In this document: positions 1 through 64,000 of the stretch, piece by piece
Layout of the letters: every line of letters begins with the position of its first letter
Numbering within the stretch: position 1 is the first letter of the stretch
From: Pyrinomonadaceae bacterium
GTDB lineage: Bacteria > Acidobacteriota > Blastocatellia > Pyrinomonadales > Pyrinomonadaceae
DNA length: 64,000 nucleotides
NCBI GenBank assembly: GCA_036403375.1
Contig: DASWRC010000188.1
Location: forward strand, 23,248-87,247
Reading direction: 5' to 3'
Notes under the pieces: generated by a model
Database searches by the model: none
Told to the model about the DNA's origin: nothing
Seen by the model: only the letters and a program-made list of their open reading frames with translations
Made by a program: the position numbers and the translations under genes

Positions 1-835
1 CGGTGCGAAAATCGACCTTTTGCGCCCGCGCCTGCTCGGGCGACATATACTGCGGCGTGCCGATAAGCATTCCGGGCGTCGTCATCGTCGCTCTGATTCG
101 CGTCGCGGCTTCGCCGTCGATTTCCGCCGTGCCGGCGGCGTCGGACAATTTTGCGATGCCGAAGTCCAAAACCTTAACGATGCCGTCGCGCCGCACCATT
201 ATATTGTCGGGCTTGATGTCGCGGTGAATAATGCCCGAAGCGTGCGCGCCCGAAAGCGCCGAACCGATTTGGGCGGCAATTTCGAGCACGCCCGCGACAG
301 TCGGTTTTTCTTCCGCGAGGTAATGTTGAAGCGTTCTGCCCTTGATAAATTCGGTAACGATAAAATGTGTTCCGCCGGTTTCGCCGATTTCGTGAACGGT
401 TAGAATATTCGGATGATTTAAGGCGGACGCGGCGCGGGCTTCCTGAAAAAAGCGTTCGAGGCGCGTCGCATCGTTTGCCAAATCGCCCGCCAGCATTTTG
501 ATGGCGACGCGGCGTTCGAGCCTCGTGTCTTCAGCCAGGTAAACCGTGCCCATGCCGCCTTTGCCGAGGATTGAGAGAATTTTGTATTGATTGATAAACG
601 AGCCGGCAATTTCGCCCGCTTCGCGTTCGTTGACGAGCGCGGCGGCAATTTTGTCGGGCGGCGTGTCAATCACGCTGTAATGACCGTTTTCAAAAGCGAG
701 AAGCGATTCTACCTCGGCGCGCAATTCATTGTCGCCGCCGCAGGATTCGCGCACGAAGGATTCGCGACTGCCGGGTGCGAGTTCGAGCGCGGCGTGAAAA
801 ACTTCTTCGACTTTTTTGAGCCTTTCGGGCGACAT
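1..835 (-). CDS. Serine/threonine protein kinase, N-terminal part (3' end runs off the window)
   Basis: Absent from the ORF track because it is open at the window edge. Reverse-strand translation from the ATG (complement of 833-835) gives MSPERLKKVEEVFHAALEL..., a Gly-loop LGKGGMGTVYLA and the VAIK lysine. It also gives the catalytic loop HRDIKPDNIMV (complement of ~193-227) and DFGIAK (complement of ~148-166). Confidence 0.85.
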   Translation of the reverse strand, partial: MSPERLKKVEEVFHAALELAPGSRESFVRESCGGDNELRAEVESLLAFENGHYSVIDTPPDKIAAALVNEREAGEIAGSFINQYKILSILGKGGMGTVYLAEDTRLERRVAIKMLAGDLANDATRLERFFQEARAASALNHPNILTVHEIGETGGTHFIVTEFIKGRTLQHYLAEEKPTVAGVLEIAAQIGSALSGAHASGIIHRDIKPDNIMVRRDGIVKVLDFGIAKLSDAAGTAEIDGEAATRIRATMTTPGMLIGTPQYMSPEQARAQKVDFRT

Positions 836-865
836 AAATTAGCTTTTATTTGATTAAACGGAATT

Positions 866-1429
866 TCACGTTAATTCGCGCAAAAGCCAGGTGCGCGAAA
901 ATCGCCAGTCGCGTTTGACCGTTTCGGGAGATATTTTTAAGACCTCGGCGATTTCTTCCGTTGTCAAACCGCCGAAATATTTCAGCTCGACGACCTGCGC
1001 CTTCCGGTTGTCGAGAGCCGCTAATTCCTTCATCGCATCGTCGAGCAGGATAACTTCGTCCGAATTTTGCGAAGAAACGGCAAAGCTGTCGTCGAGCGTC
1101 ACTTTTTCCTGCCAGCCGCCGCGTTTCCGGCTGTGTTTCGAGCGCGCGTAATCGACCAGAATATGCCGCATCGCCTGTGCCGCAACGCCGAAAAAATGCG
1201 CCCGGTTCTGCCAGTTTTGCTCGCTGCTTTTGGCGATTTTCAGGTAGGCTTCGTGAATCAATTCGGTCGTCTGGAAGGTATGACCGGCGGATTGGCGGCG
1301 CATGAAACGGCGCGCCATCCGGCGCAGCTCGTCATAAACCAGGGGCATTAAATTTTCCAGCGCCGTCTGGTTTCCGTTGCCCCATTCAACGAGCAGGCGT
1401 GTTATCTGCTGCGAATCGAAATTTTCCAT
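866..1429 (-). CDS. ECF-type RNA polymerase sigma factor (kinase-associated type)
   Basis: Track ORF is 866..1627. I trimmed it to the internal ATG (complement 1427-1429; MENFDSQQITRLLVEWGNGNQ), giving 187 aa. Region 2 (ELIHEAYLKI) and a region 4 HTH (GGLTTEEIAEVLKISPETVKRDW) are present. Its stop lies 30 bp upstream of the kinase start on the same strand. Confidence 0.8.
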   Translation of the reverse strand: MENFDSQQITRLLVEWGNGNQTALENLMPLVYDELRRMARRFMRRQSAGHTFQTTELIHEAYLKIAKSSEQNWQNRAHFFGVAAQAMRHILVDYARSKHSRKRGGWQEKVTLDDSFAVSSQNSDEVILLDDAMKELAALDNRKAQVVELKYFGGLTTEEIAEVLKISPETVKRDWRFSRTWLLRELT

Positions 1430-1572
1430 AAACGGATGAATACTTGCAGGTGGGATGATTATAGGACAAAACCTACTTTTTGAAAACAGGTTTTGGCGTT
1501 TTCGGGCGATGTCGTTCTTTGTCAGCCGAACTTGTCGGCGCGCGCGTAAACGTCTAAAATCTCTTTCAGTAA

Positions 1573-2871
1573 ATGAAAGCCGATTTAATAATCCACAATG
1601 CCGGTCAGCTTTTGACCTGCCGCTCAAACGGAAAACCCAAAAGAAAGGCGGAAATGCCGTCGGTCGGGCTAATCGAAAACGGCGCGGTTGCCGTCTTGGG
1701 CGACAAAATCGCGGCGGTCGGTAAATCCGCGGACATTTTGCGCGAATTTGAAAGCGATGTGACTATCGATGCAAATGACCGGGTTGTTTCGCCCGGCTTT
1801 GTGGAGTGTCACACGCACGTCGTTTTTGCCGGCAACCGTCTCGACGAATTCGAGCTGAAAATCAAAGGCGCGGATTATATGGAAATCCTCGCGTCGGGCG
1901 GCGGCATTATCTCGACCGTGCGGCAAACGCGCGAAGCGAGTTTGCCGGAGTTAGTCGAACAAAGCCGCCGGCGTCTCGATAAAATGCTTGCGCTCGGCGT
2001 CACGACCGCCGAAATTAAAACCGGTTACGGTCTTGATACCAATACCGAATTTAAAATGCTGGAAGCGATTCTGGAATTGGACGAACATCACCCGCTCGAA
2101 CTTCTGCCGACATTTCTTCCGGCACACGCCGTGCCGCCGGAATTTAAGGAAAAACCTGATGAATATGTCGATTTGATTTGCCTTGAAATGCTGCCGAAAG
2201 TTCGTGATTGGCGAACGGACGCTTATATTGATGTTGACCGTTTAAACTTTCGATACGCCGGCAGCAAACCGTTTTTCGTGGATGTTTTCTGCGAAAAAAA
2301 CGCTTTTAATCTCGCCCAATCGCGCCGCGTTCTGGAAACCGCGAAAGCCCTCGGCTTCAGATTAAAAGCGCACGTTGACGAATTTACAAACCTCGGCGGC
2401 GCGCGGATGGCAATCGAGCTTGGCGCGACTTCCATCGACCATCTGGACGCGATTTCGGCGGAAGAAGTTCAGCTTTTAGCCGCATCCGAAACAATCGGCG
2501 TCGTCACGCCGACCGTTAATTTCAATTTCGGCTCAGGCGTTTTTGCCGACGCGCGCGCGCTTCTGGACGCGGGGTGCGCCGTCGCGCTTTCGACCGATTA
2601 CAATCCCGGCAGCGCGCCGTGCCCGTCTCTGCCGAACGCGATGGCGATTGCCTGCCGCTATCAAAAGCTGCTGCCGTCGGAAGCCTTCAATGCCGCCACC
2701 GTCAACGCCGCTTTCGCCGTCGCGCAGGGCGAGAAAATAGGTTCAATCGAAACCGGGAAACAAGCTGATATTTTAATTTTCGATACCCGCGATTATCGCG
2801 AGATTGCTTATGAATTCGGCAGCAATTCGGTCGAAATTGTTATAAAAAGGGGCACAATTATTAACCAATGA
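1573..2871 (+). CDS. hutI: Imidazolonepropionase
   Basis: 432 aa. Amidohydrolase-fold motifs are present: GFVECHTHVVFAGNR, KAHVDEF, STDYNPGS. A 4-bp ATGA overlap joins it to the following histidine ammonia-lyase gene. Confidence 0.9.
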   Translation: MKADLIIHNAGQLLTCRSNGKPKRKAEMPSVGLIENGAVAVLGDKIAAVGKSADILREFESDVTIDANDRVVSPGFVECHTHVVFAGNRLDEFELKIKGADYMEILASGGGIISTVRQTREASLPELVEQSRRRLDKMLALGVTTAEIKTGYGLDTNTEFKMLEAILELDEHHPLELLPTFLPAHAVPPEFKEKPDEYVDLICLEMLPKVRDWRTDAYIDVDRLNFRYAGSKPFFVDVFCEKNAFNLAQSRRVLETAKALGFRLKAHVDEFTNLGGARMAIELGATSIDHLDAISAEEVQLLAASETIGVVTPTVNFNFGSGVFADARALLDAGCAVALSTDYNPGSAPCPSLPNAMAIACRYQKLLPSEAFNAATVNAAFAVAQGEKIGSIETGKQADILIFDTRDYREIAYEFGSNSVEIVIKRGTIINQ

Positions 2872-4394
2872 ACGAAATTATTTTAGACGGCGAGAGCCTG
2901 ACCTTTGAACAAGTCTGCCGGGTCGCGCACGGGAAACCGAACGCGCCGCGCATTGTTTTAGCCGAAACTGCCAAAGCAAAAGTAACGCGCGCGGCTGATG
3001 CCGTGCAGGAGCTTCTCGAAAAAGGCGAAATCGCATACGGCATTACGACCGGTTTCGGCGCGCTGAAAGACGTGATTATTCCGCTTGAGGATGTCGAAAA
3101 GCTTCAGAAAAACATTATCCTGAGCCACGCGGTCGGCGTCGGCGCGCCGTTCGATACGCCGAGTGTGCGAGCGATTATGCTTATCCGTGCCAACACGCTG
3201 GCGCGCGGTTTTTCGGGCATCCGGCTCGAAACTCTGGAGCTTTTGATTGAGTTCCTGAATCGCGGCATTCACCCGCAGATTCCCGAAAAGGGAAGTCTCG
3301 GCGCATCGGGCGATTTAGCACCGCTCGCGCATATGGCATTGCCGCTCATCGGCGAAGGAACGGCGGAATTCGGCGGCGAGATTTTAAGCAGCCGGGAAGT
3401 TTTGGAAAAAAACGGGCTGCAGCCAATCACGCTTGCCGCCAAAGAAGGTTTAGCCCTCACGAACGGCACGACCGTGATGACGGCAATCGGCGTAATTCAG
3501 GCGTTTCATGCCCAAAAAATTGCCGACATCGCCGAAATTGCGGGCTGCCTTTCGCTCGAAGCCTTAAACGGTACGGACGCGGCTTTCGAGGCGCGCATTC
3601 ACGCGCTGCGCCCGCATCCGAGGCAGATTCGATGCGCCGCAAACTTGCGCGCGATTTTAGAGGGCAGCGAATTTGTCCGCGCAAAAGACCCTAAGAATAT
3701 TCAGGACGCGTACACCTTGCGCTGTATGCCGCAGGTTTACGGTGCGGTGCGCGATGCGATTGATTATGTCGAATGGGTGATGACCAACGAACTCAATGCG
3801 GTGACTGATAATCCTTTGATTTTCTTTGACGACGAGGGCAAAGCGGAAATAGTTTCGGGCGGCAATTTTCACGGCGAGCCGCTCGCGCTTTCGATGGATT
3901 ATCTGGCGCTTGCCCTGACGGAAATCGGCAACATGGCGGAGCGCCGCATTATGCGGCTCGTCGATGCCGATTCGAACGGGCACGTTTTGCCGCCGTTTCT
4001 GACCGAACACAGCGGTTTGAACTCGGGCTTTATGATTGTTCAATACACGGCGGCAGCGCTCGCGACCGAAAACAAGGTTTTATCGCATCCGGCGTCCGCC
4101 GACACGATTCCTTCGTCGGCAAACGTCGAAGACCACGTTTCGATGGGCGTCACGAGCGCCTTGAAATTGTGCGACGTGGCGGAAAATTTGCGGCAAATCT
4201 TAGCGCTCGAACTTTTCTGCGCCGCGCAGGGCGTCGATTTTCGTCGCCGGGCAATCGGCGCGGATAAAAAACTGGGCAAAAAAACGCAGCCGGTTTACGA
4301 AAAAATCCGCGCCTGCGTGCCGTTTATCGAAAAAGACGAGCTGATGTACCCGCACATCGAAGCCGTTAAAAATCTGGTCAGTGAAATTTGTTGA
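2868..4394 (+). CDS. hutH: Histidine ammonia-lyase
   Basis: 508 aa. The MIO-forming Ala-Ser-Gly sits in GSLGASGDLAPLAH, and the protein has typical HAL/PAL length. Confidence 0.92.
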   Translation: MNEIILDGESLTFEQVCRVAHGKPNAPRIVLAETAKAKVTRAADAVQELLEKGEIAYGITTGFGALKDVIIPLEDVEKLQKNIILSHAVGVGAPFDTPSVRAIMLIRANTLARGFSGIRLETLELLIEFLNRGIHPQIPEKGSLGASGDLAPLAHMALPLIGEGTAEFGGEILSSREVLEKNGLQPITLAAKEGLALTNGTTVMTAIGVIQAFHAQKIADIAEIAGCLSLEALNGTDAAFEARIHALRPHPRQIRCAANLRAILEGSEFVRAKDPKNIQDAYTLRCMPQVYGAVRDAIDYVEWVMTNELNAVTDNPLIFFDDEGKAEIVSGGNFHGEPLALSMDYLALALTEIGNMAERRIMRLVDADSNGHVLPPFLTEHSGLNSGFMIVQYTAAALATENKVLSHPASADTIPSSANVEDHVSMGVTSALKLCDVAENLRQILALELFCAAQGVDFRRRAIGADKKLGKKTQPVYEKIRACVPFIEKDELMYPHIEAVKNLVSEIC

Positions 4395-4443
4395 TGAAAA
4401 AAGGCAGGAACGCGACCGCCGGAAAGCGTGTCGTTAGACCAAT

Positions 4444-4478
4444 CCAAAATCTGGAATCTAAAATCCAAAATCCGGAAT
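4444..4478. repeat. Tandem heptamer array (5 units, NNNRAAT)
   Basis: ccaaaat ctggaat ctaaaat ccaaaat ccggaat. The last unit overlaps the ATG (4477) of the NRDE gene. Confidence 0.8.
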
Positions 4479-5202
4479 GTGTGTAATTTTTTTCGCTTAC
4501 AACCAGCATCCCGAATACCCATTCATTTTGCTTGCCAATCGCGATGAATTTTACGCGCGACCGACCGAACGAGCAGATTTCTGGCAGGATTTTCCCGAAA
4601 TATTCGCCGGGCGCGACCTCGTTCACGGCGGAACGTGGCTCGGCATTACAACGCGGGGACGCTTTGCCGCCGTCACGAATTATCGCGACCCGGCAGCGGC
4701 AACCGGAAAATTTTCGCGCGGTAATCTGGTCGGCGATTTTCTGAAAACGGGCGATTCGGTCGAGAATTACCTGTCTAAAATCAAGCTGCGAAGCCGTGAT
4801 TTTTCGGGCTTTAATCTGCTGGTCGGCGAAATAAACGCGCAAAATCAGACGCTCGGTTACTATTCGAACCGCGAAGATAAGATTAAAATTCTCGGCGACG
4901 GCGTTTACGGTTTGAGCAATCATCTGCTCGACACGCCCTGGCAAAAAGTGACCGGCGGCAAAGGGCGCTTAATAGAAATTCTGCAAAACGAGCCGCTTCG
5001 AAAAGACAAACTTTTTGAATTATTAAGCGATCGAGCGCTGGCGGCAGACACCGGCTTGCCCCACACCGGAATAGGTTACGAACGCGAAAAGCTGCTTTCG
5101 GCGATTTTTATCGAAACACCCGTTTACGGGACCCGCTCGTCGAGTGTCATTTTGGTCGATAAAATATTTAATATTTCATTGACGGAAAAAGTTTATCGCT
5201 AA
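4477..5202 (+). CDS. NRDE-family (TANGO2/DUF833-like) protein
   Basis: 241 aa. It starts MCVIFF and carries the literal family motif in LLANRDEFYARPT. Confidence 0.75.
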   Translation: MCVIFFAYNQHPEYPFILLANRDEFYARPTERADFWQDFPEIFAGRDLVHGGTWLGITTRGRFAAVTNYRDPAAATGKFSRGNLVGDFLKTGDSVENYLSKIKLRSRDFSGFNLLVGEINAQNQTLGYYSNREDKIKILGDGVYGLSNHLLDTPWQKVTGGKGRLIEILQNEPLRKDKLFELLSDRALAADTGLPHTGIGYEREKLLSAIFIETPVYGTRSSSVILVDKIFNISLTEKVYR

Positions 5203-5293
5203 ATTCTCGAAATCCCGCAAAATCATATTTGTTTTGTCGTCTGAAAACGTTATAATCTCCCCGATTGAGTCTTAAAGAGCGTTTCCGGTACAT

Positions 5294-6184
5294 ATGAATT
5301 TTCTTAAAAAAACGTGGTTTGTTTTGCTCCTGCTTTTTCCGCTTTTCATCTTTCAATTTCAGGTTTTTGGACAATCTGCTAACTTCCGATACGTGGTCGA
5401 GGAACGGCTCGCCAAGTCGCCGGTTGTCAGAAACGGTAAAAAAACTGTCGGAATCAGGCTCGAAGAAGTTTGCGATATTGACGGCGACACGGTCGCCGAG
5501 CGCGTTTTTCGCGATTACGGCGCGGTGTTTGTCGCGCGCGACGGCGTTCGCCTGCCGCCGAAATGCGTCTTTGAAGACGAGCCGGAAGTTCAGCTGTATC
5601 AAACTTCAGCCAATCCGAAAACGAAAAATATCGGCGGCACAACCATTACCTTACAGGCGGAAGCGATGGACGCCCTGCTGGATGCCGTCGGGGACGCGGC
5701 GGATAAAAATCTGCGAATCACGCCGCGCGGCGGTTCGATTGCGGCAAAGCGGACGTATGAAGAGACGGTCACGCTCTGGTTTTCGCGGTTTAATCCGGGG
5801 CTTACCTTTTGGATGAGCAAAGGGAAAATCTCGCGCCGCGACGCCGACCGGGCGCGTAGTTTGGCGACGCACGAGCAGATTGCGCAGGTGCTCGAATGGG
5901 AAAAGAAAGGCTATTTTTTCAGTAAGGATTTCAGCAAATCGATTCTTTATTCGGTTGCCGCGCCGGGCGCTTCGCAGCACATTTTTATGCTCGCGCTCGA
6001 CGTTGAGCAATTCGCCAACCCGCAGGTCAGAAAAATTTTAGCCGCCCACGGCTGGTTTCAGACCGTGCAGAGCGATTTGCCGCATTTTACGTATCTCGGC
6101 GTCGCGGAAGACAAACTTCCCAAACTCGGTCTGGAAGAAAAATATTCGGGCGGACAAAAATTTTGGGTTCCGAAAATGAGATAA
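5294..6184 (+). CDS. Secreted VanY/M15-type (LAS) peptidoglycan peptidase, paralogue 1
   Basis: 296 aa with an N-terminal signal-like segment (WFVLLLLFPLFIFQFQVFG). C-terminal Zn-ligand pattern: SQHIFMLALD (H-x6-D) and LPHFTYLG, comparable with the VanY EPWHxxY motif. Confidence 0.65.
   Translation: MNFLKKTWFVLLLLFPLFIFQFQVFGQSANFRYVVEERLAKSPVVRNGKKTVGIRLEEVCDIDGDTVAERVFRDYGAVFVARDGVRLPPKCVFEDEPEVQLYQTSANPKTKNIGGTTITLQAEAMDALLDAVGDAADKNLRITPRGGSIAAKRTYEETVTLWFSRFNPGLTFWMSKGKISRRDADRARSLATHEQIAQVLEWEKKGYFFSKDFSKSILYSVAAPGASQHIFMLALDVEQFANPQVRKILAAHGWFQTVQSDLPHFTYLGVAEDKLPKLGLEEKYSGGQKFWVPKMR
5924..6109 (+). repeat. 186-bp near-identical segment, copy A (3' end of M15 paralogue 1)
   Basis: It aligns colinearly (offset 1190 bp) with 7114..7299. 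The first ~78 nt carry 2 mismatches, the last 60 nt are identical, and the central ~45 nt are diverged. Confidence 0.9.
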
Positions 6185-6208
6185 ACTACGGGCGCGCGCG
6201 TAGTTTTT
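6183..6208 (+). terminator. Rho-independent terminator candidate after M15 paralogue 1
   Basis: AAACTACG-ggcgcgcg-CGTAGTTT followed by TT, directly after the stop codon. Confidence 0.5.
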
Positions 6209-6423
6209 CGGAACTCATTCTTTTGCGCGCCGGGCAGATTCGCCCGTGCCCTTTCCTCAATAGATAACGCAAATAAAATCAGGTTTTTTCGTCCATTTGG
6301 CTGGAACCGCGCGAGAGTCGCCTGACTTTTGACTTTAATTCCGAAGTGACGAGCGACGAACACCGTTTTTTATTTTTTAGACGCCGGTTTCAGCGTTTTA
6401 ATGAGCAGTGAGGCATCAGTTTT

Positions 6424-7371
6424 ATGAAATTTTACGCAATATTAGCTTCTATTTTAATCGCCGCGAGCATTTTTTCTTCCGCCTGCTGGTCTCCGAAAGA
6501 AGTTCGCGCGGGCAAAACCGACGTTCCGCCGACTTCTGTGACAACGCCGAATCCGAATTCGAAAAATTCAAATATGGAGAGAAATAATACGGAAGCCCCG
6601 CAAACGAAAAATCCCGAAACATCGGCGAAATCCGGCGGATTTAAAGCAAATCTGCCCGCCAATTTTCAGATGCCGACCGATACTGTCGGTCTTAAGCTTT
6701 TAAGTGAATACGGCGCGATGTGTCTGACGTCGGGCGGCGCGACCGCCCCGAACAAGATTTTTTTCAGCGACGAAGCGGATGTTTCGGCATTTCAATCAAC
6801 CCTGCAAAAATCGACGGAAAATATCGGCGGATTTAATGTCGAGCTGCAAACGGCGGCGATGAACGCTCTAAAAAAAGCCATCGCGGAAGCCAAACAACAG
6901 GGCAAAGACATCACGCCGCGCAACGCCGACGCCGCGAAGCGCAGTTACCGGCAAACGGTCGAAAATTGGGAAAGCCGCGTGACGCCCGGACTTGAGCACT
7001 GGGTTTCCGCCGGGAAATTGACGCCCGCCGAAGCCGGCAGAATCAAGTCGCTCGCGCCGTTTGAACAGGTGCCGGAAATTTTCAAACTCGAATCGCAGGG
7101 CTTGTATTTTTCCAAGGATTTCAGCAAATCGATTCTTTATTCGGTCGCCGCGCCGGGCGCTTCGCAGCACATTTTTATGCTCGCGCTCGATGTTGAGCAA
7201 TTCGCCGACCCGAGCGTGCGCGAAATTTTAGCCCGTAACGGCTGGTTTCAGACCGTGCAGAGCGATTTGCCGCATTTTACGTATCTCGGCGTCGCGGAAT
7301 CGGAACTTGCCGCCAAAGGCTTGAAAACGGTGACGGTGAGCGGTCAGAAATTCTGGGTTCCGAATATTTAA
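6424..7371 (+). CDS. VanY/M15-type peptidoglycan peptidase lipoprotein, paralogue 2
   Basis: 315 aa with a lipobox-like IFSSAC at residues ~16-21. It has the same SQHIFMLALD / LPHFTYLG C-terminus as 5294..6184. Confidence 0.65.
   Translation: MKFYAILASILIAASIFSSACWSPKEVRAGKTDVPPTSVTTPNPNSKNSNMERNNTEAPQTKNPETSAKSGGFKANLPANFQMPTDTVGLKLLSEYGAMCLTSGGATAPNKIFFSDEADVSAFQSTLQKSTENIGGFNVELQTAAMNALKKAIAEAKQQGKDITPRNADAAKRSYRQTVENWESRVTPGLEHWVSAGKLTPAEAGRIKSLAPFEQVPEIFKLESQGLYFSKDFSKSILYSVAAPGASQHIFMLALDVEQFADPSVREILARNGWFQTVQSDLPHFTYLGVAESELAAKGLKTVTVSGQKFWVPNI
7114..7299 (+). repeat. 186-bp near-identical segment, copy B (3' end of M15 paralogue 2)
   Basis: See copy A. The remainder of the two genes is far more diverged. 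Confidence 0.9.
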
Positions 7372-7393
7372 AGAATTGTTGAAAAGGAAAAAA

Positions 7394-7430
7394 GTCCGCG
7401 AAGGTTTTCAAACTCTCGCGGACTTTTTTG
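7394..7430 (+). terminator. Rho-independent terminator after M15 paralogue 2
   Basis: aaaaaGTCCGCGA-(14 nt loop)-TCGCGGACtttttt. Confidence 0.7.
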
Positions 7431-7537
7431 TTGGTTAAAAGAGTCCCGAATTCGGGTCGCTTAAAAAATCTTTGCGGCGCGGCTTATTTAAATGAAGATT
7501 GTGCATAAATCAGCTATTTATACAACATTTAACTCTT

Positions 7538-7640
7538 CGGAATAGCTGACAGCTAATAACTGATAACGGATAACTACAGAAACTCCCCTGAGGCGCGCCG
7601 CACATTATCAGCTATTAGCTATCAGTTATCAGCTATTCCG
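7538..7640. repeat. Inverted arrays of tandem heptamers (imperfect hairpin)
   Basis: The left arm is agctgac agctaat aactgat aacggat aactaca. The right arm is ttatcag ctattag ctatcag ttatcag ctattcc. The outermost 12 nt (CGGAATAGCTGA / TCAGCTATTCCG) pair perfectly. A T-run follows (ggttttttg). Confidence 0.8.
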
Positions 7641-7667
7641 AAAGGTTTTTTGATTTATTCACACTCT

Positions 7668-9053
7668 TCATTTAATTACCGCATTGATCGGCGCCGGATA
7701 ACCTTTGCCTTGCAGCCCGGCGAGCTGGAACGCAACTTCCTTTTTGCCCTTGATATTTTTCGTTACCTTATCGCTGTTCGCGTTCGCATTTTTATTTTTG
7801 CTGCCCGCCGCGTTTGCATTCTGATTTACGTTTGCGTTTGCGTTCTGGTCGACCGGATTGCCCTGCGCGTCCGTACTCATCTGCTTTAATCCTTCGAGAA
7901 TCTTGTCGCGCTCTGCCGGCTGCAGGCTGTCGAGCGAAAAGCCGTAAGCGTCGAGCACGCGGCGCAGATTTTCTTCCGTGTTCGTGCCGCGCTCATAGAC
8001 GTCGCGGAAAATTTTCAAGGTGCCGTTTTCGACGACAATGGTTTCATAACGAATCTCGACCGGAATTGCCTTTTCGAGCTTGACGTTCTTGGTTTCCGTT
8101 TTATTTTTCCCGTAATTGTCGATGTCTTCCAGGGTTATCGGCGAACCGCTCAATTTCGCCAATTCGACCGTAAAATCCTTAATCTGCGAATCGGTCAGCC
8201 CGACGCAGCCGTGCGAGGCAAAGGTTCCGAGCCGCGCCGGTGATTTCCCGCCGTGAATCAGCGACGGCAAACCGATCGGAATCTTAATCGGTCCGAGCGG
8301 ATTTAGTTTGCTGCCCGCTTCGACTTTTTTTCCGGGCTGAACTTTTCCTTTAACCCAAGGTTCATCGGGCGGCGTCCACGACGGATTAAAAATAATCGAC
8401 TCGGCTTTGCGCATTCCGCTCGGCAGAGGGAATTCGGGATAACCGATGCCGACTTTGTAGGTCTTTACTAATTTGCCGTCCTGAAAAACGTCCATTCGGT
8501 ACGCGGGCGCGTTGACGACAACGCGCGTGTCGGTCGGAACCGCGCCGGGTTTTGCCGCGTTGGTCGAGGCTGTTTCCGCGCCGCCCTGCCAGCGCGCCCG
8601 AACGAGTTCAAACAATTGGTTCGCCTTTTCTTCGCCAATTATCCTGCGGATTTCATTGGCGGCGTTTTCCGCCGAAGCGCGCGTCGAACCGGCGCTTTCT
8701 TCGGTTTCGTCGTCGCTCAGGTTTTTCACGGCATCGCCGGAAACCTGTTTTAATTGATTGATTTGGTCGTCCGTTAATTGCAGCTTCGACTTTAATTCTC
8801 CGGCAAACTGCTCGTCCGAGAACATCGCATCGAGAACCGGCAAGGTCACCGGCATCGAAACCGCCGCCTGTTGGTTTTCGGGCGGTTTTGCCGTGTTCGT
8901 ATTAACGACGGTGTTCGTCGCCGAATTGGTACTGACGTTCGCATTCGTGGTCGGCTGGTCGGTTGGCGGAACGCACGCTGTAAAGTCGATTAAAACGCCG
9001 ATAAAAATTAAAACAAAAAATTTTCTGCCCTTTAGTTTCTCGAAAAAAGCCAT
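7668..9053 (-). CDS. L,D-transpeptidase (YkuD domain)
   Basis: Track ORF is 7668..9209. I trimmed it to MAFFEKLKGRKFFVLIFIGVLIDFTAC (ATG complement 9051-9053, AAGGAG 8 nt upstream). YkuD signature HGGKSPARLGTFASHGCVGL is present. The C-terminal tail is Asn/Ala-rich and low-complexity. Confidence 0.8.
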   Translation of the reverse strand: MAFFEKLKGRKFFVLIFIGVLIDFTACVPPTDQPTTNANVSTNSATNTVVNTNTAKPPENQQAAVSMPVTLPVLDAMFSDEQFAGELKSKLQLTDDQINQLKQVSGDAVKNLSDDETEESAGSTRASAENAANEIRRIIGEEKANQLFELVRARWQGGAETASTNAAKPGAVPTDTRVVVNAPAYRMDVFQDGKLVKTYKVGIGYPEFPLPSGMRKAESIIFNPSWTPPDEPWVKGKVQPGKKVEAGSKLNPLGPIKIPIGLPSLIHGGKSPARLGTFASHGCVGLTDSQIKDFTVELAKLSGSPITLEDIDNYGKNKTETKNVKLEKAIPVEIRYETIVVENGTLKIFRDVYERGTNTEENLRRVLDAYGFSLDSLQPAERDKILEGLKQMSTDAQGNPVDQNANANVNQNANAAGSKNKNANANSDKVTKNIKGKKEVAFQLAGLQGKGYPAPINAVIK

Positions 9054-9341
9054 ATCAATTCTCCTTTTGGGAAACGCGCTCTGTTTTCGTACACAAACAT
9101 TTCCTTGCCTGTGCCTCAGAGCAAAAGTCATTCCGCAGGTAAGAGATAGCTTTTTTTTAAGGTGAGTATTTGAGAAGAAATTTTTCAACGCCGGGATGCA
9201 AAGCGGCAAAGGCGCTAAAGCGGTTTTAATATTTACCGTTTGCTTTACTTGCCGGCTAATCGGTTTTCAATCCAGACACGTGACGAATAATTACGATATT
9301 TGCGCCTTTGCCGCCTTGGCGACTTCGCATTGAAATAACTC

Positions 9342-10094
9342 TTAACGGGCTTCGCGCGCGTTTTTCAGTAATGGATACGGGTTTGTATATTCGCCGTCCC
9401 ACCAGCGTTTCGGGTCTTTCACGAGCGCAATCGAAAAATGCAGGTGAAAATTTCCCGCGCCGGCGTTGCCGGTATCGCCGACATAACCGATAATTCTGCC
9501 CTGCGTGACGAATTGGTGTTCAGCCAGGTCTTCGGCGCGGCGCTGAAGATGGGCGTAATAATAAACGTATTTTTTATCGGTGCTGTATTGATAGATTGTA
9601 ATTCCGCCGGCTTTACTGTCGAAAAATTTCGCGATTTCGCCGTTGGCGACCGCGACGACCGGAGTTCCCTGCGGCGCCATAATATCAATCGCGTCGTGCA
9701 CCCGGTTGTCCGAGCGCGCGGCGGAAAAAGTATCCATCAACTGTGCCGGTTTGACGCCGACCACCGGAATCATCAAATCTTCGGAAACGCCCGGCAAAAC
9801 GCTTTGATTCACGGCTTGATTAGAGTTTGAAATCGGGGATTGATTGGAATTAACCACGGAATTTGCGGCGTTTTCCGAGAGGTTCGTGTTTTCCGGTTCG
9901 ATAGACGGAACCGGCATGACGGTCGGAACCGGCGTTTCTTCGGTCGGCGAAGTTACTCGTTCCGCGAAAGAATTGTCGTTCCAGACATACGGCGCGACAA
10001 ATTGCTTGAAAACAAAAAGCGCGGCAAGCACATGAACGGCGAGGAGGTAAATCACAATCAGAAACCTTTTTGCTCGCCCGCCCGCCTTGCTCAT
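9342..10094 (-). CDS. M23 (LytM-type) metallopeptidase
   Basis: 250 aa with an N-terminal TM segment. M23 motifs are present: HDAIDIMAPQGTPV ... GYVGDTGNAGAGNFHLHFSI. Confidence 0.85.
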   Translation of the reverse strand: MSKAGGRAKRFLIVIYLLAVHVLAALFVFKQFVAPYVWNDNSFAERVTSPTEETPVPTVMPVPSIEPENTNLSENAANSVVNSNQSPISNSNQAVNQSVLPGVSEDLMIPVVGVKPAQLMDTFSAARSDNRVHDAIDIMAPQGTPVVAVANGEIAKFFDSKAGGITIYQYSTDKKYVYYYAHLQRRAEDLAEHQFVTQGRIIGYVGDTGNAGAGNFHLHFSIALVKDPKRWWDGEYTNPYPLLKNAREAR

Positions 10095-10160
10095 AAAATG
10101 AATTATATAGATATGAAGCCGTATCTACAAAATTTCAGCGGTTCAAACCGCAAGCGCGGC

Positions 10161-11939
10161 TTATTCCTGTTTTTGTTTCAGGACAAAATCAATCTCCTCA
10201 AAAAGCAGGTTTTGCGCGGAATTTTGCTTGATTTCGATTCGTTCGATATCGGATAGGACATCGAGCAGGCTTCCGATATTTTTCGTGAAAAAGCCGCTTT
10301 CATAAGAACCCTCCGATTCCAAACGGTCGGGTTCCAGCGTTTCAAAAATCCGGTCAAACGCCGCGCGCCCGCTGCCCGGATTGAGAACCGTAAATTTTTC
10401 AAAACCCTCTTGAAATTTCGGCGCGGCGCTGTCGGACGCCAAAATGTCCTTCAGTAAATCTTCGCTGCCGGTAAAAATCAGTTCATTCTGCCGCACGGCG
10501 TAGAAAATCTTCCAGCCTAAGGAAGGCATCGCCAACTGTCTCGCCGCCGAATCGCCGACCGGAAAATCCGTCCACGCGAATTCGGCTTTCCGGTTGTTGA
10601 CGGTAAACGAAAATTGCGCCGATTCCGAAAGCGATGCTTCGAGCGCGCGGCGGTTTAATCCGCCCGGATTTTGCAGCGAAAAAATCAGTGCCTTGCGGTT
10701 TTCAAAAAAAAGCGGCGCACGAAGATTTTCCGGCGAAAACAATTTTACGGAAACCGCCGGGCGCGCCGCGCCGATTATTTTCGCTAAATCATATTTGGCT
10801 TTAACCGCCGTATTAATTGGTAAATCACTATCTTCGCCGTCATTAATCTCTTCGCTGAAATCGTCGTCGAGATACGTGTAACTGTAGCTTTTTTCCCAGT
10901 CGCGAAAATGATAATTCGGCTTTACCGGCGCGCGATTGTCTGTTTCAGAATTCGTGCTGACATCGAAAAGTATGTCCGAAACCGAATCTTCAAAATTCTC
11001 TTGTTCGGCGGGCTGAATCTTATAAAACGGGATGTTTTCGGGAATAAGCGCGCTTAGACGATTGGCGATGCGCGGGTCGATTTTGGCGGAAACCTGATTT
11101 TGTTTCGTTAAAAAAACGCGTTTTTCAATCGCTTTTTTGTCCTGCAATTCAAAATCGAACATCGCCGCGCGCAGGTTTTTCAGGGTTTCAAGCTCCGACA
11201 TCAGCCAGTAATGCTTGAAATACCAATCATCGTTTAAGGCTTGCTGGTTGAGCCAGACGGTCGCGAGCTTCGGTTTCGTTTTGGCGGCAAGCGCGGCAAA
11301 AAGCGGTTCGCCGGAAAGACGATTTTTCGGCGTCCTGCCTTTGATATTGTCGAGCGTCTGCAAAAAATATTTTTCGCTCGTCGCCAGAATAAAACGCCCG
11401 CGATAACTTGTAAACAGAATCTTTTGCCGCTGCCGCGCGCGGTCAACGTCGATTTCTTTCGAGTAAATAACCGTTTCATCGTCAAGCCGGATTTCCTCGA
11501 AATTCGGGCGCATTTCGAACAGTTTCGAAGCGAGAATTTTCTCTTCCGAGAGCGGCGCGACGACCACGAACTCCATTTTCCCGACATCGTAAACCGCCAG
11601 CGCGGCGCTGGTCTCGCTCAAACCGGAAGCAAAGCTCAAATCCGGAAAAATACCGGCGGCTTCATTGATTTCGTTGGCGCGCTCGATGAGCTTTAACGCC
11701 AGGTGATTACTTTGAAAATCCGCAAAATTCCGGCTTTCGAGATATTTTTGCCGGATTGCGGAATCGTTCCAGAGCTTGATAAGCGCCGATAAATTCCGTA
11801 CTTGCAGATAAATCAGGCAGCCGCGCGGAAAATCTTCGGCTTGCTGGAAGTTGTTTTTTGGCGACGAAATGCGGGCGAAAACAAAGCCCGCCGCCAGCAA
11901 AGCGAGGAAAATAAGCGCGATGGAAAAGATTTTTCTCAT
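10161..11939 (-). CDS. Exported protein of unknown function
   Basis: Long ORF (track 10161..11960, GTG start). The ATG at complement 11937-11939 gives MRKIFSIALIFLALLAAGFVFA, a signal or anchor segment. No motif recognised. Confidence 0.5.
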   Translation of the reverse strand: MRKIFSIALIFLALLAAGFVFARISSPKNNFQQAEDFPRGCLIYLQVRNLSALIKLWNDSAIRQKYLESRNFADFQSNHLALKLIERANEINEAAGIFPDLSFASGLSETSAALAVYDVGKMEFVVVAPLSEEKILASKLFEMRPNFEEIRLDDETVIYSKEIDVDRARQRQKILFTSYRGRFILATSEKYFLQTLDNIKGRTPKNRLSGEPLFAALAAKTKPKLATVWLNQQALNDDWYFKHYWLMSELETLKNLRAAMFDFELQDKKAIEKRVFLTKQNQVSAKIDPRIANRLSALIPENIPFYKIQPAEQENFEDSVSDILFDVSTNSETDNRAPVKPNYHFRDWEKSYSYTYLDDDFSEEINDGEDSDLPINTAVKAKYDLAKIIGAARPAVSVKLFSPENLRAPLFFENRKALIFSLQNPGGLNRRALEASLSESAQFSFTVNNRKAEFAWTDFPVGDSAARQLAMPSLGWKIFYAVRQNELIFTGSEDLLKDILASDSAAPKFQEGFEKFTVLNPGSGRAAFDRIFETLEPDRLESEGSYESGFFTKNIGSLLDVLSDIERIEIKQNSAQNLLFEEIDFVLKQKQE

Positions 11940-11949
11940 AAATTTGTTC

Positions 11950-14900
11950 TTAATAATCACTCAAAACTTTTTCGTCGATGACAAAGGAATTCGCCTGATT
12001 CGCCAGTCTTTCGCTGAGCTTTTGCCGGAGATTTTCAATCCTCACTTCAGAGTTTTTCACGTCTTCCGGCGTTTCGAAAAATTTCGATTTTGCATTTTCA
12101 AACTCGATTGCCGCGCTAAAGTCGCCGGTCGTTTCCGCCGCCGCCCGCAGCTTTTCGAGCAGTTCGCGCATTTCGCCAAATTTCAATTCGGCGGCGCGGG
12201 CGGCAAGCGGTTTAATCCCGGCATCCTGATTCCGCTCAAAATCGGTCGTTACGACTGCTTTGAGAATTCCGCTGTTTTTCGCTAAATCGAGCGCGGCGCG
12301 CGGTTTTCCGGTTTCCAGATACAAATTTATTTGCTGTAAAACAGGCGGCGCTTCATAAAAACCGAAAATGTCTTCGAGTTCGCCGGCGGCTTCGGAAACC
12401 GCTGCCAAATCCGCCAGCGATTCTTCGTCGCGCCCCGCCGTTTTCTCGAAAATCGCTTTCAAAAATCTGAATTCAAACGTAAAATCATTTGCCTGTAGCA
12501 AGTTAATCGCTTCCGTCTGGTTTCCGCTTTGCCGCGCGGCAAATGCCTGAAGCGCCGCCCAAAGTTCCGCGTCGGTTGATTGCAGCGATTGATTTTCCGC
12601 CAGAATCTTCTTCATGAAATTTTCATCCGCTCCGACCGTTTCGGCTAAAACAAGCAGGCTCTGCCAGCGCGCTTTCCGGTCAAACCGTTTGTTTGTAATG
12701 ATTTCGAGAAGCGTGCGCGCGGCTTCGTCCGACCTTTGCATGTTCGCGTACAGCCGCGCCAGCTCGATTTTGTTTGCCGCATCGCCGGGCGATGCGTCGC
12801 GCAGGCTTTCGCGGTAGAGGACGGCTTCCGCGGCAAATCCAAACGCGTTCAAAATTTCCGCCGCCAGTCTTAAAGATTCCGGCTTGTCGATTGCGCTGCG
12901 GGTTTCGACGGGCAGATTTTCCTTGTTTGAATACGCCGCGAAAATCGGCATCGAATCGATTTGCGCCGGCGATTCATCCGCCGAAAAATCGGTCATAAGT
13001 TTTAGGATTTTTAGTGCGTCAGCCGCATTTCCTTTCTGAAGTTCGATTTTGGCGAGCGCCGCAAAATCGGCGTCGTCGTATTGACCGAGCGCAATTTGCC
13101 GCGCAAAAAACGCTTCCTGCAAGTTAACGGCGAAATCGTCTCGCCGCTCGTCTTTTAGAATCGCGACCGCTTCGTTTAGTCTTTCGAGATTCGGCAGGAC
13201 GGCGATTTGCTCGTCCGGTGAAACCGTGACGCCCGAAAATTTCATCATTTTTGAAAGCAGCAGAGTCGTCTGATTTTGACGCAGCGCCGCGCGAAATCCG
13301 GCGAGCCGCAGCCAGACGGGACGCGGGTATCGATTTTTGAGCGAATCCTCAATTTCCGAAATTTGTTTTGCCGCCGCACCCGTTTCGCCCCTTTCGAGCA
13401 AATATTCCAAATATTTCCGCTGCCATTCAAGTTTTTTATTTTCCGGTTCTTCTACCTTGAACCCGTTTTTCGAGTCGTACAAAGTTTCGGCGTCGTCCGT
13501 CTCGAAACTTTCTTCCGAAATGGACACGAATTCATAAATTTGCTCATAAATTTCAAAACCTTCGCTGCGAGAAATTAAAAGCCTGTAAAATTCGCCGAAA
13601 TCTTTTTTCGCGACTAGCGATTCGTCAATCAAAATTTCCGGTAAAACCGTATTCTTCGGAACAGCGCGGCAAATCTCAATAAAGAAGGCGGTTTTTGCCC
13701 GTTCATCGGTAAAAGATTTTGCCAGCCGGCGGGTAAATTCTTTCAAATTTTCGTTTGCCGTCGCTTCCGGTTCGTCACCTTCGAGGGATTTTAGTTCCGC
13801 CAGAAAGATTGGTTTGACATCTCGGCGCGCTTTTTCCGATTGCCCGAATTCGCTCAAAGTTTTCAGGTAAACAAGCGCATCGGCAGCATTCGTTTCATCG
13901 CCTTCGATAATTTTTATCCATGTCGCGGCGGCTTTTTCCCGTTCGTCCATCTGGAAAAGAGCCGCGCCTAAAAAGGGCAAAAACGATTTGTCTTCGGGGC
14001 GCAGCGCGGCGGCGATTTGAAAATGTTCAAGCGCGGGCGCAAACGCTTTTTGTTCGAGATAGAAATATCCGAGCTTAAATTGCTCGTCTGCGGATTTCGG
14101 CTGGTTTTCTATTTTTCCTGCCAGAAAAATTTCCGCTTTTTCCGGCTGTCCGGCGGCAAAAAGCCATTGCCCGTACAGATTTGAAAACTTAAACCAATCA
14201 GCGCCCGTCAACTGCGGCTTTGCGTCCTGATTTTGTTTGACCAGCTCGCCGATGGTCGATATTTGCAAAGCGCCGGCGAAGTCCGCATCGTTTTCGGCGG
14301 CGCGCTTTTCAAGCCTGAAAGCGGTTTCCGCCGCGCGCGCGAGTTTCCAGCTTTCGGAAAACGCGGAATTTTTTATCGCGGCGCTCGCTAAATCCGTCTC
14401 TTTTTTCGCGAGTAGAAAATTGATGATTTGAAGCCGGTGCGCGTTTGAATTTCGCGCCAGATTTTCCAGCTCGGCGCGGTTTTTCGCGTACAAAATTTCG
14501 AGATAGCGTTTGGTGAATTCATCGTCCGTCGTTTGCTTTGCAAAAATCGACTGCAAGCCGACGAGCTCTTTATCTTCTTCGCCGAATGCGCGTGCGGAAT
14601 CGGTGTAAATTCTGATAAATTCGAGCGGTTTCGCGGCTAAATCGTTTTCCAGAATCTCTAAAATCCGCCGGTAATTGCCGCGCTTTTGATAAAATGCGAC
14701 GGCGGCGCGCAAATTTTGACTCTGATTTTCCGCATTCGAATCGTTTTCAATCGCCGTAACGAGAATTTTTTCCTGCAAATCGTCAAAACCGCATCTCGAA
14801 ATCAGGTTTTGAAGCAGCGAGAGCGTCGAAGAATCGGACTTTTCCGCTGCCGTTAAGCGAGCGTCGATGTCCGCCCGCAGGGCTAAAATCTCGTTGCCGT

Positions 14901-17900
14901 CCGCTTTGGTTTTAATTTCACGGCTGATGGCTTCGGTTATCGCACCGTCAAGGGTTTTCCGGTTTTCGCGCGCTTTTCCGCTGTTGAGAGAATCGGGATT
15001 TTCGATTTCGGCGGTTAATTTTTCGCGCAGGCTCCAGAGCTTCGCCGTTATCGAACCGAGCGTGTCCGAAGCGTGAACCGTCTCGACGAAGGCGGCAATA
15101 TCGGCTGATTTTATATCGTTTTGAAACGGGTTCTGCGATAGATTTTCAAATGCCTCGCGGTATTTTTCGACCGCTTTTTCGGTTTCGATTTGTCTCAAAT
15201 TCTGCGCTTCGGCAAACTTATCCTGCAAAGTTTGCAATTTGGGCAGCGTCTCGACGGGAAGCTTTGCGCGTTCGGCTTCGGCTTCCGGGAATCTGCCGAG
15301 TTTGTCGAGGATTTGCGCCTTTTGTTTGACGTATTTTTTATCTTCGCCCGTCATTTCGAGCAGTTTATCGACGTTTTCGAGCGCGGCTTCGTAATTCGGC
15401 ATTTTCAGGTAAATTTCGCCGAGCGCGTCGTAAAGCTCCGCCATTTCCGGTTGGTTAAAAATCGCCGTCCGGTAATTTTCCGACGCGTTCGTCAAATCGC
15501 CTTCGGCTTCGTAAATGCGGGCTAGGACGACGTTCCAGCGATAATTTTTAAAGCCTTCAGCCGCGGTTTTCCGGTAATACGCGAGCAGTTTTTCCGCGCC
15601 GCCGTAACGCTTTGCAAAGCTGATTGCTTCGTCCGTATTTTCTTCATCTTCCGGGTCGCGGTTGATGATTTCGATATATTGTTCAGCGGCTGAATCGTAA
15701 TCTTTCATCCGCGTAAAGGCGGAAATCATTTTCTTTCGCAGCGTCGCGACAGTCCACGTAAAATCGAGCCGTTCCATATCCTGATTCGACAGCGCTTCGA
15801 GCGTCGCGGCAAAGGTTTTCAGGAGCGCCTCCGGGTTTTTCGTGCGCACGTAAACATCGGTCAATTCGGAAAAAACTTCCTCGTCGTTCGGATTTTCCGT
15901 TTGCAGGCTGACCAGAATCTGCCCGGCTTCACGCGGGCGATTCAGGGCGTTAAATCGCCCGGCGAGCTTGCGGTTGAATTGATATAAATATTCGCCGCGC
16001 GCTCTGCTCCGCGCCGCCTGCAAAACTTCGACCGACTTTTCGCGCAAGCCTAAATCCCAGTAAAAATTTTCCGCTTCTTTCAAAACGCCGTAATTTGCGG
16101 GGAATTTTTTGACCAAACCGGCAACGACGGCGGCAGATTTTTCCGTTTCGAAATTTTCGCGGAAATTTTCGGCGAGCTGCAAGCGGTAAGCTATCGCATC
16201 GCGCGGATTCGAGGCGGTTTCGACTAAACGAACGAGCGTTGCCTGAATCGCTTTTTCATCTTCCGCATTTCTGAAAAAACGTCTCGCTTCAAGCAGATTG
16301 CCGGCAGATTCTTCGCGTGCGACCTGTGTCAGAAGTATTCGGGCGGCGTCCGTTGGGCGGTTTAATTCGGACAGCAGCTCGGCGAAATTCAAAACCATCC
16401 GAAACTCGTTTTTCGCGGATTTGCGCTGCGCTTGAAACGCCGAATCGATTTGGCGCGCAAGGTTTGCTCGCGGGTAAAGCTGTTTCAAACGGCGTTTTGC
16501 GCTCATCGAGTCCGCTTCGATATCGTTTTCGTCGAGCGCCTTGACGTATTCCGCAATCGCACGGGAAGTCTCATTTTTCGCTTCCAGAATCGCGCCCGCC
16601 TGAAACGCGTAAAGGTTTTCATTAGCTGATTTTTCGCGCAGATTTTTGATGGTTTCGAGCGCGTCCGTAAACTGGAAATAATCCCAGAAAATCGTCGCGG
16701 TGTTTAAGTAAGATTCGTTTTCGCCCATTCCGGCAGAAACGATTTTTTCCCAATTCGCGCGCGCCGCCTTGTAATCGCCGAGTTCTGCCTGAAGCTCGCC
16801 GGCGGTCGTCAGCAGTTTTTCGTCAGCCGGAAAATTCTCCGCTCTCTTTTGCGCAAAGTTCGCCGCTTCGAGCTGCAGATTGCGACTTGTCTGCCCGAAA
16901 GAACGCGAAAGGGTGAGAAAATTTTCGGAAAATTCCGCATTGTTCGGGTAAAGCTGGTTCAGCTCGCGGTAAAACGCGTTTGCTTTTTCAAACTCGGAAA
17001 GCTGAGCCGAGGCGTCGGCGCGAAAGAGTTTGTAAGGCAGCGACGCGATTTCTTCCGAAGCACTCAAATCTTCCGATTTTTGCAAAAACGCGCGGATTTC
17101 GCCCTTCTCGGCTAAGTTTCTCAAAAACTCCTGACGGATTTCCGTCGATTCAAAATAATATTCGGCAAGCAGAGCGCGCCACTCGGTCTGCATATTTTTC
17201 CGGCTGTAATAACGAAGCAGCCCTCTGACGAACACGATGTTGTGCGGAAATCTTTTGTGCGCCAGACTGTAAAGACCGAAAAACAGATTACCGCCGAATC
17301 CTTTCGCATCCGAAACCTCTCCGCCGTCGATAAACTGCTTCAGATATTGCTCGGTTTCCGCGTCCGTGAATTTTGCCGCCGCCGCGCGCGAAAAATCTTC
17401 AAATTCTTCCGTGCGCCGGTTGCGAATCAGCCAGCGCGCAAAACGGTCTTTCCAGGTTTTCTGCGGAAAATTCTGCAGCGCTTTTTGGTAAACTTCAAAC
17501 TGTTTTTCGCCGAGATTCGTTTGCCCGAGCCACGCGAGCATCTGTTCGTAAAGTCTGGGTTCGTCCGGGTATTTTTCGGTTTCCCGCGCGTAAAGGTTCA
17601 AAATCTCCTGCGTTTTATTCTCGCGCGCGAGCGATGCGACAGCGCGCGCCAGCACGTCCGTATAAAAGATTTCGCCGCGCGCGGAACCGAGATAATTCGT
17701 GTATTTGTTCGGCTCGTTATAATAATAATCGCTTCGCTTTTTGTCGCCTGAAACATTTACTCCCTGATTTGAAGCCGGCGGATAGGAGAGAATCTGCGGC
17801 TTTTTCTCGGTTAAATCGCTCGTCTCCGCCGTTTCGGAAGCAGGAGGGAATTTTCGCCGCTCGGATTTGCCGAAAAAATCGAGCAGCTTTTGATAAATTT

Positions 17901-19443
17901 CGCGCTCTTTTCCGAATTGTTCGGTCGCGATAAAAGCGTCGGCAAGCTTCAGCGCCGCATCCGGGAAATCTTTGAAATCCGCGTATTTCTCTTCAAATTC
18001 GATCAAAGTTTGTTGGGCGATTTCAAGATTGCCGGTGGTTGTGTAAAGCCTCACGATGTCGAGATACATCTGCGCCAGCTCGGGCGCGTTCGGGTAATCC
18101 TTTTTGAACTCCTGAAAAATTCGGTAAGCGGCTGCGCGGTTGAAAAATTTGACGGCGCGCTCCTGCTTTTTATTAAATTCGCGGCGCGGATTAGTGTCCG
18201 AAAAAATCAGCGATAAAATTCCGGTCGTGATGCCGGGACGCACGTCCGATTTGACAACCGATTCATAGAAATCAAGATTTCCGCGCGTGAGGGCGAGTTT
18301 TTCGTAACCCGCATCGGACAATAATTCAAAAAGCTGGTAGAGGACTTTGCGCCGCAAATCGGGATTGTTTTTCGCCTCGAAATCGGTGCACAGCGTGTAA
18401 AGAAACCGCGAAGCCGAGTCGCCGTCGCCGGTTTCGATTAAAAACTGCGAAATCGTTAAAAGCTCGTCCGCCTGCCACGCCTTCGTCCCGGCGCGCGCGT
18501 TTTCGAGGTCTTGTACAATCGCGCCGAACTCGTCGCCTTCATTGCGCGCGAAATGAATCAGCCGAATCGCCGTCTGATAGTCCGCCGGATTTTGTCTGAA
18601 TTTCGCGCGAAGCCCGGATTCATAAGCGCGGTAACGGTCGTTTTCGCGCAGGAATTCATAAAATTTTTCGCTTTCCGAATCCGTCCAGAACGGGTTAAAA
18701 TCATCGTAATAAACCTTTTCGGCTTCCGAGATTTTACCTTGAAGGGTGAGAATCGAGATTTTCTTATCGAGCAGGTAATTTCTCTGTTCGGGAAATTTCG
18801 CGGCGGTTTCGTCAAGAATTCTGAGCGCTTCCGAATAATTTTTCTCTTCCGAAAGTTTATCGACGTATTCCAGAAAAACGGAAAAAGAACCGGCATCCCC
18901 GTCAATTATTTTCTGGTAAAACCCGGGCGCGAGATATTGTTTCAAGTCGTGTTTTTTCGCCGCGTAAATCAGGTTTGAAAACGCCGCGCCGCGTTTTTCC
19001 GCCGGTGCATTTTGCAAAATTTGTTCGAGTGCGGCGGCTTGTTTTTCAAACGCGCCGCGCCGCCCGTAAAAATCAGTCAGCGCCTGCAAATTTAGGGGTT
19101 CGACGGATTTAATTTCCGCTTCGGCTTCGTCGAAACGCCCGAGTTTTTCGTCCAAATCGGCGAGCTTTAAAAGGATTTCCGCATCGCCGGGATATTTTTC
19201 TAAAATTAGCGCCAGACGATTTCGCGCCTGTTCGGTCGGCAGCGGAACAATCGCGTCCGCGCCGAAAAACTCGGTTCTCGCAAAAAGCGCTTTTTCAATC
19301 GCCGCCGCTTTATCGTTTTCTTCCGCCGGGACCGATTTTTGCGAGCCGAAACCGTAAAAAAGAGCGCCGATTAAAACCGTCAGGCAACCGCTCAACTGAA
19401 TGGTTTGCCAGACATTCAACTTTTGAAAAACGCGGAATTTCAT
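11950..19443 (-). CDS. Giant TPR-repeat protein (2,497 aa) with N-terminal membrane anchor
   Basis: Uninterrupted 7.5-kb ORF. An N-terminal hydrophobic segment (LSGCLTVLIGALFYGF) is followed by many degenerate TPR-like A/Y/L-rich helical repeats. Confidence 0.7.
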   Translation of the reverse strand: MKFRVFQKLNVWQTIQLSGCLTVLIGALFYGFGSQKSVPAEENDKAAAIEKALFARTEFFGADAIVPLPTEQARNRLALILEKYPGDAEILLKLADLDEKLGRFDEAEAEIKSVEPLNLQALTDFYGRRGAFEKQAAALEQILQNAPAEKRGAAFSNLIYAAKKHDLKQYLAPGFYQKIIDGDAGSFSVFLEYVDKLSEEKNYSEALRILDETAAKFPEQRNYLLDKKISILTLQGKISEAEKVYYDDFNPFWTDSESEKFYEFLRENDRYRAYESGLRAKFRQNPADYQTAIRLIHFARNEGDEFGAIVQDLENARAGTKAWQADELLTISQFLIETGDGDSASRFLYTLCTDFEAKNNPDLRRKVLYQLFELLSDAGYEKLALTRGNLDFYESVVKSDVRPGITTGILSLIFSDTNPRREFNKKQERAVKFFNRAAAYRIFQEFKKDYPNAPELAQMYLDIVRLYTTTGNLEIAQQTLIEFEEKYADFKDFPDAALKLADAFIATEQFGKEREIYQKLLDFFGKSERRKFPPASETAETSDLTEKKPQILSYPPASNQGVNVSGDKKRSDYYYNEPNKYTNYLGSARGEIFYTDVLARAVASLARENKTQEILNLYARETEKYPDEPRLYEQMLAWLGQTNLGEKQFEVYQKALQNFPQKTWKDRFARWLIRNRRTEEFEDFSRAAAAKFTDAETEQYLKQFIDGGEVSDAKGFGGNLFFGLYSLAHKRFPHNIVFVRGLLRYYSRKNMQTEWRALLAEYYFESTEIRQEFLRNLAEKGEIRAFLQKSEDLSASEEIASLPYKLFRADASAQLSEFEKANAFYRELNQLYPNNAEFSENFLTLSRSFGQTSRNLQLEAANFAQKRAENFPADEKLLTTAGELQAELGDYKAARANWEKIVSAGMGENESYLNTATIFWDYFQFTDALETIKNLREKSANENLYAFQAGAILEAKNETSRAIAEYVKALDENDIEADSMSAKRRLKQLYPRANLARQIDSAFQAQRKSAKNEFRMVLNFAELLSELNRPTDAARILLTQVAREESAGNLLEARRFFRNAEDEKAIQATLVRLVETASNPRDAIAYRLQLAENFRENFETEKSAAVVAGLVKKFPANYGVLKEAENFYWDLGLREKSVEVLQAARSRARGEYLYQFNRKLAGRFNALNRPREAGQILVSLQTENPNDEEVFSELTDVYVRTKNPEALLKTFAATLEALSNQDMERLDFTWTVATLRKKMISAFTRMKDYDSAAEQYIEIINRDPEDEENTDEAISFAKRYGGAEKLLAYYRKTAAEGFKNYRWNVVLARIYEAEGDLTNASENYRTAIFNQPEMAELYDALGEIYLKMPNYEAALENVDKLLEMTGEDKKYVKQKAQILDKLGRFPEAEAERAKLPVETLPKLQTLQDKFAEAQNLRQIETEKAVEKYREAFENLSQNPFQNDIKSADIAAFVETVHASDTLGSITAKLWSLREKLTAEIENPDSLNSGKARENRKTLDGAITEAISREIKTKADGNEILALRADIDARLTAAEKSDSSTLSLLQNLISRCGFDDLQEKILVTAIENDSNAENQSQNLRAAVAFYQKRGNYRRILEILENDLAAKPLEFIRIYTDSARAFGEEDKELVGLQSIFAKQTTDDEFTKRYLEILYAKNRAELENLARNSNAHRLQIINFLLAKKETDLASAAIKNSAFSESWKLARAAETAFRLEKRAAENDADFAGALQISTIGELVKQNQDAKPQLTGADWFKFSNLYGQWLFAAGQPEKAEIFLAGKIENQPKSADEQFKLGYFYLEQKAFAPALEHFQIAAALRPEDKSFLPFLGAALFQMDEREKAAATWIKIIEGDETNAADALVYLKTLSEFGQSEKARRDVKPIFLAELKSLEGDEPEATANENLKEFTRRLAKSFTDERAKTAFFIEICRAVPKNTVLPEILIDESLVAKKDFGEFYRLLISRSEGFEIYEQIYEFVSISEESFETDDAETLYDSKNGFKVEEPENKKLEWQRKYLEYLLERGETGAAAKQISEIEDSLKNRYPRPVWLRLAGFRAALRQNQTTLLLSKMMKFSGVTVSPDEQIAVLPNLERLNEAVAILKDERRDDFAVNLQEAFFARQIALGQYDDADFAALAKIELQKGNAADALKILKLMTDFSADESPAQIDSMPIFAAYSNKENLPVETRSAIDKPESLRLAAEILNAFGFAAEAVLYRESLRDASPGDAANKIELARLYANMQRSDEAARTLLEIITNKRFDRKARWQSLLVLAETVGADENFMKKILAENQSLQSTDAELWAALQAFAARQSGNQTEAINLLQANDFTFEFRFLKAIFEKTAGRDEESLADLAAVSEAAGELEDIFGFYEAPPVLQQINLYLETGKPRAALDLAKNSGILKAVVTTDFERNQDAGIKPLAARAAELKFGEMRELLEKLRAAAETTGDFSAAIEFENAKSKFFETPEDVKNSEVRIENLRQKLSERLANQANSFVIDEKVLSDY

Positions 19444-19453
19444 AACTCAAAAT

Positions 19454-21781
19454 TTAATTTCCCAGAATCTCGATGCGGATTTCTTCCGACGATTGATTGT
19501 GCGCAAAATCTTCCGCCGAAACGGTTAAAACGTACTGTCCGGGGGCGATTCCCGAAGGCACGACCAATTTGCCGACGCTGGCTTTCGCCCCGCTCGACCA
19601 GACGAGCTGAACCGGTTTCGCGCCGTAAAATTTTGCGGTCAGTTTTGCCGTGTCTTTATCTGCCGACGCGCGGATTTCTATTTCTTCGCGACTTTGAAAG
19701 GAGGTTTTCGCCAAATTGATTTTTACTTCCGGCGCATGGCTGTCAACGACGAAAGTTTTTGTTTCTTCAAAACCGGTGCCGTTTTTATCGGTCAGCAGAA
19801 GCCGGCAATTATAAGCGCCGTCAGCCATCCATGCGGGCGCGAGAAAGCGTGTTTCCCAGACGCCTTCGCTTTTCAAAAATTCGAGCGGCAGCGTTTCGCC
19901 AAACGGCAGAACGGCGAAAACCTGCGTGATTGAATCGTCGGTTTTGACGCGAATAACCGGGTCGCCGGGCTGAATCAGGCGCGGTCTGAGCAACGCGCGC
20001 GGCGCGGCGATAAATGCCGTGTAAGGCGAAACGAGCTTGTATTTTTGCGACAGCGCAATGATTTCCGTAATGAAATCTTCACGCTCGCCGTTTAAATCCA
20101 ATTCTTTGACAAGCCAATCAATCCGCGCCCGCGCCCAGAGGCGCGGCAATTGCGCGTGAAAATCGTCCAATTCGGGCAAACTGACCTGTTTCGAGAGATT
20201 TATTTCACGCGCGCCGTAAATTGCCTTGAGATTCACTCTCGCCGCGCCTGGCTCGCGGTATCGACCGACAAACGAAAAGCTCGAACCGTCGAAGCTGTGC
20301 TCGCCGGTCCGGTAAACTTCGTAAAAATTCCCGGCAAAATCTGAAGAGAAATCGAGATTTTCGATTGTCCGGCTGCCGATTTTTGAAAGCAGGATTTCGA
20401 GCAGAGGCGAAATGTCCTCGGTTTCGCGCGCCTGGGCGTAAAAGCCGCCGGTTTTTTTCGCTAATTCGTTAAAAAGCGTCGTGTCCGAATCGCTGCCGAG
20501 CGCGAGACCGTAGATTTTAACGAATGTTTGCGGCTTGTCGAACGCGCTTAAAATCGCGCGTTTATCGAGGGTTTCGCGCGTCGGGTTGGCATCGGAAATA
20601 AAGACGACCGACTTTTCGCCCAACGAAAATTGCCCGGCGATTTCGACTGATTTTTCGAGCGCTTTTTTCAGATTCGTGCCGCCGTCAAGATTTGAATTTT
20701 TCAAAAAATCGAGCGCGTTTTCGATGTTCCCGGGCGTCGCGCCGACCGGATTCGGCGAAAAAATGTGCGGCTCGTTGCCGAATAAAACGAGATTGAATTC
20801 GTCTGCCCGATTCAAGCTGCGCAAAAGAAATTCGGCGGATTCGACCGCCCGCGCGAGCTTTTCGCCGTACATCGAAAGCGACGTATCGACCAGCAAAACA
20901 ATGCGGCGCGGCGCGGTTTCTGCCGCCGAATTTTCGTTAAAAACGGCGCGCATTTCAAAATAGCCGTCGGCGTTTTTTTTCGCCAGTGCCGGGTTGCGAA
21001 GCTCGAAGGCGGAAATCTGCTCGGGCGCGCGGAAGGCGATAAAGGAAAGCAAGCTGCTCGCGGTTTTTACCGAGTAATCGATTGAAAAATCGTTGTTCAA
21101 TACATAATTTTCCGCTCCGAATTCGCCCGCGAATTCGTTCGCGGTTTGTTTGGTAATTTGCAGAGGGAAATTCTGCGCGTCGTAATTCAGCGAGGTGAAA
21201 GGAAATTCGCTGTAAGCGCAGACGTTGAGCGAAAAATTTCTGACCCGCTGCGCTTCGCCGTACGAACTTTTCAGCGGAAAAACAAGGTGCGACGAGAAAT
21301 TTTCGAGCGCTAGATTCTGCGTGTAGGAAATTTCCACGCGTTTCGTGCCGAAGGGCGGAATCGGGAAAACGCGCGCCGAAAAAACGGTTTTGCCGCCCGC
21401 CTCGTCGTCCATCTGCAAAATTCCGGGGTCGACGGCGCGCGCTTTGATTTCGCCGTAAATCTCGTTTGCGCGGCGGCGTTCCATCATCACGCCCGGAATT
21501 CGCGCCGCGCCGTCCCAGACCGCAAAATCCGAGACGGCGGCAGTTTCCGGCAAAGCGAAAACGAATTTTCCCTCTAAGGTCTGCGCGGTATGATTTTCGT
21601 AAATCTGCGTCACATGAACGGTCGCGGTTTGATTGTCGACGCACAGGCTGACGTTCATCGTGTCGATTGAAAGCATCTTTTCGTCCGGCTTATCTTTCGG
21701 CAAAGGAATCAAAACGCCGGTTTGCGCGCCCGCCGCGAAGGCGAGAAAAAGCGATAACAAAAGGCAGAAAAAGATTTTCAT
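19454..21781 (-). CDS. Secreted VIT + von Willebrand factor A domain protein
   Basis: 775 aa with a signal peptide (MKIFFCLLLSLFLAFAAGAQT). The N-terminal region is VIT-like. A MIDAS-type motif is present: IVLLVDTSLSMYG. The C-terminal region is Ig-like. Confidence 0.75.
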   Translation of the reverse strand: MKIFFCLLLSLFLAFAAGAQTGVLIPLPKDKPDEKMLSIDTMNVSLCVDNQTATVHVTQIYENHTAQTLEGKFVFALPETAAVSDFAVWDGAARIPGVMMERRRANEIYGEIKARAVDPGILQMDDEAGGKTVFSARVFPIPPFGTKRVEISYTQNLALENFSSHLVFPLKSSYGEAQRVRNFSLNVCAYSEFPFTSLNYDAQNFPLQITKQTANEFAGEFGAENYVLNNDFSIDYSVKTASSLLSFIAFRAPEQISAFELRNPALAKKNADGYFEMRAVFNENSAAETAPRRIVLLVDTSLSMYGEKLARAVESAEFLLRSLNRADEFNLVLFGNEPHIFSPNPVGATPGNIENALDFLKNSNLDGGTNLKKALEKSVEIAGQFSLGEKSVVFISDANPTRETLDKRAILSAFDKPQTFVKIYGLALGSDSDTTLFNELAKKTGGFYAQARETEDISPLLEILLSKIGSRTIENLDFSSDFAGNFYEVYRTGEHSFDGSSFSFVGRYREPGAARVNLKAIYGAREINLSKQVSLPELDDFHAQLPRLWARARIDWLVKELDLNGEREDFITEIIALSQKYKLVSPYTAFIAAPRALLRPRLIQPGDPVIRVKTDDSITQVFAVLPFGETLPLEFLKSEGVWETRFLAPAWMADGAYNCRLLLTDKNGTGFEETKTFVVDSHAPEVKINLAKTSFQSREEIEIRASADKDTAKLTAKFYGAKPVQLVWSSGAKASVGKLVVPSGIAPGQYVLTVSAEDFAHNQSSEEIRIEILGN

Positions 21782-21783
21782 TG

Positions 21784-23799
21784 TTAATTTTCAGTCCAGA
21801 AATTTTTGTTGATTCGCGCAATTCCGTTCGTCGTTCCGAAATAAACATTCGCGCGCGCGGCGGTAATCGAAAGCACCATTTCGGACGGCACAACGTCGCT
21901 CAGCCGCGACCATTTTTGCGTCGTTAAATCGAGCACGCGGACGCCTTCGAGCGTTCCGGCGAAAAGCCGTTCGCCGTCCGAGGCGAGCGCGTTCGGGTTA
22001 ACGACAAACTTGCCTGTTTCCGATTCAAAGCTGCGGATTTCGCCCGACGGCAGCAGCTCGAAAATTCCGCCGCCGTAGGTGCCGATAAAGATGCGCTCGC
22101 CCGCCAGACAAAGCGCCGAAATCCAGTTGTTTTTAAGCTCCGAGTTGGAAGTTTTGAAAACGCGCGCGACTTTGCCGGCTTCGATTTGCGCCAAGCCGCT
22201 CATCGTGCCGACGAAAAGTGAGTTTCGCGCGAACAGCGTCGAAAAAACGCTGTTCGCGGGCAAGCCGTTGACGCTCGAAAAAGCGCGGCGCGTGCGCGCC
22301 TCTTTGAGCAATAAACCTTTGGCGGTTGAAACTGCCGTTAACGGATTTTTTTCGTCTTTGAAAGTCGAAACCTGCGTCACTAAACGGCTCGGCAATTCGG
22401 CGTTTTCGGCGAACGGCGACTCTCTGAAATCGGCGTCGAAACGCGCCGCGCCGCCGTTTGTCGCGGCTAACATTTCATTATTTTCTGCCGAGCGGGTTAA
22501 AAAATTGATTTCGCGCACGGTTTCCGATTCGATATGTTTCAGCTTTTTGCCGCTGCCGTTGAAAACGTCGATTCCGCTGCGGAAAGTTCCAATCCAGAGC
22601 CGTTCGTCCGCGTCGACGGCTAACGCCGAAATATTGTTGTCGGAAAGCTCGTTTTCGTCCGCAAATTTTGTAAACCCGGCAAGCGAAATTTCCTGTTTGC
22701 CCGCAATTTTACTTTTCCAAACGCCTTGACTGCTCAAAAGCCAGAGTGCGTCGTTCGATTTGTAAAGCATAGCGGCTTGGAGTTTGGCGGGCGCTCGAAA
22801 GTCTATTTTCTGCAGGCGCGCGGCTTCCTGATTCGCGCGCCCGGCGGCAAATTCAAACAGCTCGCCGTCGTCTTTCGTGAGATAAAGTTTGTCGTTTTCG
22901 ACAGTCAGCGCGGAAAGCGCCGACAGCGCGAATGTTTGGCGAAAGCGCGCTTGATTTTCCTGTAAAAGCTCGTCCAGAGCGGCTTCGGAAACGCCCAAAT
23001 CGGCGGCGACGAAGAGATTTTTATCATAAATATCAGCTCCGACGATGCGGTTTGAAAACAAACCGTCGGCGGTCGTGAAATGTTTCCAGATTTGATTTTG
23101 GCGAATCCAGAGACCGTCCGCGAAAGTTCCGACAATCAAATTGTCAGTCTCGCGGCGCAGAAATGTAACGTGTTCGATTGATGCGTCCGGCGTCTTGATT
23201 TCGGTGATTTTGCCGCCGTCAAATTCCAGCAGCCCGCCCGCCAAAGTTCCGACAAGCAGCGCGTTCGGGTCGGAAAAAAGCGCGGTGATTGATTTGGTTT
23301 CGTGGTTTTCGAGCCGAAAGGCTTCAAACCGTTCGCCGTCGAAACCGATTAAACCTTTCGATTTCGTGCCGATGAAAAGTTTATCGGCGAAGACCGCAAG
23401 CGCTGTCAAATCGCTTTCGGGTAAGCCTTCGAGAACCGTGAAGCGGCGCAAAATCTCGCCGTTGTCCGCTAATTGCAATAATCCGCCGCCGGTTGCGGCA
23501 AACAGTGAGTTTTTGTAATTCGCGACGCTTCGAACGCTGCGCGCGTTTTGGATTATTTGGACGTTTTTGTTCGGATGCGGCGCGAGGGGAACTCTCGAAA
23601 ATGAAATGCCCGTTTGTTTTGATTGTTTAAGGCGTTCATTTTCGAGAGTTTGTTCAGTTCGGCGGTAAATGAGTCCGGCTTCCGATACGAGAAGCGTGAA
23701 AACCGCAAAAAGACTCAATACCGCAGCAAATATCAACACGCGGGCAGGCTTTGGCAGGCGGGCTTTAACAGAGGTTTTGCGGCTGGCGAGAAAGTTCAT
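21784..23799 (-). CDS. Membrane-anchored beta-propeller repeat protein (two-component-regulator propeller type)
   Basis: 671 aa with one N-terminal TM segment. It has repeated G(T)xxGL / LW(I/V)GT blades like the sensor domain of the adjacent kinase. A 2-bp gap separates it from the next gene. Confidence 0.6.
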   Translation of the reverse strand: MNFLASRKTSVKARLPKPARVLIFAAVLSLFAVFTLLVSEAGLIYRRTEQTLENERLKQSKQTGISFSRVPLAPHPNKNVQIIQNARSVRSVANYKNSLFAATGGGLLQLADNGEILRRFTVLEGLPESDLTALAVFADKLFIGTKSKGLIGFDGERFEAFRLENHETKSITALFSDPNALLVGTLAGGLLEFDGGKITEIKTPDASIEHVTFLRRETDNLIVGTFADGLWIRQNQIWKHFTTADGLFSNRIVGADIYDKNLFVAADLGVSEAALDELLQENQARFRQTFALSALSALTVENDKLYLTKDDGELFEFAAGRANQEAARLQKIDFRAPAKLQAAMLYKSNDALWLLSSQGVWKSKIAGKQEISLAGFTKFADENELSDNNISALAVDADERLWIGTFRSGIDVFNGSGKKLKHIESETVREINFLTRSAENNEMLAATNGGAARFDADFRESPFAENAELPSRLVTQVSTFKDEKNPLTAVSTAKGLLLKEARTRRAFSSVNGLPANSVFSTLFARNSLFVGTMSGLAQIEAGKVARVFKTSNSELKNNWISALCLAGERIFIGTYGGGIFELLPSGEIRSFESETGKFVVNPNALASDGERLFAGTLEGVRVLDLTTQKWSRLSDVVPSEMVLSITAARANVYFGTTNGIARINKNFWTEN

Positions 23800-23897
23800 C
23801 GAGCGATTATCGTTTGAAACGCATTGCTCAAAATACGTGCAAACAAACCGTCTGGAGGAGCGCGACTGCGGTCAGGTTTGTGTGTCGATTGCAGAAT

Positions 23898-26816
23898 TTA
23901 GCTGTGGGATTCCACAGTTTTATCGAATTGTTTTCTTAAGCTGAAAATCGTTCCGCCGCTCGCTGTTGCGGCAAACGAGAATTCGGCTTTGATGAGATTG
24001 GCGCGCGCCTTGATGTTTGAAAGCCCGCGTCCTTCGCGCTTGACGGCTTTTTCAAAATCGAAATGCTTGCCGTTGTCTTCGATTTTCAAAACAAGCGCGT
24101 TTTCCGCCGATTTTTCGAGCGTCATTTTAACGTGCATCGCTTCGGAATGGCGCGAGATATTATTTAAAACTTCCTGCGCGATGCGGTAAATCTGAATCTG
24201 CTCGGCGTGCGAGAGCGGCAGATTTTCTTCCAGGTTTTCGGCAGCGAAGAATTCGTATTCGATATTTTTTTCGCCGCCGCCCGCCGGTAGAGAATTCGTC
24301 AAAGCCCATTCGAGCGCCGCCGCAAAACCGATGTTTTCCAGCACGGACGGACTTAAATCCTCGCAAATCCGGCGGATTTCCTGCGAGACGCTTTCGATTT
24401 CGTCACGGATTATTCTGGAGTTTTCCGCCGCCTTTTCGGATTCCGAAATTTTGTCGGTCAAAAGCTGCAGGTGCCGCAAATCGGCAAGCGTCTGGTCGTG
24501 CAAATCCTGCGAGATGCGCCGCCGTTCGCGTTCGGCTTCGTTGGCTAAATCCATCCTTGCCGCGTTAAGTTCGCGGTTCGCCTGCTTTAATTCCGAGCTT
24601 TTCTGAAAGATTTTGCGCTGCGACAAAATCGCCCAGCTCAAAGCGATTAAAGCCAGAAGAAGCAAAACCGTGAGCGCCAGAGTAATCCATGGAAAAGGCG
24701 TTTTTTCGACCTTTAACTCGAAAACGAGCGGGTCGGAAGCGATTAGATTTTTGTCGAAACCGCGAATTTCGACCGTATAATTGCCGGCGGGAAGATTTTC
24801 CATGAGAAATTGCGCGTCGGAGCCGAACTTTTTACGTAAAACAACGCCTTTGACGCTCTTCAGGATAAAAGAATATTGAAACTGTTCGGGAAATGTGCGG
24901 CTATTGATTGCCGAAACTTCCGCCGTCAGAGTATTTTGCGGATATTCGAGGACGAGCGGCGATTTCAACTCTTCCGGCGCGTGCAGGCGGCGGCTGAGAA
25001 TGCGTGTCGCAACGAGCAGCGGCTTTGTTTTCGGCGTTTTGTAACGGACGACACCGCGCGTCGTGCCGATCAGCAGCGTATCGCCTGTTTGACGAAAAAC
25101 GCTGAAAACCTTCTGCGACGGCAAACCCTGTTCGACATCGAGCCGCGACGAAATCCAGCCGAAATTCGCGTCTTCCGCGAAACGCACGAGACCGTTTTTC
25201 TCGGTCGCGCACCAGACGCCGTTGCCGTCCGCCGAAAGCGCGACGGCGCGCACGTCCAAATCGGTATCGACCGCCGTCAGCTCCGCGTTCCGGTAAAGAA
25301 AAAGACCCTTTTCCGTGCCGAACCAGAAGCCGTTTTCCGGAGTCCCTTCGATTGCCCAAATCGCTTTGCCTTTGAGATTTTCGAGCGCCGGCTCGGAAGC
25401 AAATTTGTTCCCGTCATAATAGAAAGCGCCGTTTCCGGCAGTTCCAATCCAGAGCCGCGCGCCGTCGGATTTTAAGGTCGTGACGTTCAAAACTTCCGTC
25501 GGATTATTGGCGAGCGGCGCAAAAGCGGCGTTTTCGAGCCGCGCCAAGCCCTGCCCGAAAACGCCTAAGAATATTTGGTTTTGAAAGCTTTGAATGGCGC
25601 GAATGCTGCCCGTCGGTGTTTGTTTTTCGGTGTCGTTCGCCGCGCTGTCCGGCGGTTTCGGGCTGGTTTTTACGGCTTCGTTCGCGACCGGCGGATAGAA
25701 AAACAAACCGCGCGACGTTCCCAACAGCAGATTGCCCCGAAAATTTTCGGCGATTGAATAAATGCGGCGTTTTTCAAAGCCTTCGACGGCTTTCCAATTG
25801 CCGACGGCTTCGCTGACGAACAAGCCTTCCTGCGTTCCGGCGTAGATTTTTCCGTCTTTCGACTGGTAAATCGTCCGAATAAAATTGCTGTTCGTGCCGA
25901 CGGCAAACTGCTCGCTCATGGGCGAGTTCGGGTCGAAACGCGAGATGCCTTTGATAGTGCCGAACCAGATGACGTTTTCGCGGTCGACGAAAATCGACAG
26001 AATCTCGTTCGAGCGCAGTCCGCCAGCCGTGTTTTCGAGCGTGTAATGCGAAATCTGCTGGGCGCCGCGATAAAAATAAACGCCGTTTCCTTTTGTGCCG
26101 ACCCAAAAGTTTCCGTCCGTATCATAAGCGGTCGAACTGATAGCGCCGACTTTTTCGCGGATTTGGTTCGGCGGAATATTCGGTTCTTCTACTTTCAATA
26201 CTTTTTCGGCGCTGTAATAAGCAGACCAATTGCCTTCGGAGTTTTGTCTGATTTCCATAATAAACTCACCGGATTTCGAATCGGGCTGGGCGAAAAGAAA
26301 AATTTTGTTTTCTGCCGGAACGGCGGAAACAATTGAATTGATAGCAAAATCGGCGGTTTGCGAAATCGGCAGAAACGAATTGTTAAAGAATCGAAACGCG
26401 CCTTTTTCCGTGCCGATCCAGAGCCCGCCAATTTGGTCTGTTTTGAGCGCTAAAATCCTTTTATTCGAAAAGTTTTCGGGCGAAACGCTCTGCACGCGGC
26501 GACCGTCGAATTTCGCCAAGCCGGAATCGGTCGCAAACCACATAATTCCGTCCGGCGTCTGCTCGATGGCGTTGACGCGTTCGGACGGCAGCCCGTGAAA
26601 CTGGCTGATGGTGCTCCATTGATGCAGGTTGCGGGTTTTGTCCGACAAGAGCAGCGCGAGCATCGTTTCCGCATCCTGCGCTTCAGGGGGCGCGAGCGTT
26701 TCGGAGTTCGGACGCGATTGCGCGAAAAGCAGTGAAAGCGACGATAAAAAGAGGCAAAAAAGAAAAACACCAATCAAAAAATAGAGCTTTATTTTTGATT
26801 TTTCCAACATTTGCAT
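23898..26816 (-). CDS. Sensor histidine kinase with extracytoplasmic beta-propeller/Y_Y_Y sensor, HisKA_3 and HATPase domains
   Basis: 972 aa. Propeller repeats are followed by a Y_Y_Y-like segment (AGNYTVEIRG), then a TM segment (WITLALTVLLLLALIALSWAIL). The H-box is RRRISQDLHDQTLADL, followed by an ATPase domain. Confidence 0.8.
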   Translation of the reverse strand: MQMLEKSKIKLYFLIGVFLFCLFLSSLSLLFAQSRPNSETLAPPEAQDAETMLALLLSDKTRNLHQWSTISQFHGLPSERVNAIEQTPDGIMWFATDSGLAKFDGRRVQSVSPENFSNKRILALKTDQIGGLWIGTEKGAFRFFNNSFLPISQTADFAINSIVSAVPAENKIFLFAQPDSKSGEFIMEIRQNSEGNWSAYYSAEKVLKVEEPNIPPNQIREKVGAISSTAYDTDGNFWVGTKGNGVYFYRGAQQISHYTLENTAGGLRSNEILSIFVDRENVIWFGTIKGISRFDPNSPMSEQFAVGTNSNFIRTIYQSKDGKIYAGTQEGLFVSEAVGNWKAVEGFEKRRIYSIAENFRGNLLLGTSRGLFFYPPVANEAVKTSPKPPDSAANDTEKQTPTGSIRAIQSFQNQIFLGVFGQGLARLENAAFAPLANNPTEVLNVTTLKSDGARLWIGTAGNGAFYYDGNKFASEPALENLKGKAIWAIEGTPENGFWFGTEKGLFLYRNAELTAVDTDLDVRAVALSADGNGVWCATEKNGLVRFAEDANFGWISSRLDVEQGLPSQKVFSVFRQTGDTLLIGTTRGVVRYKTPKTKPLLVATRILSRRLHAPEELKSPLVLEYPQNTLTAEVSAINSRTFPEQFQYSFILKSVKGVVLRKKFGSDAQFLMENLPAGNYTVEIRGFDKNLIASDPLVFELKVEKTPFPWITLALTVLLLLALIALSWAILSQRKIFQKSSELKQANRELNAARMDLANEAERERRRISQDLHDQTLADLRHLQLLTDKISESEKAAENSRIIRDEIESVSQEIRRICEDLSPSVLENIGFAAALEWALTNSLPAGGGEKNIEYEFFAAENLEENLPLSHAEQIQIYRIAQEVLNNISRHSEAMHVKMTLEKSAENALVLKIEDNGKHFDFEKAVKREGRGLSNIKARANLIKAEFSFAATASGGTIFSLRKQFDKTVESHS

Positions 26817-26906
26817 TTTTGTTTATCTGAAATAAAACCTTCCGAAATAGCTGCTCGCTGAAAACTATCGGCTGATAATTTCGGTTACCGATGGTGAAAG
26901 GATAGA

Positions 26907-27662
26907 TTACTTCTGCTGTTCTTCGCGGAAGCGACTGCGGTCGCGTTCAATCCACGATTTTAACTCTTTTTCTGCCGCTTCGAGTTCTTCGCTGTTGATT
27001 AGCCCGCGCCGCAAAGCCTCGAAAAACGCGCGCGTGCGGACGTTAAACGCCAGCTTGTCGTAATTTTCCTGCGTCGTGCCTTCGGACAGGCTGACGAATA
27101 GTTTTTCGTACAAATTCGCCAGCCGGCTTTCGACGCCGCGCATCGAGAGCGAGCATTTGCGGGCAATCGCCCAGTTTGAAAGCCCGAGGGCGAGAAAACG
27201 TAAGGCTTCGGATTCGAATTCGGTCAGCAGCGGGCGCTTGAACGCGTCCTTAAACGACGGGTCAATCATGTCCGCGCCGTCTTCGAGAACGGTTGCGACA
27301 AACCGCAAAAAGCGCGATTCGGGATTGTTTTTATGGATAAACCCGTAGGCGGGCTGCGGTTTCAGATTGCGGATAATCTTGCGGATTTCGTTGATGTAAA
27401 CTTCGTGCGGGAACTGCGTCCAGAAAATAATTCTCGCTTCCGGGTATTCGCGCCAGATGGTTTTCGCCGCCTTGACGCCCGAAATTTCGGGCATTTGAAT
27501 GTCCAGAATGCACAGCGACGGGCGACGTTCGAGCGCTGATTTAACGGCTGCCTCACCGTTTTCGGCTTCGATAACGGGCGCGTGAGCAGGGAATTCGCGC
27601 AGCAGAATTTCGCTCAAATAACGGCGCTGCACGGCGTTGTCTTCGGCAATCAGGATTGACAT
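26907..27662 (-). CDS. Response regulator, REC + LuxR/NarL-type HTH
   Basis: Track ORF starts at a TTG (27704). The ATG at complement 27660-27662 gives MSILIAEDNAVQRRY. The receiver Asp sits in LCILDIQMP. The HTH is LTEFESEALRFLALGLSNWAIARKCSLSMRGVESRLANLYEKL. Confidence 0.85.
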   Translation of the reverse strand: MSILIAEDNAVQRRYLSEILLREFPAHAPVIEAENGEAAVKSALERRPSLCILDIQMPEISGVKAAKTIWREYPEARIIFWTQFPHEVYINEIRKIIRNLKPQPAYGFIHKNNPESRFLRFVATVLEDGADMIDPSFKDAFKRPLLTEFESEALRFLALGLSNWAIARKCSLSMRGVESRLANLYEKLFVSLSEGTTQENYDKLAFNVRTRAFFEALRRGLINSEELEAAEKELKSWIERDRSRFREEQQK

Positions 27663-27708
27663 AAACTTGTGTGTAATTAAAGCAGAGCGCCTCGGAATTT
27701 GCAAAAAG

Positions 27709-28413
27709 TTAGTCTTGCTCGCCCGCGTTTTGAGAGTCGATTTCTATTTCCGAAAACAGCGCCGAGCGATTATGAAGAATTTTGGAAAGCTCGTTTTTTC
27801 TCTGTTCGAGCTGCTTTTTGATTTGTTTGCCCGCCGCCAGGAATTCGGCTTTGACTTTGCCGTTCGCTTCAAGCGTCAGTTTGATTTGCAAGCCCTGCAG
27901 GACGGAATTTTTCAGCGCGATAACGACCTGTTTTTGATTCTGAAAAGTTTCGCCGCGGATGCACGCCACGATTCGTTCCAAATCGGCAACGTGGAGAATC
28001 GAACGCGCCGCCGGTGCGTCCGCGTCCATATCGGCGGCATTTAGAAGATGTAAAACTGCGAGTCCGGGCGATTGATTCTCCTCGCCGTTGTGGCGCGCAT
28101 CGCCGTCGCCTTTTTTGCCGCCGCGTTCTTCGAGTTCTTTTTTCTCGTCAACGGCGCGGCTGGTTTTTTCGTCGCGCTCCGCTTCGGAAGTTTTTGAATC
28201 GTGTTCGGCGGAACCGTTTTTGGGGAGCGAAGAATTGTTTTTCGCGTTTTCCCGGCGCGTTTCTTCCAGGATTTTGGCAAACGCGCCCGGAGTCGGTACT
28301 TTTTCGGTGATTTTGGGCGAATTTGACGAATTAAAGACGCTCTCTTCGGTCTTAAAAACGTTTTTCGCTTCTTTCCGCTCGACCGAATTATTTTTCGACG
28401 CTTCGACTTTCAT
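27709..28413 (-). CDS. FliK/SctP-like protein (candidate T3S4 substrate-switch / length-control domain)
   Basis: 234 aa. The N-terminal two thirds are charged and disordered. The C-terminus QVVIALKNSVLQGLQIKLTLEANGKVKAEFLAAGKQIKKQLEQRKNELSKIL follows the FliK C-terminal pattern (xLxLxPxxLGxhxIxLxxxxGxVxAxFxAxxxxV+xxLExxxxxLxxxL). This is a pattern match by eye only. Confidence 0.45.
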   Translation of the reverse strand: MKVEASKNNSVERKEAKNVFKTEESVFNSSNSPKITEKVPTPGAFAKILEETRRENAKNNSSLPKNGSAEHDSKTSEAERDEKTSRAVDEKKELEERGGKKGDGDARHNGEENQSPGLAVLHLLNAADMDADAPAARSILHVADLERIVACIRGETFQNQKQVVIALKNSVLQGLQIKLTLEANGKVKAEFLAAGKQIKKQLEQRKNELSKILHNRSALFSEIEIDSQNAGEQD

Positions 28414-28428
28414 AGCGCTTGCCGCCTT

Positions 28429-29790
28429 TTATTTGTTGATTTTGTTTGAAGTCTCTTTTAATTTTTTCTGCGCTTCAGTTTTATTAACGATTTTGCCTTC
28501 GGGGTCGAGCGCGATGGCTTTTTCATAGGCTTCCTTCGCCTTTGTATATTCGCGCTGGCTCTGGTAAACGTCCGCCAGCTCGTAATAGGCAATCGCCGAA
28601 TTCGGGTCGGCGTCAATCGCTTTTTGATATGCGTCAATCGCGCTCACGTCGCGTTTCAATTTCTCGTAACCGTTGCCGATGCTGATAAAAACTTCCGCTT
28701 TCGGCATTTCCTTGGCGACCGCTTCGAGTTCTTTGATAGCTTCCTCGATTTGCTTGGTTTCGAGCATCAGAGTGCCGAGCCAAAACCTTGTTTCGAGCGT
28801 ATTGTAGCCGAATTGAATCGCGTTTTTGTAAGCCGCAATCGCTTCTTTTTCGCGACCGAGGATGCGCTGCGTGTCGCCGAGCTTTTTATAGCCCATCGCC
28901 ATTTTCGGGTCAATTTGCAGCGCTTTCAGGTAAAGCTTTTGCGCGTCGGCATATTTCTGGTTGGCAAAATACGTGTTGCCGAGTCCGTAAAACGGCAGCG
29001 CCGAAGTCGGCATAAATTCCTGCGATTTGTTGAAGGCGGTGAAAGCGTTCATGTATTCGCCTTTGGCAAGCTCGATTTGACCGGACGCGAACCAGCGCTG
29101 CGCTTCGATCTGAACCGCCGTGTAGCCTTGCAGATGTCCGCCCTGCGCGGCTTGGAAAACCACCTGCCAATCGTCCGGAGTGACCGTATCGGTAGTTGCC
29201 GGATTAGCGTAATTTTCTAAGATTTTCTTGACCTGCCCGCTTGCTTCGACCATTTTTTGAACGTCGGATTTTTCTTCCGTCTCGACGGGTTTTTCGATTG
29301 TCGGAGCAGATTTCGGAACGAATTCCTCGAACAGTTTAAAGGTCGTCTGGTCGGCACTGACGCTGATTCTTTTGCTGGACAGCAGCACCTGGCGTTTATT
29401 TTTTGCCATTAAAAGATATTCGCCCGCCGCCAGTTTCTTCGACAGCCGGAGTTTGTCGTCCGTCACGCCGATAGTTTTTTCGTTCAGGAAAACTTCGACC
29501 GCCGGTTGATTGGCGACAAACGTCACGTCGAGATAAGTTTTGGGCGTCGCTTTTTTTACGGCTGCCGCGTTTTTATTGGTCGAGGAATTGTTTTTCGCAA
29601 CGGTGGTTTTCGGCTTTTTCTTGGATTTTTTCTCTTGTGCGGTTTTTTTCTGGTTGCCATAGACGGTGTCGCGCAAATCGTCCTGACCGAAGACCGCGAA
29701 AACATTTGCACCAAAAGCCAAAACGAGCGCAATAACGGATGTTTGAATCAGTTTACGGGTAATTTTCGAAAGCGTATTTGTTCTAAACAT
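28429..29790 (-). CDS. Membrane-anchored PEGA-like + TPR repeat protein
   Basis: Track ORF runs to 29832. The ATG at complement 29788-29790 has GGAGGA upstream and gives MFRTNTLSKITRKLIQTSVIALVLAFGANVFA. A PEGA-like beta segment (VTFVANQPAVEVFLNEKTIGVTD) is followed by about 6 TPR units. Confidence 0.55.
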   Translation of the reverse strand: MFRTNTLSKITRKLIQTSVIALVLAFGANVFAVFGQDDLRDTVYGNQKKTAQEKKSKKKPKTTVAKNNSSTNKNAAAVKKATPKTYLDVTFVANQPAVEVFLNEKTIGVTDDKLRLSKKLAAGEYLLMAKNKRQVLLSSKRISVSADQTTFKLFEEFVPKSAPTIEKPVETEEKSDVQKMVEASGQVKKILENYANPATTDTVTPDDWQVVFQAAQGGHLQGYTAVQIEAQRWFASGQIELAKGEYMNAFTAFNKSQEFMPTSALPFYGLGNTYFANQKYADAQKLYLKALQIDPKMAMGYKKLGDTQRILGREKEAIAAYKNAIQFGYNTLETRFWLGTLMLETKQIEEAIKELEAVAKEMPKAEVFISIGNGYEKLKRDVSAIDAYQKAIDADPNSAIAYYELADVYQSQREYTKAKEAYEKAIALDPEGKIVNKTEAQKKLKETSNKINK

Positions 29791-29850
29791 CAGGAAATTT
29801 ATCCTCCTCGTTGTGCTGGTGTTTCTCATCATACATCAAAATCTGCCGGG

Positions 29851-30840
29851 CTACCTGCGCCGCTCGACGACATACCGGAATCCGACCGAACCGACGCGCG
29901 TGTTTTCGGGAATTTCGTAGCGCGCCTGCGCCGAAATCTGCGCCCGGGGCGTTTGCGCCGAACCGCCCTTGACGACCCGCAGAACCTGCCCGTCGGCGAG
30001 CGCCTTTTTTACTTCCTCGTCGGTCACTTCCTCGTTTTTGCCGACGCGGTCCGCGGTCCATTCCCAGACGTTGCCCGCCATATCGAACGCGCCGAACGGC
30101 GAGCGGTTGAGCGGGAAACTTTTGACTGGGGCGACTTTGCCGCCCGATTCTTTCGAGTTCGCAGCTTCTTTTCTCCAATCATTGCCCCACGGATATTTAT
30201 TTCCGCCGCTGCCGCGCGCCGCCAGCTCCCATTCGGCTTCCGAAGGCAGGCGGACGGGCAGACCGATTTTTTTCTCCAGCCACTTGCAAAACTCGACGGC
30301 GTCCGCATAGGAAACGTTCGTCACCGGAAAGTTTTCCGTGCGGGCGGGAAATTCGTTTTCCTTCCAGCCCGGCGGCGCGGCGTGATTGGTCGCCTTAAGA
30401 AATTCGGCGTATTCGGTGTTGGTTACTTCCGTTTCGGCAATCAAGAAATCTTTGACAATCGCGCGCTGAATCGGCAATTTCGTTTCGCCGCCGCCGAGTG
30501 CGATTTCACCGCCCGGAACTTCGAGGACGCCCGCCGGCAGCGGTTTTTCGTTAACGAGCGGAGAAGGCGGATTCGGCTCCGTATTGGTCGTCGGCGCGGC
30601 GTCGGTTTTAAGGGCGATTTCCGGCTTTTCGGGAACGTTTGACGGCAGGCTCGTTTCCGCCGTCGGAGTGATTTTATACCGGTCGCGCGAACCTAAAACC
30701 AACCAGCTGCCGGTTCCTAAAACGACGGCAATCGTAAAACAAACCAAACCGGCGACGGCGAACGGCAAAAGACGCAAATCATCCTCGGTTCGGACCGTCG
30801 GGCGCGCCGTCTGAATTATTTGTTCCTTTTTCTCCGTCAT
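29851..30840 (-). CDS. Formylglycine-generating-enzyme (SUMF1/FGE-sulfatase) domain protein, membrane anchored
   Basis: Track ORF starts at a TTG (30948). The ATG at 30840 gives MTEKKEQ, followed by a TM segment. FGE-fold motifs are present: IAETEVTNTEYAEFL, YPWGNDW, GNVWEWTAD, RVVKGGS, VGFRYV. Confidence 0.75.
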   Translation of the reverse strand: MTEKKEQIIQTARPTVRTEDDLRLLPFAVAGLVCFTIAVVLGTGSWLVLGSRDRYKITPTAETSLPSNVPEKPEIALKTDAAPTTNTEPNPPSPLVNEKPLPAGVLEVPGGEIALGGGETKLPIQRAIVKDFLIAETEVTNTEYAEFLKATNHAAPPGWKENEFPARTENFPVTNVSYADAVEFCKWLEKKIGLPVRLPSEAEWELAARGSGGNKYPWGNDWRKEAANSKESGGKVAPVKSFPLNRSPFGAFDMAGNVWEWTADRVGKNEEVTDEEVKKALADGQVLRVVKGGSAQTPRAQISAQARYEIPENTRVGSVGFRYVVERRR

Positions 30841-31006
30841 AACAATCTTTAAAATTTCATCCGGCGCGCTTCTCGGCGCGAATGAGTCGGAAATTTTGTT
30901 TGGCTTGTTACCGGCTTTTTTCAAACAAGAATTTGTTTCCAGTAACAACGATAATAATATTTTAACTTATCTCAGAGCAACCCTTTCGCGAATTTCTACG
31001 CGCCTT

Positions 31007-31495
31007 TTACGAATTCTCGCGCCGTCCGTGTAGAATTGCGCCGATTTCGTCGCTGATTTTTTGTTCCCGCCGCGATTTCTCCTTTTGCTCAGCCGCCCGC
31101 CAATTCGCCTTGTGAACTTCGATGGATTTCAAATCGCGCGCCGATTCAGTTAATTTTTCGCGCGCCGTTTCGAGTTCCTTTTCGGCTTTCGCGACCGCTT
31201 GAATCTGTTTTTCGACCGCCGCCTGTAAATCGATTTCGAGCGCCCGCAAATCGTTCAGAAAATTTTGATGCGCGAGGATGCCGCGCGCCTGTATGCCGCC
31301 GATTAGTTCTTCGTTCATCTGTGCCTGGGCTTTACTTTGCTGCTCGTAGCAGGCTTGCAGTTTTTTCTGGCGGCGATTTAATTCTTCTTCCGCCGCCTGC
31401 ATCTGCTCAAGCCTGAGCGCGACCCGGCGCGCCGCTTCTTCGCGCGCGCGGCTGCGGATTCCCAGGACAGTCTCCAAACGATATTTTTTCGTCAC
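31007..31495 (-). CDS. sctO: FliJ/SctO-like coiled-coil stalk protein
   Basis: 162 aa with a GTG start, predicted all-helical. The N-terminus YRLETVLGIRSRAREEAARRVALRLEQ matches the usual FliJ/YscO opening. Size is as expected. Confidence 0.5.
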   Translation of the reverse strand: MTKKYRLETVLGIRSRAREEAARRVALRLEQMQAAEEELNRRQKKLQACYEQQSKAQAQMNEELIGGIQARGILAHQNFLNDLRALEIDLQAAVEKQIQAVAKAEKELETAREKLTESARDLKSIEVHKANWRAAEQKEKSRREQKISDEIGAILHGRRENS

Positions 31496-31690
31496 TCTTA
31501 ATATTTGTTTTAACCGAACCGGTTGACCTTAGCTGTTAATATTCGGTTATTATGATTTACAGATGATAATAACATTTTAATAAGTTGCCGAAAAATTTTA
31601 CGAGAACAATTTTATAACAAAACATTTTACGAAAACAGCGCTTTGAATTTTTTTGCGAAAATGAGTTACCGTTAAATTCAGAAGTTATTT

Positions 31691-32419
31691 GTGGCTGAAC
31701 AAAATCCCGAAAACCCGATTGCCGCGCAGACGGCGTTTACTGACCGTGACGAGCTTGTCGAACGCTATCGCCCGTACGTCTTCTCGATCGCCAAACAGGT
31801 TTCGCAGAGCTTTCCGGTGCGCATCGATTTTGAAGAGCTGGTCGGTTACGGGATGGTCGGACTGCTCGAAGCCGCCGAGCGCTACGACCCGCGCCGCAAG
31901 GTTTCGTTCGTGACGTTTTCATATTACCGCATCAAGGGCGCGATTTTCGACGGGCTGCGGCAGATGGGAATCCTGACGCGCACGCCGAACGAGGCGTGGG
32001 TGCGCCGCGAATCGGTGCTCAACGATTTGGTGCAGACGGCGTCCGCCGACGAGATGGAAACGCCGGCGGGTTCGGTCGACGACGAAATCGGCGCGGTCGA
32101 AAAGTTTGTCGATTCCCTGATTCCGGCGTATTTGCTTTCACTCAGCGAAGAAAACGCGCCCGACCTTGCCGACTCGCGCGAGCTGCCGAATGTTTCGGTC
32201 GAGTTCTCGGAAACAATTAAAATCGTCCGCGAAACCGTTCGCGAGCTGCCGGAAAAAGAACGCGAAATTATCGAATCGCTTTATTTCCGTCATCTTTCCA
32301 CCACCGAGCTTGCCAAAAAAATGGGCGTCAATAAATCGTGGGTTTCGCGTCTGCACTCAAAAGCCGTCAATCGCCTGCGCCAGCGGCTCGCGATGATTGG
32401 CGTGCTTTCAAATCAATAA
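31691..32419 (+). CDS. fliA: FliA/WhiG-type (sigma-28 family) RNA polymerase sigma factor
   Basis: 242 aa with a GTG start. Regions 2.1-2.4 are LVERYRPYVFSIAKQV ... FEELVGYGMVGLLEAAERYDPRRKVSFVTFSYYRIKGAIFDGLR. The region 4.2 HTH is LSTTELAKKMGVNKSWVSRLHSKAV. Confidence 0.8.
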   Translation: MAEQNPENPIAAQTAFTDRDELVERYRPYVFSIAKQVSQSFPVRIDFEELVGYGMVGLLEAAERYDPRRKVSFVTFSYYRIKGAIFDGLRQMGILTRTPNEAWVRRESVLNDLVQTASADEMETPAGSVDDEIGAVEKFVDSLIPAYLLSLSEENAPDLADSRELPNVSVEFSETIKIVRETVRELPEKEREIIESLYFRHLSTTELAKKMGVNKSWVSRLHSKAVNRLRQRLAMIGVLSNQ

Positions 32420-32550
32420 ATCCCGACCAATTTTAATTTTCTTCGGAATAACCGGGCGCTGATAATTTTGTCCGCTTTTTCAGTTGTCGGCTGTCCGTTT
32501 TCGGCATTCGGGCAGTTAATTTGTTCAAACCATAAAATTTATAGTTCGCA

Positions 32551-32578
32551 GGAAACTTTTCCGGGAACCTGCCGATAA
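32551..32578 (+). promoter_or_regulatory. Sigma-28 (FliA)-type promoter upstream of the 640-aa toxin-like gene
   Basis: GGAAACTTT-tccgggaacct-GCCGATAA. The -35-like GAAACTTT is at 32552-32559, followed by an 11-nt spacer and the -10-like GCCGATAA at 32571-32578. Enterobacterial class-3 consensus is TAAAGTTT-N11-GCCGATAA. Confidence 0.6.
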
Positions 32579-32678
32579 TTTCAACAACAGACGAGAAAAA
32601 ATCGTTGATTCAGTCCCGGGTCCCGGCGCAAAAATTCCGGTTATTAAACTGACTTGAGACCTGAGATTTAGAAGAATT

Positions 32679-34601
32679 ATGGCAAACCCCGTAAATAACA
32701 GTGGAATTAACGCGCAGGTCAGCGTTGGCGGGGCTTTGAAGGCGAATGTCAACGCCGGCGGCGCGGCGCGGCGGATTTCCGATACGCAAAGCAAAGACAT
32801 TTTTGAGAGCGTCAACGAAAATTACACGAAAAATCCGAATCATTCGCGCCCCGCAGAACAAGCCGGCGACGCCGACCAATCGCATCAAAATCAAGTAAAG
32901 GCAGGTAATAATTCCGCGCCGCCCGGTTTGGCAAAAGACGTTCAGGAGGAGCACGCTGCGCCGCCTGCTCCAAATAAACGCACGAAAAATGCGGACATCG
33001 GCGAAGGCGCGGCGCTTCTGAAAACGGCGGCGCGCGGCGAAAACGGCGACGTGAAAAGTTCGCGTCAGGGAATTTTAAACGGTCGCGGGCAGCAAAAATC
33101 GCAAGTTCCGCCGGAACCGGTCGAAACGCCGCCGATTGTGATTCTGCCGACCGACACGAAAGGCAATCAAACAACTATCGAGACGCCGCCGATTATCGCG
33201 CCGCCGAACGGCAACGGCAATCACGGCGGACCGCACAACAACGCGCCGGGTTCCACCGTGCGCAATCCGCGGATAAATAATCAGAACGCTTTCGGCACTC
33301 GGTTTTCGGTCGATTTAAGCTTGCGCGCGAACGGCAATCAGCCCACGGGCGTGATTCGCAATGTCGTCAACCAGATTTTGCGGCAGAACGACGTTTACCT
33401 CAGCCATAACACGCTAAATCGTCTGATAAGCAGCCGGACTTTCAATAATTCGACGCGCGGCTTTAATCATCCGGCGGTGAATTTGCCGCGCGAAGTCAAT
33501 CAACTATTCCAAACGGTGAGCCGCCGCGCGTTGTCTCTGCTCGATAATTCACGGCAGAATCACAAGCTGATTCACGAAATTTCAAAGGAAATCGGACGCG
33601 AATTACGGGAAAATGTTCAAGCCTCCAAAGCGGCAATTTTTAAAACGGCGGATTTAAGAGCGCTGCATTTCAAGCATCTGAATATCAATGAAAAAATGGA
33701 AGTCGCCGTCGATTTGCTGCCGCAGCATCTTCCTGAAAAAGCGCTTGCGCCCATTCAACACCACCAGCCGAGAGAAGTTCTCGACGCCTTTTTGCTCGCG
33801 CGCGGGCTGATTGTTCCGAGCGAAAAAGCGTCGGAAATCAGAAACCTCTTGGCGGCAAAATCGAGCGTTCTGCCGCCTGCAATTTCGATGACGGCGCTGC
33901 GCGATGTCGGTCAACTGGTGAAAACTCTGATTGCCGATACAGCGGCGGCAAAAACGACCGCGAATCTCGATTCGGCAGTGCAGAAATTCGTCAAAATCCT
34001 GCTCGCCAACAACGAGCTGGGCGTTTTGCTTGCCACTATCAGTCTCGTCGCGCAGACGACCAATGAGAGCGGTTTGGTGAGCCGCTCGCTCGCGCTGGCG
34101 CAGATTTATGAGCTTATCAACCAGCTGATTCCGGCGGGCGAGAAGGCTCTCGGCGAAGCCGCACCGGAAAAAAATATTCTGCAAAAGGAACGAAATATTT
34201 TTCACGCCGCCCCCGCGCTTTCAGCCGTCGATGACACGGATGAATCGAGGGCGCAGATAAATAAACTTCACGCCCAAGAGGCGACGGCGGGAAGCCTGCG
34301 CCAATTTCTGGAATTCAACCCCGCGCTGGTTTACGATAAATCGGCGTCCGCTTTTCACAATCCGGACGACGCGCGGCAGGCGCGCGATAATTTTATCAAT
34401 CTTCATCACGACGACCTCCTCGCCTGGCTCGAAAGCGGAAATCACCGGTTCGTCAAAGATTTCGATTTCGACAAACCGGTCGGCGTGGTCGTCGAGCGCG
34501 GCAGCGAGTCGGTTTTTACGGCAACGACGGCGCGTTTCGTGCTCGTTCGCGACGGCTCGGTGCAGGGCTGGCATTTTCTCAAATCATTTCTGGTAAAATA
34601 A
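32679..34601 (+). CDS. Putative T3SS-secreted polymorphic-toxin-like protein (disordered N-terminus, unassigned C-terminal domain)
   Basis: 640 aa with no Sec signal. The first ~210 aa are N/P/G/Q-rich and disordered. A sigma-28-type promoter lies upstream, and a CdiI-like immunity gene follows 18 bp downstream. The C-terminus ends ...ARFVLVRDGSVQGWHFLKSFLVK. Confidence 0.4.
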   Translation: MANPVNNSGINAQVSVGGALKANVNAGGAARRISDTQSKDIFESVNENYTKNPNHSRPAEQAGDADQSHQNQVKAGNNSAPPGLAKDVQEEHAAPPAPNKRTKNADIGEGAALLKTAARGENGDVKSSRQGILNGRGQQKSQVPPEPVETPPIVILPTDTKGNQTTIETPPIIAPPNGNGNHGGPHNNAPGSTVRNPRINNQNAFGTRFSVDLSLRANGNQPTGVIRNVVNQILRQNDVYLSHNTLNRLISSRTFNNSTRGFNHPAVNLPREVNQLFQTVSRRALSLLDNSRQNHKLIHEISKEIGRELRENVQASKAAIFKTADLRALHFKHLNINEKMEVAVDLLPQHLPEKALAPIQHHQPREVLDAFLLARGLIVPSEKASEIRNLLAAKSSVLPPAISMTALRDVGQLVKTLIADTAAAKTTANLDSAVQKFVKILLANNELGVLLATISLVAQTTNESGLVSRSLALAQIYELINQLIPAGEKALGEAAPEKNILQKERNIFHAAPALSAVDDTDESRAQINKLHAQEATAGSLRQFLEFNPALVYDKSASAFHNPDDARQARDNFINLHHDDLLAWLESGNHRFVKDFDFDKPVGVVVERGSESVFTATTARFVLVRDGSVQGWHFLKSFLVK

Positions 34602-34619
34602 ATCTCACCACAAAAAAAG

Positions 34620-34973
34620 GTGAGTAATTACCGGTTCAAATTTCCAGAGCTTTACCAATTCTTCGGCGGATATTTTTATCAGGGCTGGTCGGCGGATTAT
34701 CGCTGGGAATCGACAAAACCGGATTTCGCGGCGGTCGTCCGGCATTTCAAAGCCGTCAATCCGCTCCCGGCAGTGAACCGCGTCAGAATAGAATTAGCCG
34801 AATTGCTTGCTTTGTCGCTCGATGATACGGAATTAAACGCGGCGTTGAACGAACTGGGCAGCAATTTTTACGTGCCCGCCGAAAAATTAACAAATGTGCA
34901 ATGGCTCGCTAAAATCCTCGAAATACTCGACGAATCGCCGACCAAATCACGGGTTTTAAGAGAGCTCCGGTAA
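34620..34973 (+). CDS. CdiI-like (YFHQDW-type) toxin immunity protein
   Basis: 117 aa with a GTG start. FPELYQFFGGYFYQGW, then ...IELAELLALSLDDTELNAALNELGSNFYVPAEKLTNVQWLAKILEIL, matches my recollection of the contact-dependent-inhibition immunity family. That family has the pattern FFGGYFHQDW ... ELxxLL ... LG ... WL. Confidence 0.6.
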   Translation: MSNYRFKFPELYQFFGGYFYQGWSADYRWESTKPDFAAVVRHFKAVNPLPAVNRVRIELAELLALSLDDTELNAALNELGSNFYVPAEKLTNVQWLAKILEILDESPTKSRVLRELR

Positions 34974-35071
34974 GAAAAATTACCTACTGAAACATTCCGC
35001 TTCGCGTGGACCTGGGATTTTATGGAATTAATCAAAAAATACCGGTATTTATCCGTATTCGTCCCGTGGAT

Positions 35072-35117
35072 TAAATAAAAAAAGGGCGGGATTTCTATGA
35101 AACGAAGAAATCCCGCC
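35072..35117 (-). terminator. Rho-independent terminator of the minus-strand SctF-paralogue/TPR-chaperone unit
   Basis: A 12-bp stem, GGCGGGATTTCT (35085-35096) / AGAAATCCCGCC (35106-35117). On the minus strand it is followed by a T-run (plus-strand aaataaaaaaa, 35074-35083). Confidence 0.65.
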
Positions 35118-35163
35118 AAGAAGAGAAGCACTAGAGTCACATGAAGTATCGTGGAGGAATCCT

Positions 35164-35565
35164 TTAACCGGGCGAAATCAAATCAGCCGCGTCGAGCAGT
35201 GCCTGTGCCGTCTGGCTGTGCGGCGAATCCGGGCTGCCGCTGATGATTTCCCTTAACTCCGATTCGGCGCGGCTGCGCTGGCGACCGAAAAGCAAAGCTT
35301 CGGCATAATGAACGCGGGCGTAAAGGCTGTCCGGATTCTGTTCGAGCGCCTTTTCGCAAATCTCTTCCGCCGCGCTGAAATCGCCCATTTGCAGAAAAAC
35401 CGTGCCCAGCCCGACCTGCGGAACGTCCGATTCGGGCATAAACTCCATCACACCGCGAAAAATCGCTTCCGCTTGTTCGAATTTGGCGGCTTCGCGCAGG
35501 ATGTAACCCGTTTCAAGCATGACGCGCAATTCTTCGCTGCTGACCGGAATCTCGGCTATCGTCAT
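35164..35565 (-). CDS. TPR-type (class II, LcrH/SycD-like) type III secretion chaperone
   Basis: 133 aa with three TPR units. It lies directly downstream of a putative secreted needle-family protein in the same transcription unit. Confidence 0.55.
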   Translation of the reverse strand: MTIAEIPVSSEELRVMLETGYILREAAKFEQAEAIFRGVMEFMPESDVPQVGLGTVFLQMGDFSAAEEICEKALEQNPDSLYARVHYAEALLFGRQRSRAESELREIISGSPDSPHSQTAQALLDAADLISPG

Positions 35566-35665
35566 AAAAAATTAATTCGGCAAAAGTTAAGACGAAATGG
35601 CATTGTTTTTTTTTGTAGATAAACAATTGAACTTTTGCCGAAACTTAAAAAATCTTTTTTGGAAT

Positions 35666-36130
35666 TTACGACTTGATATTGTTGACCGCCGACATTTCAG
35701 AGTCGTGGCGTGTTTTCAAAAGATTTGAAACGGTCGTAAATTCCTGCGCCTGCATCCCGACGCGATGCTGAACGCTGATCAGCTGCATCGAATTCTGCTG
35801 CTGCTGGTTAAGCATCTGGTTTTGCTGGCGCTGCTGCAAAGAACTGGAAATCTGGTTATAACGCTGCATTTCCTCAAACTGGCGCTGCTGTTCCATCAAG
35901 GCGGTGTACGAGCCGGAGGACGCGCCGCCGCTGCCGCCGATGACGTTGCCGAGAATTCCGCCCAAGCCCGGCGCGACGAAATTCAGTGCCGTGCTCGCGA
36001 CGCCGCCGAGAACCTTGAGGAATTTATTGGGTTCCTTTGTTCTTTGCTGGACATCTATTTCCGGAAAAACGGTCGCCACCGGCGGAAGGGTTTCGGTTTT
36101 CACCGGCGTAATCATCGTGTCGTCTGCCAT
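35666..36130 (-). CDS. SctF-family paralogue with Gly-rich N-terminal extension (filament/translocator candidate)
   Basis: 154 aa. The C-terminal 20 aa (SNLLKTRHDSEMSAVNNIKS) share 10/20 ungapped identities with the C-terminus of the 71-aa SctF-like protein at 60357. A Gly-rich hydrophobic block (VLGGVASTALNFVAPGLGGILGNVIGGSGG) and a Q-rich helix are present. AAGGAG RBS and a sigma-28-type promoter lie upstream. Confidence 0.45.
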   Translation of the reverse strand: MADDTMITPVKTETLPPVATVFPEIDVQQRTKEPNKFLKVLGGVASTALNFVAPGLGGILGNVIGGSGGASSGSYTALMEQQRQFEEMQRYNQISSSLQQRQQNQMLNQQQQNSMQLISVQHRVGMQAQEFTTVSNLLKTRHDSEMSAVNNIKS

Positions 36131-36213
36131 AACGCAAATTACCTCTCCTTATAAAAAGTTAAAAACGCGTGCACCGAAGGTCTAAGTCAAAAGATTTCTT
36201 TACTTAAACAACA

Positions 36214-36241
36214 TTATCGTCCGAGTTAAAAAAAAGTTTCC
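36214..36241 (-). promoter_or_regulatory. Sigma-28-type promoter upstream of the SctF-paralogue/TPR-chaperone unit
   Basis: The reverse strand reads GGAAACTTT-ttttaactcg-GACGATAA with an 11-nt spacer, about 85 nt upstream of the start at 36130. Confidence 0.55.
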
Positions 36242-36259
36242 TGATTTTTTTGAGAAATA

Positions 36260-36550
36260 TTATTTTTGCGCGGTGTGCCGCATTTTTTGAAGATTTTGCA
36301 GGAATTCGAGCGTCGTTTCGACCGCCTTTAAGGCGCGCGTCGCCCGCGTCGCTTCGTCGCGCGAGCCGTACCGGACGATTCTTTCGAGACTCGCGCGCGT
36401 TTCGCCGAGCCGCGCGCAGAATTCGTCAAACCGCCGCGTGTCGCCGCTGCTGAAAAGCTCGCCGACGGACGGGTAATCGAATAATTTCGATAAATCGTGA
36501 GCGCCGTCCGGGGCGCTCGTTAAATCATTTATATTTTTTTGGTCCGGCAT
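36260..36550 (-). CDS. Small hypothetical protein (96 aa)
   Basis: Track ORF starts at a TTG (36565). The first ATG gives MPDQKNINDL. No motif recognised and coding status is moderate. Confidence 0.4.
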   Translation of the reverse strand: MPDQKNINDLTSAPDGAHDLSKLFDYPSVGELFSSGDTRRFDEFCARLGETRASLERIVRYGSRDEATRATRALKAVETTLEFLQNLQKMRHTAQK

Positions 36551-36675
36551 ATTTTTAGAGTCCAATAATCGGGATTTAAGACCCCTCGAACCGGGCGTCT
36601 GCTGTCTGCCGAAACCCGCTATATGATAATATCTTTTATAACAGAATTATTTGTCAAAGGTTTCGATAAGTTTGA

Positions 36676-37716
36676 ATGGCGAAAAGATTACTGGTCAAAA
36701 GACGGAAGGAAATTCTTCCCGAACTCACGCAGGAAATTCCCGCAAACGGCATCATCACCGTCGGGAACGATTCTTCGGCGACCATCGAACTGAAAGACGA
36801 AAAAATCGCGCCCGAACAATTCGTAATCGTTTGTGAAGACGACACGATGACCCTGCTCTGCCGCACGGACGGCACTGCCGTGAACGGCGAAAATTTGCCG
36901 CAGGGCGCGCTGCACCATCTCAAATTCGGCGATGAAATCAAGATTGACGGCTACACGCTGACGCCTGAATCGGAAGGAAACGGCGACCGGCGAGCGGCGG
37001 AAACGACTGCTTATTCGGCAGAAATTCAGGAAAATCTGCCGACCCGCCCGGCGCCCGGCGGAATTCACACCACCGGAATGACGGAAAAAACCGAGCGCAG
37101 CCTGAGCGACGTTCTGGAAAATCTTCGTTCGGAAGAAAAGTTTTACTTTTTAATCAAGGCGTCGGACGGCACCGAGAACCGCGTCTATGTCGAATCGGAA
37201 GAGCTGTGGCTCGGCTGGACGGAAACGGGCGAGTGCGTGATTTTGCCCGAGGGCGGCGACGTTGAAATACCGCGTGCCCAAATTCGCAAAGATTGGAGCG
37301 GCGTCGTGCTTTATCCGGTGAAGAAGGGCGACGTTTGGCTCAACGACGAAACTCTGGGGGAACCGCGCCGTCTGAAAAACGACGATAAAATCTTTCTCCA
37401 ATCAAAAGAAACCGCGCGGCTTAATCTCGAAACCGTCATCAAATTTCACGAACCGACCGCACTTCTGATTCTCGATTCGATTCTGCCGAAAGAACTGCCG
37501 CCGCCGATTCTGCTCGATGAAACCGCAACCGATGCGGGCGCGCGCGAAATTGACGAGTCGGATTTGATTGACACCGGCAAAATTTCTTCAGCAGCCGTAA
37601 AACCGGCGCGCAAAGGAAATATTTTCGGGTATTTTACGGTAACCGAAATAATTATTATGGCAATCGGCACGCTGATTACGGCGGCGGTTATTTATATGAT
37701 TCTGGAACTGTATTAA
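36676..37716 (+). CDS. Double-FHA-domain, C-terminally membrane-anchored protein (SctD-position protein without periplasmic domain)
   Basis: 346 aa. FHA-like block 1 is ITVGNDSSATIELKDEKIAPEQFVIVCEDDTMTLLCRTDGTAVNGENL...GDEIKIDGYTL. A second FHA-like block lies at ~170-245. The only TM segment (IIIMAIGTLITAAVIYMILELY) is at the extreme C-terminus. The gene is immediately upstream of sctV. Confidence 0.6.
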   Translation: MAKRLLVKRRKEILPELTQEIPANGIITVGNDSSATIELKDEKIAPEQFVIVCEDDTMTLLCRTDGTAVNGENLPQGALHHLKFGDEIKIDGYTLTPESEGNGDRRAAETTAYSAEIQENLPTRPAPGGIHTTGMTEKTERSLSDVLENLRSEEKFYFLIKASDGTENRVYVESEELWLGWTETGECVILPEGGDVEIPRAQIRKDWSGVVLYPVKKGDVWLNDETLGEPRRLKNDDKIFLQSKETARLNLETVIKFHEPTALLILDSILPKELPPPILLDETATDAGAREIDESDLIDTGKISSAAVKPARKGNIFGYFTVTEIIIMAIGTLITAAVIYMILELY

Positions 37717-37800
37717 ACCTTCCGCAACAAAACCTTTTAATAATCGTGAAAGAATTGTTAAAATTAGCCTGATAAAGTTTAAATAAAGGATTTTTGGGAA

Positions 37801-46783: not shown

Positions 46784-47743
46784 TCAAAAACGTCCGGCGC
46801 GTGCGCCGTCAAATGCGGCGCGTTCGGGCAGATAAAATTCTTCAAACCCGTGTGATGTGAGCGGACGCCCGGCGCGGAAATAATGCGTCACCGCGCCCCG
46901 ACCTTCGTGCGCAAACGGATTTAACCATGAGCGAAGCCCTAACGCCTGCGGCACGCCGTCGTTGCGGTTGACGTAATGAACATACTGCGGTCCGTCCGTG
47001 TAGCGCCGCGCCGCGCCGCCGAAGGTTTCGACCTTGATGCCGCTCATTAAATTTTCAGCTTCGCGGCGCGACATTCCGTCTTCGAGCATCAGGCGGTTTT
47101 TCACGTCCTGCAGCGCGCGGCTGGTGATGAGCGCGCCCTGCGAATGCGCGAGCAGATGAACGCCGCGCCCCGCGCGCAGCTCGTTGTAAACCGTGTCGGC
47201 GAGCGTATCGACCGCCGGATTTCTGCCGATGTCGAGCTTATCGCCCAAAGATTGCAGAATATCGGTTCCGAAACCTTCGGTCGCGTTGTGAATTCCGACA
47301 ACGCGCGAGCCGGAATTATCGGCAAGCGCCTGCAAACTGTTCGCCTGTCCGGCAACATTCGTGCGAATTCCGTTGACGTAAATTAATGTTTCGTTATTGC
47401 GTGTGCCGCCCGCCGGGATTACTGCGGGAATTTCGCTCAAAACGGTCGCGGGCGCAAAAGTCTGACCGCCGGCACCGAGGAAATAACCGTCGAATCGTTT
47501 GTCCGGCGCGGCTACTTCGCGTTGTAATCGCAGGCTTAACGGGTGCAGCGCGGTCGAAAGACCGGTGCGCGAAGCAAACGCCTCGCCGAGGGTCAGCGCG
47601 CTCGCCTCGGCAAAATTACAGGCTGCTCCGGCTTCATGCAAAACCTCATTCTGAACCGTTTCTCTTAACGAATTGCCGGCTTCGAGCGGCTTTAGAAAAC
47701 TTCTGCCGATTTCCGCCGCGATGCCTCTCAAACTCAAACCCAT
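46784..47743 (-). CDS. Alpha/beta-hydrolase (lipase/esterase-like, GxSxG) putative effector
   Basis: Track ORF starts at a TTG (47761). The ATG at complement 47741-47743 has GGAGGA 10 nt upstream. The nucleophile-elbow motif is VHLLAHSQGALI. No signal peptide. A sigma-28-type promoter lies upstream. Confidence 0.6.
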   Translation of the reverse strand: MGLSLRGIAAEIGRSFLKPLEAGNSLRETVQNEVLHEAGAACNFAEASALTLGEAFASRTGLSTALHPLSLRLQREVAAPDKRFDGYFLGAGGQTFAPATVLSEIPAVIPAGGTRNNETLIYVNGIRTNVAGQANSLQALADNSGSRVVGIHNATEGFGTDILQSLGDKLDIGRNPAVDTLADTVYNELRAGRGVHLLAHSQGALITSRALQDVKNRLMLEDGMSRREAENLMSGIKVETFGGAARRYTDGPQYVHYVNRNDGVPQALGLRSWLNPFAHEGRGAVTHYFRAGRPLTSHGFEEFYLPERAAFDGARAGRF

Positions 47744-47784
47744 CCGATCGCGTTCCTCCAAAAATTTATCTTCCTTGAAATAAG

Positions 47785-47812
47785 TTTTCGGCAGAGGTTT
47801 CTAAAAGTTTCC
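47785..47812 (-). promoter_or_regulatory. Sigma-28-type promoter upstream of the hydrolase/chaperone unit
   Basis: The reverse strand reads GGAAACTTT-tagaaacctct-GCCGAAAA with an 11-nt spacer, about 42 nt upstream of the ATG at 47743. Confidence 0.6.
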
Positions 47813-48095
47813 CAAAAAAAGGAAAAATCAATACCGCCAGCGGCAGCGAGCACGTTTGTCGACGAAATTTTTGAAACTGATTCAAACTTGCGGTCGCCGC
47901 GCCTGTACTGATTTAATCCGCGCCGCGCTCGCCGTACCGATTTAAGAAACTATTACGGAAAAATGTCGATAATTATCAGGCGGGCAGAATTTTTCAAAGC
48001 CGCGCCGGATTTTTATAAGAAATTGAAAATTTTAGGTTTAACAAACGCGCGATTTTCAAATATAATTTCGCTAAAAACTATTTGGGGAAAACAAA

Positions 48096-48500
48096 ATGGC
48101 GATAAAAAAAACAGGTTCACCTCTCAGCAGCGGCGCCGAATCGCTCGACCCGCTCGGCGGCAAAGAGCCGCTTCGGCAATCAGGCAAGGTCGATAAAAAT
48201 TTCGAAGCGGCTTTAGCGGAAGTCGCCGGGCAGATTGAACAGGCTGCCGGCAGCGAAAAAAGCGACAGCCGCGTGCGTTCGGCGTTTCAGCAAATCGCTT
48301 CCGGCGCCAATCTCGATTCGCCCGAAGGCGCGATGACGGCGGTGCGCGAATCGGCGCGTTTTCTCGTCCATTCGCGTCTCAAAGACGGGATGAGCGATAC
48401 CGAACAGGGCAAAAAAATCTCCGAAGACCTGAGCAGCTACATCTCGAAAGACCCGTTTATGCACCGCAAAATTTTGGGCATTCTGCAAAGATTGAAGTAA
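48096..48500 (+). CDS. Hypothetical 134-aa protein
   Basis: ORF with an ATG start and a weak RBS. No motif recognised. The N-terminus MAIKKTGSPLSSG is vaguely FlgM-like, but the C-terminus is not. Confidence 0.4.
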   Translation: MAIKKTGSPLSSGAESLDPLGGKEPLRQSGKVDKNFEAALAEVAGQIEQAAGSEKSDSRVRSAFQQIASGANLDSPEGAMTAVRESARFLVHSRLKDGMSDTEQGKKISEDLSSYISKDPFMHRKILGILQRLK

Positions 48501-48620
48501 ACCGGTTCAAAGCTCAAAAAGGTTTTGCCCGCGACCGCACGAAACAAACGAAAAAAATAGAAATATTTTCGATGCGCGTTTATTTAGTGTATTTCGCGGG
48601 CAAAATCTTTTTTAAATTCG

Positions 48621-48648
48621 GGAAACTTTCTCCGAACGCAAACGATAA
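48621..48648 (+). promoter_or_regulatory. Sigma-28-type promoter upstream of the peptidoglycan hydrolase gene
   Basis: GGAAACTTT-ctccgaacgca-AACGATAA with an 11-nt spacer, about 42 nt upstream of the start. Confidence 0.55.
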
Positions 48649-48689
48649 CCTTGCCAGAAGCAGCAATTTAAAATCAAGCGAGGGAAAAC

Positions 48690-50582
48690 GTGATGCAGGT
48701 TGGCGCAAAGAGTTTTGTCGAGGAAGTTTTAGAGATTTTCGGTTTCGGAAGCGAGGAATCGGCGGCAAACGGCAACACGCTGACTTCAAACAAATTTTTG
48801 TCGTCGAACGATTCTGAAGCCACCGCCGTCGAAAGAAATCTGGTTGACCGCAGCCCGATTCTGCGCGCCGGGCTGAATAACGCTTTTGCCGCCGCCGAAG
48901 CCAGCCGCTTTGATTACCAACGGATTCAGGGCGTTCGCGGAAACCGTTTCGTAACGGCGGAATTTTTGAGCGAAGTCGAAAATACGGCGCAGCGAATCGG
49001 CACGCGTCCCGAATATCTGCTGGCGGTGATGAGCTTTGAAACCGGCGGCACGTTTGACCCGGCAAAACGCAACGGTATCGGCGCGACCGGCTTGATTCAA
49101 TTTCTGGTTCCGACGGCGGAAGGTTTGGGAACTTCGACCGCCGCGCTGGCACGCATGTCGTCGGTCGAACAGCTCCGCTACGTCGAAAAATATTTCGACC
49201 AGCCGAACTTTCGCGGGCGGCTCGGTTCTCTGGAAGGATTGTACACGGCGGTTTTGAGCGGCAGAGCGCGTCAGAATAGCGACGATGTTTTGTTCCGTCA
49301 GGGGACGAGCGCCTACCGGCAAAATCCGCTCGATTGGAATAACGACGGGCAAATCACGGCTGGCGAAGCGATTACACCGGTAGCGGCGCGAATGTTCGGC
49401 GGCGTTCGCGCCGTTCAGCAAAGACTTCTCGACGCCGGTTTCGTTCCGGAAAACCAGCAGCGCCGCTTTGCCGACGGCGACTGGGGCGCAGACACGTCAG
49501 CCGCGCTCCGGCGTTTTCAGGAAGCAAACGGCTTGCCCGCGACCGGCTTGCTCGACGACCGGACGGGACGCCGGCTTTTCGGATTGCGTGCCGTGCCCGC
49601 GACGAATCCGACCAATCCGTCAACGCCGGGAGCGAGCGATTTACAGCGCGGAAGCGAGGGCGCGGCGGTCGTGCGGATTCAGGATAATTTAATCAAACTC
49701 GGCTTTCTGACCGAAGCCCAAAAAAGCACCGGCGCGGGAGTTTTCGGACCGCAGACGGAAGCCGCTCTGAAAGCGTTTCAGCGCCGCGCACATCTCGAAG
49801 CCAACGGTAGATTCGACGCCCCGACCGAGCGCGGGATGGGCGAAATCGAGCTCGGTCTCGGGCGCACGACGAGCGTTAAAAACCAGAATTTAACGAAAGG
49901 AATTCAAGACCGGCTGGTCGAGCTCGGGTACTTGACGCGCGCCGCGGTCGACACCGGCTACGGCGCGTTCGGACCGCAAACCGAAAGCGCAATCATACAA
50001 TTTCAGGCGCGCAGCGGCTTACCGCAAACCGGACGCGCCGCCGATGTGACTTTTCGAATATTGTTTTCCGAAAGCGCGCGCCGCTCAAATTCAGGCGTCA
50101 CGGGCGCCGCTTATTCGGTCGCCGCCGGCGGCAGGCATTACACGGTCGAGCCGGGAATCCTGATGACCGACTCGCTTCGCCCGCAGCTGCAAAATTTAGC
50201 CGACCGTTATCACGAGCAAACCGGAAATAATCTCCACATTACGAGCGGTTATCGTCCGCCCGCACGACAGGCTTCGGCGATGTACGATTTGATTCATTCG
50301 CGCGGCGAGCGATACGTGCGCGACCTTTATACGAATAAAACGGCGGTTGACCAAATCCTGGCGGCTTACCGCAACAGCGGCGGCAGCCGAGCGGAAGCGA
50401 TTGCGGCGATGACGCGAACGATAAACAATCAAATCGGGCACGGCACGTATATCTCCGACCATCTGCGAAGCGAGGCTCTGGACATCAGCACGAGCGCGAA
50501 TTTCAGAGTTTTGAGCCGGCTTGTTCGCGAGCTCGGCGGCTCGGTTTTGAACGAGGGAAATCATTTTCACGTCGAACTTTAA
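48690..50582 (+). CDS. Multidomain peptidoglycan hydrolase: lysozyme/lytic-transglycosylase-like + 3x PG_binding_1 + M15 (LAS) peptidase
   Basis: 630 aa (GTG 48690 or ATG 48693). The N-domain has LAVMSFETGGTFDP...GATGLIQFLVPTAEGLG. Three PG-binding repeats are present: GDWGADTSAALRRFQEANGLPATG, GVFGPQTEAALKAFQRRAHLEANG, GAFGPQTESAIIQFQARSGLPQTG. The C-domain has HITSGYRP, HLRSEALD (H-x6-D) and GNHFHVE. No Sec signal. A sigma-28-type promoter lies upstream. Confidence 0.75.
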   Translation: MMQVGAKSFVEEVLEIFGFGSEESAANGNTLTSNKFLSSNDSEATAVERNLVDRSPILRAGLNNAFAAAEASRFDYQRIQGVRGNRFVTAEFLSEVENTAQRIGTRPEYLLAVMSFETGGTFDPAKRNGIGATGLIQFLVPTAEGLGTSTAALARMSSVEQLRYVEKYFDQPNFRGRLGSLEGLYTAVLSGRARQNSDDVLFRQGTSAYRQNPLDWNNDGQITAGEAITPVAARMFGGVRAVQQRLLDAGFVPENQQRRFADGDWGADTSAALRRFQEANGLPATGLLDDRTGRRLFGLRAVPATNPTNPSTPGASDLQRGSEGAAVVRIQDNLIKLGFLTEAQKSTGAGVFGPQTEAALKAFQRRAHLEANGRFDAPTERGMGEIELGLGRTTSVKNQNLTKGIQDRLVELGYLTRAAVDTGYGAFGPQTESAIIQFQARSGLPQTGRAADVTFRILFSESARRSNSGVTGAAYSVAAGGRHYTVEPGILMTDSLRPQLQNLADRYHEQTGNNLHITSGYRPPARQASAMYDLIHSRGERYVRDLYTNKTAVDQILAAYRNSGGSRAEAIAAMTRTINNQIGHGTYISDHLRSEALDISTSANFRVLSRLVRELGGSVLNEGNHFHVEL

Positions 50583-50589
50583 AAAAAAC

Positions 50590-50617
50590 GAAAGTTTGTA
50601 CAAACAAAACCCGAAAT
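50590..50617 (+). promoter_or_regulatory. Weaker sigma-28-like promoter candidate upstream of sctU
   Basis: GAAAGTTT-N12-CCCGAAAT. The spacer is one nt longer and the -10 element is degenerate. Confidence 0.3.
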
Positions 50618-50715
50618 AGTAAAATAAATCAATCGTAAACAGGCGGAAAAGTTATTCCTATTTTTGCGATTGATATTTTCTTTTTACGGAAGGTCAAAAC
50701 GCGAGAAGGTTTTAA

Positions 50716-51792
50716 ATGTCGGCAGGCACAGGAGAAAAAACCGAGCAACCAACTGATAAGCGGCTTCGGGACGCCCGGAAAAAAGGTCAGGTCGCGAAAA
50801 GTCAGGATTTAACCGGCGCGCTTTTATTGATTGCGGCGGTCGCCGTCGTCTGGCTCGTCGGCGGCTACATCGGCGGAATTTTGCAGGGAACGGTGAAAGA
50901 CCAAATCGAATTTGCCGCGACCTTCAAGGGGCAATTTACGTCGGAAACCGCCTACGCCGTGCTGTGGCGCGGGATGAGCGGGATGTTCTGGGCTTTGACG
51001 CCGATTTTTGTCGTCGTGCCGGTTTTTGCCTTTTTGGGAAATTACCTGCAAATCGGGACGATTTTTTCGTTTGAATCAATCGCGCCGAATTTTAATAAAT
51101 TAAATCCAGTCGAAGGCTTCAAGCAAAAATTCCTAAAATCGCGCCCGTATATCGAGCTCGGCAAAACGATTTTCAAAATGCTGATAACCGCGTCGGTTGC
51201 CGGTTACGTGCTCTGGGCGGCGCGCGAGGACATTGTCCGATTAATAGAAAAACCGCCGGACGCGGCGGCGGCTTACACGTTCTCGCTGGTTTTGGAAATC
51301 GGTCTGAAAATCGGTCTGGCGTTTTTAATCCTCGGCGGCGCGGATTATTTTCTGCAAAGATTTCTGCACCGGCAGGATATGAAAATGACCAAGCACGAGG
51401 TCCGGGAAGAATACAAGGAAACCGAGGGAAACCCGCTGATTAAAGCGCAGAGACGCGCGCTGCACCGCGAAATTTTATCGCAGAGTCTGGCGGCGGCAGT
51501 CCGCGATGCCGACGTCGTAATGGCAAACCCGACGCACGTTGCGGTCGCGCTGAAATACGAGCGCGGAAAGGCAAACGCGCCGATGGTGACGGCAAAAGGC
51601 GCCGATTTGATGGCGGCGCAGATTCGCCAAATCGCCCGGGAATCGGGTGTTCCCGTAAAACGCGACATACCGCTGGCGCGCGCGCTTTACGAACTCGAAG
51701 TCGAGCAGGAAATTCCCGAAGAACTCTACGAGGCGGTCGCGGTTGTTCTGCAATGGGTTTATTCGATGGCGGAAGAACGGGCGGAAGTTTAA
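50716..51792 (+). CDS. sctU: Type III secretion autoprotease/substrate-switch protein SctU (FlhB/YscU family)
   Basis: 358 aa. It opens with the canonical GEKTEQPTDKRLRDARKKGQVAKSQDL and has four TM segments. The NPTH autocleavage site sits in VVMANPTHVAVALKY. Confidence 0.95.
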   Translation: MSAGTGEKTEQPTDKRLRDARKKGQVAKSQDLTGALLLIAAVAVVWLVGGYIGGILQGTVKDQIEFAATFKGQFTSETAYAVLWRGMSGMFWALTPIFVVVPVFAFLGNYLQIGTIFSFESIAPNFNKLNPVEGFKQKFLKSRPYIELGKTIFKMLITASVAGYVLWAAREDIVRLIEKPPDAAAAYTFSLVLEIGLKIGLAFLILGGADYFLQRFLHRQDMKMTKHEVREEYKETEGNPLIKAQRRALHREILSQSLAAAVRDADVVMANPTHVAVALKYERGKANAPMVTAKGADLMAAQIRQIARESGVPVKRDIPLARALYELEVEQEIPEELYEAVAVVLQWVYSMAEERAEV

Positions 51793-51808
51793 TTTGTAAT
51801 CCGAAGGT

Positions 51809-52459
51809 ATGGCAGATATTAAAAACGTCAATCGGAGCGGCGGAAACGAAATCGGCAGTTTGACGAATAATCAGATTGCCGAAGGGGAAGTTCCGCGCGT
51901 CCCGCAGTCAGGCGCGAAGACCGAACAGACGCAGTTTCCGGTCGGGCAGCCCGTCGAGACGCGCCCACCGTCCGACGCGACCGCGATTTTGAATGATGCG
52001 GTTATCGGGCGCGACACGACGCAGCTCGAAGCCGCCAAACAGTTAAGCGCGCTGGGCGGCGTTTCGGCGACCGACCGTCTTTTGGGCTTGGATTTGCGCC
52101 CGACGATGACCGGCGTTCTGGCAGCGCCGCCCGGAAACGCCGAGTTTCTGCGGCATCTTTCACCGCAGGCGCGCCGCACGATTATGCGGAAAATGCTCAA
52201 CAAACAGCGCGAAAGAATGCGCCGGCTGGCGCGCTACCTGCGCGACCGCCGCGACGAGTCGGCGGGCGAGGAGAGCGGCGGCGAAGAGGGCGAAAGCTTT
52301 CTGGAAGTAATCTCGGAGCCGGTCGAATTAGACCGCTCAAAACTCGTGCGGGCGACGCACGAGCTTGAAAAAGCCGCGCGAATGTTGAATATTTTAGACG
52401 AAATGCTGGCGATGCAGGATTATACAATCAGCCAAATCGGGACGTTTACGCAGGGATAA
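51809..52459 (+). CDS. Hypothetical 216-aa protein between sctU and sctQ
   Basis: ATG start with a GAAGG RBS. The protein is disordered and charged with a helical C-terminus. No motif recognised. Confidence 0.4.
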   Translation: MADIKNVNRSGGNEIGSLTNNQIAEGEVPRVPQSGAKTEQTQFPVGQPVETRPPSDATAILNDAVIGRDTTQLEAAKQLSALGGVSATDRLLGLDLRPTMTGVLAAPPGNAEFLRHLSPQARRTIMRKMLNKQRERMRRLARYLRDRRDESAGEESGGEEGESFLEVISEPVELDRSKLVRATHELEKAARMLNILDEMLAMQDYTISQIGTFTQG

Positions 52460-52471
52460 TTTTTAATCAAA

Positions 52472-53902
52472 ATGGCAGCTCCGAATCATCTTACCGAAAC
52501 CGAAAACGCGGTGCGCCCGCCCGATGCGCCGCGCGACCCGTTTGCCGTCGATTTTTTCGGCGGGGCGACCCCGATTGCCGATGACGATGAGCTGTTTGCG
52601 GAAAAGGAGCCGAAAACCCGCCGGCGCATAAAGCCGCAAAAAAAATCCGATTGGCACAGAAATCTGCCCCGAATCACGAACCGCGAAGCCGGGTTTTCCA
52701 ATCTTTTATCCAATTTACCGGAAAATTTAACGCAAAATTCCGCCGGAATGATTGCGGAAACGCTTGCGCGCTACGCTTTTCGCGAAGCCGGACAGGTCGA
52801 ATGTTCGATTATCTCGGCAACGGAAACAAATCTATCCGACGCGGTAAACAGCTTGGCTGAAACCGCGCAGGTTTTTCTGACGGTTGAATGTCAGCCGGAC
52901 AGTGCCCGGGCAATCGTCGGGCTAAACATTGAATTCGCGCGCCTTTTGATTGATTCGATGCTCGGCGGAAAAGGCGCGGAATCCCGAAACCGGCGCGCGC
53001 TTTCGCCGGTTGAAACGACGATTATCGAATTTCTCGCCGCGAATGTTTTAGGCGAAATCAACCGGTTTTTAGGCGCGCCGATGCTTTTCCTGCAGGACGT
53101 GAAAAATGAACCGGCAGCCGCCTTCGACGCGTTCGAGCGCGGTGCGGAGATTGTTTTTAATCTCGAATTCGGGGATTTCAAAGGCATTGTCACGCTTGTC
53201 GCGCCGGTGAAATTCGTCGGCGGGCTCGATAAATCGCAAAATCCGAAGCTGTTTAAAAAATCGGACAGAAAAAGTCTGCGCGATTTTGAAAAATTTGCGC
53301 CCGCGTTCGATTTACGCCTGCAAATCGGCACGACTTTTCTCGACGCGGACAGTCTTTTATACCTTGAACCGGATGATATAGTTTTGATTGAGCAATCGCT
53401 CGCCGGGGCGGCAGGCGCGAATTTCGGTGCTGATTTACAGGTTTTTGTCGGGCGCGGAAGAAATTTTCGACTTCGGGGAAATACCCAAAGCAATGATTTC
53501 GGCGGCGGTTTGAATTTCAGAATAGAGGAAATTTTGAGCGAGGACGCGCGGCGGCGATTTACGCCCGCAAAATTTAAAATGGACGAAATAGAAAACGATT
53601 CAGCGGAAGAAACGAATCTCGAAGCGACGGGCGCGCCGGCAGCGGAAGATGAAATGCCGGACGAACAGATTTCGCCGTCGCTGGAAAATGTACAAGTCGC
53701 GCTGCGCGTTGAAATTGCGGGCAACAAAATCTCTCTGCGCGAGCTGCAGAATCTTCGTGCCGGACAGATTATCGCGCTCGGTTGCAGCCCGGCAGACCCG
53801 GTGCGTCTCGTCACGGATAACAACGAAGAACCGGTCGCGACGGGCGAACTGGTCGAAATCGAAGGACAGCTCGGCGTGCGTTTGACGAAAGTTTTTATTT
53901 GA
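52472..53902 (+). CDS. sctQ: Type III secretion sorting-platform protein SctQ (FliM-like N-part + FliN/SpoA C-domain)
   Basis: 476 aa. The FliM-like block is LLIDSMLGGKGAESRNRRALSPVETTIIEFLAANVLGEIN. The C-terminal SpoA domain is VQVALRVEIAGNKISLRELQNLRAGQIIALG...ATGELVEIEGQLGVRLTKV. Confidence 0.85.
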   Translation: MAAPNHLTETENAVRPPDAPRDPFAVDFFGGATPIADDDELFAEKEPKTRRRIKPQKKSDWHRNLPRITNREAGFSNLLSNLPENLTQNSAGMIAETLARYAFREAGQVECSIISATETNLSDAVNSLAETAQVFLTVECQPDSARAIVGLNIEFARLLIDSMLGGKGAESRNRRALSPVETTIIEFLAANVLGEINRFLGAPMLFLQDVKNEPAAAFDAFERGAEIVFNLEFGDFKGIVTLVAPVKFVGGLDKSQNPKLFKKSDRKSLRDFEKFAPAFDLRLQIGTTFLDADSLLYLEPDDIVLIEQSLAGAAGANFGADLQVFVGRGRNFRLRGNTQSNDFGGGLNFRIEEILSEDARRRFTPAKFKMDEIENDSAEETNLEATGAPAAEDEMPDEQISPSLENVQVALRVEIAGNKISLRELQNLRAGQIIALGCSPADPVRLVTDNNEEPVATGELVEIEGQLGVRLTKVFI

Positions 53903-54026
53903 GCCGTTCGGGTTTTTAAAGAATTATTGCCCGCGCGCAGAGACGAAGGAAACGAAAAAAAAGAAATATTTTATTTCTTTGAATTTACTTTTCCGTGTTT
54001 CGTGCGCTTCGTGGGCAAAATTAAAT

Positions 54027-54416
54027 ATGGGCAATTCTTTGAGTTTTTTGTGGATGCTGGTGCAGACGATTTTTGCGCTGGCGCTCGTCTGCGGGCTGGC
54101 ATACCTGATTTTTCGCGTCATTCTGCCGCGTCTCGCCGTCAATTACGGCTCGAACAACATGGTGCGCGTCGTTGACCGCATCGGTTTGGAAGCGCGAAAA
54201 AGTCTTTATGTAATTGAAGTTGCCGGAAAATGGATGCTCGTCGCCTCGTCGGAAAGCGGCGTGCAGTTTATCGCCGAGCTCGATGCCGAAAGCGCTCGCC
54301 TCGCGGAAGAAGAAATTGTCAAAAACCGTCAATTGCCAGCCAACTCGGCGTTCGGAAAATCTTTTGCCGACAAGCTTAACGAGGTTATCAATCGCGGCAA
54401 ACAAGGAGGGAAGTAA
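54027..54416 (+). CDS. FliO-like single-pass membrane protein
   Basis: Track ORF is 53979..54416. The ATG at 54027 gives MGNSLSFLWMLVQTIFALALVCGLAYLIFRVILPRL, then VRVVDRIGLEARKSLYVIEVAGKWMLVASSESGV, which is FliO-like. Its stop overlaps the sctR start (TAATG). Confidence 0.5.
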   Translation: MGNSLSFLWMLVQTIFALALVCGLAYLIFRVILPRLAVNYGSNNMVRVVDRIGLEARKSLYVIEVAGKWMLVASSESGVQFIAELDAESARLAEEEIVKNRQLPANSAFGKSFADKLNEVINRGKQGGK

Positions 54417-55171
54417 TGAGACGCCGACTCGTAATTATGTTCTGCACCTTCGCTTTTATCGGAGTCCTGCCGATTTTCGCGCAGGACGCGCCCGCAAAAT
54501 CTGCCGACACGGCAAATCCGGTCGTTTTAATCATTATCGTCGGCGCGCTCGCGCTCGCGCCGTTCGGTTTGATAATGCTGACTTCGTTTGTCAAAATCGC
54601 GGTCGTACTTTCGATTCTGAGGAACGCGCTCGGCACACAGCAGGTTCCGCCGAATCAGGTCATCACGGGCATCGCACTAATCTTAACGATTTTCATTATG
54701 TCGCCGGTCGTCGAAAAAATGTATTCGGAAGCCGGAGCGATACAAAACACGGAAGCGATTTTTTCAGAGGTTTCGGTAAAAACGCTGTTTGAAGCCTCGA
54801 AAAAAGGCAAAGAACCGCTTCGACAGTTTCTCATACGCTACGCTGACGAGCGGCACCGCGTGATGTTTTTCAATCTCGCACAGCAGATGGCGCAGAAAAA
54901 CGGCAACGACCCGAACGCGATTACGGCAGACGAATTTCGCGTGGTCATCCCGGCGTTTGTCACGAGTCAGTTGACCGAAGCCTTTCAAATCGGCTTTATT
55001 CTATTTGTGCCGTTCCTGATTATCGACATGGTCGTCGCCAACATATTGCAGGCGATGGGAATGTTTATGCTCTCGCCGACGATTATTTCGCTGCCGTTTA
55101 AACTGCTGCTGTTCGTGCTTATAAACGGTTGGGAACTGCTGATAAAAAACCTCGTTCTGGGGTATGTCTGA
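54416..55171 (+). CDS. sctR: Type III secretion export apparatus protein SctR (FliP family)
   Basis: 251 aa with the canonical FVKIAVVLSILRNALGTQQVPPNQVITGIALILTIFIMSPV. Confidence 0.95.
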   Translation: MRRRLVIMFCTFAFIGVLPIFAQDAPAKSADTANPVVLIIIVGALALAPFGLIMLTSFVKIAVVLSILRNALGTQQVPPNQVITGIALILTIFIMSPVVEKMYSEAGAIQNTEAIFSEVSVKTLFEASKKGKEPLRQFLIRYADERHRVMFFNLAQQMAQKNGNDPNAITADEFRVVIPAFVTSQLTEAFQIGFILFVPFLIIDMVVANILQAMGMFMLSPTIISLPFKLLLFVLINGWELLIKNLVLGYV

Positions 55172-55179
55172 TGATTTGC

Positions 55180-61546: not shown

Positions 61547-63343
61547 TCATTTACCGGAATTTGAATCCAGAAGTCCCGCCTCGACCAGCAGCTCGCCGCC
61601 CGCCGCGTCGATAATGCCGTTAGTTTCTTCTTCGATGCTGGTTGCCTGCGTGTAAATGTCGCCGGCGACGCGGCGCGCGCGCATTTCGCGCTTGAAATCG
61701 CGAATCCGCTTTGTTTTTTCTTCCGTCCCGCCCGGACCGCCGTAATCCGAAAAACCGAATCCGCCCCATTCGCTAATCACGAGCGGCACTTGCCCGCCAT
61801 AAAAATACGGGTCGCCGGTGATTAACGGCTGCGCCGCGACGCCTTTTGTTTCGCCGTTTGTCATGCGGTCGAGAACCGACGACCACGTCTTCAAATCGGG
61901 CGTGTAAACGTGCGCGGTCAAAAGGTGCGAGCTGAGCCGCCCGCGTCTTGAAACGTGATTCCAGCCGTCATTATCGACAATCAAAAGCTGCGGGTAATTG
62001 AGCCGCATATAATCGAACGTCTCGGAAAGGGAGCGGCGTGTTTCGGGATTGGTTTGAATGTCTTCCGCGCCCCAGTCTTCGTTGTACAAGCTCAAAATCA
62101 CAATCGACGGGTGCGACGCGATAAAAACCAGCATTCGCTGCAATTCCGCCCAGTGATTATCGCGGGAAGTCTGCGTCGAGCTGTGCGGCGAAGGGACTTC
62201 GACCCAGAGCATCAGACCGAGCGCATCGGCAATCCGGTAGATTCGCGGGTCGATGCCGGCGATGTGAACGCGCACCAGATTGCAGCCGAGACGCTTCATC
62301 GCGACCATATGTCGCTGCATTTCTTCGAAAGTCGAAACGCCCGGCTGGTAAAGAATTCCGTCCAGGTAAACGGGCTCGTTGTTCAGGTAAATATGGCGCC
62401 CGCGCGTCGAGATTTTACGCATCCCGAAAAACGTCTCGATGGTGCTGACGTTGCCGTTTGGCGCAACCAGCTCGGCGGACAAATGATAAAGATTCGGCGC
62501 TTGCGGCGACCAGAATTTGGCACCGGGAATTTCCATCGGCACGCGCTGCTGACGTTCGCCGGCTTCAAGCGAAAGCTCGAATTCCGTCCGCGACAAAATC
62601 TTTTTCGGTTCAGACTCGACATCTTCCTGCGGCGTGACGCTCAAACATAGCCGATAAACGCCGGGTTCGTGAATCAGCGTCGTGAAATCGAACTCGACGA
62701 GATTCGCGCGCAGACTGCTGATGACGCCGAGCCGCGAACGCAGGCGGTTACGGTTGACCTGTTCAACCCAGACGCTTCTGACCGCGCCGGAAATCGTCTG
62801 ATACCAGATGCCGCCGCGTTTGTACACGCGCGACGCCTGTTTGCCGCGCGGAATCTGCGGGTCGACGGTGTCGGTGACGCGGATCGTCAGACGATTGACG
62901 GGCGCTAAAAGCTCGAGCGGCAATTCATAAGAAAACGACGTGTATTCGCCGTAATGAATCTGCTCGCCTTCGATGGTTTTAAGCTGCACGCCGTTGAGCC
63001 AGACGCGTGTTTCGTAACCGCACGCGCCAAAAGTCAATTGCGCGATTTTGTCGGCATCGCCGCTCCAATCCGCCGGAACGGTAAATTCGCGTTCGTACCA
63101 CGCGATAACTTCGTCGCTGTTGGCGTAGAGCGATTGCGCCAGTTCGGCGTCTTTGGCGGCAAAAAGATGGGCTTCGATCGAGCCTGGAAAATATGCGGTT
63201 TCCGTGTAATCGTGTTGAATGTGCCAGCGTTCGTTCAGCCCGCGGTTTGCGGCGTCAAGCTCGAAACGCCATTCGCCGTCGAGAAGTTCAAAAGCCGTTC
63301 GCCGCAAAATCGAGCGCGGCACCGGATTAATTTTGTTAGGCAT
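61547..63343 (-). CDS. Glycoside hydrolase family 2-like enzyme
   Basis: 598 aa. The N-terminal sugar-binding-type block is FGACGYETRVWLNGVQL. TIM-barrel blocks are NLVRVHIAG, LWVEVP and YNEDWG. Confidence 0.7.
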   Translation of the reverse strand: MPNKINPVPRSILRRTAFELLDGEWRFELDAANRGLNERWHIQHDYTETAYFPGSIEAHLFAAKDAELAQSLYANSDEVIAWYEREFTVPADWSGDADKIAQLTFGACGYETRVWLNGVQLKTIEGEQIHYGEYTSFSYELPLELLAPVNRLTIRVTDTVDPQIPRGKQASRVYKRGGIWYQTISGAVRSVWVEQVNRNRLRSRLGVISSLRANLVEFDFTTLIHEPGVYRLCLSVTPQEDVESEPKKILSRTEFELSLEAGERQQRVPMEIPGAKFWSPQAPNLYHLSAELVAPNGNVSTIETFFGMRKISTRGRHIYLNNEPVYLDGILYQPGVSTFEEMQRHMVAMKRLGCNLVRVHIAGIDPRIYRIADALGLMLWVEVPSPHSSTQTSRDNHWAELQRMLVFIASHPSIVILSLYNEDWGAEDIQTNPETRRSLSETFDYMRLNYPQLLIVDNDGWNHVSRRGRLSSHLLTAHVYTPDLKTWSSVLDRMTNGETKGVAAQPLITGDPYFYGGQVPLVISEWGGFGFSDYGGPGGTEEKTKRIRDFKREMRARRVAGDIYTQATSIEEETNGIIDAAGGELLVEAGLLDSNSGK

Positions 63344-63444
63344 ATTAAATGCAAATTCCTAAAACAAGGTACGTGCTTTTACTATCATAACTTGTTTTAG
63401 GAACATATTTCCAAACCCGTTTCAAGCATTGCCGCCGCGCCGGT

Positions 63445-64000
63445 TCAGTTTTCGGGGCACGAATTGTAGTGCTCAATAAACCTTACCAAACTGTTTTCCA
63501 GTGTCGGCATCAGCACGCCGCGCTCGCTTCCGAGAACGCTGAACAACGGGCGCGGCGCGGGTAAATTCAGCTCTTTTGTTTTGCAGCCGACGACTAATTT
63601 TGAATCCAGTTTTGCGAGCTCCGCTGCCCAGCGCGCAAAATTCGCCCACGTTATCGCGCCTTTCTGCGCGAGATGCCAGATGCCGTTTTCGCGGTCAATC
63701 AACAAATCAAGACTCGTATTTACCAAATCGGGAATATAAGTCGGCGAGATAAGGCTGTCGTCAGCCGCGACGAAATCCTTGCCCGCCCGGAGCGTCTGAA
63801 GCGCAATCCTTAAAAAATTATAGTTGTCCCACGGACCGAAAAAGGCGGAAGTGCGAATAATCAACGAGTTCGGGTTGAGCCGCAGCACGCGCTCTTCGGC
63901 TTCGGCTTTGCTTTTTCCGTAAATGTTTATGGGCGCCGGCGCATCGCTTTCGATGTAAGCGCGGCTGTTATTGCCGTCAAAAACCAGGTCGGACGAAAAG
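63445..64000 (-). CDS. dTDP-4-dehydrorhamnose reductase (RmlD)-like sugar-nucleotide reductase, C-terminal part (5' end off window)
   Basis: The reading frame is open to the window edge. Translation is ...SDLVFDGNNSRAYIESDAPAPINIYGKSKAEAEERVLRLNPNSLIIRTSAFFGPWD..., which carries the RmlD YGxSK catalytic motif. Confidence 0.7.
   Translation of the reverse strand, partial: FSSDLVFDGNNSRAYIESDAPAPINIYGKSKAEAEERVLRLNPNSLIIRTSAFFGPWDNYNFLRIALQTLRAGKDFVAADDSLISPTYIPDLVNTSLDLLIDRENGIWHLAQKGAITWANFARWAAELAKLDSKLVVGCKTKELNLPAPRPLFSVLGSERGVLMPTLENSLVRFIEHYNSCPEN

Follow-up and report, generated by a model that had tools for sequence, protein, structure and literature searches.

A probable exported-substrate regulon of an injectisome-type type III secretion system in Pyrinomonadaceae

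Introduction

Peptidoglycan (PG) hydrolases such as FlgJ, EtgA, IpgF/IagB and HpaH are encoded within type III secretion system (T3SS) clusters, and Salmonella FlgJ lacks a Sec signal. In the flagellar class 3 regulon, promoters are served by FliA (sigma-28), whose E. coli consensus is TAAAGTTT-N11-GCCGATAA. The antibacterial effector sets of T6SS and T4SS comprise Tae/Tge amidases and glycosidases, Tle lipases, and nucleases with immunity proteins.

NopE1/NopE2, which are type III-secreted, carry the DUF1521 domain (PMC6506597). RNase A-like/CdiI_2 pairs belong to toxins of the T5SS, T6SS and T7SS, and the paper on the Yersinia toxin of this family notes the plasticity of the RNase A-like active site (PMC5435912). 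The T3SS* of Myxococcus is required for lysing prey, in which PG is degraded locally (PMC12428579). Ancestral non-flagellar T3SSs have been argued by Abby and Rocha not to be contact-dependent (PMC3459982).

This report concerns an injectisome-type T3SS island on a metagenome contig of Pyrinomonadaceae (Acidobacteriota), a soil acidobacterium. The window is the whole 64,000-nucleotide stretch that was analysed; orthologous loci of relatives carry L numbers. The original prediction read the cargo genes of the island as an antibacterial arsenal. With moderate confidence, the region is interpreted here as a regulon of substrates exported by an injectisome-type T3SS specific to Pyrinomonadaceae, the overall verdict being a new T3SS lineage together with its substrate regulon.

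Results

The secretion machinery

Domain searches of the window ORFs recovered the full core T3SS gene set, which lies in two blocks.

36676-43885, plus strand: core block 1, with an SctD-like FHA protein, SctV, SctJ, p336, SctL and SctN
50716-56477, plus strand: core block 2, with SctU, p216, SctQ (FliM/N-like), a FliO-like protein, SctR, SctS and SctT

SctV and SctN are both nearest to injectisome proteins, SctV being closest to the LcrD/YscV type (543 bits, against 360 bits for FlhA). No secretin domain was found in any ORF scanned, as the original prediction had noticed, and the island holds no recognisable translocon. The secretin argument is nevertheless weak, because relatives split such loci between sites. 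Synteny is kept across genomes whose 640-aa protein (described below) is only 33-67% identical.

Sigma factor and promoters

The island encodes its own sigma factor, and a motif search located eight promoters.

31691-32419, plus strand: FliA/WhiG-like sigma factor, 242 aa, with Pfam Sigma70_r2 and r4
32552-32578, plus strand: promoter P1 (GAAACTTTTCCGGGAACCTGCCGATAA), 5′ of the 640-aa gene
36214-36240, minus strand: p154 promoter
46229-46255, minus strand: p742 promoter
47785-47811, minus strand: alpha/beta hydrolase promoter
47946-47972, plus strand: p134 promoter
48622-48648, plus strand: promoter of the two-headed PG hydrolase
58623-58649, minus strand: p192/SLT promoter
59275-59301, plus strand: promoter 5′ of p152

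The best NCBIfam family of the sigma factor is FliA_WhiG (E 2.2e-37; 129 bits, below the 189.6 cut-off), and its identity in relatives is 65-92%. This FliA-like protein would drive at least eight sigma-28-type promoters of the form GAAACTTT-N11-GCCGATAA. The search pattern GAAAC[TA][TA]T-N13-CGA[AT]AA found eight copies against 0.19 expected, the maximum in 200 shuffles being 2. All eight are intergenic, correctly oriented and 5′ of genes without signal peptides, and the motif also precedes orthologous genes in L003, L004, L006, L007 and L026. The equivalent of P1 in relatives precedes a DUF1521 gene, the first of the same operon. No anti-sigma factor resembling FlgM was identified. On a 10-residue hydropathy scan the N-termini of the cargo reach at most 1.4 (p152, 1.9), against 2.6-3.4 for Sec and lipoprotein positive controls from the same window. 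The earlier description of these genes as signal-peptide-less and lying behind sigma-28-type promoters holds, and the three gene classes that it named lie where they had been placed (32679-34601, 48690-50582 and 46784-47761).

Needle and rod candidates and their partners

Three of the promoters precede the genes below.

35164-35565, minus strand: TPR chaperone-like protein, 133 aa, downstream of p154
35666-36130, minus strand: p154, possible needle or pilus-type subunit with a weak HrpA pilin match
56756-58561, minus strand: p192 (weakly SctI-like), then a 378-aa SLT-domain lytic transglycosylase without signal peptide
59275-60572, plus strand: promoter, Gly-rich p152, LcrH/SycD-like TPR chaperone (156 aa) and a 71-aa p154 paralogue

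For the 133-aa TPR protein the best NCBIfam families are SctY, CdsG and LcrH (E about 1e-7, all below cut-off). The 71-aa ORF at 60357-60572 is a paralogue of p154 (E 6e-9) and has no PDB match. The apparatus had been called needle-bearing, which may be so; the assignments of needle and rod are weak, the only matches behind them being those of p154 to HrpA (E 0.0037) and of p192 to SctI (E 0.04).

The 640-aa protein and its CdiI_2-like partner

The operon behind P1 encodes a large protein and a small neighbour.

32679-34601, plus strand: 640-aa protein, with disordered N-terminus (1-220), helical domain (221-495) and C-terminal RNase A-like domain (about 536-640)
34284-34598, plus strand: bases encoding the RNase A-like domain
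34620-34973, plus strand: CdiI_2-type immunity-like protein, 117 aa (PF18593 and 5E3E_A)

The C-terminus of the 640-aa protein scores 35.3 bits with PF18431 RNAse_A_bac, above the cut-off of 27 (E 2.3e-8); in PDB it matches 5E3E chain B (E 4e-4), and the next gene product matches PF18593 CdiI_2 (E 4.5e-13) and 5E3E chain A (E 5e-4). The two neighbours therefore correspond to both chains of one solved toxin/immunity complex, while the N-terminal 500 residues of the larger protein have no known relative. The CdiI_2-like gene was detected in all fetched loci with the toxin-like gene, directly 3′ of it wherever gene calls exist; L007 has neither.

The pairing put forward by the original prediction is thus upheld, whereas its polymorphic character is not. 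Mean identity is 69% in the RNase-like domain but falls to 54% in the helical part and to 30% in the N-terminus, and the domain is not polymorphic because it is the most conserved part of the protein.

Canonical relatives always have His175, Arg186 and Thr276, which activity requires. The residue table sets 22 canonical outgroup sequences, all of which keep the catalytic H, R and T, against 41 clade sequences. In the clade, the H175 column varies, with His in 13 of 41 sequences, R186 is replaced by Phe in 40 of 41 (F543 in the 640-aa protein), and T276 by Lys in 39 of 41 (K635). The AF2 model gives the domain low confidence (pLDDT 53-72). An RNase A-like polymorphic toxin/immunity cassette, since fixed and altered in the Pyrinomonadaceae lineage, would be the ancestor of the C-terminal domain and its partner. 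Because the cassette is not polymorphic and has no canonical Arg or Thr, and in most sequences no His, the domain may be a nuclease whose active site has been rebuilt, or else a binding module retained with its partner; nuclease activity need not have gone with the canonical residues.

The two-headed PG hydrolase

48690-50582, plus strand: two-headed PG hydrolase, 630 aa, with lytic transglycosylase (88-235), three PG_binding_1 modules (about 240-460) and LAS/M15-like peptidase (about 515-630)

The architecture that had been proposed for this protein, a glycosidase and a LAS peptidase with three PG-binding modules, was recovered. Over residues 88-235 the protein matches the solved lytic transglycosidase 9udh_A (E 7e-26), three PG_binding_1 stretches are present (E 7e-37), and the C-terminus carries the LAS motifs SGYR, H-x6-D and H-x-H, kept in orthologues, with a match to Pfam M15_3 of only E 0.0037. 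The enzyme should cleave glycan as well as peptide. The L026/L027 enzyme in this slot is also two-headed but not homologous, combining a lambda-lysozyme-like motif and M23 with PG-binding modules; it is still behind a sigma-28 motif and adjoins a lipoprotein gene. The design of glycan cutter, PG-binding modules and peptidase persists in the slot though both heads have been swapped.

The alpha/beta hydrolase, its neighbours and a variable slot

43963-46191, minus strand: p742, variable cargo in the slot next to sctN
46267-46346, strand not assigned: terminator-like hairpin of heptamer repeats with 29-nt arms, between p138 and the p742 promoter
46347-46763, minus strand: p138, small acidic protein of pI 4.7, which may be a class I secretion chaperone serving the hydrolase
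46784-47761, minus strand: alpha/beta serine hydrolase, 325 aa; the start is probably the ATG at 47743, giving 319 aa
48096-48500, plus strand: p134, conserved protein kept in relatives

The hydrolase, expected to be a GxSxG lipase/esterase-like enzyme, has an invariant Ser-Asp-His triad (Ser201, Asp262, His298), but its nucleophile elbow reads A-H-S-Q-G rather than strict GxSxG. Foldseek returned generic thioesterase, esterase and cutinase matches (E about 1e-4), the first T6SS lipase coming at rank 35 (TM 0.25). The enzyme is generic and not lipase-specific. Residues 1-78 are disordered in the AF2 model, and homologues are 62-96% identical among the best matches listed. The p138 gene is kept directly 3′ of the hydrolase in relatives; its only PDB profile match is the CesT 'Tir chaperone' 5wez_A, collinear over 4-100 and not significant (E 1.3). 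No family match was obtained for p134. In all relatives examined, the hydrolase, the PG hydrolase, p134 and p138 stay in the same places between sctN and sctU.

The slot adjoining sctN would hold variable cargo with a common 200-residue N-terminal module. The protein p742 has no match in Pfam, NCBIfam or PDB; L026/L027 carry there a family of about 671 aa that is common to p742 only at residues 1-200 (59% identity), and the p742 gene is absent from the slot in L003/L006 and L007.

Discussion

The sigma-28 set is co-regulated, lacks signal peptides and looks like T3SS substrates because of its common promoters, N-termini that are disordered in the AF2 models (hydrolase and 640-aa protein), adjoining chaperone-like partners and conserved synteny. 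The regulon would comprise probable structural substrates (the rod- and needle-like proteins and the SLT) and conserved enzymatic substrates, namely the two-headed PG hydrolase, the Ser-Asp-His hydrolase and the 640-aa protein. Small partners probably help to bring these products to the export gate: the CdiI_2-like protein, the LcrH-like TPR proteins and the acidic protein of CesT size.

The target of such a system can be read in different ways. Use against bacteria is plausible, and an antibacterial or predatory arsenal, in which the T3SS delivers a wall-degrading enzyme, a lipid/ester hydrolase and a nuclease-type toxin while an immunity protein guards the producer, is a tentative possibility. 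The PG hydrolase has a substrate that only bacteria possess, and it is bigger and more elaborate than typical assembly transglycosylases, a separate SLT being present in the rod-like operon. A lytic role is also favoured by the variable slot with its common N-terminal module and by the alternative PG hydrolase of L026/L027, whose adjoining lipoprotein could be a periplasmic immunity protein; the absence of a secretin from the island and the ancestry of the RNase-like/CdiI_2 pair in T5SS, T6SS and T7SS toxins (PMC5435912) point the same way. The role is less unprecedented for a T3SS than was claimed, given prey lysis by the Myxococcus T3SS* (PMC12428579). The toxin/immunity argument, however, is weakened by a domain that is not polymorphic and lacks its catalytic residues, the hydrolase is generic, and in the window neither the PG hydrolase nor the hydrolase has a periplasmic immunity gene as a neighbour. 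LcrH/SycD-like chaperones and DUF1521 proteins typify eukaryote-targeting systems, and no published report of Pyrinomonadaceae predation was found. What stands of the original prediction is a co-regulated, T3SS-substrate-like set.

An ordinary injectisome directed against eukaryotic microbes (amoebae, fungi or nematodes) is likewise a tentative possibility. The hydrolase, p742, the DUF1521 proteins and the 640-aa protein would then be effectors, and the PG hydrolases would only pass the machine through its own wall, which the location of a PG hydrolase without Sec signal in a T3SS cluster also fits. SctV is of the LcrD/YscV type, the two LcrH/SycD-like chaperones imply hydrophobic translocators, relatives carry DUF1521 proteins, the variable cargo has no immunity gene, and serine hydrolase effectors are common in eukaryote-targeting systems. 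No cargo gene in the window, however, has a eukaryote-like domain, and neither secretin nor recognisable translocon is present in the island. EtgA and IpgF are assembly enzymes far less elaborate than a PG hydrolase with two heads and three binding modules.

Export only into the producer's own envelope by an early-type, secretin-less T3SS, with the conserved cargo as assembly or remodelling factors and the RNase-like/CdiI_2 pair as a structural or regulatory module, is improbable: the hydrolase, PG hydrolase, p134 and p138 are fixed like core parts, rod- and needle-like genes share the promoters, the toxin-like domain has lost catalytic residues and the argument of Abby and Rocha would agree, but true effectors are suggested by the variable slot with its common N-terminal module and by the DUF1521 proteins, LcrH-like chaperones are present, and the affinity of SctV is to full injectisomes.

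Comparison with known systems

The proposed substrate regulon resembles the flagellar class 3 regulon in its near-identical -10 element, equal spacing and a sigma gene within the cluster, but it controls a non-flagellar T3SS, and no flagellin, hook or motor genes occur in the window. The toxin-like pair is homologous in both partners to CdiA-CT/CdiI of Yersinia kristensenii (5E3E; PF18431, PF18593), with the same toxin-to-immunity order and a C-terminal toxin domain. It differs in its tie to a T3SS locus, a linkage not in the 2017 survey, and in a domain that is conserved with altered H175, R186 and T276 columns. As for NopE1/NopE2 and VIC_001052 (DUF1521, type III-secreted), L003 and L004 carry DUF1521 and TPR genes heading the 640-aa operon, a pair absent from the window, where the promoter is directly 5′ of the 640-aa gene.

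T6SS/T4SS antibacterial sets share the three broad enzyme classes; their effectors have periplasmic immunity genes, which are not found beside the two enzymes here, and the hydrolase has no specific Tle similarity. The 'needleless' T3SS* of Myxococcus xanthus, with its Tad-like Kil apparatus, is likewise a T3SS-like machine with a secretin-free locus in a soil bacterium, and is linked to PG degradation (PMC12428579; PMC3459982), the window locus having a PG hydrolase too. The phylum differs, no Tad or Kil genes occur in the window, and SctD, LcrH-like chaperones and candidate needle/rod proteins are present here. Like FlgJ, EtgA, IpgF/IagB and HpaH, the PG hydrolase is encoded within a T3SS cluster, and by analogy with Salmonella FlgJ it is presumably exported by the machine; unlike them, it extends over 630 aa with two catalytic heads and three PG-binding modules, and a second, simpler SLT already adjoins the rod-like gene.

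Setting and core genes of the secretion island

The window probably contains the sigma-28-type substrate regulon of a new lineage of type III secretion system (T3SS), together with a fixed, altered toxin/immunity pair. The sequence comes from a 91-kb metagenome contig (ENA ERZ27256982), and domain scans of essentially all large open reading frames (ORFs) in the window place the T3SS island at about 27.7 to 60.6 kb. Besides a sigma factor and proteins resembling SctP/FliK and SctO, the island encodes SctV, SctJ, SctL, SctN, SctU, SctQ, SctR, SctS and SctT together with FHA/SctD-like and FliO-like proteins. It also has an SLT enzyme and three TPR proteins, for which T3SS chaperones are the top matches. 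All members of the injectisome core set (SctV, N, J, D, L, Q, R, S, T and U) were found. SctV scores 543 bits against the LcrD/YscV type and 360 bits against FlhA, and the nearest relatives of SctN are injectisome ATPases. A degenerate flagellum was rejected because SctD and a short SctJ occur, SctV is injectisome-like, and the scans found no flagellar rod, hook or filament genes. Two flagellum-like traits were observed in the core: the FliO-like gene (53979-54416) and p336 (40881-41891, between sctJ and sctL; such names give the length in residues), which has a faint FliG_M match (E 0.007).

As originally predicted, the island has no secretin: no SctC domain was detected in any scanned window ORF. 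In related genomes the island is divided among separate sites, so this absence says little about the genome as a whole. All 18 related loci, taken from species-representative genomes, belong to Pyrinomonadaceae or other Acidobacteriota MAGs. The non-flagellar T3SSs of a 2012 survey were confined to Proteobacteria, Chlamydiae and Verrucomicrobia (PMC3459982), and a literature search for T3SSs in Pyrinomonadaceae returned no paper.

Around the left edge of the island, a long co-directional run with several tight or overlapping junctions occupies 7668-31495 (minus strand). It includes the SctO-like, FGE, TPR and SctP-like genes, a LuxR response regulator, a Reg_prop histidine kinase, a further Reg_prop protein, a VIT-VWA protein, a TPR protein of 2497 aa, a protein of 599 aa, an M23 peptidase and a YkuD transpeptidase. 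The FGE gene (29851-30948, minus strand; FGE-sulfatase, E 4e-46) resembles formylglycine-generating enzymes and lies between the SctO-like gene and the TPR/SctP-like pair. Its position is kept in relatives at 50-69% identity, and it is an unusual passenger for a T3SS operon. The kinase and response regulator of this run also adjoin the T3SS genes in L003, one of the related loci.

A promoter shared by candidate substrates

The following genes recur in the analysis of the cargo:

32679-34601, plus strand: 640-aa toxin-like protein
34620-34973, plus strand: CdiI_2-like gene, putative immunity partner
35666-36130: p154
46784-47761, minus strand: alpha/beta serine hydrolase
48690-50582, plus strand: 630-aa two-headed peptidoglycan (PG) hydrolase
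56756-57892: SLT enzyme
60357-60572: 71-aa ORF

The top family of the island's sigma factor is FliA_WhiG (E 2.2e-37; 129 bits, below the curated cut-off of 189.6). Intergenic regions of the window share the motif GAAACTTT-N11-GCCGATAA, which is near the E. coli FliA consensus, TAAAGTTT-N11-GCCGATAA. A relaxed form of the pattern occurs eight times against 0.19 expected (maximum two in 200 shuffles), and all eight copies lie upstream of a gene in the correct orientation. They precede the 640-aa gene, p154, p742, the serine hydrolase, p134, the PG hydrolase, p192 with the SLT gene, and p152 with TPR156 and the 71-aa ORF. Despite protein identities of just 42-75%, the motif also stands before orthologous genes in the related loci L003, L004, L006, L007 and L026, and the sigma-28-type promoters of the original prediction are thereby borne out.

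The regulon consists of enzymes together with candidate rod- and needle-type proteins; the promoter thus marks an exported substrate rather than specifically an effector. For the needle subunit SctF and the inner rod protein SctI there are two weak matches, p154 to the pilin HrpA (E 0.0037) and p192 to SctI (E 0.04). The 71-aa ORF, which had no match in the PDB sequence search or NCBIfam, is a paralogue of the C-terminal half of p154 (E 6e-9) and shares with it the ending HD..M..NN.KS. Both are candidate needle or filament subunits. Relaxed thresholds in Pfam and NCBIfam gave nothing useful for p742, p138, p134, p101, p152, p216, p336 or the 71-aa ORF.

Signal peptides were judged by a simple hydropathy scan of N-termini. 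The cargo proteins score at most 1.4 (p152, 1.9), whereas controls from the same window, including SctJ, the M23 peptidase and the VanY-like and VIT-VWA proteins, score 2.6-3.4, which agrees with the expectation that the cargo lacks signal peptides. In AF2 models the N-termini of the serine hydrolase (residues 1-78) and of the 640-aa protein (1-220) are disordered.

The p742 gene occupies a variable slot. It has no recognizable domain in Pfam, NCBIfam or PDB sequence searches and is missing at its position in L003/L006 and L007. A 671-aa protein takes its place in L026/L027, with residues 1-200 alone in common (59% identity). Variants that keep an N-terminal module and swap the C-terminus are typical among secreted effectors. 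Neither p742 nor its counterpart is followed by an immunity-like gene. In relatives, the operon of the 640-aa gene is headed by DUF1521 and TPR genes, which separate the sigma gene from the 640-aa gene and have a sigma-28 motif in front (L003:8277-9953; L004:8308-9956); this pair is missing from the window. DUF1521 is the domain of the type III-secreted proteins NopE1 and NopE2 (PMC6506597).

The toxin-like protein and its partner

The 640-aa protein contains the RNase A-like domain PF18431 at residues 554-631 (35.3 bits; gathering score 27), and the gene downstream encodes PF18593 (CdiI_2; E 4.5e-13). The two proteins match chains B and A, respectively, of one crystal complex, 5E3E. For the 640-aa protein the match to 5E3E_B has an E of 4e-4, and the same chain is the top Foldseek match (probability 1.0, TMt 0.50) for a query model of low confidence. 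The CdiI_2 gene was found in all fetched loci that have the toxin-like gene, and the position of the pair, by the sigma gene and T3SS genes, is constant in nearly every locus. Members of this family have been described among T5SS, T6SS and T7SS effectors (PMC5435912), so the association with a T3SS is new and would be the first for an RNase A-like toxin/immunity pair.

The original prediction of a toxin with a polymorphic-toxin-type immunity gene holds for the pairing but not for the polymorphism. All 60 homologues of the 640-aa protein have one architecture with an identical type of C-terminal domain; a polymorphic toxin was rejected on this conservation of the C-terminus. Mean identity is 69% in the RNase-like domain, 54% in the helical part and 30% in the N-terminus. 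When 1.84 billion representative proteins were searched with a profile, this clade came first, followed by canonical toxins whose N-termini differ. Several of the canonical toxins nearest the clade (P0249, P0251, P0254 and P0259) carry an N-terminal HELTH zincin-like motif, possibly of DUF4157 type. A Foldseek search with the helical domain gave no match, and weak matches to pore-forming toxins were not significant.

Mutagenesis has shown that His175, Arg186, Thr276 and Tyr278 are required for activity of the Yersinia toxin, and His175 and Thr276 are invariant among published homologues (PMC5435912). Most of these residues are replaced in the T3SS-linked clade.

Residues required in the Yersinia toxin, in canonical (outgroup) relatives (n = 22) and T3SS-linked clade members (n = 41)
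Residue; canonical; T3SS-linked clade
His175; H 22/22; H 13, Q 13, other 15
Arg186; R 22/22; F 40/41
Thr276; T 22/22; K 39, R 2
Tyr278; F or Y 21/22; F 37/41

The GGHTxExHVGK motif is also missing from the clade. With canonical residues and motif lost, the RNase-like domain would appear either not to work as a canonical RNase or to have a rebuilt active site. Relocation of the active site to His632 was rejected, since this residue is not clade-specific and also occurs in outgroup toxins with canonical residues. Despite the loss, the domain and its partner are strongly constrained.

Wall-degrading and serine hydrolases

The PG hydrolase was predicted to combine a glycosidase, a LAS peptidase and three PG-binding modules. 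Its lytic transglycosylase head is firmly assigned (9udh_A, E 7e-26), with the catalytic Glu motif MSFETGG...GATGLIQF invariant in three orthologues, and the three PG_binding_1 modules are firm as well. At the C-terminus the LAS zinc-ligand motifs H-x6-D and H-x-H are conserved, but the match to Pfam M15_3 is weak and below cut-off (E 0.0037; 17.8 versus 23.2 bits), and this M15-like region has no match in the PDB sequence search. The gene is flanked by p134 and sctU in L006 and L007. In L026/L027 the same slot (L026:3068-5580) holds a different, inverted enzyme, still with a sigma-28 motif in front. This variant joins a lambda-lysozyme-like motif (AYAEGT...AAGRYQF) to homologous PG-binding modules and an M23 peptidase. 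The design of glycan cutter, binding modules and peptide cutter is thus kept although both heads have been swapped. Ahead of the variant lies a 161-aa gene whose signal peptide is of the lipoprotein type, and the two could form an effector/immunity cassette; no homologue of this lipoprotein was found in the window.

The PG hydrolase could also serve assembly of the machine, as domain swaps occur in FlgJ-type enzymes too. The SLT enzyme, encoded after the rod-like gene and free of a signal peptide, is the more obvious assembly enzyme, and its separate presence, together with the retained design, favours the PG hydrolase as a lytic effector. Both T3SS-linked PG hydrolases lack signal peptides and differ in this from a wall-enzyme cluster at 5294-10094, in which clear ones occur on the M23 peptidase and on two proteins with weak similarity to VanY. 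The YkuD N-terminus as called has low hydropathy and may be mis-started.

The serine hydrolase, predicted to be a GxSxG lipase/esterase-like enzyme, does have an invariant Ser-Asp-His triad and an alpha/beta fold, but its elbow is AHSQG and its matches are generic rather than lipase-specific. Its best listed homologues, 62-96% identical, all belong to this lineage. Foldseek matched thioesterases, esterases and cutinases (E about 1e-4, TM 0.3-0.45), with a T6SS lipase at rank 35, and the PDB sequence search found nothing. Downstream, the acidic p138 (138 aa, pI 4.7), a candidate class I (CesT-like) T3SS chaperone, adjoins the hydrolase in all loci; its sole PDB profile match, at a non-significant E of 1.3, is to CesT. 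Between p138 and the p742 promoter (46267-46346), tandem heptamers (TGCTAAG/TGCTGAG) make up a hairpin with arms of 29 nt. By eye, similar repeat-rich sequence was seen upstream of the SLT gene (at about 57893-57990; the repeat tool reported no inverted repeat there) and a repeat hairpin in L026 near 3555-3625.

Target of the system and comparison with known systems

That the apparatus targets bacteria, as first proposed, is doubtful. The design of the PG hydrolase, the possible lipoprotein immunity gene of L026, the ancestry of the RNase-like pair, an island without a secretin and the Myxococcus T3SS* precedent (PMC12428579) speak for it. Against it stand the altered active site, a window without periplasmic immunity genes, the affinity of SctV to injectisomes, the LcrH-like chaperones and DUF1521 proteins, the generic nature of the serine hydrolase, and a literature search that found no report of predation by Pyrinomonadaceae. 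The altered active site removes much of the weight of the argument from toxin plus immunity to interbacterial weapon; a nuclease made in the cytoplasm would in any case need a cytoplasmic inhibitor, whatever its target. The complete scheme, in which a widespread family of soil Acidobacteria would lyse other bacteria with an injectisome-type T3SS under a flagellar-type sigma factor, through the modular two-headed PG hydrolase, the serine hydrolase and a re-engineered RNase-like toxin, is unlikely; if true, it would make this the first T3SS whose antibacterial cargo is identified. The literature search returned nothing relevant on T3SS-delivered antibacterial toxins. Eukaryotic microbes are about as likely a target as bacteria; non-flagellar T3SSs are commonly viewed as anti-eukaryote tools. 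A role confined to the envelope is improbable.

The reading preferred here, a substrate regulon with a constrained toxin/immunity pair, describes a T3SS lineage that is conserved within a family common in soil, with a promoter code that flags substrates and makes the cargo predictable and testable. T6SS-style sets place a periplasmic immunity gene beside wall and lipid effectors, whereas in the window no ORF with a signal peptide adjoins the PG hydrolase or the serine hydrolase (p138 and p134 lack one in the hydropathy scan). The toxin/immunity pair here is fixed, and its canonical active site is lost. Should the wall-degrading cargo be directed at other bacteria, T3SS-dependent bacterial killing would extend beyond Myxococcus, with candidate effectors named.

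Follow-up and report, generated by a model that had tools for sequence, protein, structure and literature searches.

A putative RNase A-fold toxin and a CdiI-type immunity gene as a conserved unit of a type III secretion locus in Pyrinomonadaceae

[quoted passage not shown] Coordinates, lengths and quoted peptide strings of both ORFs were all found in the sequence, and the pair comprises the following features.

32679..34601, + strand: toxin ORF, ATG start, 640 aa
32679..33290, + strand: toxin residues 1-204, putative secretion and chaperone-binding region; MANPVNN start, disordered, N/A/G/P-rich
33291..34178, + strand: toxin residues 205-500, conserved all-α carrier domain, no assigned family; pLDDT ~85-95
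34293..34601, + strand: RNase A-fold, CdiA-CT(Ykris)-like domain, residues 539-640 plus stop codon; PF18431, 5E3E fold
34620..34973, + strand: CdiI_2-type immunity gene, 117 aa; GTG start, PF18593

The N-terminus of the 640-aa protein is disordered, as had been claimed: AlphaFold2 assigns pLDDT values below 50 to residues 1-34 and 56-203. These ~204 residues begin with a conserved MANPVNN, are rich in Asn (12.9%), Ala (11.4%), Gly (10.5%) and Pro (10%), and share a mean pairwise identity of 30-41%. Two PI[IV]xxP motifs lie at residues 152-157 and 171-176 of the window's toxin, and the motif is present in 34 of the 59 toxin homologs against ~0.05 expected per protein; a hydrophobic Sec-type signal was not seen when the 640-aa sequence was read by eye. 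The carrier domain that follows matches no Pfam family (in a scan of 14 members, no match recurred in more than 2) and has no convincing fold match in the PDB by Foldseek. Its profile finds 32 representatives among 1.84 billion representative proteins, the close ones all sharing one type of C-terminus.

The C-terminal ~100 residues, proposed in the earlier note as the toxin module, match PF18431 (RNAse_A_bac) above threshold at residues 554-631 (35.3 bits against a cutoff of 27, E 2.3e-8) and adopt a 5E3E-like fold. Residues 520-640 are modelled by AlphaFold2 with a pLDDT of 91.4, the C-terminal model aligns with 5e3e_D in Foldseek (E 1.2e-7, TM 0.74/0.79, rmsd 1.8 Å, 105 columns), and the toxin-family profile matches 5e3e_B with E 4.4e-7. 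This domain is also the best-conserved region of the toxin, with a mean identity of 71%. The immunity gene starts 18 nt past the toxin stop codon in the identical reading frame, and its 117-aa product matches PF18593 (CdiI_2) over profile positions 1-89 of 91 with 50.2 bits against a cutoff of 26.7 (E 4.5e-13), which bears out its assignment to the CdiI-type immunity proteins. The same protein matches 5e3e_A with E 4.9e-4, and the adjacent ORFs 32679..34601 and 34620..34973 correspond to chains B and A of the complex 5E3E. Neither family match is of a strength that chance would produce. The 117-aa protein would presumably bind the toxin encoded beside it. Across loci the divergence of the C-terminal domain and that of the immunity protein are correlated (r 0.82), a correlation that shared phylogeny alone could yield.

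The claim that the pair lies in a T3SS cluster likewise held, with SctV, J, L, N, O, D, U, Q, R and T genes found around it.

31007..31495, - strand: SctO (YscO-like/FliJ) gene; PF16789, E 8.9e-21
35164..36565, - strand: needle operon in yscE-F-G order; weak NCBIfam matches, all below cutoffs, with the order kept in relatives
35164..35565, - strand: TPR133, SctY/CdsG/LcrH-like; weak NCBIfam match, below cutoff
35666..36130, - strand: 154-aa needle/HrpA-like ORF; weak NCBIfam match, below cutoff
36260..36565, - strand: 101-aa ORF of the needle operon; weak NCBIfam match, below cutoff
36676..43885, + strand: SctD-like (FHA), SctV, SctJ, a 336-aa ORF, SctL/FliH and SctN; Pfam/NCBIfam
50716..56477, + strand: export-gate genes SctU, SctQ, FliO-like, SctR and SctT; SctU 353 bits, SctQ 80 bits

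SctV (TIGR01399, 703 bits) and SctN (643 bits) both score above cutoff, and by its gene content the cluster is a non-flagellar T3SS with a needle-like gene and YscE/G-like partners. Two further LcrH-like TPR genes lie in the window at 58679..59155 and 59870..60340. Pfam scans found no secretin gene in the 64-kb window, nor was one found in the 5.7 kb before its start, and delivery across the outer membrane is therefore not established. A CdiB/CdiA two-partner CDI system was rejected as an account of the pair, since Pfam scans found no CdiB-type gene in the window and the 640-aa toxin contains neither filamentous haemagglutinin domains (Pfam) nor a VENN motif.

The toxin operon appears to be wired to the secretion locus through its promoter, as three features suggest.

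31691..32419, + strand: FliA/WhiG-like (σ28-family) sigma gene, Sigma70_r2 and r4 (Pfam), directly upstream of the toxin operon
32552..32578, + strand: predicted σ28-type promoter GAAACTTT-N11-GCCGATAA, 100 nt upstream of the toxin start codon
36214..36240, - strand: predicted σ28-type promoter variant GAAACTTT-N11-GACGATAA, upstream of the needle-like gene, read from the sequence

The best NCBIfam match of the sigma gene is TIGR02479 (FliA_WhiG; 129 bits, below its cutoff), and the gene occupies the same position in 20 of 23 distinct related loci; the remaining three loci start inside the toxin gene or shortly before it. A common σ28-type architecture is shared by the 5′ flanks of the toxin operon, of the needle-like gene and of two further ORFs, and orthologous needle-gene promoter sites in related loci bear the exact GCCGATAA. 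The 27-nt architecture occurs 34 times in ~478 kb (the window and the retrieved related loci), and what follows it, at a distance of ~57-110 nt, is the DUF1521/toxin operon, the needle-like gene or some other ORF; the two exceptions are locus L027 and the 742-aa ORF of the window, where the spacing is 37 nt. In the window, GCCGATAA is found 14 times against 4 expected, a count reached in 0 of 100 shuffles. These observations suggest that the toxin operon is co-regulated with the T3SS needle gene.

Comparison with related loci shows how stable this arrangement is. The pair occupies the same locus position in 21 species-level genomes, Pyrinomonadaceae or other Acidobacteriota MAGs, all of them uncultured, in the order sigma - (DUF1521 - LcrH-like TPR) - toxin - CdiI, beside the needle operon and SctD/V/J/N. 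Wherever a related locus extends far enough, the immunity gene lies directly 3′ of the toxin, and it is never lost. The operon of the relatives opens with a DUF1521 gene, a family that includes the T3SS-secreted NopE1 and NopE2 (PMC6506597), and in most of them an LcrH/SycD-like TPR gene stands directly upstream of the toxin, its best match being the SycD/LcrH chaperone family (69.9 bits, below the equivalog cutoff of 104.8). The window lacks this upstream gene: the DUF1521 and LcrH-like TPR genes have no tblastn match in it, and its 5′ region shows a clean deletion of the DUF1521 and LcrH-like chaperone genes present in relatives.

The C-terminal domain is of one type in 59 of 59 toxin homologs, the immunity homologs are 62-97% identical among the 120 matches listed, and the median dN/dS is 0.20 for the toxin C-terminal domain and 0.18 for the immunity gene, with no indels or length variation. 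Judged from these sequence comparisons, the pair is a fixed locus component under purifying selection. The earlier note had taken self-immunity to imply activity against the producer or its kin; since the pair is fixed, non-polymorphic and under purifying selection, we correct that kin-discriminating reading and suggest that shielding of the producer until export accounts for the immunity gene better than attack on kin does.

The domain nevertheless departs from its best-studied relative at the very residues reported to matter. Activity of the Y. kristensenii toxin depends in part on His175, Arg186, Thr276 and Tyr278; His175 and Thr276 are invariant across the homologs in the alignment of Batot et al., Arg186 is a proposed transition-state stabiliser, and Phe is accepted at the Tyr278 position (PMC5435912). 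We mapped these positions through the canonical family members P0189 and P0211 (GHTIE[KR]HVGKSE). The His175 position holds His in 18 of 59 members and Gln, Lys, Gly, Ser or other residues elsewhere; in the window's toxin it is Ala532, with His531 one residue off. The Thr276 position is Lys635 (57 Lys and 2 Arg among the 59), the Tyr278 position is Phe637 (54/59), the accepted substitution, and the Arg186 position is Phe543 (58/59), with Arg/Lys541, also found in canonical members, two residues upstream of it.

Set against these replacements are residues that the family has kept or gained. His, Arg, Lys and Asp residues of the C-terminal domain are invariant in all 59 sequences, among them a new pair, His589-Arg590, and the Yersinia residues Arg247, Arg259 and Arg264-Asp265 are kept as Arg607, Arg619 and Arg624-Asp625. 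We posit that the active site may have been rewired around His589, Arg590, His632 and Lys635; where His589 and Arg590 would sit relative to the nuclease cleft we can only infer. With the reported catalytic and invariant residues replaced, RNase activity of the domain is plausible but not assured.

With roughly even confidence, we favour the reading in which the T3SS exports the 640-aa protein as an RNase effector that its immunity protein keeps inactive in the producer. We hypothesize that the FliA-like sigma factor of the locus transcribes the toxin-immunity operon, the needle gene and other presumed substrates from σ28-type promoters, and that the 117-aa CdiI_2 protein would cover the nuclease cleft in the producer cytoplasm, rendering the toxin harmless. 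The polar, disordered N-terminus would guide the toxin to the export gate, probably assisted in most relatives by the LcrH/SycD-like TPR chaperone encoded upstream; there the SctN ATPase would remove the immunity protein and unfold the toxin for export, and the domain would cleave RNA in a recipient, which could be bacterial prey or a eukaryote. Export by the T3SS, cleavage of RNA and the nature of the target are predictions of this scheme. In its favour we count the family and fold matches of both ORFs, their linkage to the T3SS, the shared promoter, the substrate-like N-terminus, the chaperone-like and DUF1521 neighbours in relatives, and purifying selection. Against it we count that His175, Arg186 and Thr276 are not kept, that the window holds no secretin gene, that the DUF1521 and LcrH-like genes are deleted in this genome, and that one distant relative, P0211, has no T3SS genes in its retrieved flank of ~13 kb.

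A different history, which we consider unlikely, would have the fold repurposed, with nuclease activity lost, the large protein serving as a structural or regulatory T3SS part (tip, translocator-like or gatekeeper) and the CdiI-like protein acting as its dedicated chaperone. This would be consistent with the lack of conservation at the canonical His175 and Thr276, and with a pair that belongs to the fixed, single-copy, non-polymorphic core of the locus and adjoins the needle operon. The toxin gene of the relatives also follows an LcrH/SycD-like class II chaperone gene, the usual place of translocator genes, and one helix of the α-helical middle domain (residues 440-458, Kyte-Doolittle 1.75) is moderately hydrophobic. 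That helix, however, carries Asn445 and Glu446, both invariant, and the model places it within a helical bundle, and the middle domain is unlike any known T3SS component by Pfam and Foldseek; a translocator identity, which would have gene position and this one helix as its only basis, was not adopted. Retention of the entire fold at 1.8 Å further argues against repurposing, as do the conserved catalytic-type residues His589, Arg590, His632 and Lys635 together with three Arg common to the Y. kristensenii toxin.

Delivery to neighbouring bacteria by a polymorphic toxin that discriminates kin, with the immunity protein shielding siblings, seems quite improbable to us. Elsewhere, T5SS, T6SS and T7SS use PF18431 toxins as antibacterial effectors (PMC5435912), and contact-dependent prey killing in Myxococcus involves a needleless T3SS-like system (PMC12075869). 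C-terminal variability is also found, though only in a distant outgroup: the carrier domain of the window is homologous to the N-terminal region of P0210-P0212 (hhalign 97%, E 7e-11), and P0211 and P0212 differ in their C-terminal domains, each with its own small downstream gene. In P0211, the same carrier domain is joined to a canonical RNase domain and a CdiI_2 gene; a metagenome scan for additional outgroup members gave no confirmed locus. Within the Pyrinomonadaceae family, by contrast, a polymorphic toxin system is ruled against by the single C-terminal domain type in 59 of 59 homologs, by dN/dS of ~0.2 without indels, and by the window, which has no second toxin/immunity copy or orphan cassette. 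If immunity proteins as similar as those among the matches listed cross-protect, the pair has no means of telling kin from non-kin; the observations would still be compatible with a toxin that kills unrelated bacteria.

That the pair is no T3SS substrate at all but a cytoplasmic toxin-antitoxin-like (addiction or stress) module, or one released by another route and merely linked to the T3SS island, we regard as quite improbable as well: an RNase with a tight inhibitor is formally of this kind, P0211 and its CdiI_2 gene show no T3SS genes in ~13 kb of retrieved flank (3.8 kb upstream, 10 kb downstream) and no secretin was found in the window, but toxin-antitoxin toxins do not look like a 640-aa protein in which ~200 disordered N-terminal residues precede a carrier of ~300 residues, and the position of the gene within the locus across 21 genomes, the σ28-type promoter common to the toxin operon and the needle gene, and the chaperone-like and NopE-like neighbour genes all speak against it.

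Returning to an exported RNase effector, its closest counterpart is CdiA-CT/CdiI of Yersinia kristensenii ATCC 33638 (5E3E; PMC5435912), which has the same toxin fold with the same immunity family directly downstream. Contrasting with the Yersinia CdiA, the protein described here combines the domain with a new 300-residue α-helical carrier and a disordered N-terminus, without haemagglutinin repeats or VENN, and it is encoded in a T3SS locus, is non-polymorphic, and has His175, Arg186 and Thr276 replaced and His589-Arg590 newly present. In the literature we consulted, RNase A-fold CdiA-CT toxins with CdiI have been described for type V, VI and VII secretion (PMC5435912), but not for type III. 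Similarly, T7SS nuclease toxins and T6SS Rhs/PF18431 effectors (PMC5435912) combine an N-terminal secretion or carrier region with a C-terminal nuclease and downstream immunity, and their immunity protein must come off before or during export, as we propose here; they differ in using another secretion machine, and the C-terminal variability is absent from the present family.

To our knowledge, type III effectors are generally seen as host-manipulating proteins without immunity genes. A T3SS-linked self-toxic protein, as predicted here, with a small neutralising partner encoded immediately downstream nonetheless has a likeness in AvrRxo1 of Xanthomonas oryzae pv. oryzicola, a T3SS effector that is toxic to its producer and neutralised by the co-encoded Arc1 (PMC4938570). 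AvrRxo1 is a zeta-toxin-like kinase of unrelated fold and chemistry, and its secretion and host target have been shown, whereas both are predictions for the protein described here.

Two further systems bear on the possible target. Ribocin (RbcN) of Pseudomonas aeruginosa, likewise an RNase A-fold nuclease from a bacterium, has CdiA-CT(Ykris) as its nearest structural match and shows that the fold can be aimed at eukaryotic ribosomes instead of bacteria (PMC13189344); unlike our toxin it is stand-alone and keeps His/Lys/Thr/Tyr at the canonical sites, and the part of the report available mentions no immunity partner or T3SS link. In Myxococcus xanthus, prey killing draws on a needleless T3SS* together with the Kil Tad-like pilus (PMC12075869, PMC10433427), and the 'Myxo'-type ancestral NF-T3SS lacks a secretin (PMC3459982). 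The likeness lies in a free-living soil bacterium with a possibly secretin-less system that may act on other microbes; the differences are that no toxin/immunity effector is named in the accessible parts of those sources and that a needle-like gene with YscE/G-like partners is present in our locus.

Our literature search found nothing relevant on a T3SS in Blastocatellia or Pyrinomonadaceae, or on T3SS-linked polymorphic toxins. A bolder extension, which we hold to be doubtful, casts the Pyrinomonadaceae T3SS as an antimicrobial and possibly predatory weapon whose conserved RNase cargo has had its active site moved to the His-Arg pair. If this extension is true, the system would be the first T3SS shown to deliver a CdiA-type nuclease that comes with its own immunity protein, and the helical carrier would stand for a new kind of toxin-delivery module linked to T3SSs, with relatives elsewhere that are polymorphic. 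The pair provides a concrete, assayable cargo candidate for an uncharacterised environmental T3SS of abundant soil Acidobacteria, and with it a route to ask whether such systems are aimed at bacteria or eukaryotes. It also presents a natural case of a nuclease fold that keeps its inhibitor while swapping the reported catalytic residues, which makes it useful for studies of active-site plasticity in the RNase A fold.

The proteins encoded by the toxin and immunity genes are firmly homologous to a known toxin/immunity pair, as established by their Pfam matches, their PDB matches to one and the same complex and a fold superposition. Both ORFs of the earlier note are present as described, one of 640 aa (32679..34601, + strand, ATG start) and one of 117 aa (34620..34973, + strand, GTG start), in the same reading frame across an 18-nt gap. 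The larger protein (P0001) is 100% identical to an NCBI record, ‘RNase A-like domain-containing protein [Pyrinomonadaceae bacterium]’, on a 91-kb MAG contig, and its anatomy bears out both the disordered N-terminus and the C-terminal toxin module of ~100 aa that had been proposed.

Parts of the toxin protein, from N- to C-terminus
MANPVNN: N-terminal start, conserved
~200 residues rich in N, A, G and P: modelled as disordered
Residues ~205-500: all-α domain, confident model (pLDDT ~90)
Linker between the all-α and C-terminal domains: variable
Residues 539-640: C-terminal domain, the best conserved part of the protein

Mean pairwise identity is 71% in the C-terminal domain versus 30% in the disordered region. 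Residues 554-631 match PF18431, the bacterial CdiA-CT RNase A domain (35.3 bits, Pfam cutoff 27), the toxin family profile retrieves 5e3e_B, the toxin chain of the Yersinia kristensenii CdiA-CT/CdiI complex, and an AlphaFold2 model of residues 520-640 from a 20-sequence alignment (pLDDT 91.4) superimposes on 5e3e_D over 105/113 residues (TM 0.74/0.79, rmsd 1.8 Å, E 1.2e-7). The CdiI-type identity claimed for the 117-aa protein is likewise upheld by its match to PF18593 (CdiI_2; 50.2 bits, Pfam cutoff 26.7), and its PDB match is 5e3e_A, the immunity chain of the same complex. Both families were already known and are already named in the NCBI annotations of these MAGs; the founding paper on PF18431-type toxins lists T5SS, T6SS and T7SS only (PMC5435912), and we found no T3SS-linked case of such a pair in the literature. 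New here are the T3SS linkage of the pair, its carrier domain, its altered active-site residues and its fixation under purifying selection. All known carriers of the pair are MAGs, none cultured.

The neighbourhood is a non-flagellar T3SS, in keeping with the context first noted for the pair. SctV (TIGR01399, 703 bits) and SctN (643 bits) exceed their cutoffs, and the locus also encodes SctJ, SctL/FliH, a YscO-like SctO, an FHA/YscD-like protein, SctU, SctQ, a FliO-like protein, SctR, SctT and a protein with a FliK C-terminal-like domain; flagellar rod, hook, filament and motor genes were not found in this neighbourhood. Pfam scans of window 1..64000 and of 5.7 kb beyond its start (flank L028) yielded no secretin (SctC), an absence that recalls the secretin-less ‘Myxo’ type described in Abby & Rocha (PMC3459982). 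The needle operon adjoins the immunity gene:

35164..36565, - strand: needle operon in yscE-F-G order (101-aa ORF, 154-aa needle/HrpA-like ORF, 133-aa TPR)

The 154-aa protein has a needle/HrpA-like C-terminus and is roughly double the length of a typical SctF.

With one genome scanned per GTDB species, 21 loci were detected, and every one comes from a MAG classed as Pyrinomonadaceae, Pyrinomonadales or unclassified Acidobacteriota. Wherever the flank suffices, an FGE-sulfatase-domain gene is followed in turn by SctO, FliA-like sigma, DUF1521, LcrH/SycD-like TPR (~165 aa), toxin and CdiI, and these by the needle operon and then SctD/V/J/.../N. NopE1/NopE2, which are secreted by a T3SS, are DUF1521 proteins (PMC6506597). 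The upstream TPR protein of the relatives has the SycD/LcrH chaperone family as its best NCBIfam match (69.9 bits, below the equivalog cutoff).

Immediately upstream of the toxin operon lies a FliA/WhiG-like sigma factor gene, and 100 nt before the toxin start codon stands a 27-nt element, GAAAC[TA][TA]T-N11-GCCGATAA, which we take to be essentially the σ28 (FliA) consensus. This element stands ahead of the DUF1521-toxin operon and of the needle-like gene in nearly every related locus with those regions recovered, 30 further sites occur in the retrieved loci L001-L027, and in the window it marks a small putative regulon within the T3SS locus.

σ28-type promoters (GAAACWWT-N11-GCCGATAA) in the window
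32552..32578, + strand: toxin operon
36214..36240, - strand: needle-like gene
46229..46255, - strand: 742-aa ORF
59275..59301, + strand: 152-aa ORF

Because the promoter architecture is shared and the sigma gene lies upstream, the toxin operon would belong to the regulon of the needle gene, the strongest sequence-level argument for the toxin as a putative T3SS substrate. The hexapeptide PI[IVL]xxP, presumably akin to the class II T3SS chaperone-binding motif P/VxLxxP, occurs twice in the disordered N-terminus, ~20 residues apart, and is found in 34/59 homologs versus ~0.05 expected per shuffled sequence.

33132..33149: PIVILP, residues 152-157
33189..33206: PIIAPP, residues 171-176

The DUF1521 (NopE-like) and LcrH/SycD-like TPR genes, kept in nearly all related loci, are missing from the window and from locus L020. 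Comparison with L007, L008 and L018 (at ~8100-10040) resolves window 32420..32678 as the DUF1521 promoter/5′UTR fused to the TPR-toxin spacer, which indicates that a clean deletion removed both genes in this genome; through this loss and fusion the toxin gene now lies directly behind the σ28-type promoter.

The pair shows no polymorphism. The same C-terminal domain is found in all 59 full-length toxin homologs, the immunity homologs are 62-97% identical among the matches listed (at least 120), median dN/dS is 0.20 for the C-terminal domain and 0.18 for the immunity gene, with no indels, and no orphan copies of either occur within the 64-kb window. The earlier note had allowed for toxicity towards kin; the immunity protein varies so little across the family that its most plausible role is producer protection, not kin discrimination, much as Arc1 protects the producer in the T3SS effector–partner pair AvrRxo1-Arc1 (PMC4938570). 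The middle (carrier) domain is rare (32 representatives among 1.84 billion proteins) and this helical domain is shared with the distant outgroup P0210-P0212 (hhalign 97%, E 7e-11), which behaves as a polymorphic toxin would.

Outgroup loci
L005, 3799..5645
L006, 1858..3995

P0211 and P0212 share a region ending WNEEIVAGMR..GEDL, after which their C-termini differ: P0211 continues into a canonical PF18431 domain (84 bits, catalytic His and Thr kept) followed by a CdiI_2 gene, and P0212 into an unrelated C-terminus with no family assignment, followed by a different, overlapping 176-aa ORF. A non-polymorphic family and a polymorphic-like outgroup with the same carrier together make the Pyrinomonadaceae family look like a polymorphic-toxin lineage that has turned into a fixed pair of core genes in the T3SS locus. 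T3SS specificity of the carrier domain is not proven, because the ~13 kb retrieved flank of P0211 contains no T3SS genes.

In the Y. kristensenii toxin, His175, Arg186, Thr276 and Tyr278 contribute to activity; among its homologs His175 and Thr276 are reported invariant, and Tyr278 is often Phe (PMC5435912). We mapped these positions through the canonical members P0189 and P0211 (motifs GHTIE[KR]HVGKSE ... GWHILTSFP).

Equivalents of the Yersinia active-site residues
His175: within a weakly conserved part of the N-terminal helix; 18/59 have His, the window protein has Ala532, with His531 adjacent
Arg186: Phe543 (58/59)
Thr276: Lys635 (57 Lys, 2 Arg)
Tyr278: Phe637 (54/59)

That the canonical His175 and Thr276 are not kept would also fit a less likely alternative, loss of nuclease activity in this family. 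Invariant in 59/59 are His589-Arg590 (SGNHRFV), a position occupied by Lys-Gly in the Yersinia toxin and by other residues in canonical members; His632, common to P0189 and P0211; and Arg607, Arg619 and Arg624-Asp625, present in the Yersinia toxin too. We consider it probable from this alignment that the catalytic groups have been relocated within the family.

We infer secretion, immunity binding, toxin activity and target alike, and propose the following course. The toxin-immunity operon would be transcribed in a σ28-dependent manner and the nuclease blocked by the immunity protein in the producer's cytoplasm; an N-terminal signal would take the toxin to the export gate, where in most relatives the LcrH-like chaperone may help, possibly via the repeated PI[IV]xxP motif; the ATPase would then strip off the immunity protein and unfold the toxin, which would cleave RNA in the recipient. 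By analogy, the target could be bacterial or could equally be eukaryotic. Precedents for a eukaryotic target are NopE-like proteins, whose hosts are plants or corals, and the RNase A-fold Ribocin, which cleaves eukaryotic ribosomes (PMC13189344); for a bacterial one there is a needleless T3SS-like system that participates in Myxococcus prey killing (PMC12075869).

Other genes of the locus deserve mention. The 742-aa ORF (43963..46191, - strand), with its σ28-type promoter 37 nt upstream, belongs to no Pfam or NCBIfam family and is a candidate for an additional T3SS substrate; in L007 a homolog lies after SctN. The 152-aa glycine-rich protein (MFGIGKLLGSVAGGLLDKIGLGG...; 59396..59854, + strand) has its own σ28-type promoter, the same as its L015 homolog, and is flanked by two LcrH/SycD-like TPR chaperone genes (58679..59155, - strand; 59870..60340, + strand), with which it may form a further set of substrate and chaperones, perhaps of translocator type. 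Between the FliK-C-like gene and SctO, genes for an FGE-sulfatase-domain protein (29851..30948, - strand) and a 467-aa TPR protein (28429..29832, - strand) are kept in 3/3 loci with called genes reaching the region (L001, L003, L004) and are an unusual conserved passenger. A 2497-aa ORF (11950..19443, - strand) with no more than scattered TPR matches adjoins a VIT/VWA protein and a Reg_prop histidine kinase/LuxR response-regulator pair, which border the T3SS locus.

Follow-up and report, generated by a model that had tools for sequence, protein, structure and literature searches.

Secretion machines have to cross the wall of the cell that builds them, and to our knowledge the dedicated wall enzymes of such machines have so far been small proteins with a single activity. 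A type III secretion system (T3SS) island in the genome of a soil acidobacterium of the Pyrinomonadaceae encodes a peptidoglycan hydrolase with two catalytic heads and no signal peptide, which raises the questions of how this enzyme reaches murein and whose wall it cuts. We approached both questions through the gene itself, its neighbors within the 64-kb stretch of DNA that was analyzed (here called the window), and its homologues in other T3SS clusters.

Gene and domain architecture

The hydrolase gene codes for 629 amino acids on the forward strand, and its stop codon lies within the range listed in Table 1. The open reading frame had earlier been drawn from a GTG at 48690; the frame itself stands, but that codon was dropped in favor of the ATG at 48693, which is the likely start because the Shine-Dalgarno sequence sits 7 nt upstream of it and because it is invariant in 12 orthologues, where the purine-rich block in front of it is also kept. 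Searches returned 458 homologues, and the Pyrinomonadaceae orthologues are 58 to 79% identical. An N-terminal extension of about 70 amino acids is followed by a lytic transglycosylase (LT) head, three PG_binding_1 repeats, and an LAS/VanY-like Zn-peptidase tail. The earlier note had read the same order of catalytic and binding domains from motifs, and the analysis supports it. Pfam profiles confirm the repeats above the curated cut-off (PG_binding_1, PF01471, E 7e-37; three stretches with 125.8 bits in all, the cut-off being 23), but the matches to the two heads fall below theirs, with 12.8 bits against 21.3 for SLT (PF01464) and 17.8 bits against 23.2 for Peptidase_M15_3. Several relatives reach 17 to 28 bits for SLT. 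No Rod-binding or Glucosaminidase Pfam match was found in the hydrolase at E values up to 0.1.

Table 1. Features of the hydrolase gene and its surroundings (positions within the window)
Feature	Positions	Strand	Basis
FliA/WhiG-like sigma factor gene, presumed promoter reader	31691..32419	+	TIGR02479; Sigma70_r2, r4
Sigma-28 (FliA)-type promoter	48621..48648	+	orthologue conservation, window enrichment
Shine-Dalgarno GAGGGA	48680..48685	+	precedes ATG 48693; read from letters
Hydrolase gene	48693..50582	+	ORF list, profile searches, homologue alignment
N-terminal extension (aa 1-72), putative T3SS export signal	48693..48908	+	pLDDT, hydrophobicity, covariation with T3SS linkage
LT head, phage virion-associated lysin type (aa 73-238), catalytic E116	48909..49406	+	phmmer, Foldseek, PHROG, IMG/VR
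PG_binding_1 repeat 1 (aa 239-300)	49407..49592	+	profile; 1lbu match over 241-305
PG_binding_1 repeat 2 (aa 317-385)	49641..49847	+	profile; SleB N-domain match over 317-385
PG_binding_1 repeat 3 (aa 398-460)	49884..50072	+	profile, sequence match, structure model
Probable LAS-fold (VanY/M15-like) Zn-peptidase tail (aa 473-629)	50109..50579	+	model, Foldseek, invariant residues
Sigma-70-like promoter TGTACA-17-TAAAAT of the downstream sctU operon	50597..50625	+	promoter scan
SLT378 (378 aa, leaderless; SLT domain aa 186-304)	56756..57892	-	operon with orf192; motif at 58623-58650

The LT head is related to lysins carried by phage virions. Its closest match in the PDB is 9udh, described as "bacteriophage lytic transglycosidase" (phmmer E 7e-26; Foldseek E 2e-8, 40% identity, TM 0.81), and it also matches 9k2v, an internal protein of the cyanophage A4 pre-ejectosome (E 7e-11), as well as PHROG 4928 and 196 ("baseplate hub"). 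A literature search on structure 9udh gave no relevant paper. The match to 9udh and the alignment around E116 indicate a lysozyme-like fold in which the catalytic Glu ends the first core helix (E-S/T motif); none of 46 homologues deviates at E116 (MSFE, MSFE[TS]) or in ATGLIQF. Like the hydrolase, these phage lysins are leaderless, and they pass through a narrow channel before cutting murein. In phages, however, the LT domain usually ends a virion protein of 460 to 1,000 amino acids, as it does in most of the 247 relatives found in IMG/VR, whereas here it heads a chromosomal, T3SS-linked protein under sigma-28-type control.

The three repeats are modeled as helical with a pLDDT of about 90, and the C-terminal domain is modeled with a pLDDT of 94. 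Top Foldseek matches of the tail are exclusively LAS-fold proteins (VanY, VanXY, LdcB, Shh-N, ChiX, and MepA), with probabilities of 0.9 to 1.0 but weak E values (5e-3 or higher) and TM scores of 0.35 to 0.5; the model has a helical insert of about 60 residues between SGYR and H590. A PDB sequence search with this domain found no match. The Zn triad H-x6-D...H and the catalytic E-x-x-H of LAS metallopeptidases (MEROPS M15) are present, and SGYR (518-521), H590-x6-D597, E621, and H624-F-H626 are invariant in the homologue alignment. Catalytic residues are thus conserved throughout in both heads.

The N-terminal extension is polar, disordered (pLDDT below 50 over aa 1-58), and without a hydrophobic core, and it includes a conserved ERNLVDR..IL helix at aa 46-70. 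Over the first 70 amino acids, the highest 9-residue Kyte-Doolittle mean is 1.44, compared with 2.7 to 3.4 in signal-peptide proteins of the window, and no Sec or Tat signal was found in 81 members of the hydrolase family. The earlier view that the protein lacks a signal peptide and is unlikely to be exported by Sec therefore holds. A signal peptide hidden by a miscalled start was considered and rejected: in-frame stops lie just upstream in short paralogues, and the N termini are all polar. About 40 family members contain no cysteine at all.

A sigma-28-type promoter and its regulon

The promoter consists of a -35 element, GAAACTTT (48622-48629), an 11-nt spacer, and a -10 element, AACGATAA (48641-48648); the whole, which can also be written as GGAAACTTT-N13-CGATAA (48621-48648), lies 45 nt before the hydrolase ATG. 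The upstream regions of 12 orthologues all have GAAACTTT-N11-AACGATAA unchanged in a spacer that is otherwise unconserved, and a motif of this type stands 40 to 52 nt upstream of the start in all 13 loci of Pyrinomonadaceae group A. It fits the FliA pattern TAAA(G/C)TTT-N11-GCCGATAA, with GCCGATAA itself being the -10 element in several orthologues. With E. coli FliA promoters as comparison sites, the layout is the same as that of motAB, TAAACTTT-N11-GCCGATAT (PMC4183435). The window holds 8 such motifs against 0.53 expected with up to 2 mismatches, a 15-fold enrichment, and together with the invariance among orthologues this confirms the sigma-28-type promoter that had been proposed earlier.

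These motifs always stand before leaderless, cysteine-poor island genes: those for an RNase toxin, needle-like subunits, orf742, orf325, orf134, the orf192-SLT378 operon, and the hydrolase. The proteins of this class contain 3 Cys in 3,867 residues, where 18 would be expected. The presumed reader of the motif is encoded on the island itself; its best match is FliA_WhiG (TIGR02479, E 2e-37), at 129 bits and below the 189.6-bit cut-off, and it has Sigma70_r2 and r4 domains. No sigma-28-like motif was found in front of sctD. The sctU operon downstream of the hydrolase has its own sigma-70-like promoter, in a block conserved in 11 orthologous hydrolase-sctU spacers, and the hydrolase therefore belongs to a different promoter class than the apparatus genes.

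Other members of the island put the hydrolase in context. SLT378 has a FlgJ-like layout, adjoins a rod-like gene, and is conserved beside orf192 and TPR158 in orthologous loci. The earlier note had taken SLT378 for a conventional small enzyme of wall remodeling and had argued from it that a second, larger hydrolase was more plausibly cargo. That argument is not supported as put, because SLT378 likewise lacks a leader and shares the promoter class of the hydrolase, and because leaderless, T3SS-exported assembly hydrolases are known (FlgJ, HrpH/Hpa2). Behind the same motif lie a leaderless CdiA-CT RNase A-like protein and an adjacent CdiI_2 immunity gene; polymorphic-toxin behavior of this RNase was rejected, since the entire protein is conserved between species. 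The island also encodes a GxSxG hydrolase that is leaderless and is paired with a chaperone-like protein. That the cluster is a flagellar one was dismissed, as it has none of the Pfam families of rod, hook, or filament and SctD-FHA, YscO, and T3SS_ATPase_C are present; the ATPase is slightly nearer to injectisome ATPases than to FliI. A needle-less machine like the Myxococcus T3SS* is not supported, given a paralogous pair of needle/filament-like subunits and three chaperone-like TPR genes. A PADLOC scan of the island open reading frames returned nothing, and the 154-aa and 192-aa proteins had no match when searched against PDB sequences.

Linkage to T3SS clusters

In 13/13 group-A loci the sctN and sctU operons flank the hydrolase gene, which is also found inside the rearranged clusters L028 to L032. 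Altogether, T3SS linkage was seen in 18 loci from Pyrinomonadaceae and at least 15 from Xanthomonadales, and the same LT head occurs beside sctN/sctV homologues in loci of Luteimonas, Lysobacter, Dokdonella, and Vulcaniibacterium. Analogous lysins combining LT, LysM, and M23 modules are found in Xanthomonadales T3SS clusters. One leaderless relative (locus L049) joins the LT head to three LysM repeats and a Peptidase_M23 domain; its gene comes after an HpaP-like one, and SctD and SctI belong to the same cluster. Across relatives, the second head varies among LAS, Peptidase_M23, CHAP, and Peptidase_M74, and the binding modules are PG_binding_1 or LysM.

In the Pyrinomonadaceae, the N-terminal extension, the sigma-28 motif, and linkage to a T3SS covary. 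All 18 T3SS-linked copies have the extension, which is missing in 10 of the 12 unlinked copies (Fisher p 2e-6); the unlinked copies at L018 and L025 keep it, with the motif at the same distance, and the short copies have neither. These short paralogues retain intact catalytic residues and sit in housekeeping contexts with no T3SS genes nearby. In a rough neighbor-joining tree without bootstrap support, they branch as a derived clade from within the extension-bearing forms, and judged from these sequences the clade is one that lost the extension, the motif, and the linkage.

Probable export by the T3SS

The hydrolase is very probably a substrate exported by the T3SS, because it is a member of the sigma-28-type regulon, its N-terminal extension tracks T3SS linkage, it has no cysteine, and its head recurs in T3SS clusters of two phyla. 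The substrate part of the earlier note thus finds strong circumstantial support. We envisage that the island FliA-like sigma factor would turn the gene on alongside needle-like and rod-like subunits, and that the disordered 70-aa N terminus would guide the protein, still unfolded, through the export gate. Once out of the cytoplasm, the hydrolase could then refold and dock on murein by its three PG-binding modules, where the LT head would cut glycan strands and the LAS head peptide stems or cross-links, removing a patch of wall. Two wall-cutting activities would in this way be fused in one self-exported protein.

Which wall is cut

We put at about even the chance that the enzyme acts on the sacculus of the producing cell itself, where the machine is placed, and makes room there for the growing T3SS filament. 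A parallel is FlgJ, the Salmonella rod cap and muramidase, which is likewise leaderless and two-part, leaves through a type III gate as the hydrolase would, and opens the producer's peptidoglycan for an axial structure. FlgJ differs in its structured N-domain, which binds the rod, and in its single glucosaminidase head, and it lacks both a peptidase and PG-binding repeats. Nor is its gene known to belong to the sigma-28 class in the flagellar hierarchy of enteric bacteria. HrpH is secreted by the T3SS without a Sec signal, and Hpa2 has been reported to be T3SS-secreted. Both stand with EtgA, IpgF, IagB, and HpaH among the T3SS-specialized lytic transglycosylases that breach the wall for the apparatus (PMC2912269). 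Like the hydrolase, these enzymes are encoded in T3SS clusters and rely on a catalytic Glu in a lysozyme-like LT domain, but they are single-headed proteins of about 150 to 350 amino acids that match Pfam SLT, and EtgA carries a signal peptide for Sec; the hydrolase instead has a sub-cut-off SLT match, a phage-lysin-type head, three PG_binding_1 repeats, and a Zn-peptidase. A peptidase precedent is TagX, a T6SS-associated, phage-derived LAS L,D-endopeptidase needed to pass the producer's wall (PMC5061870). As a LAS/VanY-superfamily peptidase from a secretion-system cluster it resembles the tail of the hydrolase, but it is membrane anchored, single-headed, and not secreted, and it serves a T6SS.

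Action on the producer's own wall is favored because both enzyme classes are established wall-breachers of secretion apparatuses and because the promoter class is common to the hydrolase and the needle-like and rod-like subunits. It is also favored because no immunity gene adjoins the hydrolase: its neighbors are orf134 upstream and sctU downstream, and orf134, rejected both as an immunity protein and as a dedicated chaperone, is leaderless, has no family match, and lies apart from the hydrolase in L029 to L031. The second heads of relatives argue in the same direction, since Peptidase_M23, CHAP, and Peptidase_M74 are the families of the cross-link endopeptidases that E. coli uses on its own wall.

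It is possible, although less likely, that the hydrolase is instead antibacterial cargo, which the T3SS would secrete or inject so that the wall of other bacteria is degraded. Such a protein may be an exolysin acting on exposed Gram-positive murein, for which immunity would be needless because the producer has an outer membrane, or it may be a penetration or lysis factor working with the RNase toxin, much as Myxococcus lyses prey in a T3SS*-dependent manner. Several observations speak for cargo and count against a role in assembly. SLT378, beside the rod-like gene, could alone serve assembly; the three PG-binding modules, the two heads, and the swapping of second heads and binding modules are lysin-like rather than those of a tethered assembly factor; and the nearest relatives of the LT head are phage virion lysins, which attack a target wall. 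The CdiA-CT RNase/CdiI_2 pair in the same regulon hints at bacterial targets, and the leaderless GxSxG hydrolase with its partner is also encoded in the island. Short paralogues are kept without T3SS linkage, some copies away from the cluster still keep the promoter, and the host lineages are free-living in soil and water. The T3SS* of M. xanthus, whose effectors have yet to be identified, is needed to lyse prey, whose peptidoglycan is degraded locally (PMC12428579; PMC10433427).

Against cargo, the literature that was searched held no peptidoglycan-degrading T3SS effector and yielded only T6SS and T4SS work. The wall hydrolases of those systems (Tae/Tai, Tge/Tgi, and X-Tfe/X-Tfi) are, like the hydrolase, leaderless, secretion-linked, and modular in their heads, but they use other secretion systems, and the hydrolase differs from them in its fixed, core-like position in every examined cluster of two phyla and in having no adjacent immunity gene. 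As far as is known, wall-targeting T6SS and T4SS effectors have a flanking periplasmic immunity gene. Strict conservation within the cluster does not by itself discriminate, because the RNase toxin is equally conserved. No secretin or outer membrane conduit was found in the 64-kb window, and delivery past the producer's periplasm is therefore unproven; the immunity protein of the RNase is cytoplasmic, and self-protection would be required whichever target is attacked. The earlier preference for cargo over an assembly factor is thus not the better-supported reading, given the missing immunity gene, the fixed place in the cluster, and the precedents for wall-breaching enzymes.

That the hydrolase is no substrate at all, but a domesticated phage lysin or autolysin that only happens to lie in the island and reaches the wall by lysis, by vesicles, or through some other exporter, would agree with its endolysin-like modularity and with the catalytically intact short paralogues, yet it is improbable, as those paralogues are the derived forms in the rough tree, extension, promoter, and linkage covary tightly, it would hardly explain why the head became linked independently to T3SS clusters in Xanthomonadales, and neither holin nor phage genes adjoin.

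Implications for T3SS biology

A 2012 survey of non-flagellar T3SS reported none in Acidobacteriota, the phylum of the host (PMC3459982). We tentatively raise, as the less favored of the two functions, that free-living Acidobacteriota carry a conserved, sigma-28-controlled antibacterial T3SS payload comprising this lysin, the CdiA-CT RNase/CdiI pair, and the lipase-like hydrolase. If so, the hydrolase would be the first wall-lytic T3SS effector, would extend T3SS biology to such antibacterial effectors, and would offer a candidate class for those behind myxobacterial T3SS*-dependent prey lysis.

The hydrolase family joins glycan-cutting and peptide-cutting heads with murein anchors between them, appears to bring its own type III export signal, and falls under a sigma-28 regulon of flagellar style that serves a non-flagellar T3SS. 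The covariation of N-terminal extension, promoter, and T3SS linkage amounts to a natural experiment in which a leaderless phage-type lysin would have become a T3SS substrate, with the derived clade of short paralogues as the contrast.

A leaderless two-headed peptidoglycan hydrolase

The open reading frame of the hydrolase spans 48690..50582 on the + strand, with a GTG at 48690 directly 5' of an ATG at 48693. The ATG has, as read in the sequence, a GAGGGA Shine-Dalgarno 7 nt upstream and is unchanged in 12 of 12 orthologous loci; it is therefore taken as the start, giving a protein of 629 aa. The domain order proposed in the earlier note, a lytic-transglycosylase-like (LT) head, three PG_binding_1 repeats, and an M15/LAS peptidase tail, proved correct, with two of the three domain calls drawn from structure and motifs instead of curated Pfam thresholds. 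The profile search suggested there recovered the three PG_binding_1 repeats (E = 7e-37), but SLT and Peptidase_M15_3 scored under their curated cut-offs.

The LT head (aa 73-238) matches 9udh, a solved 164-aa "lytic transglycosidase" (E = 7e-26), and also 9k2v, a 1058-aa "internal protein" of the cyanophage A4 pre-ejectosome. An AlphaFold model of the hydrolase from 46 homologues (pLDDT 82) superposed on 9udh with a TM of 0.81 and 40% identity. When aa 470-629 were modelled separately (pLDDT 94), the top matches were solely of the LAS fold (VanY, VanXY, LdcB, the Sonic hedgehog N-domain, ChiX, and MepA), at probabilities of 0.9-1.0 with weak E-values (at least 5e-3) and TM of 0.35-0.5. Invariant in the 46 homologues are E116 in MSFE, ATGLIQF, S518-G-Y-R521, H590, D597, E621, H624, and H626, among which E116 is the predicted catalytic Glu of the LT head and H-x6-D / E-x-x-H-x-H the putative Zn-peptidase residue set.

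The AlphaFold model predicts disorder for residues 1-58. Peak 9-residue Kyte-Doolittle hydrophobicity in aa 1-70 is 1.44, compared with 2.7-3.4 for the SctJ, M23, VIT-VWA, and DUF6683 proteins of the window, and a twin-arginine motif occurs in 0 of 81 family members. No Sec or Tat signal is therefore seen, in line with the earlier view that Sec export is unlikely. Cysteine is absent from the hydrolase and about 40 relatives, CHAP-head relatives excepted.

The LT domain has 247 relatives in IMG/VR. In the 66 complete viral ORFs it is usually C-terminal in a protein of 460-1000 aa, a minority being of ~204 aa; PHROG 4928 (unknown function, 834 aa) and PHROG 196 ("baseplate hub") match it best. 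The LT head thus belongs to the virion-associated type of lysin. Such lysins pass a narrow channel and then cut the wall, and a head of this type would fit, without proving, passage through a type III channel.

A nonflagellar T3SS island in Acidobacteriota

Relatives are annotated as Pyrinomonadaceae of the Acidobacteriota, in which a 2012 survey found no nonflagellar T3SS (NF-T3SS) (PMC3459982). The island spans about 27.7-60.6 kb of the window and encodes SctD with an FHA domain, SctV, SctJ, a gene in the SctK position, SctL, SctN, SctU, a FliM/FliN-like SctQ, FliO, SctR, SctT, YscO/FliJ, a FliK-like protein, three small TPR proteins, and a FliA/WhiG-like sigma factor. The 64-kb window yielded no match to rod, hook, filament, or secretin families. 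Injectisome ATPases (443 and 410 bits) are slightly better matches to the island's ATPase than FliI is (391 bits). In the region 52472-54416 (+), the 476-aa SctQ homologue matches FliM as well as FliN_C, and a homologue of FliO is encoded too; such flagellum-like traits, in a cluster that otherwise resembles those of injectisomes, suggest an early-branching or intermediate T3SS type.

Two paralogues of 71 and 154 aa, sharing a C-terminal SNxxKxxHDxxMxxxNNxKS, had no family match and may be needle or filament subunits; their C-termini seem needle-like. Also encoded are a Gly-rich protein of 152 aa and three small chaperone-like TPR proteins. About 18 kb upstream of the island, the region 7668-10094 (-) encodes two further wall enzymes with no evident tie to it: a 513-aa protein with a YkuD L,D-transpeptidase domain and a 250-aa Peptidase_M23 protein with an N-terminal hydrophobic stretch. 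Between these and the island are genes for a TPR protein of 2497 aa and for a VIT-VWA protein.

Features of the island and of compared loci (positions are in the window unless a locus is named)
Feature	Position	Strand	Remarks
FliA/WhiG-like sigma factor gene	31691-32419	+	Best model FliA_WhiG, E 2e-37, under curated cut-off
Sigma-28-like site	32551-32578	+	Perfect motif; precedes RNase protein
Sigma-28-like site	36241	-	Precedes 154-aa needle-like gene
Sigma-28-like site	46256	-	Precedes orf742
Sigma-28-like site	47812	-	Precedes orf325-orf138
Sigma-28-like site	47945	+	Precedes orf134
Sigma-28-like site	48621	+	Precedes hydrolase
Sigma-28-like site	58650	-	Precedes orf192-SLT378
Sigma-28-like site	59274	+	Precedes 59396-60572 operon, last gene 71-aa needle-like
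Sigma-70-like promoter block TGTACA-17-TAAAAT	50597-50625	+	Right after hydrolase stop, before sctU; kept in 11 orthologous spacers
RNase toxin/immunity pair	32551-34973	+	PF18431 C-terminal in leaderless 640-aa protein; CdiI_2 PF18593, E 4.5e-13
Candidate needle/filament subunit, 154 aa	35666-36130	-	Paralogue of 71-aa protein, BLASTP E 3e-7
Candidate needle/filament subunit, 71 aa	60357-60572		Paralogue of 154-aa protein, BLASTP E 3e-7
Segments with needle-like pair, Gly-rich and TPR proteins	35666-36130 (-), 59396-60572 (+), 35164-35565 (-), 58679-59155 (-), 59870-60340 (+)		
orf325 and orf138	46347-47812	-	Behind sigma-28-like motif
SLT378 and orf192 operon	56756-58650	-	FlgJ-like layout; coiled-coil partner
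NF-T3SS cluster, free-living Lysobacteraceae	L049 901-11590		SctV, SctD, SctI, SctJ, SctL, SctN, SctO, HpaP-like
Short paralogue, example	L019 9998-11638		

A sigma-28-type regulon of leaderless proteins

The sigma-28-type promoter that the earlier note placed before the hydrolase is borne out by conservation, layout, and frequency. The site (48621-48648) reads GGAAACTTT-N13-CGATAA, or alternatively GAAACTTT-N11-AACGATAA, with 45 nt between its end and the ATG. Across 12 aligned orthologous upstream regions the only invariant blocks are GGGAAAC..T, CGATAA, and the start codon, with an exact GCCGATAA in several orthologues. Escherichia coli FliA promoters have a like layout (motAB, TAAACTTT-N11-GCCGATAT; fliD, TAAACTTT-N11-ACCGATAA) (PMC4183435). 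With up to 2 mismatches allowed, the window contains 8 copies of the motif where 0.53 would be expected, a count reached in 0 of 100 shuffles; every one of the eight is intergenic, points the right way, and falls within the island.

These sites precede genes for leaderless proteins and the apparatus operons have other promoters (sctD, for example, has no sigma-28-like site before it); the hydrolase therefore falls in a promoter class that comprises leaderless proteins and is separate from that of the membrane and cytoplasmic machine parts. Proteins of the sigma-28 class have 3 Cys in 3867 residues, where the rest of the window predicts 18 (P = 2e-5). The eight-promoter regulon of this nonflagellar island covers leaderless, nearly cysteine-free proteins only. 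A FlgM-like secreted anti-sigma factor might exist, with orf134 or orf216 as candidates.

The second wall enzyme of the island, SLT378, had been read as a conventional small SLT; it is in fact a leaderless protein (MGDNLKIQNPIVPL...) of 378 aa, with a ~170-aa N-terminal region and a C-terminal SLT domain, and a sigma-28-like site precedes its operon. Its partner orf192 had no family match and may be rod-like, with a C-terminus that presumably resembles rod/SctI proteins. The TPR158 gene lies just upstream of this operon's motif, and gene order in the region is kept in orthologous and rearranged clusters. Elsewhere in the regulon, the leaderless orf325 product is alpha/beta-hydrolase-like, with AHSQG at its nucleophile elbow and a weak Abhydrolase_6 match, and orf138, small, acidic, and leaderless, resembles a class I T3SS chaperone; both are kept beside the hydrolase locus.

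N-extension and promoter across homologous loci

Scanning one genome per species gave 80 loci, which were compared with the island proteins by tblastn. In 13 loci (group A, 58-79% identity) orf134, the hydrolase, and sctU follow one another without exception, with the hydrolase between the operons of sctN and sctU, in agreement with the gene-call listing; group B (L028-L031, 45-47% identity) and L032 have it within rearranged clusters. Group D short copies (L017, L019-L024, L026, L036, and L080) occupy housekeeping contexts, such as FolC and UvrA, and begin MAAKFDY..., 4 residues ahead of the LT domain. In one metagenome-assembled genome, CBDCJY01, a cluster copy (L014) coexists with a short one (L019).

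An N-extension of at least 69 aa is present in 18 of 18 cluster-linked copies and lacking in 10 of the 12 unlinked copies with usable flanks (Fisher p = 2e-6). The sigma-28 motif goes with the extension and not with location: it lies 40-52 nt upstream with 0-1 mismatches in group A, as the variant GTAACTTT-N11-GCCGATAA 64-66 nt upstream in group B, and at the group A distance (40 and 43 nt, 2 mismatches) in L018 and L025, which are unlinked but extended, where chance would give it at about 3e-5 per locus. Before short copies, the best matches are scattered in position and have 5-7 mismatches.

Short paralogues retain all catalytic residues and lack cysteine, with no signal peptide, sigma-28 motif, or T3SS neighbours. 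Mis-called starts hiding a signal peptide were ruled out because an in-frame stop lies a few codons 5' of the Met in these paralogues. In a neighbour-joining tree of LT domains, rough and without bootstrap support, short copies form one derived clade nested among extension-bearing forms, with group B near the base.

Exchange of the second head

In another phylum, genomes of Luteimonas, Lysobacter, Dokdonella, Vulcaniibacterium, and relatives carry an LT head of ~60% identity ~1.4 kb 3' of an sctN homologue. The Luteimonas cluster L049 includes SctD (Yop-YscD_cpl), SctI (T3SS_basalb_I), and an HpaP-like gene, with no SctR, SctT, or SctU homologues within 10 kb downstream. Its leaderless protein (MVGPVSNGGGGNTVGD...) consists of LT head, three LysM repeats, and Peptidase_M23. 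Similar clusters of free-living Lysobacteraceae (L050-L059, L061, L065, L069, L078, and L081) have as last gene a leaderless LT-LysM(x1-3)-M23 protein. Other second heads are M23 (L032, L033, L035, L037, and L069), CHAP (L063), and Peptidase_M74 (L073), and the binding modules of head-swapped relatives are PG_binding_1 and/or LysM repeats. Constant in the design are a leaderless polar N-terminus, an LT head, and repeats that bind murein, followed by a second head drawn from one of four unrelated murein-peptidase folds.

The producer's wall or a rival's

Estimates for the target were weighed from a strong initial prior for assembly, with the remainder left open. We put the chance that the hydrolase breaches the producer's own wall at about even, because of assembly precedents, the TagX parallel, the lack of an adjoining immunity gene, a promoter class shared with needle-like and rod-like genes, and the second-head families, which we take to be those of a Gram-negative cell's own cross-link endopeptidases. 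To our knowledge, every characterised wall hydrolase of T3SS and flagellar clusters serves assembly, including the leaderless self-exported FlgJ, HrpH, and Hpa2. The families are listed in PMC2912269, and TagX, a phage-derived LAS endopeptidase, breaches the wall for a T6SS (PMC5061870).

An antibacterial lysin against a rival's wall is possible but less likely. In its favor, the FlgJ-like SLT378 could handle assembly alone, and the same regulon holds the RNase A-like CdiA-CT protein, followed by its CdiI_2 immunity protein, as well as the AHSQG hydrolase with its chaperone-like partner. The RNase protein is conserved across the genomes as well as the hydrolase is, so conservation cannot tell structural parts from cargo; it is conserved over its whole length in the same Pyrinomonadaceae genomes and is therefore not polymorphic, and classical polymorphic toxins do not use T3SS according to a 2012 survey (PMC3482391). 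Should the enzyme be released to the outside, the outer membrane would keep it from the producer's own wall, and the absent immunity gene would then weigh less. In Myxococcus xanthus, prey lysis with local breakdown of peptidoglycan depends on a T3SS-like system with unknown effectors (PMC12428579, PMC10433427, PMC12075869). The antibacterial-cargo reading in the earlier note is thus partly supported: that the hydrolase is a T3SS substrate has good circumstantial support, and that it is cargo and not an assembly factor is possible. That the hydrolase is not exported by the T3SS at all is improbable.

The hydrolase is confirmed as a real, leaderless, cysteine-free member of a conserved FliA-type regulon of predicted exported island proteins, and its N-extension and putative promoter track T3SS association. 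It belongs to the known secretion-system-dedicated wall hydrolases, among which it is unusual in fusing two activities with murein anchors, in its putative self-export, in its interchangeable peptidase head, and in its setting, a sigma-28-controlled nonflagellar T3SS of Acidobacteriota.
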